DNA from: Cocleimonas sp.
GTDB lineage: Bacteria > Pseudomonadota > Gammaproteobacteria > Thiotrichales > Thiotrichaceae
DNA: 24,000 nucleotides
Direction: 5' to 3'
Assembly: GCA_036478745.1 (NCBI GenBank)
Contig: JAZGEM010000074.1
Coordinates: 1 to 24,000, forward strand
Shown: one piece after another, positions 1 to 24,000 of the stretch
Layout: the number at the start of each line of letters is the position of its first letter
How positions within the stretch are numbered: position 1 is the first letter of the stretch
Program-made: the position numbers and the translations under genes
Notes under the pieces: model-generated
Told to the model about the DNA's origin: nothing
Database searches by the model: none
What the model saw: the letters and a program-made list of their open reading frames with translations, nothing else

Positions 1-117
1 CAATAATAGAAACTAAAAACGACTCATATCGGTTCAAACAAAGCCAACAAAAGGCGCTAAAATAACAACCCAAGGGTGGGTCAATATTCGATGCCTATGT
101 GGGTCAATTTTGGATGC

Positions 118-639
118 TCATTGACAATCTTCTACTAAACGACGATCTCGTCCTTTGGCAGGCTTTGGTCTGCGAACATTTGATACAGGGTTAACAATTA
201 TTCCCATACCCCATTCTTTTATAGCGATAGTGTATAAATGACTCAATAGAGCAAGCTCCAATCGCACGGAACTGGCACTTAGACCCTTTTCCAAACGCAT
301 ATCACGATAATTTGCTACATGCTCTGCACCAAGAGACGCTAAGCTATATTTACCCAGATGCTTGCGCAAAGTATTTCCACGTCTAACTTCAGGCTTCTGA
401 GAGGATGACTTTTTTATTGGGGTTATTTCGTTGTGATAGCGTTCTAATGCTTTTTCAATTGTAGTTTTCTCAGAATGACTTCTAGAGATATAAACACCAC
501 GGACAATTTCATCTTCTGTTGTCCTTGCCCAATCAGTCGCATCCCTTTTAATCCGAAAGGTTTTGGTAACTATTGGGTTTCCTGTAATACGAACAATTGC
601 TTTCCAAGAACCTGATTTTGTCTTAACAATGGTAGCCAT
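118..639 (-). pseudogene. 5' fragment of a tyrosine integrase gene (N-terminal arm-binding and SAM-like core-binding domains only; catalytic domain missing)
   Basis: 173-aa ORF. ...IKEWGMGIIVNPVSNVRRPKPAKGRDRRL is the linker that normally precedes the catalytic domain of tRNA-associated integrases. The frame stops 5 codons later, and no R...HxxR...Y region follows in any frame of 1-117. Confidence 0.7.
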
Positions 640-641
640 AA

Positions 642-681
642 AGTGTACCTTGCATCTGAGCAGTGTACCTTCATTGTACCT
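642..681. repeat. Three direct copies of TGTACCT (AGTGTACCTT x2 at 642-651 and 662-671; TGTACCT at 675-681) between the truncated int start and the att repeat
   Basis: Read directly. The position between int and att suggests arm-type or operator sites. Confidence 0.35.
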
Positions 682-761
682 ATTTGATGAAAAATTGAAA
701 GACGGTGTTTTTACAAATTAGCGAAAATAGAAGTAACTCGCTGATTTATAAAAAGAAATAA

Positions 762-816
762 TGGTGCCCAGGGCCGGAATCGAACCGGCACGGTGTTGCC
801 ACCGAGGGATTTTAAG
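762..816 (-). repeat. Distal att-type direct repeat: duplicated 3'-terminal 55 nt of tRNA-Leu(UAA)
   Basis: tggtgcccagggccggaatcgaaccggcacggtgttgccaccgagggattttaag is identical to 14799-14853. Identity ends inside the anticodon loop. Confidence 0.9.
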
Positions 817-936
817 GGCTATATGTTTATCATAAATATCAATTACTTAGCTTTAATTCTCTTTCCTAAAGACAACAGATATTGCCTAATAAATTCAATT
901 ACTTAGAGGTTGTTTTTCCTAACTATTATGCACCTA

Positions 937-959
937 CCACCGAGGGATTTTATATCCCT
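937..959 (-). other. Degenerate tRNA-Leu anticodon-arm fragment (second att-like remnant)
   Basis: ccaccgagggattttatatccct matches 14836-14858 of the intact tRNA at 21 of 23 positions. It extends past the crossover point of the 55-bp repeat. Confidence 0.4.
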
Positions 960-1100
960 GTTTGTTTAACTTTTCTGTTAATACCTTTTTCAAAATTCTT
1001 GAACTATCCACAAATATCTATTGATGTCTATATCTAGCTACTGCAAGCTTTTCGAGTAAATTGTAACGTTATATTTCATTGTCCATCATCAACTAATCAT

Positions 1101-1130
1101 AAAAAAACCCATCAAAGAGACGGGTTTTTT
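1101..1130 (-). terminator. Rho-independent-type hairpin (A7CCC...GGGT6) downstream of the small-peptide operon
   Basis: aaaaaaaccc atcaaagagac gggtttttt. A/T runs on both sides make it bidirectional in form. It lies 29 nt after the stop of the 39-aa ORF. Confidence 0.5.
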
Positions 1131-1158
1131 GGGTTATGGAATATCTCAATTAAAGAGA

Positions 1159-1278
1159 TCACTTCTTCTTTCGAGGCTTCTCATAAGTCGCCCAAGCTAC
1201 AATAAAACCAAATACAATTAAAATTGCGGATCCTATTAATATAACCTTTGAGCTTGTTGCTACTGTTAGATATATCAT
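1159..1278 (-). CDS. 39-aa small hydrophobic peptide (MIYLTVATSSKVILIGSAILIVFGFIVAWATYEKPRKKK), paralogue of 1591-1719
   Basis: Not in the ORF track (<60 aa). ATG is preceded by an AGAGGA SD. It has one predicted TM helix and a basic tail. N- and C-termini are conserved with the second copy. Confidence 0.6.
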   Translation of the reverse strand: MIYLTVATSSKVILIGSAILIVFGFIVAWATYEKPRKKK

Positions 1279-1295
1279 TACTTGTCCTCTATTTA

Positions 1296-1508
1296 TTAAT
1301 CTGTTTCGTCAAATTTATATCTGGCAAATATAATCATTCCCACCATATGAAATCCTAAATAGATAAGCATAGCCATGTTCTTTGTTTCATCTTGCCAGTC
1401 ACTTGTATGAATTAAACTCATAAAAATTGCGTATACAGATATTTGAGTGACAAACCTTTTTAACATTCCTAATTTGTTAGATTTTTTGTTGTTTTTGATT
1501 ATAGACAT
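1296..1508 (-). CDS. 70-aa two-TM small membrane protein, function unknown
   Basis: ORF track. It sits between the two paralogous peptide genes on the same strand, with short gaps. Confidence 0.5.
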   Translation of the reverse strand: MSIIKNNKKSNKLGMLKRFVTQISVYAIFMSLIHTSDWQDETKNMAMLIYLGFHMVGMIIFARYKFDETD

Positions 1509-1590
1509 ATTGTATTCCCTTGATAAGGATAGCCATGGTTAACTTCAACCAAATCTCATAAAAACTTAAGACCAAGTTATGTGTTAAAAA

Positions 1591-1719
1591 TTATTTCTTT
1601 TTTGAAGGCTTTTCGTATGTAGCCCAGGCAACAACGGCACCTATAATCACAAAAACAGCAGCGAATACCAATACTGCTATTGATCCAGATGAAGTTGTTG
1701 TAACGGTTGTATACAACAT
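1591..1719 (-). CDS. 42-aa small hydrophobic peptide (MLYTTVTTTSSGSIAVLVFAAVFVIIGAVVAWATYEKPSKKK), paralogue of 1159-1278
   Basis: Not in the ORF track. It has a strong SD (AAGGAGG, 7 nt before ATG). It shares M(I/L)Y.TV.T.S at the N-terminus and VAWATYEKP.KKK at the C-terminus with the other copy. Confidence 0.6.
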   Translation of the reverse strand: MLYTTVTTTSSGSIAVLVFAAVFVIIGAVVAWATYEKPSKKK

Positions 1720-1771
1720 TACTAGTCCTCCTTGTCTTTTAATATCAAGACAGAAAAATTATCCGTTACTA

Positions 1772-1828
1772 TCAAATTCTGTTTAATAATAATGAAATAC
1801 TGATTACCAAGACTAACTTTTTTAACAT
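1772..1828 (-). CDS. Possible 18-aa hydrophobic leader peptide (MLKKLVLVISISLLLNRI)
   Basis: ATG is preceded by a GAGGGGAG SD. It is the first ORF after the predicted promoter. It is very short, so weakly supported. Confidence 0.3.
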   Translation of the reverse strand: MLKKLVLVISISLLLNRI

Positions 1829-1860
1829 GAATATCTCCCCTCATTATTATACTAAGCAAC

Positions 1861-1925
1861 ATTATACCACAAACACTAAGATCTCCTTAGTATTTGTGTG
1901 AGGGGAAACCTTAGATTCTCTTAGA
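1861..1925 (-). promoter_or_regulatory. Promoter (TGgTATAAT extended -10, minus strand, 1861-1869) plus two operator-like elements, homologous to the 9138-9211 region
   Basis: actaag-atctc-cttagt (1875-1891) and cttagattctcttag (1911-1925) align with the reverse complement of 9138-9189 in the same order and orientation relative to the downstream gene. Confidence 0.5.
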
Positions 1926-1964
1926 CTCATGAATGCCGTTTAAATCAATACACTTGGGAAATCA

Positions 1965-2801
1965 ATGATACTAACAATTATTCTTTACTTACTAAAATTC
2001 ATAAGGTCTATTGTTCTCATGCAAAAGAAAATATTACAAGGACTAAAACATACTACTCCCGAAGCCGTAACTACAAACATCATTATTCATTCACAAAAGA
2101 AACCGCAATGGGTCACAGATGAAGTCGTCAGAATTAAAGCACTCATGCCTCATGCGAGTTGCCGCATTATTTCTTTAGTTTTTAACCAACACTTTGGCAA
2201 TAGAGAATCTGTAGGAAAAACTTTGTTAGTTACACCATTCGACAAAATCTGTATGAAATACAGATACTACGAAAGAAGATCAAAGCTCGCCCTGCTCACG
2301 CCATTCCTTTCAATAAAGTCTGGGAAATCGACTTAACTTTTATTCAGCAGCAACCCATTCTGGGTGTTGTTGAGCATCATTCCAGAAAAGCACTAACTTC
2401 TAGTACCTTTAAAACAAAAAAGCAGTATTGCTATTCTTAGAGCCTTACTAAATATTTTAGATCACACGCCTGCACCACAGTATATCCGCACTGATAACGA
2501 AATATGTTTCAACTCAAAGTTAATAAAATTTGGACTATGGTTTCTTGATATCAATCATCAGACAATTGATAAACACTGCCCTTGGCAAAATGGGAGGATT
2601 GAGCGATTCTTTGGCACGCTGAAATCAACACTTGCCAATCAGGCTAATATTAATAAGTCAGATTTTCCTTATCTAATGTACAGTTTTGAATTTTGGTACA
2701 ACAATATTCGACCACATCAAAACTTAGAAAATAAAACACCAGAATCAGTCTACCTAGCACGTATCAAAAAATGGGAAAAGAAATATCCACCAGATACTTG
2801 A
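1965..2801 (+). mobile_element. IS transposase pseudogene (rve/DDE integrase-core type; at least 2 frameshifts)
   Basis: Three frames must be joined: ...QKKPQWVTDEVVRIKALMPHASCRIISLVFNQHFGNRESVGKT / FVSYTIRQNLYEIQILRKKIKARPAHAIPFNKVWEIDLTF...HHSRKALT / ...YIRTDNEICFNS...CPWQNGRIERFFGTLK...YNNIRPHQNL. The D (WEIDLT), D (RTDNE), E (NGRIERF) triad is recognisable. IS ends were not identified. Confidence 0.75.
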
Positions 2802-3018
2802 ACAAGAAAGGATAAATTTTCTTTGTCCGTACAATGCGAAGGTTTTACTGTGCTTGCAACATGCCAAACAATGATTTTCATTTGAAAATTAACCTAGATT
2901 GTTAATTTGCTCAAAATACTTTACAGAAACATTGTATTTTGAGGGAGTATTTCAGGCTACTTTCTAAAAAATGACTCTAAAATGATTAAGGAGAATACCG
3001 CGGACAGTTCGGACAGGA

Positions 3019-3075
3019 CAATGGCTTACAAGCACGACTAACGGTTGATTTTGGCTTATGAGCGTGTGGTTGTCC
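3019..3075 (+). repeat. 57-bp direct repeat, copy 1 (downstream of the immunity gene)
   Basis: caatggcttacaagcacgactaacggttgattttggcttatgagcgtGtggttgtcc matches 5555-5611 at 56 of 57 positions. Confidence 0.85.
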
Positions 3076-3173
3076 CGTGTTTGCTATTTTTAATCAAAAA
3101 GTGCTTGAAATTAGGGAGGTGTCCATATATGTCCTTTGTTTCGGGTTGTTTTTAACAAGCATAAGTCATTGTT

Positions 3174-3566
3174 TTAATTATCAATCGAATCTGACCCCTT
3201 TGATTTTATAAGCTTGAACAGATTTATACCGTTTGTCTCTATTAAACTAACTCCAAGTTGTAAACAATTTCTATACTTAGATGGATCAATCTCATGCCCA
3301 TCAAAAATTTCATGTAGAGTAGATTTATCTATTTTTCCGAACATTAAGTCGATTTCTAGTTTCGTATACAATTCTTCTACTATACAAAAAGCCTCTTCTT
3401 TTTGTTTTTTATTTAGATCAGATACATCACCAAACAAATGATTAAATAACACAGCTAAACTACCCCATTCTTCTATCTCTTCTTCATTCAGTTCCGCATC
3501 AACTATCATCTGTTTAAACCCACCGTCAAAATAGAATCCTATTATTTTATCAATGTATTGAATCAT
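3174..3566 (-). CDS. Putative immunity protein for the RHS C-terminal toxin (130 aa, acidic)
   Basis: Its start codon overlaps the rhs stop codon by 1 nt (position 3566, ATGA). It is a small acidic protein directly after a polymorphic-toxin gene. No recognisable family. Confidence 0.6.
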   Translation of the reverse strand: MIQYIDKIIGFYFDGGFKQMIVDAELNEEEIEEWGSLAVLFNHLFGDVSDLNKKQKEEAFCIVEELYTKLEIDLMFGKIDKSTLHEIFDGHEIDPSKYRNCLQLGVSLIETNGINLFKLIKSKGSDSIDN

Positions 3567-5335
3567 TACTTAACCTCAGCTAAAAAACTCTTTCTGCCTT
3601 TTCTAACATACCTTGTTAAGCTTTCTGGGCCTTTTAGTTTGCAAAACTTATCAACTATTTTAGAAGTTCTTAATAGTGCTTTATATAACTGCTTTCTACC
3701 ATTCCTAGTCATCGTTTTTGATGACCAATCTTCTTTACTCGTCCAGTTACCTTTTCCATTTAACTCTGGTGTGTTTTTAAGTACAACATGCAATACAAAA
3801 TGAACCATTCTGTGTGTTTCTGCAGGAAGAAATAATAATGCTTGATTAGGATCACCACCTAAGTTTTTGGGAATTGTATGGTGTCCATGATTTCCATCTC
3901 CTGTATATTGTTTCTTAATATATGAAACACCTACAAAACATCCGATTTTTTTAGTTACTCCTCCCTTTCCAGATACAGTAAATCTGGTATATTGGCCTAC
4001 AGAATTTGTCCCCAGTCTTGCGCCTATATTTAATCCAGACATGAGGTTACTCATTGTAAAATACCCACTGGGATCTATACCATTGACAGGATTTGAGTCT
4101 GTATATATATACTTATTTAGAGTGATTGGGCTACATATCTTTCCCAGCCACTCATCCTGCTGAGTAAACCGCCCAACCCCTTGATCATAATACCTAGCTC
4201 TTAAGTAATATTGCCCTAAGTTTTGATCAAACTGCTCACCCGCAAACAGATAATCATTAACAGTAACACCCGTCTGATTCAGCACCTCACCAAAGGCTTC
4301 ATAATTGTATAAGTCTGTAAATGCACCTGTGCTGTCACTCAAAGCCCTCGTAGAACCCAGCCCATCATAATGATAAGTATTAGTCGTACCATTTCTAGTT
4401 TGACTAAGCAAATCATCACCATAGGTATAGCTAACCGTAGTAGCATTATTCGAGCGCTCTTCAATCACCTGAGCATAAGCCCGATTGCTGTCAACAATAT
4501 ACTGCGTGGTTTCTGATCCCGTGGTTTGGGCTTCTCTTATACCATCGGCATTGTATTGATAACTTGTGGTGCTTCCTGCATTACTGGTTTCTGTCAGTTG
4601 ATTCTTTGCATTGTAGCTATACGTTTTGCTATTGCCGTCCAGTGTTTCCGTCAGGGTACTGCCGTTATTGTCATAGGTGTAGGTTGTGCCACCTTGCTGG
4701 CTTAAACGGTCGTTATCATCATAAGTGTATTGGGTTTGTACGCCGTCTACGGTTTCATAGGTTCGGTTGCCGACCTTGTCGTAGGTGTATTCTGCATTGT
4801 AGTTTCCGTTTGTGGCATCGGTGATGGTTTCAGTCTTTAAACGATTCAGATTATCGTAGCTGTAATCCGTTACCCTGCCTGTTGCCTCGGTGATCTTGGT
4901 GCGTTTTCCTGTGGCATCTAGGCTGTAGGTATACGATGAGAGTGTTGTGCCTGCACTACTTTTATGTGTGAGTGTAGTCAATCTATTCAAGCTATCGTAA
5001 ACGTAGTTATCCGTATTGCCATTGGCATGAGTGACTTTGCTTCGATTGCCGACTGCATCATAGCTGTAGCTTGTTGTGCCTATTGCATCAGTGACGGTTG
5101 AGAGTCTGTTAAGACTATCGAAGCCATAGCCGACGATTTTAATCTCTGTGCCTTTGCTAGTTTTAAGCTGGGTTCGATTGCTTTGATTATCGTATTGGTA
5201 TTCGAGCGTTGTACCGTCGACTTGGGTTTCTTTTGTCAAACGGTTTTGGGTATCGAATGTGTAGGTGGCGGTTGATGCATGACTCGCTGAAACAGTCAGT
5301 AATATAAGAATGAGGTAATAGTGAATGCTTTGCAT
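3566..5335 (-). CDS. Short RHS/YD-repeat polymorphic toxin with an N-terminal signal-peptide-like segment and a C-terminal GHH/AHH-type HNH/EndoVII-like nuclease domain
   Basis: Many YD repeats (YxYDxxGNR / YDxLNRL). The terminal core motif is RARYYDQGVGRFTQQD...NKYIYTDSNPVNGIDPSGY (aa 379-425, the PxxxxDPxGL type). The variable C-terminal domain is 164 aa and contains GNHGHHTIPK (DNA 3878-3886 = GHH) and THRMVHFVLH. The N-terminus is MQSIHYYLILILLTVSASHA|ST. Confidence 0.85.
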   Translation of the reverse strand: MQSIHYYLILILLTVSASHASTATYTFDTQNRLTKETQVDGTTLEYQYDNQSNRTQLKTSKGTEIKIVGYGFDSLNRLSTVTDAIGTTSYSYDAVGNRSKVTHANGNTDNYVYDSLNRLTTLTHKSSAGTTLSSYTYSLDATGKRTKITEATGRVTDYSYDNLNRLKTETITDATNGNYNAEYTYDKVGNRTYETVDGVQTQYTYDDNDRLSQQGGTTYTYDNNGSTLTETLDGNSKTYSYNAKNQLTETSNAGSTTSYQYNADGIREAQTTGSETTQYIVDSNRAYAQVIEERSNNATTVSYTYGDDLLSQTRNGTTNTYHYDGLGSTRALSDSTGAFTDLYNYEAFGEVLNQTGVTVNDYLFAGEQFDQNLGQYYLRARYYDQGVGRFTQQDEWLGKICSPITLNKYIYTDSNPVNGIDPSGYFTMSNLMSGLNIGARLGTNSVGQYTRFTVSGKGGVTKKIGCFVGVSYIKKQYTGDGNHGHHTIPKNLGGDPNQALLFLPAETHRMVHFVLHVVLKNTPELNGKGNWTSKEDWSSKTMTRNGRKQLYKALLRTSKIVDKFCKLKGPESLTRYVRKGRKSFLAEVK

Positions 5336-5414
5336 GTGATTGATTTTAAACTATCTGATGATTGAATACAGCTTTGTTATTCTCACTCATTCTAGGGAGC
5401 AATTGTTTGCTGAT

Positions 5415-5500
5415 GCTAAAAACTGGGGAGGGTGCCATATCACATTTAACTCAGTTTTAAGTACTATTTTATTCACATGGCACCCCCCTACTTTTTAGTA
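5415..5500. repeat. MITE-like unit: two inverted copies of the ATGGCACCC(C)n..TTTTTAG motif around a 38-bp spacer
   Basis: The reverse complement of 5415-5438 (atggcaccctccccagtttttagc) is similar to 5477-5500 (atggcacccccctactttttagta). The same motif recurs at 15343, 15440 and 21084. Confidence 0.6.
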
Positions 5501-5554
5501 TCAGCGGAATAAAACCATTTATTATCAAAAAATAACCGTTTGTCGAGGCTAAAT

Positions 5555-5611
5555 CAATGGCTTACAAGCACGACTAACGGTTGATTTTGGCTTATGAGCG
5601 TTTGGTTGTCC
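5555..5611 (+). repeat. 57-bp direct repeat, copy 2 (upstream of rhs, 24 nt after the stop of the 229-aa ORF)
   Basis: See 3019-3075. Confidence 0.85.
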
Positions 5612-5634
5612 TTTGTTTTCCCTTGTTTTCCAAC

Positions 5635-6324
5635 CTACGTTAAATCAATAATCACAGTTTCATAAAAATTGTCTTTAGGTTGAAATTTTAAAGACTGGTC
5701 ATTAATAAAAACTAATTTTGCTGGTACATTTATAATATTATTATATTCATATGTCGAATAGTCACGAAAAAGAATTTCTCTTTCTGTTAGGTCTCCTTTT
5801 GTTCCTATTAAGACATATAAATGTTTTCCTAATGAATCAAAAACATATTTCAACCTTGCTGATATTTTTTTAGATCGACTCCATGTTTTTCTCGAAGATA
5901 TTTTTGTGTAAATAAAATCTAGTTTACGTATGTCCTCTAGGTGAGTATTAACAATACATCCATCCAGACCAAATTCTGCCGGTAGATCAGCAAACACTTT
6001 TTTTAAGATTTTATAAATAACCATATTCCGATCAGATATTTTTTTACATGAAACATATTTTTCAATCGAAAATCCCACGTTAACTATTGCTACATTTGAC
6101 ATAGAGTCATATTCATAAACAGGAATAGGGTGTATTTTTTTTGTTAAAAACTCTTTAGGCCATAAATGAATAACAACTTTCCCAAATTTTGAATAAACAT
6201 TTCTTTTGAAATTTATATTCAAAGCAAATAAAATACATCTTGTCTCTGCTGTGAGTTTTTGCTCATTTGAATGTCCATAATGTGTAGAAGGACTTATTTC
6301 TACCTGCTGAAGATACTTAGCCAT
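5635..6324 (-). CDS. Hypothetical protein, 229 aa, no recognisable motif
   Basis: Long ORF in an AT-rich context. It is tightly packed with the upstream ORFs on the same strand. Confidence 0.55.
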   Translation of the reverse strand: MAKYLQQVEISPSTHYGHSNEQKLTAETRCILFALNINFKRNVYSKFGKVVIHLWPKEFLTKKIHPIPVYEYDSMSNVAIVNVGFSIEKYVSCKKISDRNMVIYKILKKVFADLPAEFGLDGCIVNTHLEDIRKLDFIYTKISSRKTWSRSKKISARLKYVFDSLGKHLYVLIGTKGDLTEREILFRDYSTYEYNNIINVPAKLVFINDQSLKFQPKDNFYETVIIDLT

Positions 6325-6415
6325 TTATTTCACCATTATTATTTACATACTGGACGAAGATTTCCATCAGGATTTCTTTTATGCTGTCCATAAAACTTAC
6401 CACAGACCCAACCAT
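6317..6415 (-). CDS. Possible 32-aa bridging ORF (MVGSVVSFMDSIKEILMEIFVQYVNNNGEING), or a frameshift scar
   Basis: Its ATG starts 2 nt after the stop of the 276-aa ORF. Its end overlaps the ATG of the 229-aa ORF by 8 nt. No SD seen. Confidence 0.2.
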   Translation of the reverse strand: MVGSVVSFMDSIKEILMEIFVQYVNNNGEING

Positions 6416-6417
6416 AT

Positions 6418-7248
6418 TCAACTACAAGAGCTGCGTAACGTCCGGGTAAAGCTCATTGTAATTAATATTAAGGATTGCTCAGAAGAAACCGCCCAATCCC
6501 ATGCTGTTTGATTTTCTATTATGAGAGCTTTATAACTGTAGTCATTACCGTTCAACAAGGCAGATAACACAAACCCATATGCTTCTATAAATGAGTCTGC
6601 TTGTATTGTTACCTTGGATATTTTAATAAGGCCTTCGTGTAATTTTGTAGTTGCTTCAGTATTTCCTTCAAGGAAAAATGTGGTTGTAAGTTGGTGGGCT
6701 GTGTAGTTAGAAAATATTGACCATGCTTGATCAAGATCACTCATTCCTGTTACCCTTTTTCCAATGACGCCAGCAAACCAGCGATGAACAGCAGGACTGT
6801 CTTGTATCCAGTTGGCTAGAGATTCAGCATTATGTGCTCGAATATCTTTCCATAGTCCGTTATCAAGTTGTTCTTTAACCCAGTTGTCTTTTTTAGCCCA
6901 GTGTCTTGGGGAGATGAAGATATAAGTATCTTTATTTCTGTTTAATGGGGAGGCATCATTTGTTCGTTTCTCATAGTCGCTATTGGCTTTGCCTTTAACA
7001 CTTTTATCTGTACCAATTTCCCATCCTGACATTCCTTTTGGAATGTACTTGTTCCCATGCTCGCTTTTTACAATTCCATCCCAGCCTTCGTTGGAAACAG
7101 AGTCTCCAGAAGGAAAATTAACATCAGCTTTATTATCGCAAGTAAGTACCAGTCGCTTTATAAGCTCAGGCAGTAATATTTCTGCCTTCTTTTTATTTGT
7201 GGCTACCCAGTTTTTAATGTCGTTTGCTGTTATGTACCATCCTGTCAT
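6418..7248 (-). CDS. Hypothetical protein, 276 aa; Trp-rich N-terminal module of about 170 aa; possibly a truncated N-terminal part of a larger protein
   Basis: ORF track. Segments LPELIKRLV...FPSGDSVSNEGWDGIV...GMSGWEIGTDKSVKGKANSDYEKRT...YIFISPRHWAKKDNW look like a conserved globular domain. A PD-(D/E)xK-like D...E..K arrangement is conceivable but unproven. Confidence 0.55.
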   Translation of the reverse strand: MTGWYITANDIKNWVATNKKKAEILLPELIKRLVLTCDNKADVNFPSGDSVSNEGWDGIVKSEHGNKYIPKGMSGWEIGTDKSVKGKANSDYEKRTNDASPLNRNKDTYIFISPRHWAKKDNWVKEQLDNGLWKDIRAHNAESLANWIQDSPAVHRWFAGVIGKRVTGMSDLDQAWSIFSNYTAHQLTTTFFLEGNTEATTKLHEGLIKISKVTIQADSFIEAYGFVLSALLNGNDYSYKALIIENQTAWDWAVSSEQSLILITMSFTRTLRSSCS

Positions 7249-7459
7249 GTGTTTAACCGATTTTTTGTAATGAAATAATTTCCACAGTATTTGATATTGT
7301 AAGACATCATATAAAGTTGTCTATATATAAAAAATATTAAACAACAGCTTTGAATTACTGGCAAATATTTAAATCTCTCTCATTCACTCTTTTGACTAAC
7401 AAGAGGGAGAGAGTTTTATGTAGCATGTATTTTTTAAAATTATATAGTAAACCTTGGAA

Positions 7460-7497
7460 AGTCCCATATAATGACCTATAATACCCATATTGGGACT
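7460..7497. promoter_or_regulatory. Inverted repeat AGTCCCA-N24-TGGGACT spanning two TATAAT boxes, immediately upstream of the wHTH-MNT gene
   Basis: agtcccatataatgacctataatacccatattgggact ends 12 nt before the ATG at 7510. It is a candidate autoregulatory operator and promoter. Confidence 0.35.
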
Positions 7498-7509
7498 ACA
7501 AGGTTTTAA

Positions 7510-8118
7510 ATGTTACAAGCAACCACCATTGCAGATTCACTTTTTACTAAAACACAGCAAAAAGTTATGGGGTTATTATTTAGAAAGCCCGACACTTCAT
7601 TTTATTTAAATGAGATTGTAAGACTTGCTGATATGGGCAAAGGGACAATTAAGCGTGAGCTTGAAAAAATGACTCAGGCAGGATTGTTGACGGTTAAACG
7701 TATCGGCAACCAGACTCACTATCAGGCTAATCCAGCGTCTCCTGTTTATGATGAGCTAATTTCAATTTCTCGTAAAACATTTGGACTTGCAGATGTTATT
7801 CGTCAAGCTCTTCAGACTGATAGTTCTTTTTTAGCTGATGACTCTATTCAATATGCTTTTATTTATGGCTCTATTGCAAAAGGTGAAGATACGGCTCAAA
7901 GTGATATTGATTTAATGATTATTGGGGATGGTTTAGCTTATACAGATATGATGAATCTATTAATCCCAATTGAAAAAGAGTTACAACGCCCGATTAATCC
8001 AAGTATCTATACGCTTGAAGATTTTAAGAATAAACTGAATGAGAATAATAGCTTCATCACGCGAGTTTTAGAGCAAGAAAAAATCAATGTAATTGGAGAT
8101 ACCAATGCCATTAGATAA
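7510..8118 (+). CDS. Winged-HTH (ArsR/MarR-like) fused to a minimal nucleotidyltransferase (MNT) domain; antitoxin-like
   Basis: The N-terminus LNEIVRLADMGKGTIKRELEKMTQAGLL is wHTH-like. YGSIAKGEDTAQSDIDLMIIG is the GS...DxD NTase signature. Confidence 0.75.
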   Translation: MLQATTIADSLFTKTQQKVMGLLFRKPDTSFYLNEIVRLADMGKGTIKRELEKMTQAGLLTVKRIGNQTHYQANPASPVYDELISISRKTFGLADVIRQALQTDSSFLADDSIQYAFIYGSIAKGEDTAQSDIDLMIIGDGLAYTDMMNLLIPIEKELQRPINPSIYTLEDFKNKLNENNSFITRVLEQEKINVIGDTNAIR

Positions 8119-8524
8119 GCTGGAAAACCTTGTCAAAATTGGTCAGCTAAAACATGAGCTACCTGATCAAAATGAATTTGATGGTATGGTGGCATCTGCT
8201 GAAATTCGTTTAAATGATGCGAAGCTTGGTGGATTGTCTCAAGATGGTAAATTTACACTTGCCTATGGCGCTGCTCATGCTTTATCACTTGCTGCGATGC
8301 GCTGGCATGGTTATCGCTCTGAAAATCGTTATATGGTATTTCAATGTCTTGAACAGACATTGGGATTAGAAACTGTAAAATGGCGTGTACTAGATCAATG
8401 CCACAAGCGCAGAAATATTGCAGAGTATGAAGGTCATTTAGAGATTGATTCTCAGTTGTTGAATGAATTAATTGAAATCACAACAGAGCTTTTAGAGCTT
8501 GTTAAAGATTTAGGTGATCTATAG
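8105..8524 (+). CDS. HEPN-like helical protein partner of the MNT gene (non-canonical motif)
   Basis: The ATG at 8105 (or TTG at 8093) overlaps the MNT stop at 8118. ...FTLAYGAAHALSLAAMRWHGYR...HKRRNIAEYEGH resembles the RNxxxH region of HEPN toxins, but E occupies the usual H position. Confidence 0.55.
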   Translation: MPLDKLENLVKIGQLKHELPDQNEFDGMVASAEIRLNDAKLGGLSQDGKFTLAYGAAHALSLAAMRWHGYRSENRYMVFQCLEQTLGLETVKWRVLDQCHKRRNIAEYEGHLEIDSQLLNELIEITTELLELVKDLGDL

Positions 8525-8653
8525 CGGGTGTGTCAATTTTGTGTCACAACATCTGTAAGCTATTTTGATATTTACTAGCAGTTACTGGCACATTAATGAT
8601 GTGCAAACACCGTAAGTGACTGTTTGTTAATGATATGAAATTTACTGTGGTGC

Positions 8654-8698
8654 CTTTTAATCAATTGGTCGAGCATTCGAATCGCTCACGACCCACCA
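8654..8698 (+). pseudogene. 3' fragment (anticodon loop to CCA) of tRNA-Lys(UUU); att-site remnant
   Basis: cttttaatcaattggtcgagcattcgaatcgctcacgacccacca parallels the E. coli lysT 3' half (CTTTTAATCAATTGGTCGCAGGTTCGAATCCTGCACGACCCACCA). No 5' half (GGGTCGT...) is present upstream, and the T-stem is damaged. Confidence 0.75.
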
Positions 8699-8797
8699 TA
8701 GAATTCAAAGGGTTACAGGTTTTTAATTTGTAGTCCTTTTTTATTTTACTTCCTATTTGCTACTTCCGGTCTATTTTCAGACTATTTGTTTTTTCTT

Positions 8798-9115
8798 TTA
8801 TCTCTCCTGAAGAACCTTAATAATCTTAGCTTGTATACTCTTATTTGTATTAAAAAATAATAAAACTAACTCAGCTAATTTATCATCATCGGCATAAAGA
8901 TATGTAACAGGAATGGAGAGTGCTTTTGCAAGGCGCTGCGCTGTTGCATAGTCAGGTACGTGCTTATCCCTCTCATATTGATTAATTCTTGGACTTGCTG
9001 AAAATTCATCAATCCCTGCAAGTATCCCTAATTGTTTTTGAGAAACCCCTTTTTCTATTCGAGCTGATCGAAGTCTTCTTCCAACGGGTGAATTTTCTGC
9101 CTTCTTTGAACTCAC
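8798..9115 (-). CDS. XRE-family HTH transcriptional regulator (105 aa, GTG start)
   Basis: GRRLRSARIEKGVSQKQLGILAGIDEFSASPRINQYERDKHVP is a classic XRE HTH. It is divergent from a promoter carrying two palindromes. Confidence 0.8.
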   Translation of the reverse strand: MSSKKAENSPVGRRLRSARIEKGVSQKQLGILAGIDEFSASPRINQYERDKHVPDYATAQRLAKALSIPVTYLYADDDKLAELVLLFFNTNKSIQAKIIKVLQER

Positions 9116-9137
9116 TTTAGCGCCTCTTCATACGAGG

Positions 9138-9211
9138 CTAAGAGAATCTTAGGTTTTTGTTTACTTGGATACTAAGGAATCCTTAGTATTGAGAGTGTAA
9201 TCTGCTATAAT
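9138..9211 (+). promoter_or_regulatory. Divergent control region: palindromes ctaagaGAAtcttag (9138-9152) and atactaaggAtccttagtat (9169-9189) plus extended -10 TGcTATAAT (9203-9211)
   Basis: Perfect 6-bp and 10-bp inverted arms read directly. Both share a CTAAG/CTTAG core. The -10 faces the + strand gene at 9273. Confidence 0.55.
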
Positions 9212-9272
9212 GAGGTCGAAACTGTGCAGAGCAGTGCTTTTGTAAGTCAATCGATCAACCAAGGAGGACAAT

Positions 9273-9589
9273 ATGAATCACACTAACGCAAACAAGTTCA
9301 AGAAAATATCGATAATGAATGGTTAGGCTCAAACCAAGTTGCCCTTGGTAAATCATCTAATCGTTTTGTTTCTGGATCATGTAAAGTCATTGGCTTTTTG
9401 TTTGTCACTGCCTTTGCACTTGCAATCGGACTTTTAAAGCTGTTCTTTGCCTTTGCGGGTAGTGCTTCTGAGGTTGCTGATCATGAACATCGATTAGGTG
9501 AAGAAGATCCAAATAGCAGTTTTGACCTAGATCAAACTGAAATGAATCCTGCAAATATACATTTCAAACCTAAGCAATTTACTGATTAA
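9273..9589 (+). CDS. Small single-pass membrane protein; apparent frameshift between the SD/ATG (9273) and the main frame (open from 9287; track ORF 9398-9589)
   Basis: AAGGAGG SD plus ATG at 9273 gives only 17 codons. The frame encoding ...NIDNEWLGSNQVALGKSSNRFVSGSCKVIGFLFVTAFALAIGLLKLFFAFAGS... has no ATG before the TM segment. Confidence 0.4.
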
Positions 9590-9617
9590 TAACCCTCAAA
9601 TAATATTGAGGGTTATT
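9588..9617. terminator. Bidirectional terminator hairpin between convergent genes
   Basis: aataaccctcaa-ataata-ttgagggttatt forms a perfect 12-bp stem. Confidence 0.6.
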
Positions 9618-9621
9618 AATA

Positions 9622-9813
9622 TTATTTAGCCATCTTTGGTTTCTTAACTCTACTTGCAGAACCTTGACCCGAAGATGTTGCACTTCCCGCGCCTGACGCG
9701 CCCTCTCCTGACATACCTCCTATAGCATTAGCACCTAAAATACCAATTGAAGCTAACATCGTAAACCACCACTTTGTAAACAGCAGATAGATAATTAAGG
9801 AAATAATGCCCAA
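9622..9813 (-). CDS. Small membrane protein with a Gly/Ser-rich tail (63 aa, TTG start); may be the 3' part of the decayed upstream gene
   Basis: ORF track. Non-ATG start, overlaps the upstream ORF by 19 nt. Confidence 0.35.
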   Translation of the reverse strand: MGIISLIIYLLFTKWWFTMLASIGILGANAIGGMSGEGASGAGSATSSGQGSASRVKKPKMAK

Positions 9814-10383
9814 GCGGCATGACCAATTGAAGTTACTCCTTCAATATAAGATTTATCACCCCATATATTTGCCAATAAAACTTGATCAATCCAAGCGGCA
9901 ATATGCCAAATTCCCGGCATCATTGATATACCAAAAAACAGTACAACCAACTGAACCACACGGTCTAATCGATAAAGATTTAATATTAAAATAATGGGAA
10001 GCAGCATAATGAGAACCAGCATGGCTACCCCTAACATAATGGGTAATATAAATTTAATAAGCTGCGTGGGAACCTCCAGAAAGAAGGTGCCTATATGGGC
10101 AAAAATAGCCGCCAGTTTGTTTTTAATCCATGTCAGGGGGTTTGATGATTCTGAAGAAGTAGAATCGGCTGATACGCTGGCTATTTCTCCAGGGCCTAGT
10201 TTTGAATGAAATAACCGATCGAGCTTGTCTGCACTGAATAAAGCCCCAATTAATTGTTGGCTCAGTTACAGAAGATTTATGTTGAGATATTGCACCCGCT
10301 GCTACCCCAATTTTCTTAGCGAGTTCTTTTTAAGATAGTTTACTTAATTTACGCGAGGCTTGAATTGCCGAATAAAGTAACAC
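9795..10383 (-). pseudogene. Decayed gene: XRE-type HTH N-terminus fused to a multi-TM region
   Basis: Minus-strand reading from the GTG at 10383 gives LLYSAIQASRKLSKLS*KELAKKIGVAAGAISQHKSSVTEP, with an in-frame TAA at 10330-10332. A frameshift is needed near 10262 to enter the frame ...SADKLDRVISFKLGPGEIAS...TWIKNKLAAIFAHIG...ILPIMLGVAMLVLIM..., which contains the 80-aa track ORF. Confidence 0.45.
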
Positions 10384-10539
10384 TAGTATTATCCAACAAC
10401 CCCTATGCTGAACTTATACCCAAAGAGCAAGTAGTGTCATGGAGGAGTCCTAAAAGGAAGCTCCTTGATACTGCTTAAACGATGGGTAAAATTTCAGGTT
10501 TAAGGGATGGAACTATTCAATATTAAAATAATTAACTCT

Positions 10540-10575
10540 CATACGTCACTATCGGTAATTAGATAGTGACGTATG
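10540..10575. repeat. Perfect 14-bp inverted repeat (catacgtcactatc-N8-gatagtgacgtatg)
   Basis: Read directly. It lies in a non-coding stretch. Confidence 0.6.
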
Positions 10576-10594
10576 CAATTATCATTGCTACGTA

Positions 10595-10614
10595 AGGGCG
10601 TAAGCCCTATTTTT
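10595..10614 (+). terminator. Small GC hairpin with tetraloop plus T-run (agggc-gtaa-gccct-attttt)
   Basis: Read directly, 20 nt after the 14-bp hairpin. No annotated + strand gene ends here. Confidence 0.4.
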
Positions 10615-10851
10615 GGGAATGCCAGCAGGATTATCTGCAATTTTATTGCATCTATTGAAACTAAATTTTAGAAGACATGGAAACACAAGCTAGTCAATTC
10701 AATAATGCATTTAATTGTTTTTCAGATTTAAAAGACGAACGAATCAAGATGCCTCCGGCGGGGTATCTCGAAGAACGAGAAGTAAACCAATCCAATCCAT
10801 GTCTTCATGGCATATTTTACAAGCCTCTTTTGTGATTAAGGTGACATGCGA

Positions 10852-10916
10852 ACTAAGAATACCTTAGCATACAGACAAAAAAACCAAGATTCTCCTAGCC
10901 TCATTTAATTGAGGCT
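10852..10916 (+). promoter_or_regulatory. Third, degraded copy of the dual-operator region, plus a 5'-UTR hairpin of the XRE pseudogene
   Basis: actaagaataccttagc (10852-10868) and ccaagattctcctagcc (10884-10900) align with the reverse complement of 9138-9189. The hairpin is agcctca-tttaat-tgaggct (10897-10916). Confidence 0.45.
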
Positions 10917-10921
10917 ATATA

Positions 10922-11233
10922 GTGAATATTAAGAAAGAAGCAATTTCACCTGTTGGAAAAAGGCTAAGATCTGAACGGACAGCTAAAGGAATATCCCAAA
11001 AACAATTGGCTTTTCTGGCAGGGATTGATGAGTTTTCTACAAGCCCAAGGCAATCAATACGAAAGGGACAAACACGTCCCTGATTTTGCTACAGCCCAGC
11101 GCCTAGCTAAAGCACTTTCTATTCCTGGACTTACCTTTATGTAGAAGATGATAAGTTAGCAGAATTTATATTAGTGTATTCTTCTGCTACAAAAGAGACC
11201 AGACAAACTATTATAGATAGTCTTAGTTTATAA
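10922..11233 (+). pseudogene. Frameshifted paralogue of the XRE regulator at 8798-9115
   Basis: Three frames must be joined: VNIKKEAISPVGKRLRSERTAKGISQKQLAFLAGIDEFSTSPR / NQYERDKHVPDFATAQRLAKALSIPGLTFM* / YLYVEDDKLAEFILVYSSATKETRQTIIDSLSL*. It is collinear with the intact protein across 2 frameshifts. Confidence 0.75.
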
Positions 11234-11952
11234 ACACATTTTTAATCGCAAAGCGTAAAACTCAAGTGGCTTGATCCCGACTTGGATATCTGACAATGGT
11301 GCTTTTCCATTGTGAAGAATCCAACGTATGGCATTACAAAGAAAGACACATTATGCATATCGTTTGATGTACTGTTTTGTTTGGATTCCTAAATATAGGC
11401 ACAAGGTATTCTGTAATACCCAATCTTACTGTTTTGAAGGAATAATCGAGAAAGCTGATTAAAACTACAATATTGATATAGTTTAGTTAGAAATACCACA
11501 GAACCATATTCAGATGGTGTTCGTCGAATCACAACGATGTCACCAAATGATGTGATGCAATTGATCAAGAGCATTCAACAAGAGAGTTTTAGGGTTCCAA
11601 AGATAAAAAAACACATTTTGGGGCTGTTAGTTATGGATTCAGAGTTACTCTACAAGACGATAGGTAATGTGAATGGAGATACTACTAGCGTTTATGTTCG
11701 AGACCAGCTTACAGAGTTTTAGAAAAAAGAAGGTACGTCAATACAACTAGGTTCGTTTTAAACGTGGCTTGCTTGCGTCCGAGCTTATTATTTATCTAAC
11801 ATATAAAGTTTTATGATAAGAATTTTCCGTTGATCCATTAATTAGTACCACTGGTCATTCTCAAGTTGAATGTATATGTGAATAGATTATTTTTGAGAAG
11901 CAAGTTGTTTTACAAGCAGTAAGGCTCTAACAGCGTATGGAAGGAGAGTCGA

Positions 11953-12078
11953 ATAATGCTTCCAGCATTATTATACGTTACAGTTTATTAAGCTATATGC
12001 CTAATAACAAAACATAAAAAGATAATGCCTCAGCATTATTTACAGTAACAGTTGTTAAGCTATACGCCTAATAACAAA
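11953..12078 (+). repeat. Two direct repeat units of 57-59 bp (11953-12011, 12022-12078), each starting with a short palindrome (aataatgct-tcc-agcattatt)
   Basis: The units align with about 7 differences over 59 columns (ataatgcYtYcagcattatt...acagttKttaagctataYgcctaataacaaa). They lie about 310 bp upstream of the recombinase gene. Confidence 0.8.
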
Positions 12079-12387
12079 TAAGATTGGGTTACCACATCTC
12101 AGTCAAGTTCATTCATTCCTAGAATGAACATTAACATTTAATCATGTTTTATCACATGTACATCTCATGTATGCATGGCGTTTGCCTGCGACTTTTTCCA
12201 TCCAACAGGAGGAATATCTGTTTATGTCATAAATAAAGCTTTGTCTTTGAGCAGTCAACAGACTAACAAAGATTTGCCTTTTATAGGCCTTATTTTAATC
12301 ACTATTACCCCTATGGGCCTTTGCCAGTCGTATAGATTGACAATGAGTGACGAACACTAAGCAAGTAACTTTTTTAACAAATAAATA

Positions 12388-13269
12388 ATGGAGCTTATTA
12401 TGAGTAAACTGACATGGGAACTTAAAATATTACAAAGGCGTAATCATGATGGAGGACGTAGTACACAACACAACCGAAAGAAGATTTTAATCCAAATTGC
12501 AAAACAGTTGAAAGAAATAGGATTTAATCAGATGGGCATACACAGCTTAAAAGCAAAACATACGATTAAACTGGTGGACAAATGGAAAAAAGAGGATCTA
12601 AATCCTGGAACTATTAAAAATCGTATGGCGCATCTGAGATGGTGGGCTTCTAAGGTAAATGCCACACACAAAATCCCTACTAATAAGCAATTAGGAATTG
12701 CCCAGCGCATTTATATAACAAACGTAGACAAATCAATTGTTCTTAAGCAAGAACATCTCTCAAGAATATCAGATCCCTTCCTTAAACTAAGTCTAAGGTT
12801 ACAGTCTGAATTTGGTCTACGCCGAGAAGAAAGCATTAAATTTATTGCGGCTTTTGCAGACAAAGGCAAATCTATATCTTTAAAAGATACCTGGTGTAAA
12901 GGTAAAAGAGCAAGGGAAATACCAATCATCACCGATTCACAACGAAAATTAATAGATGAAATTAAAAGATTTACAGGAGATAAATCTTTAATACCTCAAG
13001 ATAAGATGTACAAACATCAGTTAAATAAATATCGAAATAATGTCACAAAAAATATCATTGGTTTTAGCAAAGGCCACGGACTTAGACATAATTACGCACA
13101 ACAGAGATATAAAGCATTATCTGGTAATAACTGTCCACTACAAGGTGGAAAGCACCAAAGAGATATGACAAATCTTGAGCGCAACAAAGATAGAGAAGTA
13201 AGGCTCATCATTTCTGAAGAATTAGGTCACTCACGTGAACAGATTACATCATCATATTTAGGAAGTTAA
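12388..13269 (+). CDS. Tyrosine recombinase (small 'Integrase_1'-like type, 293 aa)
   Basis: Catalytic signature in order: GLRREES (R), KGKRAREIPI (K), HGLRHNYAQ (HxxR), LGHSREQITSSYLG (H...Y). Confidence 0.8.
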   Translation: MELIMSKLTWELKILQRRNHDGGRSTQHNRKKILIQIAKQLKEIGFNQMGIHSLKAKHTIKLVDKWKKEDLNPGTIKNRMAHLRWWASKVNATHKIPTNKQLGIAQRIYITNVDKSIVLKQEHLSRISDPFLKLSLRLQSEFGLRREESIKFIAAFADKGKSISLKDTWCKGKRAREIPIITDSQRKLIDEIKRFTGDKSLIPQDKMYKHQLNKYRNNVTKNIIGFSKGHGLRHNYAQQRYKALSGNNCPLQGGKHQRDMTNLERNKDREVRLIISEELGHSREQITSSYLGS

Positions 13270-13351
13270 TTTCATAAAAGCAGCTAAAGAGCAATAGAGC
13301 AATTGCTTTTAGCTGTGTATTTGGAAGAACAATTATTTAGGAGTATATTAA

Positions 13352-13573
13352 ATGCAAGACTCACTAATTACTTATGAACAGCTTAGGGAAGTATTTGGAG
13401 GTTCATCTACAGCAGAAGTTGTTGTTCGCCTTGAAAGTCAGGATATCCCATATAAACTGGGAAAACGTGGTTGTCCAATTACAACATTTAGCGCTCTAAA
13501 TCATGCAATGGGCATTACAAGCAATGAATCTCCTATAATTAAAGAACATACACCAACAATTGAGATAGAGTAG
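13352..13573 (+). CDS. DUF4224-like small protein (possible excision/recombination directionality factor)
   Basis: 73 aa, ends 2 nt before the integrase start. ITYEQLREVFGG...RLESQDIPYKLGKRGCPITTFSALNHAMG fits the DUF4224 pattern seen upstream of phage integrases. Confidence 0.5.
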   Translation: MQDSLITYEQLREVFGGSSTAEVVVRLESQDIPYKLGKRGCPITTFSALNHAMGITSNESPIIKEHTPTIEIE

Positions 13574-13575
13574 TT

Positions 13576-14694
13576 ATGACTAGACAGAGAAAGATCAAGA
13601 CTAAATACAATATCAAATACGTTCATGAAGCAAATGGGCGACTTGTCTATAGACCTTATATAAAAAAGTCAGAAAGATATGAAGGTATCATTGTTGATAA
13701 GAAAGGCTTTTTAAAACCACCAATCAAATTAGGTAAGCCTGGTGATGACGCAGACCTTATTATGAGGGCGTATCTAGCAGTTAAAAATCAATTAAAAAAC
13801 CAAGATAGAATAATCAAAGGCACCTTAGGCTATATAGTCCAAGAATATCAAGACTCGCGCCAATATAAAAACAAAGCAGCAAGTAGCCAAAAACGTGATA
13901 AAAATTTAATTCGCGTTCTTGAACAAAAAACAAGAATTGATAATAAACCTTCGACTCTTTCAGATATTCATATCGATTTTATTACAAAACCCCTGATAAA
14001 TGCTATCGCAGAAAAACGTTTAGCTGTTTATAAACAGAATGGAAGAAAAGGTGAAGTACAGGTAAACCGAGAAATAACTTTTTTAAGCGGGGCAATCAGT
14101 TGGGCAGTGAACTATTTGCCCAATTTAGGTATTAATGTTAACCCTCTGCTAGGAATTAAAAAAATTAAAGAACCCAAAAATGAACGCTATGTAACTGATG
14201 AGGAGTATTACAAGCAATATAAAATTAGCAGCGAGGTTTCACCATACTTACAGCCTGCATTTGAACTTACTTATCTTATGGGCTTAAGAGGCTCAGAAAC
14301 ACTTGATATAAGGGTAAGTGATTGTACAGATGCTGGCATTAGGACTCATCGTAGAAAGGGTTCTAAAGACAATATAGTTGAATGGTCAGAGCGTTTAAAA
14401 AATGCTTATGAACATGCATTACTATTGCATAAGGATCATAAAATCTTAGAAATAGATCCTCACCTCATTATTGGTGATACAGGAGGTAAGATGCCGAAAA
14501 GCACTTTTGATGATGCTATGCAAAGATTAAAACGAAAAATGAGTTCTAAAGGTTTAAGTAATACATATTGGAGCTTACACAAGCTTAAATCCAAAGCTCA
14601 GAGTGATGCTAAAAATAAAGATATTAGTGGATTGTCAGAATCTATGAAGCGCCATTACGACACCAAACTCCATAAGGTTGACCCCGCCAGATAG
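13576..14694 (+). CDS. Tyrosine integrase of the tRNA-Leu island (372 aa)
   Basis: Size, position next to the tRNA 3' end, and LMGLRGSETLDIRVSD (Arg I), HRRKGSKDNIVEW, LHKLKSKAQSD (HxxK instead of HxxR), MKRHYD (Tyr). Confidence 0.8.
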   Translation: MTRQRKIKTKYNIKYVHEANGRLVYRPYIKKSERYEGIIVDKKGFLKPPIKLGKPGDDADLIMRAYLAVKNQLKNQDRIIKGTLGYIVQEYQDSRQYKNKAASSQKRDKNLIRVLEQKTRIDNKPSTLSDIHIDFITKPLINAIAEKRLAVYKQNGRKGEVQVNREITFLSGAISWAVNYLPNLGINVNPLLGIKKIKEPKNERYVTDEEYYKQYKISSEVSPYLQPAFELTYLMGLRGSETLDIRVSDCTDAGIRTHRRKGSKDNIVEWSERLKNAYEHALLLHKDHKILEIDPHLIIGDTGGKMPKSTFDDAMQRLKRKMSSKGLSNTYWSLHKLKSKAQSDAKNKDISGLSESMKRHYDTKLHKVDPAR

Positions 14695-14798
14695 CAATCT
14701 TTTTCCTAAAAGTAGTATTCTTTTTCCTAAATATAGAGTTGCTTGAAGAATTTACTTAGTTAGAAAAACCATAAGCCGCTGATTTTAATGAAAATAAA

Positions 14799-14885
14799 TG
14801 GTGCCCAGGGCCGGAATCGAACCGGCACGGTGTTGCCACCGAGGGATTTTAAGTCCCTTGCGTCTACCAATTTCGCCACCTGGGC
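14799..14885 (-). tRNA. leuZ: tRNA-Leu (anticodon UAA), long variable arm, CCA encoded
   Basis: The reverse complement is GCCCAGGTGGCGAAATTGGTAGACGCAAGGGACTTAAAATCCCTCGGTGGCAACACCGTGCCGGTTCGATTCCGGCCCTGGGCACCA. The anticodon loop is CTTAAAA. Confidence 0.95.
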
Positions 14886-14972
14886 ATGTAATGAACTTAC
14901 ATTTGATGGGCTTTCTAAACTAAACACAATTTAAAAGTAGACATTTAATATTGTGTTTTCTTGTGTAAATAA

Positions 14973-15046
14973 TGGAGGCTGAGCCCGGAATCGAACCGAG
15001 GTAGGCGGTTTTGCAAACCGCTGCATAACCACTCTGCAACTCAGCC
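14973..15046 (-). tRNA. cysT: tRNA-Cys (anticodon GCA)
   Basis: The reverse complement is GGCTGAGTTGCAGAGTGGTTATGCAGCGGTTTGCAAAACCGCCTACCTCGGTTCGATTCCGGGCTCAGCCTCCA. The anticodon loop is TTGCAAA. Confidence 0.9.
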
Positions 15047-15141
15047 CCACAAGGTGCGCGATAATAGCATCAAAAAATAGCATATGGAAAGGTTTTCACA
15101 TATGATTTTTACAATTTCAAACACAACTTTCTAGGACAAAT

Positions 15142-15171
15142 AAAAAAGCCTGAATTATCATTCAGGCTTTT
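15142..15171 (-). terminator. Rho-independent terminator after tRNA-Gly
   Basis: aagcctgaa-ttatca-ttcaggctt forms a 9-bp stem, followed on the minus strand by T6. Confidence 0.6.
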
Positions 15172-15176
15172 AAATA

Positions 15177-15252
<76 letters not shown>

Positions 15253-15265
15253 AAAAGAGGCGCGT

Positions 15266-15294
15266 ATATTAAGTGCCCGTTGTTAAACTGTCAA
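15266..15294 (-). promoter_or_regulatory. Sigma70 promoter of the tRNA cluster: TTGACA-N17-TAATAT followed by a GC-rich discriminator (ACGCGCC)
   Basis: The minus strand reads ttgaca gtttaacaacgggcact taatat acgcgcctctttt, then the tRNA-Gly 5' end. Confidence 0.55.
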
Positions 15295-15342
15295 GCTTCA
15301 CATTCGATATTTTCATGAATTATTTAAGCTAAGTTAATGATA

Positions 15343-15372
15343 ATGGCACCCCCCCCTTTTTTAGACAATTGG
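15343..15372 (+). repeat. Dispersed motif ATGGCAC-C8-T6-AGACAATTGG
   Basis: Read directly. Family member; see 5415-5500, 15440-15470 and 21084-21114. Confidence 0.7.
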
Positions 15373-15439
15373 AATGGTCTTTGCCTCTAGTTACAATACA
15401 ATTAAAGAAGCACGGATTTTTCTTCTCTTCATATTCTAT

Positions 15440-15470
15440 ATGGCACCCCCCCTGTTTTTACACAATTGAT
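15440..15470 (+). repeat. Dispersed motif ATGGCAC-C7-TGTTTTTACACAATTGAT
   Basis: Read directly. Same orientation as, and 97 bp from, the previous copy. Confidence 0.7.
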
Positions 15471-15522
15471 GTGTATAAAAAGCAAAAGCTTCACCTTTTA
15501 ACACGCTCAAGGGAACAACTAG

Positions 15523-17583
<2,061 letters not shown>

Positions 17584-17710
17584 TTATCGTATTTACTTCG
17601 TATTGAATATAGCCGCATAATTCTACCACAGGATAGGGGCATAAAAGCTGTTATAGAAAGCATCTACTCATAGTTGTGAAAGCATAAAATAAGCTGACCA
17701 AAAACAGCTA

Positions 17711-17738
17711 TTTACGAAATCTGAAAATCAGGTATAAT
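17711..17738 (+). promoter_or_regulatory. Candidate dksA promoter: TTTACG-N16-TATAAT with a GCGCGCC discriminator
   Basis: Read directly, about 75 nt upstream of the dksA ATG. Confidence 0.4.
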
Positions 17739-17811
17739 GCGCGCCTTAAATTTCTAATAGTTCTTTCAACTATTTTGAGGTTTAAAGCTATTAATTTTCA
17801 GGAGATGGGAA

Positions 17812-18261
17812 ATGGCAACTGATAAAAATACAATAACACGCAATTCTGCATTACCAGTGGATGGTATCGAGCCTTACGTTCCTAAGAAAAACGAAGAATA
17901 TATGAATGACGATCAAGTCGCTCATTTTCGTAATATTTTAGCCGCTTGGAAAAAGAGTTTGATGGAAGAAGTTGATCGCACCATGGATCACATGCAAGAA
18001 GAGGCCAGTACATTTTCTGACCCGGCTGATCGCGCGACTCAAGAAGAAGAGTTTACGCTTGAACTTCGTGCTCGCGATAGGGAAAGAAAGCTCGTAAGAA
18101 AAATTGATAAAACAATTACACGTCTTGATACAGATGATTATGGCTACTGTGATGCTTGCGGAATTGAAATCGGTTTACAAAGACTAGAAGTCCGCCCAAC
18201 AGCTGATATGTGTATCGACTGTAAAACGACTGAAGAAATTAAAGAAAAACAAATCGCTTAG
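17812..18261 (+). CDS. dksA: RNA polymerase-binding transcription factor DksA
   Basis: 149 aa. Coiled-coil acidic tip ...SDPADRATQEEEF..., and 4-Cys zinc finger CDACGIEIGLQRLEVRPTADMCIDCK. Confidence 0.95.
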   Translation: MATDKNTITRNSALPVDGIEPYVPKKNEEYMNDDQVAHFRNILAAWKKSLMEEVDRTMDHMQEEASTFSDPADRATQEEEFTLELRARDRERKLVRKIDKTITRLDTDDYGYCDACGIEIGLQRLEVRPTADMCIDCKTTEEIKEKQIA

Positions 18262-18344
18262 TTTTCGTTTAAATAAATTACTTGGGAGCTTCATTGAAAA
18301 CGTCGAAGTCTTCCAATATTTCAAGTAAATCTGCCAGTGAAAAC

Positions 18345-19259
18345 ATGCATTACACTGGCAGATTCGCTCCCTCCCCTACTGGTCCACTCCATTTCGGCTC
18401 GCTAATTGCGGCTGTGGCTAGCTACCTTTGCGCCCGTCAAATCTCACATAACAACCAAGGAAAGTGGTTACTGCGGATTGAAGATGTGGATAGTCAACGT
18501 TGCCAGCAGAGCCATGCGCTATCTATTATAAGCACACTTGAGAACTATGGCTTTGAATGGGATGATGAGATCCTCTACCAATCACAACGACCGGAAGCTT
18601 ATCAAGCAGCATTAGACTCTATCACAGATAAAATATACCCTTGTAGTTGTACTCGCAAAGCGTTACGTGAGAATTCATCTAGTAGTAAATATTCCTATAC
18701 CTATCCTGGGTTTTGTCGCGAAGGAGTAAGAAATCCGGCGAGTGACAACCGTAGTATTCGCTTAAGAACAAATCAAAATCCTGTCTGTTTTACTGATCAA
18801 TGCCAGCCACAGCCATTTTGTCAAAATATCGAAACCGAAGTGGGTGACTTTATTGTTAAACGCAGTGATGAAATGTTTGCCTACCATCTTGCAGTCGTTG
18901 TCGATGATCACTGGCAACAGGTAAACCATATTGTGCGTGGCTCGGACTTGTTTGATAACACGCCACGCCAATTATATTTACAATCCTTACTCGCCTATTC
19001 ACATCCGCAGTATTTGCATATTCCCGTTGCCGTTGATGCTCAAGGCAAGAAGCTCAGTAAACAAAATTTATCGCCTGAAATACCGATGCTTCAAAGGCGT
19101 TTTACATTGATCAAAGCCTTAGAGTTTCTTGGGCAAGTTGTGCCTGATAAATCTAATTTCTCATCTTTAGATGACCTATGGAAATGGGCGGTAGAGAACT
19201 GGGATACAAAAAAAATTCCTGCCGTTATGACAAAGCAGTATGACGATACAATAATTTAA
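18345..19259 (+). CDS. gluQ: Glutamyl-Q tRNA(Asp) synthetase (GluQRS/YadB)
   Basis: GRFAPSPTGPLHFGSL (HIGH-type), KLSKQ motif, about 300 aa, no anticodon-binding domain, directly after dksA as in E. coli. I prefer the ATG at 18345 to the TTG at 18282 used by the track. Confidence 0.9.
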   Translation: MHYTGRFAPSPTGPLHFGSLIAAVASYLCARQISHNNQGKWLLRIEDVDSQRCQQSHALSIISTLENYGFEWDDEILYQSQRPEAYQAALDSITDKIYPCSCTRKALRENSSSSKYSYTYPGFCREGVRNPASDNRSIRLRTNQNPVCFTDQCQPQPFCQNIETEVGDFIVKRSDEMFAYHLAVVVDDHWQQVNHIVRGSDLFDNTPRQLYLQSLLAYSHPQYLHIPVAVDAQGKKLSKQNLSPEIPMLQRRFTLIKALEFLGQVVPDKSNFSSLDDLWKWAVENWDTKKIPAVMTKQYDDTII

Positions 19260-19282
19260 TCTACACTCTAAAACACAATTGA

Positions 19283-19996
19283 ATGAAGATTATAAAAATG
19301 AGTAAAGAAAATCATACTAAAGATGAGTCATTTACGCCTGATGCTTTGATGCTACTTAGTAGTCATTGCGCCCATTGTCCGGGTGTTTTAGAGCTTTTGA
19401 GTAAAATGATCAAAGCGGGAGATATTGCTAATTTAACAGTAGTAAATCTTGAGAAGAACCCTGATGCAATGCAAAAGTATAAAGTTCGTTCCGTTCCTTG
19501 GGTACGCATTGGCAAGCATGAATTAACGGGCTCTCAAACACTTGAAGCGCTGCAACAACGCGCTCAATGGGCTATAGATGATCATCAAAATAAAGATCAA
19601 AAAAACCTAGATGCTGACTTTGACTTTTTGCTGTCTGACGGACAGGTTAACAAAGTCATAGAAGCTATCAAAAAAGATCAGTTGGGTATTAAGGTGATTA
19701 TGTCACTTCTGGGAGATAGCGGCACCGTGCTCAGTACACGGATTGGTATTGGCGTTGTTTTTGAAGAGTTTGCCACCACTGATTTTGTAAAAGAACTCAT
19801 CCCTCAACTGGCAGAATTAAGTCAACATGAGGATCAACGTATTCGTGCGGATGCGTATCATTATTTAGGATTAACCAAAGATAAAAGCGCACTTCCCTTT
19901 TTAGAAAAAGGCAAAAACGATAAAGACCTAGAAGTCAGGGAGATTGTGGCTGACTCGCTTGAAGAGTTAAACCTAGGCTCTTCAGTTGGCAGCTAA
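19283..19996 (+). CDS. Thioredoxin-fold (CAHC) protein with C-terminal HEAT-like repeats
   Basis: LLSSHCAHCPG...VRSVPWVRIG is a thioredoxin/glutaredoxin-like CxxC with cis-Pro. ...EDQRIRADAYHYLGLTKDKSALPFLEKGKNDKDLEVREIVADSLEEL is HEAT/PBS-lyase-like. Confidence 0.6.
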   Translation: MKIIKMSKENHTKDESFTPDALMLLSSHCAHCPGVLELLSKMIKAGDIANLTVVNLEKNPDAMQKYKVRSVPWVRIGKHELTGSQTLEALQQRAQWAIDDHQNKDQKNLDADFDFLLSDGQVNKVIEAIKKDQLGIKVIMSLLGDSGTVLSTRIGIGVVFEEFATTDFVKELIPQLAELSQHEDQRIRADAYHYLGLTKDKSALPFLEKGKNDKDLEVREIVADSLEELNLGSSVGS

Positions 19997-20080
19997 GAAT
20001 AGATAGTAACCATATGATGAGTAAAAAATTAATTACGATTTTCAACTTCACTACAAGGGTGAGGAACGCTAGGTTAAACA

Positions 20081-21049
20081 ATGCTTGATCGTTTACCCCT
20101 TTGGCTATCTGCCCTAATCAAAGAAATATTGTCAATTAGTTTTAATCTTTTCAAGCTGATGATCCCTATCATCATCATCGTCAAGATTATTGAAGAATTA
20201 GGTGGCATCAAATACATCGGTATGGCACTAGAACCCATTATGCAACTGGTTGGTTTACCTGCCGAAATGGGTTTAGTATGGGCAACCACCATGATCACCA
20301 GCATTTACGGTGGGATGATTATTTTTGCCACAACAGCAATCAGTGAGCCGCTTAGTATCGCTCAAGTAACAGTCTTAGGAAGTATGATGCTATTCGCACA
20401 TTCGCTACCGATTGAAGTCCGTATAGCTCAAAAAGCAGGTGTCCGTATTGTCTATATGCTGATTTTACGTATTGGTGGTGCGCTATTGCTGGGGTTGATA
20501 TTACACTACATTTATAGCTCTGGCGCTTTTTTAACTGAAGAAAATACAGCCATCTGGAAGCCACAAATTAGTAGTGATACATCCTTACTAGGCTGGGTAT
20601 TTTCACAGATCAAAACACTGTTTCAGGTTTTTCTAATAATCGCAGTGCTTGTTGTTTTTTTAAAACTACTCAAAGTTTGCCATATAGAAAGACTGCTCGC
20701 CTATCTTTTAAAACCACTTCTTAAAATACTAGGCTTAGGTAAAGAGAGTACCTCCATTACCATCATCGGTATCACACTCGGTCTAACCTATGGCGGTGGC
20801 TTATTAATCAATGAAGCTCAAAATGGTAAAATATCTAAGATGGATGTATTTGGTTCACTCAGTCTACTCGCAATCTGTCACAGTATCATAGAAGATACAC
20901 TGCTTATTATTCTACTTGGTGCTGATATTACAGGTGCGCTCTACCTGCGCGTTCTACTGGCTTTAATTATTACGAGCTTGGTTATTCGTTTTGCAAAAAA
21001 ACTCAGTTCAGAGTCTTTCTCCCGTTATTTTGTTTACTCATCAAGGTAG
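20081..21049 (+). CDS. Polytopic inner-membrane protein, nucleoside-recognition (Gate) domain-like
   Basis: 322 aa, multiple TM segments. ...IIEELGGIKYIGMALEPIMQLVGLPAEMGLVWATTMITSIYGG resembles FeoB-type Gate motifs. Confidence 0.55.
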   Translation: MLDRLPLWLSALIKEILSISFNLFKLMIPIIIIVKIIEELGGIKYIGMALEPIMQLVGLPAEMGLVWATTMITSIYGGMIIFATTAISEPLSIAQVTVLGSMMLFAHSLPIEVRIAQKAGVRIVYMLILRIGGALLLGLILHYIYSSGAFLTEENTAIWKPQISSDTSLLGWVFSQIKTLFQVFLIIAVLVVFLKLLKVCHIERLLAYLLKPLLKILGLGKESTSITIIGITLGLTYGGGLLINEAQNGKISKMDVFGSLSLLAICHSIIEDTLLIILLGADITGALYLRVLLALIITSLVIRFAKKLSSESFSRYFVYSSR

Positions 21050-21083
21050 CATCCAGAGATATCCATGGAAGTTCAATTGTACA

Positions 21084-21114
21084 ATGGCACCCCCCCCTTT
21101 TTTACATATTTGAT
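21084..21114 (+). repeat. Dispersed motif ATGGCAC-C8-T6-ACATATTTGAT
   Basis: Read directly. It lies in the intergenic region upstream of bolA. Confidence 0.7.
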
Positions 21115-21167
21115 CCATATTGAAAAAGGTTTATTATGCTAATAAGTCAATTGGAGCACTGAAGCAA

Positions 21168-21467
21168 ATGAATATGCAACAGCAAATAGAAGACAAACTC
21201 ACGAAAGCACTTGAACCGGAAGTGCTAGAAGTCATCAATGAAAGTCATATGCATAGCGGACCTGCAACAGAATCTCATTTTAAAGTGGTTGCCGTCAGTA
21301 AATTATTTGAAGGTAAAATGTTAATTGCTAGGCATCGAATGATTAATTCAGAACTGGCTGATGTATTACAAAAAATTCATGCTCTGGCGATGCACACCAT
21401 GACACCTGATGAATATTTTGAAAAGGCAGGAAAAGTTGCAGACTCACCTGCTTGTAAAGGGGGATAG
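21168..21467 (+). CDS. bolA: BolA family transcriptional regulator / Fe-S-associated protein
   Basis: LEVINESHMHSGPATESHFKVVAVSKLFEGKMLIARHRMINSELA...IHALAMHTMTPDEY...SPACKGG is collinear with E. coli BolA. I prefer the ATG at 21168 (GGAG 11 nt upstream) to the TTG at 21120. Confidence 0.85.
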   Translation: MNMQQQIEDKLTKALEPEVLEVINESHMHSGPATESHFKVVAVSKLFEGKMLIARHRMINSELADVLQKIHALAMHTMTPDEYFEKAGKVADSPACKGG

Positions 21468-21512
21468 TACTAGTAGCTATTAGAGTGCTGGTATTAGAGT
21501 ACCCAGTATAGC

Positions 21513-22751
21513 TTATTCCACTATTTCCAAAGTAGGATGAGGGATAATAAACCGACTGGTTGAATTACCTGATTCACGTACTTTTCTAATAATCTCATCT
21601 TTATAATTCCAGATGGTCAATAAGTAGTAATCAGGTGGGCTCAGTTGCGCTTGCTGCTCTTCACTAATTATTTTTATGCCTGTTAATGGGATATATCTTC
21701 CTTGTTTCGTAATACTTGAATCGACGGCATAAGAAATCATGCTTGAATCAATGCCTAAAAAGTTAAGTAAGGTTGCAGATTTTGCGGATGCCCCGTATAC
21801 AGATATGGATTTTCCCTGTGATTGTATTTTCTTAATGGTGTTTTGTATCTCAAGTATATTTTTTTGAACACCAGTTATAAACTTTTCATAGTAATTCACG
21901 TGATGCATATCTTTTTCAAGTTCAAGGTATTGCAATGCGGTTTTTGATAGTTCACCTTGGGCACTTTGACGTTTGATAACATAAAGCATCGTACCGCCAT
22001 GAATATCACTGTGTAAGCAATCTATTAACTTGAAGCCAAACTTACTGGTAATTTTTTGAATGGCTCGTAGATTGTAATAGTACATATGTTCATGATAGAT
22101 CTGATCAAATTCCCTTAATTCGACCGTATCGGGAAAGTAGGCATTCTCTATAACAAAAACACCTTCATCAGTTAATAATTTATCTACACCTTCTAACATT
22201 TTCCAAGGCTCTTCATTGTGCGCAAAACAATGTCTGCTAACAATTAAATCTTTTGCTCCCGACTGCTTTTCAATATCTGCTGCTGATTCTGAATCAAAAT
22301 AATCACAACGTGTTGGAATACCTTCCTGATTCGCCATTTTCACAATATTTTGAGCAGGATCAACACCGATCATACTGTTTACATAAGGCTTAAGGTGCTG
22401 AAGGAAGCGACCAATGTTACTGCCTATTTCTAATACGTTAGCCCAACTTTCTAAACCATGCTGATTAATTAAGTGATTGATTATCGTTTGATAGTGCTCT
22501 GTCAGCATTGGACTTTTTGGGGTTATATAGGCGTATTCCTTATAAAGGATATCAAGATCAGTACAATAATTTAATTGTGCAGTGGAACAATCAGAACAGA
22601 TATTAACAACAGTAGGATAGGTTTCTACGGGTATTGATTTATCACTCAGCAGTGTATTCGCAAGCGGTAGGTTTCCAAAATCTAAAATTTCGAAAGTTTC
22701 AGCGCCACAGAACCGACAAGCTAAATCTTTGTTGTGATGTATGTTTTTCAC
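21513..22751 (-). CDS. SAM-dependent C-methyltransferase (sugar 3-C-methyltransferase-like; Zn-ribbon N-terminus plus Methyltransf_14-type C-terminus)
   Basis: CRFCGAETFEILDFGNLPLAN...CSDCSTAQL (Cys4), SAM motif VLEIGSNIGRF, about 410 aa, typical of the TylC3/NovU-like family. Confidence 0.7.
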   Translation of the reverse strand: MKNIHHNKDLACRFCGAETFEILDFGNLPLANTLLSDKSIPVETYPTVVNICSDCSTAQLNYCTDLDILYKEYAYITPKSPMLTEHYQTIINHLINQHGLESWANVLEIGSNIGRFLQHLKPYVNSMIGVDPAQNIVKMANQEGIPTRCDYFDSESAADIEKQSGAKDLIVSRHCFAHNEEPWKMLEGVDKLLTDEGVFVIENAYFPDTVELREFDQIYHEHMYYYNLRAIQKITSKFGFKLIDCLHSDIHGGTMLYVIKRQSAQGELSKTALQYLELEKDMHHVNYYEKFITGVQKNILEIQNTIKKIQSQGKSISVYGASAKSATLLNFLGIDSSMISYAVDSSITKQGRYIPLTGIKIISEEQQAQLSPPDYYLLTIWNYKDEIIRKVRESGNSTSRFIIPHPTLEIVE

Positions 22752-22816
22752 AGTTACCGTTAGTTTTTATTATTTGTAGTCTTATGTACATGAATTAGTT
22801 CATTTTTTTAAAGGGG

Positions 22817-23974
22817 CTAACTAATCAATATACTCTCCTGCCAAGCTTTAAGTGCAAGACTTGGCTTTATTTCAATATGAGTAAAACAAATTACTTCACC
22901 TTTCTCTACAGCTTTGGTGATAACTGCATCAGAAAGCAAGCCCATCGGTATATGCTGTGGATAATCAATAATTTTTATCGCTACGCCTCGTATTTCAAAA
23001 CTTCCAATAGCATGAGAAATGCACGTACCGTTAGGTAAATCCTTTTTTGCAATTGCACATAAACTGATAGTCGGTGACTCACTATTATTTAACAGCGGTA
23101 TTCCCTGATGCATAACTCTTTTTATTGTTTTCAATATTTCCAAATGACATAAGACTCTACTATTACTCAACGTATAATAAGGACCCCCACCCAGTTTTAA
23201 GTACTCCAAGGAGGCTTGTTGATGCTCAGTATGTTCAGCCACAATAAACACCCGAGCTTTCTCATCAGCAGAAATTATATAATCACTAATCGTCCGACCT
23301 TTTTCCTCAGCTATATTAGCCAGTCTCAGCGCTCCTGCTTCAAGCTTATCAGACTGAAATCCTAATAAGCCTTGTTGAGCAATAGTCGCATTTAAACCAT
23401 TCGCAACTAATGCCTGCTCAGCCTGTAATTTAGTACCATCCGTTGCTGCAGTGACCATCGCGAGGCTAATACCTTGTTTCTTAGCCCAAAACTGCATCTC
23501 TTTAAGCGTGGGGTCGTTGTTGTAAAAACCTTTTACATTTCCATAAACCAAGGGCTTAAACCCCATGCTAATGGCTTCTTCTGCTAAGGCCGCCAAACAA
23601 CCGGGTTGATCTCCCTCAGCCTCTGTTAGTAACCCTTTTGACACAAAATAGGAACCACAGGTCACATGAAATTCCGTATTCATGGTGACCACAGGCAACG
23701 ATGCAGAAAAGACCAGGTCAATAACATCTGCGGCATGAATCGGATCACCACTGCATTCGACAACAATATCAGAATGCTCAATCAACTCCGTTAAGGATTG
23801 AGTCAGTAAATCTTGACGTGGAAACTCATTACAACTATCTAAGTTACGACGTGTCAAAACACGTGATGCTATATATTCTGTTTGCTGTTGTAGTAAAAGA
23901 GTAAAGCCTCTGGATATAAAACCAGTACCTACAATTCCTACTTTTATGGGTGTATCAATGGGACTATTTTTCAT
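22817..23974 (-). CDS. NAD(P)-binding oxidoreductase, homoserine-dehydrogenase-like with a C-terminal SAF domain (COG4091-like)
   Basis: N-terminal Rossmann motif KVGIVGTGFISRG, EAEGDQPG motif, and a C-terminal SAF-like segment AKKDLPNGTCISHAIGSFEIRGVA...IPMGLL. Confidence 0.55.
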   Translation of the reverse strand: MKNSPIDTPIKVGIVGTGFISRGFTLLLQQQTEYIASRVLTRRNLDSCNEFPRQDLLTQSLTELIEHSDIVVECSGDPIHAADVIDLVFSASLPVVTMNTEFHVTCGSYFVSKGLLTEAEGDQPGCLAALAEEAISMGFKPLVYGNVKGFYNNDPTLKEMQFWAKKQGISLAMVTAATDGTKLQAEQALVANGLNATIAQQGLLGFQSDKLEAGALRLANIAEEKGRTISDYIISADEKARVFIVAEHTEHQQASLEYLKLGGGPYYTLSNSRVLCHLEILKTIKRVMHQGIPLLNNSESPTISLCAIAKKDLPNGTCISHAIGSFEIRGVAIKIIDYPQHIPMGLLSDAVITKAVEKGEVICFTHIEIKPSLALKAWQESILIS

Positions 23975-24000
23975 AGAAACCTCATAGTTTATTCATTCGC

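Follow-up and report, generated by a model that had tools for sequence, protein, structure and literature searches.

A 24,000-nucleotide stretch of Cocleimonas sp. DNA (the window) carries on its minus strand a compact operon for very small hydrophobic proteins, two of which end in nearly the same basic tail. The locus raises the question of what these peptides are, what controls their production and what they may do for the 14-kb tRNA-Leu island on which they reside.

Operon layout and island context

The positions that a preliminary description had assigned to the open reading frames, ribosome-binding sites, promoter and terminator were all confirmed (Table 1). Its statement that none of the reading frames is annotated has to be corrected: the 42-aa ORF is listed as the hypothetical protein V3U71_09105 of Cocleimonas sp. 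in an NCBI metagenome-assembled genome, and the three ORFs are all called by public gene callers. At the distal end, ~285 bp inside the island end, the terminator hairpin (-21 kcal/mol, z = -5.3) was equalled in stability by 0 of 200 shuffled sequences.

Table 1. Features of the operon, its control region and the surrounding island (aa, amino acids)
Feature	Position	Strand	Details
Island end	746..816	.	direct repeat of the tRNA-Leu 3' part; partner 14783-14853
Intrinsic terminator	~1130-1101	-	AAAAACCCGUC-UCUUU-GAUGGGUUUUU + U run; end of operon
39-aa AWATYE-family peptide	1278-1159	-	MIYLTVATSSKVILIGSAILIVFGFIVAWATYEKPRKKK; AGAGGA 7 nt 5' of ATG; public protein P0002
70-aa protein	1508-1296	-	two hydrophobic segments; flanked by both paralogues
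42-aa AWATYE-family peptide	1719-1591	-	MLYTTVTTTSSGSIAVLVFAAVFVIIGAVVAWATYEKPSKKK; AAGGAGG 7 nt 5' of ATG
3'-end remnant (~70 nt) of 76-aa membrane-protein gene	1720..1790	-	alignment TTCTGTCTTGATATTAAAAGACAAGGAGGAC vs L012 TTTCTGTCTTAATTGTAAAAGACGAGGAGAAT
18-aa hydrophobic ORF	1828-1772	-	MLKKLVLVISISLLLNRI; GAGGGGAG upstream
Promoter	1846..1869	-	extended -10 TGgTATAAT (1869-1861) and second TATAAT (1851-1846)
C-box O2	1876..1890	.	CTAAGGAGATCTTAG; lies across the -35 of the extended -10 promoter
C-box O1	1910..1924	.	CTAAGAGAATCTAAG; one half-site mutated (one mismatch); 19 bp from O2
rve_3 (DDE) transposase pseudogene	1965..2801	+	two in-frame stops; fills the C-gene place of relatives
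Controller (C) protein gene, intact	8798-9115	-	C.Csp231I/C.EcoO109I class; PADLOC Control_protein, PDB 3lfp homology
Canonical C-box pair	9138-9152 + 9172-9186	.	adjoins the intact C gene; 19-bp spacer
Third module copy	10853..11144	+	C-box 10853-10867 and frameshifted C-gene remnant 10922-11144

The 70-aa protein is an orphan, for which a homologue outside the Cocleimonas sp. of the window was not found; similarity to the 76-aa two-helix protein that takes the same position in a related locus, L012, was undetectable (E 0.26). The 18-aa ORF, earlier suggested to be a hydrophobic leader, does exist, and its start is that of the first gene in homologous operons. Alignment with the relatives, however, has it continue in a different frame into the ~70-nt remnant of the 76-aa membrane-protein gene, and it probably represents the scar of a deletion and not a conserved leader. 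In L012 the 76-aa gene overlaps the peptide start codon with its own stop (TAATG), which points to translational coupling of the peptide to the 76-aa membrane protein.

The 14-kb island is a decayed integrative conjugative element (ICE). Besides the tRNA-Leu gene (14799-14885), it carries a TraG_N fragment (9795-10037) and an Integrase_1 gene common with loci L011 and L017. L012 is an ICE and the one locus with an intact T4SS; its conjugation genes match models of the PFL_47xx (integrating-conjugative-element) family (traC_PFL_4706, TIGR03755, TIGR03756), which we take to mark the ICEclc/PAPI-1 (MPF_G) group, and its peptide cassette comes directly after TraG_N. The peptide likewise stands beside traG in L018; the window has only the TraG_N fragment, 8 kb off, and L009, L011 and L017 lack defined ends. 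Conflict genes in the neighbourhood include an RHS toxin with a candidate immunity gene, an AIPR/Z1/DUF4420 cluster and MksE, and a nucleotidyltransferase (Polbeta) gene and the unassigned ORF overlapping it may form a toxin-antitoxin pair.

A rare family of single-helix membrane peptides

That the 42- and 39-aa peptides are paralogues, as had been proposed, is confirmed: they are 54% identical end to end (BLASTP E 2e-12), with the VAWATYEKPxKKK segment identical. Synonymous and non-synonymous divergence, whose equality, together with a lack of phenotype, the preliminary description had named as evidence against real proteins, were far from equal in the tail. Over its 13 codons we counted 8 synonymous changes and 2 non-synonymous steps, the latter within one codon (pS 0.98, pN 0.065), a difference far beyond chance; the corresponding values for the helix core were pN 0.46 and pS 0.65. 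By this comparison the helix core is a diversifying, fast-evolving segment between conserved ends.

The suspicion that the tail defines a family was borne out. In our first wide scans with the two window peptides (word-indexed protein; genome, viral and metagenome DNA), for which the pattern [VI]VAWATYE was too narrow, matches came solely from the organism of the window. A profile of just these two peptides retrieved a third, independent member from 1.84 billion proteins (E 8.9e-5), and a wider search brought the total of distinct variants on metagenomic contigs other than the window to five. The AWATYE-x-P tail is invariant in the window peptides and these five versions, all known members coming from a handful of metagenome samples (SRR10729170 and SRR7968110 among them). 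We did not find the family among 185,579 species genomes or among plasmids and phages; a second scan of GTDB species genomes with a broader pattern again gave no match, nor did tblastn of the peptide against plasmids and phages. Four matches to WATYEKP in viral contigs were discarded as chance occurrences in unrelated frames. That the family had gone unrecognised agrees with the searches of Pfam, NCBIfam, PHROGs and PADLOC, in which the peptides and each of their small neighbours gave sub-threshold noise only; a literature search for the motif returned nothing relevant. As far as sequence comparison can place it, this is a very rare, previously undescribed family of ~40-residue single-helix membrane peptides on mobile genomic islands. 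The peptide is the sole gene common to the small-membrane-protein cassettes on these conjugative-element-derived islands, its neighbours varying by locus and being soluble proteins in L009.

Differences between family members are mostly synonymous. The L011 and L017 peptides are separated by 6 synonymous differences and 1 non-synonymous one, the L014 and L015 peptides by 6 and 0, and pN was below pS in 28 of 28 pairs of family copies. A GGAG-type ribosome-binding site is kept in 8/8 copies. Together with the invariant tail, these observations show the peptides to be genuine proteins on which purifying selection acts, in agreement with the earlier proposal.

All members have a strongly hydrophobic segment (best 19-residue Kyte-Doolittle window 2.94 for the 42-aa peptide and 2.35-2.94 across the family) and a net charge of +2 to +5, with the basic residues mostly clustered C-terminally. 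AlphaFold predicts a single helix for residues 2-35 of the 42-aa peptide. Along the chain come the hydrophobic helix, the juxtamembrane invariant AWATYE-x-P and a lysine cluster, in this order. The tail is predicted to be cytoplasmic because of the positive-inside rule, and its invariance suggests a single conserved partner. In CcoQ/FixQ of the cbb3 oxidase (PF05545), a peptide of ~50 aa, W-x-Y and a basic cluster likewise come after a single helix. This likeness is a generic juxtamembrane aromatic-plus-basic pattern; PF05545 was absent from the Pfam matches with E <= 1, and the window has no oxidase genes.

A controller-type operator and its probable regulator

Upstream of the operon lie two copies of the CTAAG-N5-CTTAG palindrome, the operator of the C.Csp231I/C.EcoO109I controller proteins (PMC4321490), one of them with the mutated half-site given in Table 1. 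C-box matches in the window number 5, against 0.61 expected. Operator sequence and long spacer at the operon promoter agree with the published definition of the C.Csp231I class (18-25 bp; PMC4321490). The promoter region shows homology to the stretch between the divergent regulator and peptide genes in L009, L011 and L017, the homology stopping at ~1940-1945, and the extended -10 aligns with tgTTATGAT of L011 and L017. A consensus scanner missed this promoter because its -35 is weak.

The preliminary description had taken the operon to be under a repressor rather than an antisense RNA. The two operators, and the failure to find a conserved antisense promoter, uphold the general idea. The divergent ORF at 1965-2336, however, was rejected as a repressor, since it is the start of the transposase pseudogene. 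The insertion of this transposase parted the C gene from the operon operator, so the regulator must act in trans. The 105-aa C protein encoded at 8798-9115, 7 kb from the operon in the same island, is likely to be that trans-acting regulator. It matches PADLOC Control_protein (E 1.8e-26, 90.4 bits) and aligns without gaps to C.Csp231I (PDB 3lfp; E 1.6e-26, residues 13-97); the C.Csp231I DNA-contact residues S32, Q37 and H43 are identical in it, and it is 72-75% identical to the regulators that adjoin the peptide operons in L009, L011 and L017. By its sequence, then, the matching regulator belongs to the restriction-modification controller class and not to a generic repressor family.

The arrangement shares with the C.Csp231I/C.EcoO109I circuits ('motif 8', Sorokin et al. 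2009) the regulator homology with its three contact residues and the CTAAG-N5-CTTAG half-sites. Two sites are present in each case, with a spacer of 19 bp here and of 18 and 25 bp in the systems described earlier. It differs from them in that restriction enzyme and methyltransferase are missing and the divergent genes encode tiny membrane proteins, as well as in the split, in the window, between the regulator gene and the operon operator. No restriction-modification domain was seen in the operon or beside the C gene, either in the window or in L009, L011 and L017. L011 has a Dcm cluster on the other strand, past an integrase gene.

Homologues encoded on plasmids, 40-56% identical to the controller, have the same operator throughout, while their divergent partners vary, and a small-membrane-protein operon is therefore not the general partner of this controller. 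One Variovorax plasmid does combine a controller homologue with such an operon.

The sign of the regulation is read from geometry only. O2 falls on the -35 of the extended -10 promoter, which would suit repression, whereas it sits near -44 relative to the second TATAAT, an activator-like position. Given the mutated O1 half-site and the loss of the cis-linked C gene, the window copy may be misregulated or decaying.

Possible roles of the peptides

We tentatively favour, at somewhat less than even confidence, a reading of the operon as a C-protein-gated, exclusion- or immunity-like effector of the mobile element in the inner membrane. C protein bound at O2 would cover the -35 of the extended -10 promoter. 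When element DNA finds itself in a C-free cell, for example just after transfer, the peptides would be made freely, and their level would afterwards be low and self-regulated; this would be the 'early, then damped' course on which divergent controller circuits express their protective gene. At the cytoplasmic membrane face the peptide would engage a conserved partner and so block incoming DNA or a competing element. We arrive at exclusion because of this damping logic, the membrane location, the position after traG in one intact ICE and the fast-evolving core between conserved ends.

The entry-exclusion proteins that pair with TraG, Eex of SXT/R391 and TraS of F, offer a comparison, as in L012, too, the neighbour of traG codes for an inner-membrane protein. 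For Eex and TraG, the determinants of exclusion are reportedly cytoplasmic (study cited in PMC5812530), and the conserved peptide tail is likewise predicted to be so. Eex and TraS, however, are larger (~140-170 aa, several helices), homology to them was not found, and a tail that is invariant across elements is the opposite of the expectation under exclusion-group specificity. An intact T4SS occurs in one locus only. The gating by C protein, for its part, has against it the mutated O1 and the missing cis C gene, and repression has against it the position of O2 relative to the second TATAAT. A limited literature check returned no exclusion system for ICEs of the L012 type.

A C-protein-gated membrane toxin or abortive-infection effector is nearly as likely as exclusion, although still on the unlikely side. 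Here oligomers of the peptides would depolarise the inner membrane or make it permeable, and the controller would keep them off, as with restriction enzymes, until C protein is diluted out or loses its activity. The peptides are similar to membrane toxins in size, single helix and basic tail, and toxic genes are the classical companions of controller proteins; Sorokin et al. raised the question whether the controller homologues outside restriction-modification systems, too, control toxic genes (PMC2632904). The neighbourhood rich in conflict systems fits as well, from the RHS toxin and the candidate toxin-antitoxin pair to AIPR/Z1/DUF4420 and MksE, and the small membrane partners, which vary, could serve as immunity proteins. 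On the other hand, a promoter active in a C-free cell would poison new hosts, whereas restriction enzymes come with a delay. Loci of the L009 type, with their soluble neighbours, show no evident antitoxin, the helix core evolves fast where pore-forming interfaces are usually conserved, and PADLOC and PHROGs gave no match.

The coupling to the 76-aa membrane protein and the place after TraG_N in L012, as well as the single conserved partner suggested by the invariant tail, would also suit a peptide that serves a membrane complex such as the ICE mating channel as accessory subunit or assembly factor, with no part in conflict. We regard this as distinctly improbable: the window peptide is intact and selected although only a fragment of the T4SS is left there, the partners differ by locus, and NCBIfam models of ICE proteins gave no match.

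Type I toxins (Hok, Ldr, TisB, Ibs, Fst) resemble the peptides in their ~40 aa (all below 60 aa), one hydrophobic helix, charged C-terminal tail, tandem paralogues and mobile-element location. A hok/ldr/tisB-like stabilisation module, with an antisense RNA limiting translation, is nevertheless very improbable, and we rejected the antisense idea since no antisense promoter is conserved. Across the 8 copies, antisense promoter-like sites shifted in position or were absent (L012, L014, L015), with the reservation that consensus scans are weak in AT-rich DNA. Sequence similarity and antisense architecture are both lacking: the genes sit within multi-gene operons with short intergenic gaps, down to the TAATG overlap of L012, control runs through a protein operator, and Rfam gave only three tRNAs in the window.

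Least probable of all, a holin-like or lysis peptide left over from a degraded prophage would account for the hydrophobic helix with charged tail and for a weak Pfam match to Phage_holin_3_6 (E 0.016), but the latter reaches 15.7 bits against a threshold of 28.4 and is not shared by the paralogue, a PHROGs holin was not found, endolysin, spanin and phage structural genes are absent from all loci, and viral contig and phage searches were empty.

Most controller homologues are not adjacent to restriction genes, and their targets have been an open question since 2009 (PMC2632904). The present locus is a concrete case, in which one can name the regulator class, its operator exactly as published, and a controlled gene product that is conserved and very small. 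More speculatively still, and with considerable doubt, conjugative elements may have recruited restriction-modification controllers to time a 40-residue AWATYE membrane peptide that keeps competing DNA from entering or establishing itself, or kills when control is lost. If true, this would be the first exclusion system or kill switch for elements of the ICEclc/PAPI-1 type and would answer what controller homologues beyond restriction-modification systems control. The selected ~40-aa membrane peptides, very rare as they are, join the under-annotated small-protein repertoire of mobile elements.

The AWATYE peptide family

No Pfam or NCBIfam model matches the two small peptides of the window operon. 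In the first round of a word-indexed protein search only these two peptides were returned, one of which is listed as a hypothetical protein in a Cocleimonas sp. MAG; all contigs bearing them match the window at 99.98-100% identity over the sequence they share and therefore represent a single source organism. A HMMER profile made solely from the two window peptides and run against 1.84 billion representative proteins gave one independent relative, MAIATATLGLKAFTALAVIVTVLGAIIAWATYESPSKKK (E 8.9e-5). Repeating the profile search with this member included added three more relatives, and a metagenome scan supplied a fifth variant from outside the window. Invariant positions in the six aligned members include M1, a threonine near the N-terminus, A-W-A-T-Y-E, and then P and a lysine, so that the tail raised in the preliminary description as a possible family signature is indeed shared with other loci. 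All relatives derive from a few metagenome samples; two scans of 185,579 species-representative genomes did not find the family, and viral contigs, plasmid records and phage records gave no match. A literature search with the AWATYE motif was likewise without a match, and the family corresponds to nothing described.

End to end, the 42-aa and 39-aa peptides are 54% identical, and their VAWATYEKPxKKK tails align as identical. The 13 tail codons differ by 8 synonymous and 2 non-synonymous steps, the latter in one codon (pS 0.98, pN 0.065), versus pN 0.46 and pS 0.65 in the helix core. This asymmetry marks selection on a protein, in agreement with the earlier proposal of selected paralogues; equal synonymous and non-synonymous divergence between the two copies was not what we observed. 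Differences within close pairs are nearly all synonymous: peptide genes from the metagenomic loci L011 and L017 differ by 6 synonymous changes and 1 non-synonymous change, those from L014 and L015 by 6 and 0, and pN was below pS in all 28 pairwise comparisons. Every copy has a GGAG-type ribosome-binding site 6-10 nt upstream. The family is real, selected and extremely rare.

The best 19-residue hydropathy window of the peptides scores 2.35-2.94, and their net charge is +2 to +5 with the basic residues mostly clustered C-terminally. AlphaFold run on the family alignment gave a single continuous helix (residues 2-35) with a tail predicted to be disordered, at a pLDDT of 73.8. The positive-inside rule would place the AWATYE-P-KKK tail at the cytoplasmic face of the membrane.

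Operon structure and mobile-element setting

Reading of the minus strand of 900-2300 together with the ORF listing confirmed each of the ORFs, ribosome-binding sites, promoter and hairpin described previously. The promoter had been missed by a consensus scanner because its -35 element is weak.

Features of the window island and its peptide operon (nt positions)
Feature	Position	Strand	Remarks
Hairpin and U-run	~1130-1101	minus	-21 kcal/mol, z = -5.3 vs shuffles
39-aa ORF	1278-1159	minus	AGAGGA upstream
70-aa ORF	1508-1296	minus	two hydrophobic segments
42-aa ORF	1719-1591	minus	AAGGAGG 7 nt 5' of ATG
18-aa hydrophobic ORF	1828-1772	minus	from ORF listing
Extended -10 TGgTATAAT	1869-1861	minus	second TATAAT at 1851-1846
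Operator O2	1890-1876		9 nt ahead of the conserved extended -10
Operator O1	1924-1910		one half-site mutated
RHS-repeat gene	3566-5335		130-aa ORF (3174-3566) immediately downstream
Polbeta/NTP_transf_2 nucleotidyltransferase gene (202 aa) and 143-aa ORF	7510-8524	plus	the two overlap
Regulator gene, intact	8798-9115		72-75% identical to relatives' regulators
TraG_N fragment, 80-aa ORF	9795-10037	minus	34% identity to residues 401-479 of L012 TraG_N protein
Regulator gene, frameshifted	10922-11144		
Integrase_1 gene	12388-13269		
Tyrosine integrase gene	13576-14694		
DDE transposase pseudogene	within island		

The operon is the final transcription unit ahead of the end of a 14,037-bp island, whose two borders carry a perfect 56-nt repeat of the tRNA-Leu 3' end (746-816, 14783-14853); core genes (ligA, dksA and others) start past the tRNA cluster. 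In the relatives, the peptide always lies within mobile-element DNA: beside tRNA-Asn, an Integrase_1 gene and a Dcm/HATPase/Z1/DUF4420/AIPR cluster in L011, umuDC and integrases in L017, MksE and several recombinases in L009, and directly 3' of the TraG_N gene of an integrative conjugative element (ICE) in L012 and L018. The conjugation genes of the latter two match the PFL_47xx-family integrating-conjugative-element models traC_PFL_4706, TIGR03755 and TIGR03756, which we take to mark the ICEclc/PAPI-1 group. The 80-aa TraG_N ORF in the window is a conjugation-gene remnant and marks the island as a decayed ICE.

The peptide is the sole gene common to all loci and its partners vary. In L011, L017 and L012 it is accompanied by a 35-aa peptide and by a single-helix protein of 93/86 aa that has an acidic tail; L009, L014 and L015 have a soluble protein of 172 aa, and the orphan 70-aa protein occurs only in the window. 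The 35-aa micro-protein, MIMNVLTVLAILAIGYFIYSLFYF..., is itself conserved (86-89% identity between L011 1237-1344, L017 6171-6278 and L012 7959-8066, beside the AWATYE peptide in each); it matches no known family and is absent from the window. In L012 the peptide ATG and the stop codon of a gene for a 76-aa membrane protein overlap (TAATG), an arrangement that implies coupled translation. About 70 nt of the 3' end of this gene are retained just upstream of the window 42-aa ORF, and the start of the 18-aa ORF corresponds to that of the first operon gene in L011. Both features mark the window operon as derived by deletion; its peptide gene has in addition been duplicated.

Several further modules were seen in the island. 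The nucleotidyltransferase gene and the 143-aa ORF, which has no Pfam match, may form a nucleotidyltransferase-type toxin-antitoxin module; the adjoining 276-aa and 229-aa ORFs (5635-7248, minus) match no family. The 130-aa ORF may be the immunity gene of the RHS-repeat protein, and the pair, flanked by 73-nt direct repeats (90% identical, 3019-3091 and 5555-5627), looks like a repeat-bounded cassette. The island end is polymorphic between strains (window 1-757; L001 10963-12905; L003 10640-20120). Past the tRNA-Leu repeat, the NCBI MAG contig has a BCCT transporter gene; the 3.16-Mb contig of the window has a 173-aa N-terminal fragment of an integrase and an IS21-type element (IstB), together with three genes that encode a large helicase, an MZB (PF09369) protein and a UvrD-like helicase. 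This trio looks like a defence system and would then represent a second island in tandem.

The controller protein and its operators

In L009, L011 and L017, a 103-106-aa helix-turn-helix gene lies divergent from the peptide operon. Over its full length the regulator fits PADLOC's restriction-modification 'Control_protein' model (E 1.8e-26), and it aligns without gaps to the C.Csp231I crystal-structure sequence (E 1.6e-26), matches that rule out a generic repressor. It conserves Ser32, Gln37 and His43, the base-contacting residues of C.Csp231I, which recognises two 15-bp CTAAG-N5-CTTAG sites with a spacing of 18 bp (25 bp in EcoO109I) (PMC4321490). Exactly two such palindromes (C-boxes), 19 bp apart, occur in each of the intergenic regions of L009, L011, L017 and window 9116-9273, and the region upstream of the window peptide operon, with O1 and O2, aligns with all four base for base. 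With one mismatch allowed, the window holds 5 matches to the C-box pattern against 0.61 expected, a number reached in 0/100 shuffles.

Homology to the relatives ends at ~1940-1945, at the expected start of the regulator gene; the sequence beyond is that of an rve_3 transposase pseudogene, interrupted by two in-frame stops. The earlier reading of a repressor-controlled operon thus holds in substance, as protein-operator control, but was wrong about the repressor gene, since the adjacent gene is this pseudogene and the regulator lies 7 kb off. The cis-linked regulator was lost to an insertion sequence, and the distant intact copy is predicted to have the same operator specificity.

Three C-box modules occur in one 14-kb island (8798-9186, intact; 10853-11144, with the frameshifted C gene; 1876-1924, transposase-replaced), which suggests accretion or recombination of several related elements. 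Beside the intact module, 9274-9590 (plus) has a good ribosome-binding site leading into a 17-aa ORF and, in a different frame, a hydrophobic helix and acidic tail ending at a hairpin (~9592-9620). It looks like a frameshifted analogue of the relatives' 93-aa first operon gene, with no detectable sequence similarity to it. Distant plasmid homologues of the regulator (40-56% identity) also have CTAAG-N5-CTTAG immediately upstream, and their divergent partners vary. One, on Variovorax paradoxus plasmid CP063168 (843-2415), faces a divergently transcribed small-membrane-protein operon, which encodes a 78-aa protein with two helices, a 160-aa protein, a 68/92-aa membrane protein and a lipoprotein. 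All of these are unrelated to the AWATYE peptides.

Proposed role of the peptides

O2 is centred at about -29 from the predicted start near 1854 and covers the extended -10 promoter's -35 position, so that bound C protein should occlude RNA polymerase; activation from the second TATAAT, with O2 then near -44, is also compatible with the geometry. As the C gene promoter must sit in the same operator region, C would regulate itself, as in published systems. The peptides would be expressed freely in a C-free cell, such as a new transconjugant, and fall to a damped steady level once C accumulates. In divergent restriction-modification controller circuits, the 'early' position belongs to the protective gene and not the toxic one. 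We favor an exclusion- or immunity-like role, with the cytoplasmic tail acting on a conserved partner, on four grounds: this early timing, the location in the membrane, the position beside traG in the intact ICE, and a helix core that evolves fast between conserved ends. A gated membrane toxin is nearly as plausible, as it would fit both the kind of gene that controllers usually hold in check and the conflict systems nearby. We consider a type I toxin-antitoxin pair unlikely: in line with the preliminary description, the eight peptide-gene copies share no conserved antisense promoter; Rfam finds only tRNAs in the window; and the peptide genes are embedded in coupled operons. A holin would here be without any lysis partner.

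Both regulator and operator fall in the C.Csp231I/C.EcoO109I class, which is 'motif 8' of Sorokin et al. The cargo that defines restriction-modification systems is absent, and the locus is therefore not such a system. Only about a quarter of new controller homologues accompany restriction-modification genes, and whether the remainder also control toxic genes has been asked (Sorokin et al., PMC2632904). In our view the locus combines a regulatory circuit of known type with a new, very small membrane payload, carried on remnants of conjugative elements. The AWATYE family is newly linked to a well-defined regulator; its copy in the window is a rearranged derivative, and its proposed role is putative.

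Follow-up and report, generated by a model that had tools for sequence, protein, structure and literature searches.

Organisation of the locus

The DNA analysed here, referred to as the window, is a stretch of 24,000 nucleotides from a Cocleimonas (Thiotrichales) genome. Its minus strand encodes an RHS-type protein of 589 residues (rhs; 3566–5335, stop codon at 3566–3568) and, immediately downstream, an acidic protein of 130 residues with a pI of 4.5, the product of a putative immunity gene (3174–3566). Both reading frames were confirmed from the ORF list and the sequence as given in the first-pass annotation. The rhs frame is uninterrupted from its ATG at 5335 and is identical on four contigs. 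The two genes share one nucleotide, as had been stated, although the junction reads TAATG (TAA at 3568–3566, ATG at 3566–3564) and not ATGA. A GAGG motif stands 8 nt upstream of the immunity gene.

The Rhs protein consists of a leader of 20 residues (aa 1–20, MQSIHYYLILILLTVSASHA; 5276–5335), a β-sheet of YD repeats (aa 21–344; 4304–5275), the Rhs-associated core (aa 345–425, containing RARYYDQGVGRFTQQDEW and ending in NPVNGIDPSGY; 4061–4303) and a basic C-terminal toxin domain with a pI of 10.3 (aa 426–589; 3569–4060), all on the minus strand. Profile searches with the 589-aa protein, which had been proposed for the repeats and the core, matched both: RHS_repeat (PF05593) was hit in nine stretches in the Pfam scan (E=6.6e-27), and the NCBIfam scan returned YD_repeat_2x (TIGR01643; 1.4e-15) and, over aa 345–424, TIGR03696 (E=8.7e-19). 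The core closes with NPVNGIDPSGY at aa 415–425, of which DPSGY occupies aa 421–425. In 60 homologues R379, R381 and F390 of the core are invariant, and D394, D421, P422 and G424 nearly so. Repeats, core and the conserved pairing of toxin and immunity gene are all far from what chance would produce. The locus had initially been described as encoding a polymorphic toxin of the RHS type, in which a variable tip follows a canonical core, together with its cognate immunity gene; this description holds on the strength of the RHS_repeat and TIGR03696 matches and of the immunity homologues described below.

The cassette lies alone on a 14-kb integrative island (746–14885), in which the 3′ part of tRNA-Leu(taa) occurs twice (746–816 and 14783–14853); an integrase is encoded at 13576–14694. 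Rfam reported three tRNAs and nothing else, with no match for the repeats near the cassette. Neither the 24-kb window nor the 10-kb flanks in L022 contain a full-length rhs gene or another YD ORF. The search for T6SS genes that had been suggested was carried out over the same two regions, and neither contained T6SS, vgrG or chaperone genes. A tblastn search of plasmids with the tip found nothing.

A MITE-like repeat had been placed about 80 bp upstream of rhs. A repeat is indeed present, but the upstream region holds two distinct ones, and the hairpin among them is about 90 bp away. This REP-like hairpin (GGGGAGGGTGCCAT ... ATGGCACCCCCC; 5425–5488) lies between the upstream ORF and rhs, looks like a terminator and has T-runs on both strands; its right arm also occurs at 15343, 15440 and 21084. 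The other is a direct repeat of 73 nt, with a left copy (3019–3091; two TGGCTTAYRAGC sub-repeats) just past the immunity gene and a right copy at 5555–5627. The copies are 90% identical, and 98% identical over a 57-nt core. Because the left copy lies beyond the immunity gene and its twin beyond the rhs start, the entire cassette is bracketed, including 220 bp upstream of the rhs ATG. A 25-mer from the repeat core had no match in the JGI metagenomes.

The rhs ATG is not preceded by a Shine-Dalgarno sequence, as had been noted. This observation carries little weight, however: roughly half of the window's genes, ligA among them, also lack one, and it was dropped as evidence. A promoter scan yielded no convincing site for rhs but is uninformative, since it gave fewer sites than shuffled sequence.

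The putative immunity gene

Related small acidic ORFs are located downstream of four related toxins, and for this reason the two genes of the cassette are taken to form a toxin-immunity pair. The cases named are P0016, where the downstream protein shares 50% identity, P0121 (E=1e-13) and P0123, for which the link is weaker. Together with the boundary of homology in L001 (see below), these cases show a variable tip followed by its cognate immunity gene. PADLOC, Pfam and NCBIfam returned no family for the 130-aa protein, and close relatives of the toxin are served by two unrelated immunity families. That the 130-aa ORF is the immunity gene is very probable.

Probable descent from a giant rhs gene

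The YD regions most similar to those of rhs form the C-terminal ~420 aa of giant RHS proteins, which measure roughly 1,900 to 4,400 aa. Among genomic sequences, the closest relatives are found at the 3′ ends of ORFs measuring 3284, 4385, 2384 and >2590 aa, and among such 3′ ends the giant matches range from >1,877 to 4,385 aa. Because the longer homologues match the ORF at the 3′ ends of giant rhs genes, we regard it as highly probable that rhs is a 5′-truncated derivative of such a gene, in which the N-terminal part is missing and the core homology is kept. Wherever their N-terminus is visible, the giant relatives have signal peptides or cadherin/Ig domains, as in L010 with a signal peptide followed by Big_9, He_PIG and cadherin domains, and a PAAR domain was found in none of them. 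This shows that the RHS lineage is of the Sec type and non-T6SS.

Sec-dependent giants such as WapA of Bacillus subtilis and the cadherin/Ig-RHS proteins L010 and L027 belong to one RHS clade with the protein described here, with 46–57% identity over the last 420 aa. They share its core, tip and immunity logic and possess a signal peptide in place of PAAR. The protein encoded here, in contrast, has no N-terminal adhesin-like domains, is missing some two thirds of the shell and has 589 aa as against roughly 2,000–5,000 aa.

The closest relative is L001. DNA homology to it ends on the 3′ side near aa ~398, close to the end of the core, and on the other side stops just downstream of the rhs leader. 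L001 has an equal 5′ boundary, but without a start codon or leader, and belongs to a decayed rhs array, features typical of silent orphans. In this array a separate YD ORF of 282 aa precedes the homologous fragment at a short distance, with stops and 195 bp of non-coding DNA. Across the YD region dN/dS between rhs and L001 is 0.088.

Other relatives with the tip found here are placed as orphans are. P0123 is one, situated behind a cadherin-domain protein of 5190 aa whose C-terminal end consists of YD repeats and an Rhs core, and P0136 and P0137 are both located downstream of large rhs genes. Most of the 120 homologues listed begin within YD repeats and have no signal peptide; just a few of the 120 have this tip.

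The N-terminal leader

The rhs N-terminus reads MQSIHYYLILILLTVSASHA followed by ST. As claimed initially, it resembles a Sec signal peptide in that a hydrophobic stretch (YLILILLTV) precedes S-H-A, with small residues at positions −3 and −1 and a possible cleavage site between SHA and ST. The resemblance is incomplete, since the n-region (MQSIHYY) contains neither K nor R. Judged by a crude rule for the h-region and the −3/−1 positions, which makes no demand for K/R, the leader passes; so do ~3–3.5% of random stop-free leaders of like base composition, and its resemblance to a signal peptide is accordingly not far beyond chance. A word-index search with the 41-aa N-terminus gave no candidates for a full-length rhs gene sharing the leader.

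Between the leader and the YD unit that precedes the shared region in homologues there is weak colinearity (p ~0.04), which leaves a foreign origin unsupported. The leader may have arisen from the preceding YD hairpin, with a TVTDQHGTT-like segment becoming TVSASHAST and polar residues being replaced by L or I.

Short RHS proteins with signal peptides exist elsewhere (P0092, P0136 and P0137). P0092 combines its signal peptide with an AGGAG, and P0136 and P0137, which carry an equal tip, show that the arrangement recurs. Four further proteins (P0148, P0152, P0174 and P0180) consist of a signal peptide, the core motif and the rhs-type tip only. Whether the Rhs protein of this locus is really exported by Sec appears, from its sequence, an evenly balanced question.

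The most serious competitor to a functional exported toxin is a silent orphan, that is, a remnant of a truncated rhs-CT/immunity module whose start is an accident of an AT-rich junction. The immunity gene alone would then be expressed and would guard against kin, and rhs would serve as a recombination substrate at most. Koskiniemi et al. reportedly dealt with orphan rhs-CT/rhsI modules in 2014. The concept of such modules has been described (Poole et al. 2011, PMC3150448; Jamet and Nassif 2015, PMC4436062), and the classical orphans are without a translation start or signal sequence (PMC3150448). Like them, the rhs gene here is 5′-truncated, keeps core-encoding sequence and a variable tip, and has its immunity gene directly downstream; P0123, P0136 and P0137, with the same tip, stand in arrays behind large rhs genes as orphans do. 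Unlike them, it has no full-length rhs gene upstream of or beside it within the window and the L022 flanks and lies on a tRNA-integrated island. It also starts with an ATG of its own, followed by a leader that resembles a signal peptide, and it retains an unusually long shell of ~400 aa.

A silent remnant would accord well with the giant homologues, of which rhs is then the mere 3′ end, and with the equal 5′ boundary of the leaderless L001. It would also fit the leader without K/R and the rate at which random leaders satisfy the crude rule, a start with neither Shine-Dalgarno sequence nor promoter and with a hairpin upstream, and an immunity gene supplied with its own GAGG. The position of P0136 and P0137 behind large rhs genes and the lack of signal peptides in most of the 120 homologues listed count against an Rhs protein that acts by itself. 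The silent reading is harder to reconcile with the absence of a main rhs gene from the window and from the L022 flanks, with an ATG where classical orphans have no initiation signals (PMC3150448), and with an intact ORF at the dN/dS value given above. The recurrence of short signal-peptide RHS proteins, one of them with a clear ribosome-binding site, and a leader that resembles a remodelled YD unit more than random DNA also speak against it. On balance we give this reading somewhat less than an even chance. The first-pass annotation had itself raised a truncated orphan with a fortuitous start; the truncation is demonstrated by the giant homologues, and the start may be fortuitous.

The C-terminal toxin domain

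The 164-aa tip contains GNHGHHTIPK (aa 482–491) and THRMVHFVLH (aa 507–516). In two alignments of the family, with 65 and 48 members, H486, H508, H512 and D562 never vary; H485 and G494 are nearly invariant. In the AF2 model of the tip (pLDDT >88 for aa 479–589), strands at aa 483–486 and 500–503 and a helix at aa 505–520 make up a β-β-α unit, and the predicted catalytic segment H485-H486 ... H508 ... H512 (3800–3883, minus strand) coincides with it. H486 and H485, at the end of a strand, and H508 and H512, on the helix, are placed as the histidines of an HNH motif. Their spacing also fits the colicin-type motif.

Zhang, Iyer and Aravind are said to have defined the Tox-GHH/AHH families of polymorphic toxins in 2011–2012, and the tip had been thought compatible with them. 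It resembles these families in having a G-H-H motif and then a conserved His-bearing helix at the tip of a polymorphic toxin. No Pfam profile matched at E≤10 with the tip or at E≤5 with 48 family members, however, and neither Pfam nor NCBIfam offered a toxin family, Tox-GHH and AHH included. As the profiles match neither the query nor any of 48 relatives, the tip is not a member. A word-index search based on the tip profile produced four matches, none with a useful name. In a set of 1.84 billion proteins the family to which the tip belongs numbers 97 representatives, in all of which it stands at the C-terminus; the family is rare and unnamed.

The profile matches to the PDB are three HNH nucleases: McrA (E=0.02), a group II intron maturase (0.05) and the pyocin AP41 DNase (0.16). 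Similarly, the best NCBIfam match of any family member is IscB, which bears an HNH domain (E=0.023). The proposed HNH-type signature is sustained by these weak matches, all of them to HNH proteins, and by the β-β-α model. Confirmation at the level of the fold was not obtained, as a Foldseek comparison of the tip model with PDB structures produced no match at E <4. Judged from sequence and model, the tip is likely an HNH-type nuclease and a probable DNA-cutting domain.

It has much in common with the HNH DNase toxins colicin E9 (with Im9), pyocin AP41 (4uhp) and RhsB-CT of Dickeya dadantii 3937, namely the HH ... H ... H pattern on strand, strand and helix, a basic toxin and an acidic immunity protein encoded downstream. 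It differs from them in the absence of a significant sequence or fold match, in the canonical Asn, which is not clearly conserved (a Q is conserved nearby), and in possessing an additional, helical C-terminal half in which an Asp is invariant. The 130-aa immunity protein, moreover, is unrelated to Im9.

The histidines could instead serve another metal-dependent activity or form a structural zinc site. In favour of such a role, no curated family and no HNH structure in Foldseek was matched and the PDB E-values are only 0.02–0.16; minimal HNH motifs, moreover, contain nothing that corresponds to D562 or to the helical C-terminal half. Yet the top three PDB matches and the best NCBIfam match are all HNH proteins aligned on HHxxPxxxGG...H...H, and the tip is very basic and its partner acidic. 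We consider a non-nuclease tip unlikely, though worth keeping in view.

The shortened shell

In the AF2 model aa 21–370 are entirely β-hairpins (pLDDT >90). The YD region aligns with the C-terminal part of the solved Rhs, teneurin and Tc shells; structural matches to these reach E ~1e-25, with target-normalised TM-scores of just 0.16–0.24. At the sequence level aa 208–425 match residues 942–1152 of RhsP, and aa 46–424 match residues 1472–1878 of 8qja. The earlier remark that the shell is much shorter than usual was accurate: at about one third of normal size, its ~400 aa of repeats represent the last third of solved shells, in which some 1000 aa or more surround the tip. A 400-aa sheet probably cannot enclose a toxin of 164 aa in the manner of the canonical ~1000-aa shells.

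Pfam and NCBIfam scans likewise bore out the reported lack of N-terminal T6SS modules: no PAAR, prePAAR, VgrG-binding or plug domain was matched, and the repeats begin after just 20 aa. T6SS effectors make up the majority of the characterised Rhs toxins of Gram-negative bacteria (PMC4436062). The protein here shares with RhsA (7q97), RhsP (8h8a/b), Tse5 (8cp6), Tse15 (8uy4) and Tre23-Rhs (7pq5) the YD β-hairpin fold, the core aspartates, the DPxG ending and the position of the toxin after the core. It differs from these effectors in lacking all four modules, in a shell of about one third of their length and in having no T6SS genes nearby.

It is highly improbable that this short Rhs protein is carried on a VgrG/PAAR spike by means of an adaptor encoded elsewhere. 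The structural matches to T6SS Rhs shells would be expected of such a cargo; against it stand the missing modules, the absence of T6SS genes from the window and L022, full-length relatives that are signal-peptide or cadherin/Ig giants, and a leader that would direct the protein to Sec. Since the closest YD regions are the ends of giants with a signal peptide, rhs is not a T6SS PAAR-Rhs gene. A prePAAR/TMD effector was rejected on account of the missing prePAAR and PAAR and the 20 aa before the repeats.

Equally, there is very little to commend a TcC-like half-shell completed in trans by another YD protein: TcC chains of ~670 aa are among the structural matches (4igl_B, 5kis_B, 6l7i_G; target-normalised TM ~0.3) and L001 has its separate upstream YD ORF, but no adjoining YD ORF exists in the window, L001 looks decayed, and TcA- or TcB-like genes are absent.

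Discussion

The locus represents a shortened version of a giant bacterial RHS toxin gene, carried on a mobile island, and is a fairly ordinary sort of bacterial weapon. In the explanation that we prefer, the 3′ portion of a giant rhs gene of the Sec type would have become a self-contained toxin-immunity cassette. The Rhs protein would be translated from its own ATG and pass through Sec by virtue of its 20-residue leader, which may be a YD hairpin whose polar residues were turned into L, I, A and S. The tip would act as a metal-dependent HNH-type DNase, with H486 as the general base and H485, H508 and H512 as metal ligands, in the manner of colicin E9 and pyocin AP41, and the cytoplasmic immunity protein would neutralise it in the producer and its kin. 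The cassette would in this way constitute a stand-alone “mini-RHS” toxin that operates without a T6SS. Because Sec export is the weakest step, our confidence in this explanation as a whole is no better than even.

A broader proposal is that short signal-peptide “mini-RHS” toxins are a real class, evolved repeatedly from giant Sec-type RHS proteins whenever a 3′ cassette of partial shell, core, tip and immunity gene gained a signal peptide. Such proteins would be exported, would be active with neither a closed cage nor a T6SS, and would travel from genome to genome on integrative islands. We advance this proposal tentatively and think it somewhat doubtful.

The locus defines a rare, unannotated toxin domain with an HNH-like signature and two unrelated immunity families for close relatives of this toxin. 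If the leader fails, it amounts to a further island-borne orphan module of toxin and immunity gene. If the leader works, an RHS toxin can be deployed with a fragment of the cage only, and together with the proteins made up of signal peptide, core motif and tip this would call obligatory encapsulation into question. The cassette would then provide a small, tractable model of Sec-dependent polymorphic toxins in marine sulfur-oxidising bacteria.

Architecture of the cassette and origin of its RHS part

The two ORFs described in the first-pass annotation were recovered from the ORF list and the sequence: an rhs ORF of 589 aa (3566..5335, minus strand) and an ORF of 130 aa (3174..3566, minus strand). 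They overlap by 1 nt as TAATG and not as the ATGA originally given, and the missing Shine-Dalgarno sequence of rhs, which that annotation had noted, carries little weight because roughly half the genes in the window, ligA included, also have none. The protein contains nine stretches of RHS_repeat (E=6.6e-27) and the RHS repeat-associated core TIGR03696 at residues 345–424 (E=8.7e-19), ending in NPVNGIDPSGY, as had been claimed for the YD repeats and the core-terminating motif; both GNHGHHTIPK and THRMVHFVLH lie in the 164-aa tail.

Of the 3943 relatives recovered by homology search, the best 120 mostly start directly in YD repeats. In the closest relatives from reference genomes (46–57% identical), the 420-aa YD region of the query has its counterpart at the C-terminus of very large ORFs. 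The giant relatives are a protein of 3284 aa (L010), in which a signal peptide with cleavage at KLKNILALLVKVSVGFVCLNAYA/ADP precedes Big_9, He_PIG and cadherin-like domains, with RHS repeats after them, one of 4385 aa on a Calothrix plasmid, one of 2384 aa with an N-terminal hydrophobic segment (L019), and further ORFs of >2590, >1935 and >1877 aa. Among sequences of solved structures, residues 208–425 matched RhsP 942–1152 and residues 46–424 matched 8qja 1472–1878. The AF2 model (pLDDT >90 over residues 21–370, with beta-hairpins throughout) matched Rhs, teneurin and Tc shells at E ~1e-25 and spans just part of each; target-normalised TM-scores were 0.16–0.24 for cores of ~1000 residues. Since the YD region is the 3' end of giant ORFs and covers a shell only in part, we conclude that rhs derives by 5' truncation from the gene of a giant Sec-type RHS toxin, with about one third of the shell kept, and that it does not belong to the PAAR/VgrG-linked T6SS lineage. 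The first-pass annotation had allowed that longer homologues might expose the ORF as a 5'-truncated orphan with a fortuitous start: the giant homologues establish the truncation, and the fortuitous start stands as a rival.

The C-terminal tip

The tip (residues 426–589) had been called compatible with the GHH/AHH branch of HNH-type nucleases. A scan of the tip and 48 relatives against Pfam and NCBIfam returned no family, including Tox-GHH, AHH and HNH; by this comparison it is not a Tox-GHH or AHH member, and what survives of that reading is its probable HNH-like character. Only 97 members of the tip family emerged when 1.84 billion representatives were searched exhaustively with its profile. 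The domain is always C-terminal in its host proteins, which include RHS, PT-HINT, Ig-domain and small signal-peptide proteins. Residues H486, H508, H512 and D562 are invariant, and H485 and G494 nearly so. When every PDB sequence was searched with the profile, exactly three matched, all of them HNH nucleases aligned on HHxxPxxxGG...H...H, namely McrA (E=0.02), a group II intron maturase through its HNH domain (E=0.05) and pyocin AP41 DNase (E=0.16), and the best NCBIfam match among family members was IscB, an HNH-bearing protein (E=0.023).

In the AF2 model, built from an alignment of 48 sequences, residues 479–589 (pLDDT >88) are predicted to form a beta-beta-alpha arrangement, with strands at 483–486 (HGHH) and 500–503 and a helix at 505–520 that carries H508 and H512. 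The spacing of 22 residues from HH to H and 4 from H to H resembles the 24 and 4 of colicin E9 (H102/H103, H127, H131). The tip probably represents a new family within the HNH superfamily.

The immunity gene and a second immunity family

The 130-aa ORF is acidic (pI 4.5; the tip has a pI of 10.3), is preceded by GAGG 8 nt before its start and has no signal peptide. Its reading as an overlapping immunity gene is supported by related toxins. Homologous ORFs directly follow P0016 (tip 68% identical; ORF of 124 aa, 50% identical) and P0121 (tip 56% identical; 127 aa, E=1e-13 to 1e-21), and a 122-aa ORF with a weaker link follows P0123. The more distant tips (P0006 at 48%, P0045, P0136 and P0137) are followed by an unrelated family of ~300 aa, so immunity partners have been exchanged in the history of the toxin family. 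Closely related tips (48–68% identical) are paired with two unrelated families, one acidic and of ~125 aa (window 3174–3566, L003, L028 and L027), the other of ~300 aa with Cys-x-x-Cys pairs (QVYRCTW...; L020, L021, L007 and L008), a pattern indicating that immunity has been replaced inside a single toxin family.

The 5' junction and the leader

The locus of the closest relative, L001 (GCA_002754915.1), shows DNA homology (75% identity) from window 5257 to 4140 only, corresponding to residues 27–398, and the homology starts abruptly at FDTQNRL. The L001 fragment has no start codon and no leader, lies in a decayed array that also contains a second YD fragment, Imm8 and orphan NucA/B toxins, and is a textbook silent orphan by the definition of Poole et al. 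2011 (PMC3150448). The YD fragment upstream of it (L001 6957–7805) starts MYLAPRPGLEPGTNRL, which reads like a translated tRNA 3' end; therefore, this rhs array also abuts a tRNA-type attachment site. Over the 372 codons common to the query and L001, dN/dS is 0.088, with dS saturated. The YD part therefore evolved under protein-level constraint, although the low ratio could alternatively stem from gene conversion by functional full-length copies.

Compared with the YD unit preceding that position in homologues (FTYWDNDQLKTVIDQHGTT versus IHYYLILILLTVSASHAST), the leader (residues 1–20) retains the skeleton Y-Y ... L. T-V ... H .. T, polar positions having changed to L, I, A or S. On a PSSM of 80 homologous upstream units it beats its own shuffles (p ~0.04) and unrelated signal peptides. 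These results, no more than suggestive, point to a leader that is weakly colinear with a YD unit and not obviously foreign. Of the Sec signal peptide previously proposed, the uncharged h-region and a small −3/−1 site (SHA/S) are present, but the n-region contains no K or R. A crude signal-peptide rule is passed by the leader and also by ~3.5% of random leaders generated without stops at the composition of the island.

Four independent observations lend credibility to a short signal-peptide RHS architecture. P0092, an 886-aa protein of the same RHS clade whose gene follows an unrelated one, has a clear AGGAG and a Lys-bearing signal peptide, together with ~575 aa of repeats, a PT-HINT domain and a toxin. 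P0136 (700 aa) and P0137 (657 aa) combine a signal peptide, ~500 aa of repeats and the core with the tip family of the query. In L008, a 1379-aa RHS and the 700-aa one begin with the same signal-peptide coding DNA (3393–3440, 8040–8090), and in L007 the leader recurs downstream, the second copy ending in a stop (8001–8080, 12695–12988); such leaders may be part of an exchangeable cassette boundary. In the small proteins P0148, P0152, P0174 and P0180, a signal peptide, the Rhs core motif and a query-type tip make up the entire sequence. As counterpoints, P0136 and P0137 are themselves in orphan position downstream of large rhs genes, and the c-region AALAEA of the L007 ‘signal peptide’ also occurs in an internal stretch of the main gene.

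Flanking repeats and island context

The MITE-like repeat noted upstream of rhs is present but comprises two different repeats, a REP-like hairpin (5425–5488) and a direct repeat (5555–5627). The hairpin has a long loop and T-runs on both strands and could be a bidirectional terminator. The motif of the element is ATGGCACCCCCC(C)T..TTTTT, and its right arm is found again at 15343, 15440 and 21084, in intergenic DNA outside the island. The direct repeat (73 nt) has a twin at 3019–3091, just beyond the immunity gene, so that the whole 2.5-kb unit is bracketed. The pair has a 57-nt core, 98% identical, and each copy contains two TGGCTTAYRAGC sub-repeats, 30 nt apart, that look like putative protein-binding sites. 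Logan contig L024 measures 2549 bp, nearly the exact repeat-to-repeat length. Candidate origins are an att site, a MITE or a duplication; the core 25-mer had no match in JGI metagenomes.

Four contigs, which come from different samples and one of which is 3.16 Mb long, carry the cassette. It lies on an integrative island of ~14 kb bounded by the duplicated 3' part of tRNA-Leu(taa) (746–816 and 14783–14853; 71 nt, 92% identity). A tyrosine integrase gene (13576–14694, 372 aa) adjoins the tRNA, as does a second integrase-like gene of 293 aa (integrase region 12388–14694), and the island-end tRNA (14783–14885) is followed by tRNA-Cys and tRNA-Gly. Outside the left end lies an N-terminal integrase fragment of 173 aa (118–639, minus strand). 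On the 3.16-Mb contig (L022) this is followed by IS21 (IstB and transposase) and a helicase and MZB-domain pair; another assembly (L023) has a BCCT transporter at that position instead. The flank is therefore variable between strains, possibly through tandem island accretion.

Directly upstream of rhs, two minus-strand ORFs of 229 and 276 aa (5635–6324 and 6418–7248) matched no Pfam, NCBIfam or PADLOC family. Two overlapping plus-strand genes (7510–8118 and 8093–8524) match PDC-M05 A/B (E=2.8e-81 and 1.9e-62), a candidate defence system in PADLOC. Because the first encodes an MntA/Polbeta-type nucleotidyltransferase, the island probably also carries an MNT-HEPN-like pair with a toxin-antitoxin or defence role. 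A 139-nt inverted repeat (8988–9126 and 10911–11049, 73% complementary) overlaps the 5' part of an HTH regulator gene (8798–9115) and suggests a diverged inverted duplicate ~1.8 kb away.

Discussion

The architecture, the truncation, the co-variation of tip and immunity ORF and the island setting are documented by the sequences. We class the locus as an RHS polymorphic toxin whose HNH-like tip and whose immunity protein each belong to a new family. All defining RHS features are present except a full cage, and it works like an rhs-CT/rhsI module. Translation from the rhs ATG would be followed by Sec export through the leader; the tip would be a putative metal-dependent DNase, blocked in the cytoplasm by the immunity protein, and the Rhs core may still cleave after DPSGY. 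We favour, at no better than about even odds, the reading that the ATG and the leader in this way yield a T6SS-independent stand-alone toxin. The main rival, to which we give a substantial but less than even chance, is a silent orphan in which the immunity gene alone matters. A classical orphan, however, adjoins a main rhs gene and has neither start codon nor signal sequence, whereas this rhs has no such gene near it in the window or within 10 kb on each side in L022 and has an ATG and a signal-peptide-like leader. Two other readings are very improbable: T6SS cargo, since the locus fails the features of a T6SS effector and no PAAR, VgrG or other T6SS genes occur in the window or within 10 kb on each side in L022, and a TcC-like half-shell.

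The tip family, the immunity families and the recurrent short signal-peptide RHS forms are noteworthy in themselves; a functional short RHS protein exported by Sec would, if true, be the central surprise.

Follow-up and report, generated by a model that had tools for sequence, protein, structure and literature searches.

What does a small XRE regulator do when its gene stands back to back with one for a small membrane protein, and why should the paired palindrome between them, CTAAG-N5-CTTAG, occur in three copies within a single 24,000-nt stretch of DNA (the whole analysed stretch, called here the window)? A sequence-only reading had proposed three divergent modules, each an XRE gene facing a membrane-peptide gene, with only one intact repressor to hold them all. 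The three operator sets and the lone intact regulator are borne out, and the symmetry of the modules is not, as module B has no XRE gene and module C no recognisable membrane-peptide gene. Our answer, which we hold to be probable, is that the locus is an orphan controller switch of the C.Csp231I/C.EcoO109I class, with a double C-box, carried on a mobile island and unlinked to restriction-modification (R-M) genes. The island that carries the switch is decaying, and the most likely role of the regulator is to silence adjacent genes, which encode tiny membrane proteins.

The regulator gene lies in module A, where it diverges from the membrane-protein gene across a common intergenic region of 157 nt. 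The features of this module are as follows.

8798-9115, minus strand: gene of the regulator, a 105-aa XRE helix-turn-helix protein in the C.Csp231I/C.EcoO109I class of controllers, with a GTG start codon
9123-9137, minus strand: predicted 5'-leader hairpin CCUCGUAUGAAGAGG, in which the regulator's Shine-Dalgarno GAGG pairs with an anti-Shine-Dalgarno just after the inner operator
9138-9152: inner (regulator-proximal) operator CTAAGAGAATCTTAG, an exact CTAAG-N5-CTTAG, scoring at the top of the family range
9153-9171: inter-operator spacer, 19 bp, with TTACTT at 9161-9166 where the family has TTGNNN
9169-9189, core 9172-9186: outer (cargo-proximal) operator ATACTAAGGAATCCTTAGTAT, a 21-bp perfect palindrome, scoring at the family maximum
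9203-9211, plus strand: extended -10 TGCTATAAT, the element used in the sequence-only reading and here the second candidate for driving the membrane-protein gene
9261-9267, plus strand: Shine-Dalgarno AAGGAGG of the membrane-protein gene
9273-9589, plus strand: divergent gene, disrupted by a 1-nt deletion, that when intact encodes a 105-aa single-pass membrane protein whose tail is acidic
9585-9620, plus strand: terminator-like hairpin after the membrane-protein gene, from a terminator scan

The family to which the regulator belongs is plain from several comparisons. The protein has Pfam matches to HTH_19/HTH_3, and against the PDB (phmmer) it aligns with 3lfp, C.Csp231I of Citrobacter sp. RFL231, at E 1.6e-26, residues 13-97 running ungapped along residues 4-88, with homology that includes the C-terminal extension; a second structural match is 4o8b, BswR (E 4.4e-25). 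In PADLOC it matches Control_protein (E 1.8e-26) over profile positions 5-93 of 101. Controllers of the C.Csp231I/C.EcoO109I kind are the 'motif 8' of Sorokin et al. 2009, a known family of R-M controller proteins that went unrecognised in the first reading. The site of C.Csp231I is crystallographically defined as CTAAG-N5-CTTAG, with two operators 18 bp apart (PMC3115060), and in the solved DNA complex the base contacts are made by Ser32, Gln37 and His43 (PMC4321490). The equivalent residues of the regulator, S41, Q46 and H52, are the same, and 32 homologues have them without exception. Activation in C.Csp231I comes from the distal site, where the SQE patch of the protein contacts sigma-70, and repression from the proximal site (PMC4824078). 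Here residues S25-Q26-K27 align to that patch, K27 being invariant in the family, and given SQK for SQE positive autoregulation may not apply to this regulator.

The two palindromes and TGCTATAAT in module A had been placed correctly by the sequence-only reading, as had the same two elements, in the same order, beside TGGTATAAT in module B and a third copy before the XRE pseudogene of module C. The features of these two modules are given next.

1159-1719, minus strand: module B small-peptide operon encoding 42 aa (1591-1719), 70 aa (1296-1508) and 39 aa (1159-1278)
1861-1869, minus strand: extended -10 TGGTATAAT for the peptide operon, separated by 6 nt from the outer operator
1873-1893, core 1876-1890: module B outer operator, with an exact core CTAAGATCTCCTTAG, facing the peptide operon
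1910-1924: module B inner operator CTTAGATTCTCTTAG, which departs from the motif at one position and lies 34 bp from the outer one
1944-2798, plus strand: remnant of a frameshifted DDE transposase (rve_3, E 1.2e-13), in pieces in three frames
10853-10867: module C outer operator CTAAGAATACCTTAG, from the family matrix and a mismatch scan
10884-10898: module C inner operator CCAAGATTCTCCTAG, two mismatches
10922-11233, plus strand: pseudogene of a second regulator, in which two frameshifts displace the recognition helix from the reading frame and bring in stops

Allowing at most one mismatch, the window has five CTAAG-N5-CTTAG sites where 0.61 would be expected by chance, and outside the regions of modules A, B and C it has none. 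A weight matrix derived from the operators of the family was run over the whole window, and gave 35.0 and 32.7 bits for the outer and inner operators of module A, 23.0 and 21.3 bits for those of module B, and 17.4/19.9 bits for the pair in module C. The order is thus A > B > C, all well above the best score elsewhere in the window (11.1 bits), and the module B operators lie under the family medians of 30.9 and 29.3 bits. A chance origin of the palindromes is ruled out by these scores, which are far above background, and by shuffling, as none of 100 shuffles reached five sites. An independent search for repeats returned the same relationships, with 71% identity between 1861-1928 and 9134-9201 (a 68-nt inverted repeat) and 73% identity between 8988-9126 and 10911-11049.

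How far is this arrangement a property of the family? In 73 of 84 homologous loci the operator pair lies upstream of the regulator gene at exactly 34 bp from start to start. A GC-rich MAG has the 34-bp pair as well, and a Dyella genome also has two operators but at 27 bp from one another. The inner operator stays at -37 to -39 relative to the start codon across homologous loci, and the operator pair takes up 49 nt of whole intergenic regions that measure only ~70-130 nt. Protein and site also covary, such that all loci with CTCAG/CTGAG operators have GIDPSSAS for GIDEFSAS, and an IncC plasmid with a CTTAG..CTAAG operator has Q46 changed to H. Because the regulator is a close homologue of C.Csp231I, with the contact residues conserved and the operator pair kept in so many loci, we infer that it very likely binds the palindromes, as the sequence-only reading had supposed.

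The family is represented at more than 514 metagenome loci and on 257 plasmids, and the genes that diverge from its regulators are varied, including CsrA, TraT, lipoproteins, sensor kinases and small membrane proteins. Membrane proteins as a general rule for the cargo were considered and not borne out, with a hydrophobic segment or lipobox in 22 of 58 divergent first ORFs. It is because the controlled genes are so diverse across the family that the switch is, as judged from its gene neighbourhoods, best described as a generic portable controller, and the proposal of a gate dedicated to membrane peptides falls away.

The promoter that faces the cargo is also a family trait. Of 72 unique loci, 68% have TTGNNN at offset -11 on the divergent strand, and TANNNT, 17 bp after it, lies at offset +12 in 82% of loci; the resulting TTGNNN-17-TAGTAT promoter points away from the regulator and is built around the outer operator. 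In module A the -10 of this divergent promoter is TAGTAT at 9184-9189, within the outer operator. The family -35 is degenerate in the window (TTACTT in module A, TCACAC in module B), so that activity may lie instead with the TGnTATAAT elements, the distance of which from the operator differs, at 16 nt in module A and 6 nt in module B. If TGnTATAAT is active in module A then the operator centre would be near -39, which could mean activation and not repression. A consensus sigma-70 scan called no promoter in 9116-9272, TGCTATAAT being passed over for want of a -35, and it is accordingly on the conservation of position across the family that the promoter assignments are based. For the regulator itself, the minus-strand TAAGAT within the inner operator is a possible -10, and the inner operator is a predicted site of autorepression by analogy with C.Csp231I. 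Predicted starts of transcription fall near 9196 (from TAGTAT) or 9218 (from TGcTATAAT) for the module A cargo, near 1854 for the module B operon, and near 9131-9133 on the minus strand for the regulator.

Between the inner operator and the regulator gene is the predicted leader hairpin, with a minimum free energy of -4.5 kcal/mol. Leader structure was assessed by per-sequence folding with a permutation test in place of RNAalifold, which found no structure on a MAFFT alignment of the leaders because the loop lengths vary. Folded singly, the leaders of 41 of 51 homologous loci likewise have at least three of the four Shine-Dalgarno bases paired, and true pairs exceed permuted ones, the observed value being reached in 4 of 1000 permutations. 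A GAGG Shine-Dalgarno upstream of the regulator's GTG, held in a conserved hairpin, argues for an mRNA with a leader.

How would such a switch operate? Dimers of the regulator would bind the two operators, 19 bp apart. As the outer operator lies within the core promoter that faces away from the regulator, its occupancy would shut off the divergent small-membrane-protein gene or genes, and the same dimer, ~40 bp upstream of the predicted start of the regulator transcript, may stimulate the regulator's own weak promoter, as in C.Csp231I. The inner operator overlaps that promoter and would bring about autorepression at higher levels of protein, and the hairpin, by masking the ribosome-binding site, probably limits the regulator to low amounts. 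The controlled genes would thus be silent in an established host and would fire on entry to a cell free of regulator, or on loss of the regulator. What the analysis shows directly is the family of the protein, the identity and conservation of its operators and the geometry of the promoter; from these we infer binding by this regulator, the sense in which it regulates, and its action in trans.

What is it, then, that the switch controls in module A? The 317 nt of 9273-9589, read as a small membrane protein gene by the sequence-only reading, hold no open frame in the window, where an ORF of 17 codons stops at 9326 and another frame holds the 100 codons that remain. The window has TT at position 9296 where the L088 assembly, 99.99% identical to the window sequence, has TTT and an intact 105-aa ORF. 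An additional base in L088 splits ligA, and either polymorphism or assembly error may underlie the difference at 9296. The 1-nt deletion is common to L089 and L090, such that the module A cargo is frameshifted in three of four assemblies and intact only in L088. The 105-aa protein has one hydrophobic segment, from residue 32, and its only homologue among 1.84 billion representative proteins is itself. It matches no HTH family, and no Pfam or PADLOC family. The cI/Cro analogy is for this reason overstated, as the first divergent ORF encodes a membrane protein without an HTH match and there is no Cro-like partner.

Module B has kept its cargo and lost its regulator. The XRE gene is absent, homology to modules A and C stopping ~12 nt past the inner operator, and the rve_3 remnant adjoins the operators in the place where the regulator gene would be expected; the gene has been lost to a decayed IS. 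The 42- and 39-aa peptides of the operon are paralogues, 50% identical, and in each a single hydrophobic helix leads into AWATYEKPxKKK; the peptides of the operon match no Pfam or PADLOC family. Among 5.8 billion proteins the 42-aa peptide matches itself alone. Both paralogues are also 50% identical to a 42-aa ORF in the regulator-divergent operon of two related loci, L006 and L009, and this AWATYEKP peptide links modules A and B. These two loci have the promoter geometry of module B too, with TGTTATGAT 5 nt past the operator; in module B itself the position of TGGTATAAT means that the operator covers roughly -36 to -22 of the peptide-operon promoter. Since the half-sites are identical, the regulator of module A, the only module that still makes one, should repress module B in trans. 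Control in trans, which the sequence-only reading presumed for all three promoters, is plausible for this orphan set and has an experimental precedent in the C.Csp231I-like Xre of the I-F3b Tn7-CRISPR elements.

Module C is dead. Its pseudogene was read by three-frame translation and by tblastn to the intact regulator, and its inter-operator spacer is 16 bp, 3 bp short of 19. ORFs at 9622-10037 were considered as a TraG remnant and hence as module C cargo, and were dropped on a weak Pfam match (E 0.0018) and no plasmid match. Modules A and C share 73.7% nucleotide identity, less than the 79-81% that each shares with modules in other metagenomes, and for this reason the three copies look like the remnants of separately acquired elements, not the locally expanded paralogous family that had been proposed.

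The explanation that survives best beside our own, which follows the sequence-only reading with its gate on membrane-active peptides, is that the peptides are toxic and that the regulator alone holds them off, such that its loss kills or arrests the cell, as post-segregational addiction or abortive infection, and the orphan operon of module B keeps the module A regulator under selection. The pattern of decay fits, as the regulator and the operators and ORFs of module B are intact while the module A cargo is frameshifted in most assemblies. The peptides are short, with a single helix and a basic tail as in many small membrane toxins, and there is a weak holin-family match (E 0.016). Sorokin et al. 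2009 had moreover asked whether C proteins outside R-M systems control toxic genes, and the case of RacR-YdaST demonstrates that what a divergent repressor holds down can make it essential. However, no known toxin family was matched in Pfam, PADLOC or Rfam, non-toxins such as CsrA, TraT, lipoproteins and sensor kinases are among the family cargo, and a hydrophobic segment or lipobox marks only the 22 of 58 first ORFs. We regard the toxin explanation as unlikely. A broader version is similarly doubtful: controller and double C-box would form a widespread portable cassette of islands and plasmids, triggered as a burst on entry or by loss, in which the consensus promoter set into the operator, as in 73 of 84 loci, would drive any cargo placed beside it. 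The genes so controlled in the Cocleimonas lineage would then encode small membrane toxins of a new family, restrained only at the level of transcription and paired with no antitoxin of either protein or RNA, and the orphan operon of module B would enforce retention of a regulator 7 kb away.

Could the regulator instead be a genuine R-M controller with its enzymes unrecognised nearby, for instance in the ORFs at 5635-6324 and 6418-7248? In kind, nothing sets the regulator and its C-box apart from those of Csp231I and EcoO109I; endonucleases are often without a family match, and the two ORFs named, which encode 229 and 276 aa, match none in Pfam or PADLOC. Against this, no methyltransferase or nuclease family is found among the called genes of the island or the scanned ORFs, and a hidden R-M system was rejected for lack of the methyltransferase; the ~270 nt downstream of the regulator on its own strand hold no gene, so the regulator is monocistronic and there is no C-R operon; and none of 58 scanned neighbours of homologues is an R-M enzyme, the nearest being one SNF2/ResIII helicase. 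The R-M explanation is accordingly very improbable. A prophage-type immunity region, in which a cI-like repressor holds off holin-like lysis genes, could draw on the divergent promoters with operators in common, on the small membrane proteins of the cargo and on a weak Phage_holin_3_6 match, but is scarcely credible given an island without a Cro-like gene, an endolysin or any phage structural or replication gene, and a family found in 2 of 2.9 million viral contigs as against its many metagenome and plasmid loci.

Under the orphan-controller reading the XRE regulator gains a testable identity, with a family, an operator, contact residues and a logic expected from the structures and reporters of C.Csp231I. 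The locus also bears on the question left from 2009 as to the role of controller-protein homologues with no restriction system attached. A C-box-embedded promoter back to back with varied accessory genes, at dozens of loci, suggests a device by which mobile elements time or silence their cargo, and module B is a natural experiment in which intact peptide genes and operators have outlived their own regulator. In practical terms the importance is modest for as long as the peptides have no known function.

How does the locus compare with systems already described? Type II toxin-antitoxin systems that have an XRE antitoxin are adjacent co-transcribed pairs and the genes here are divergent, a distinction that the sequence-only reading had rightly drawn. 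The 42- and 39-aa peptides are like type I toxins in being short with one hydrophobic helix each; Rfam at the gathering threshold returned three tRNAs alone over the whole window. The layout recalls RacR-YdaS/YdaT of the E. coli Rac prophage and lambda cI/Cro, where a repressor gene is likewise divergent and the operators lie in the common intergenic region. RacR-YdaS/YdaT has a strong divergent promoter and products that are harmful once derepressed. Its repressor is of an unrelated family, and the Cro-like first divergent gene and the prophage setting belong to that system and not to this one.

BswR (PA2780 of Pseudomonas aeruginosa, 4o8b) is closer, in that it too has SQK, no link to R-M and a divergent hypothetical gene. 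The site reported for it at the rsmZ promoter is however another palindrome, rich in GC; its intergenic region measures 407 bp, and it is a chromosomal pleiotropic regulator. In the I-F3b Tn7 elements the C.Csp231I-like Xre has two motifs upstream of xre, of which the proximal represses and the distal activates, and it represses the tniQ-cas promoter in trans through a further motif, a behaviour read as zygotic induction, with expression bursting on arrival in a naive host (Petassi et al., bioRxiv 10.1101/2020.07.02.184150). Here also a regulator of ~100 aa and of C.Csp231I type is carried on a mobile element with extra operators at a second promoter, and the orphan operator pair before the intact operon of module B matches the second-promoter arrangement of the Tn7 Xre at the level of sequence. 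The Tn7 system controls tniQ-cas where this one has tiny membrane proteins, and here cargo promoter and regulator gene have the double operator in common. Nor does the regulator lie between tnsABC and tniQ-cas operons; no Tns, TniQ or Cas family is present among the called genes of the 20-kb neighbourhood.

The closest likeness is to C.Csp231I and C.EcoO109I themselves, which are helix-turn-helix proteins of ~100 aa with a C-terminal extension and the same three base contacts. As with C.Csp231I, two copies of CTAAG-N5-CTTAG lie upstream of the regulator's own gene, with a spacer of 19 bp here and 18 bp there; for C.Csp231I it is the length of the spacer that matters for binding and not its sequence (PMC4321490). 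Autoregulation through a distal and a proximal site would by analogy be expected here. The differences are that the regulator is monocistronic, with no endonuclease or methyltransferase partner, that a promoter for unrelated divergent cargo is built around the distal operator, that a predicted leader with a hairpin-held Shine-Dalgarno would stand in place of a leaderless mRNA, and that SQK stands where C.Csp231I has its SQE activation patch. It is a known kind of switch, the orphan C protein, in a new setting.

The 105-aa XRE protein of the island, here termed the regulator, belongs to a known class with a known operator, both of which the sequence-only reading overlooked. Among proteins of solved structure it matches C.Csp231I, which is the controller (C) protein in a restriction-modification system of Citrobacter, ungapped over residues 13-97 (E 1.6e-26), as well as BswR from Pseudomonas aeruginosa (4o8b, E 4.4e-25), and it also matches the PADLOC 'Control_protein' model (E 1.8e-26). 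C.Csp231I recognises CTAAG-N5-CTTAG at distal and proximal operators about 18 bp apart (PMC3115060), a site listed as 'motif 8' (C.EcoO109I class) by Sorokin et al. (PMC3115060; PMC2632904). In the 1.8 Å complex with DNA the bases are contacted by Ser32, Gln37 and His43, and binding depends critically on how long the inter-operator spacer is but not on its sequence (PMC4321490). These residues align to S41, Q46 and H52 of the regulator and are invariant in 32 homologues. With a published site and conserved contacts, the dual palindrome of module A (about 8798-9589) is a textbook double C-box whose spacer is 19 bp long, and the earlier proposal that the regulator binds it is very likely right.

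Regulatory features of modules A and B
8798-9115, minus strand: regulator gene, XRE, 105 aa, GTG start
9123-9137, minus strand: predicted anti-SD/SD hairpin abutting the inner operator, from the minimum-energy fold
9138-9152: inner (regulator-proximal) operator of module A, CTAAGAGAATCTTAG, form CTAAG-N5-CTTAG
9169-9189: outer (cargo-proximal) operator of module A, ATACTAAGGAATCCTTAGTAT, 21-bp perfect palindrome, form CTAAG-N5-CTTAG
16 nt downstream of the operator: extended -10 of module A, TGCTATAAT
6 nt downstream of the operator: extended -10 of module B, TGGTATAAT
1944-2798: rve_3 transposase remnant, frameshifted, beginning where module B homology ends

Both module A palindromes lie between the regulator gene and an ATG at 9273 on the plus strand. 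When no more than one mismatch is allowed, CTAAG-N5-CTTAG occurs five times in the 24 kb (starting at 1876, 1910, 9138, 9172 and 10853) against 0.61 expected, a count reached in 0 of 100 shuffles; a sixth site, at 10884-10898, has two mismatches. All five fall inside the three regions where three copies of a dual palindrome had been described, and an independent repeat search pairs 1861-1928 with 9134-9201 (71%) and 8988-9126 with 10911-11049 (73%). That observation is genuine and far above chance, and stands with some corrections.

A regulator of 100% identity is annotated in a Cocleimonas sp. MAG, and relatives number more than 500 in metagenomes and are present in 257 plasmid records, chiefly conjugative or mobilizable, with only 2 of 2.9 million viral contigs carrying one. 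CTAAG-N5-CTTAG sites lie upstream of the regulator gene in most of 84 fetched loci, including a GC-rich Pseudomonadota MAG and a Dyella genome, and in 73 of the 84 the starts of the two operators are separated by exactly 34 bp. Six loci (L026, L030, L031, L047, L049 and L068) have CTCAG/CTGAG half-sites, and in all six GIDPSSAS and L[IV]G replace GIDEFSAS and LAG. At L086, the IncC plasmid NZ_MZ836796.1, the sites read CTTAG-N5-CTAAG and His replaces the contact residue Gln46. The 34-bp spacing is kept in every one of these variants. Such covariation between operator and protein favours direct recognition, though with few lineages it is suggestive rather than statistical.

What is it about this operator arrangement that would suit it to controlling the divergent gene or genes, the cargo? 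When 72 unique loci are aligned on the outer operator, the cargo-directed strand has TTGNNN at offset -11 in 68% and TANNNT at offset +12 in 82%, the latter mostly as TAGTAT from the flank of the 21-bp palindrome, with the two hexamers 17 bp apart. The 15-bp operator core thus sits between the -35 and -10 of a predicted near-consensus promoter, which is the classic layout for repression. This promoter also explains the CAAG conserved in the spacer, since spacer sequence is irrelevant to C.Csp231I binding (PMC4321490). At L003, one of the homologous loci, the cargo ATG is only 20 nt past TAGTAT, so that space for another promoter is absent. Modules A and B of the window have degenerate forms of the family -35 (TTACTT and TCACAC, respectively); the related islands L006 and L009 repeat the module B geometry (TGTTATGAT), with the operator over about -36 to -22. 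The regulator's own strand has no good -35, and its best -10 candidate, TAAGAT, lies within the inner operator. A generic promoter scan calls neither the family hexamers, TAAGAT nor the extended -10s. Use of TAAGAT would place the outer operator centre near -40, from where the distal site activates in C.Csp231I (PMC4824078) and in a Tn7 Xre (bioRxiv 10.1101/2020.07.02.184150). By analogy the outer operator may activate the regulator promoter, although the SQE patch implicated in such activation in C.Csp231I is SQK in the regulator, as it is in BswR.

A further layer of control may reside in the leader. In most loci CCTC, TCTC or CCCC immediately follows the inner operator and pairs with the regulator's Shine-Dalgarno (SD) sequence, GAGG or GGGG. 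Minimum-energy folds of 51 loci show three or all four of the SD bases paired in 41. Stems are longer for true 5'/3' partners than for permuted ones, the observed mean being reached by only 4 of 1000 permutations, which represents modest covariation. The predicted hairpin may limit regulator translation, in contrast to C.Csp231I, whose mRNA is reported to be leaderless (PMC4824078).

The three modules are unequally preserved. Module A has the strongest operators of the family (35.0 and 32.7 bits on the family weight matrix) and an intact regulator. The membrane gene read there at 9273-9589 does have its ATG at 9273, but in the window the frame is broken, with 17 codons in the first frame and the other 100 in a second. 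In L088, an assembly 99.99% identical, TTT in place of the window's TT at 9296 gives an intact ORF, whose 105-aa product has a single transmembrane helix, ends in an acidic tail and is without homologues among 1.84 billion representative sequences. The TT deletion is common to two other assemblies. Apart from this, L088 differs only by one additional base in ligA (window 16363; L088 2784-2786), which breaks the gene into 416- and 268-aa pieces in this 3.16-Mb ENA assembly against an intact 685-aa ORF in the window. The L088 assembly therefore has indel errors and the TT/TTT difference needs read-level confirmation, although by our own estimate a chance insertion hitting the 37-nt frame-restoring stretch is improbable.

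Module B (about 1159-1925) retains both operators at the canonical spacing, the outer with a perfect core (23.0 bits) and the inner with one mismatch (21.3 bits), together with an operon for hydrophobic peptides of 42, 70 and 39 aa. Its homology to A and C ceases about 12 nt beyond the inner operator, where the rve_3 remnant replaces the regulator gene. The 42- and 39-aa peptides share a C-terminal AWATYEKPxKKK and are 50% identical to a 42-aa ORF within the regulator-divergent operon of L006 and L009, which ties this peptide family to the C-protein switch. Module C (about 10853-11233) consists of an outer operator with a perfect core, a spacer of 16 bp, a two-mismatch inner site and a regulator pseudogene with the recognition helix out of frame, and it has no recognisable divergent gene. 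Thus, of three modules each said to pair an XRE gene with a membrane-peptide gene, the three operator sets hold but B and C are incomplete.

Nor does a paralogous family describe them well. The A and C regulator regions are 73.7% identical, while each is 79-81% identical to modules of other metagenomic islands; the island of about 14 kb, with tRNA-Leu at one boundary and a copy of the tRNA's 3' end at the other, holds IS remnants and pseudogenes, with a further truncated integrase beyond it. The best reading is that the copies remain from related elements that were acquired separately, and did not arise by local expansion. The tRNA-Leu(taa) gene lies at 14799-14885 (repeat 14783-14885); its 3' part recurs with 92% identity at 746-816, and the repeat is found a third time, in part, at 937-959; the integrase ORF (173 aa, 118-639) lies beyond the distal repeat, and together these features suggest tandem island accretion at tRNA-Leu(taa). 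The non-coding stretch 10390-10722, which includes a 36-nt inverted repeat (palindrome 10540-10577), is 78-86% identical to integrase-adjacent stretches of L006 and L009 and may serve the island family as a site of recombination or transfer. Two short overlapping hydrophobic, Gly/Ser-rich ORFs (63 and 80 aa) at 9622-10037 on the minus strand may be conjugation gene remnants; the 80-aa ORF has a weak TraG_N match (E 0.0018), and no plasmid match was found for the pair. Direct repeats of 73 nt (3019-3091 and 5555-5627, 90% identical) flank 3174-5335, where an RHS-repeat protein of 589 aa is followed by a 130-aa ORF, possibly an immunity gene, as if the two made up a cassette that can move or be exchanged. 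A short repeat, ATGGCACCCCCC(C)..TTTTTTA, has four copies within and outside the island (5477-5498, 15343-15364, 15440-15461 and 21084-21105). Adjoining the regulator gene, the overlapping pair 7510-8118 and 8093-8524 matches the PADLOC candidate defence system PDC-M05A/B (E 2.8e-81 and 1.9e-62), a nucleotidyltransferase with a HEPN-like partner.

The regulator gene is monocistronic and in homologous loci an opposite-strand gene is nearly always present, starting 40-200 nt from the regulator start codon; the earlier view that this is not a classical toxin-antitoxin pair was correct. No restriction or methylase family matches were found among the scanned neighbours, in the window or related loci, nor methyltransferase or nuclease families in the island's called genes or the ORFs scanned in the window. 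Instead the divergent genes are heterogeneous, including four CsrA homologues, a TraT, several lipoproteins, PAS histidine kinases, zinc-ribbon proteins and many unknowns. Small single-pass membrane proteins are the cargo in the loci closest to module A (L003 and L006-L010), and only 22 of 58 divergent genes encode a hydrophobic segment or lipobox, so membrane cargo is a trait of the lineage of the window and not of the regulator family. Several distant relatives (L027, L036, L040, L042, L058 and L061) have a CsrA/RsmA homologue divergent from the regulator, in some cases together with a third copy of the operator; BswR, a relative of solved structure, is a protein that acts on the Rsm system of Pseudomonas. 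Could the small membrane peptides be toxins held off by the regulator? What survives is regulator A and cargo B, with cargo A in decay, and RacR-YdaST shows that such repressor dependence exists; however, nothing marks the peptides as toxins and the other cargo of the family favours a general-purpose controller, making this an unlikely explanation.

The best-supported model is an orphan C-protein switch, in which accumulated regulator would silence the divergent cargo and the cargo would fire in a cell without the regulator. One regulator for three operator sets, as first proposed, agrees with the state of the modules, and control of module B in trans is credible since the half-sites are identical and there is a precedent in Tn7. 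The likeness to a cI/Cro gate does not go beyond what holds for any C protein, because Cro is absent. The closer comparison is with the C.Csp231I-like Xre of I-F3b Tn7-CRISPR-Cas elements, where two motifs upstream of xre accompany a single tniQ-cas motif that is repressed in trans, and where experiments were interpreted by the same 'zygotic induction' logic as proposed for the C-protein switch (bioRxiv 10.1101/2020.07.02.184150).
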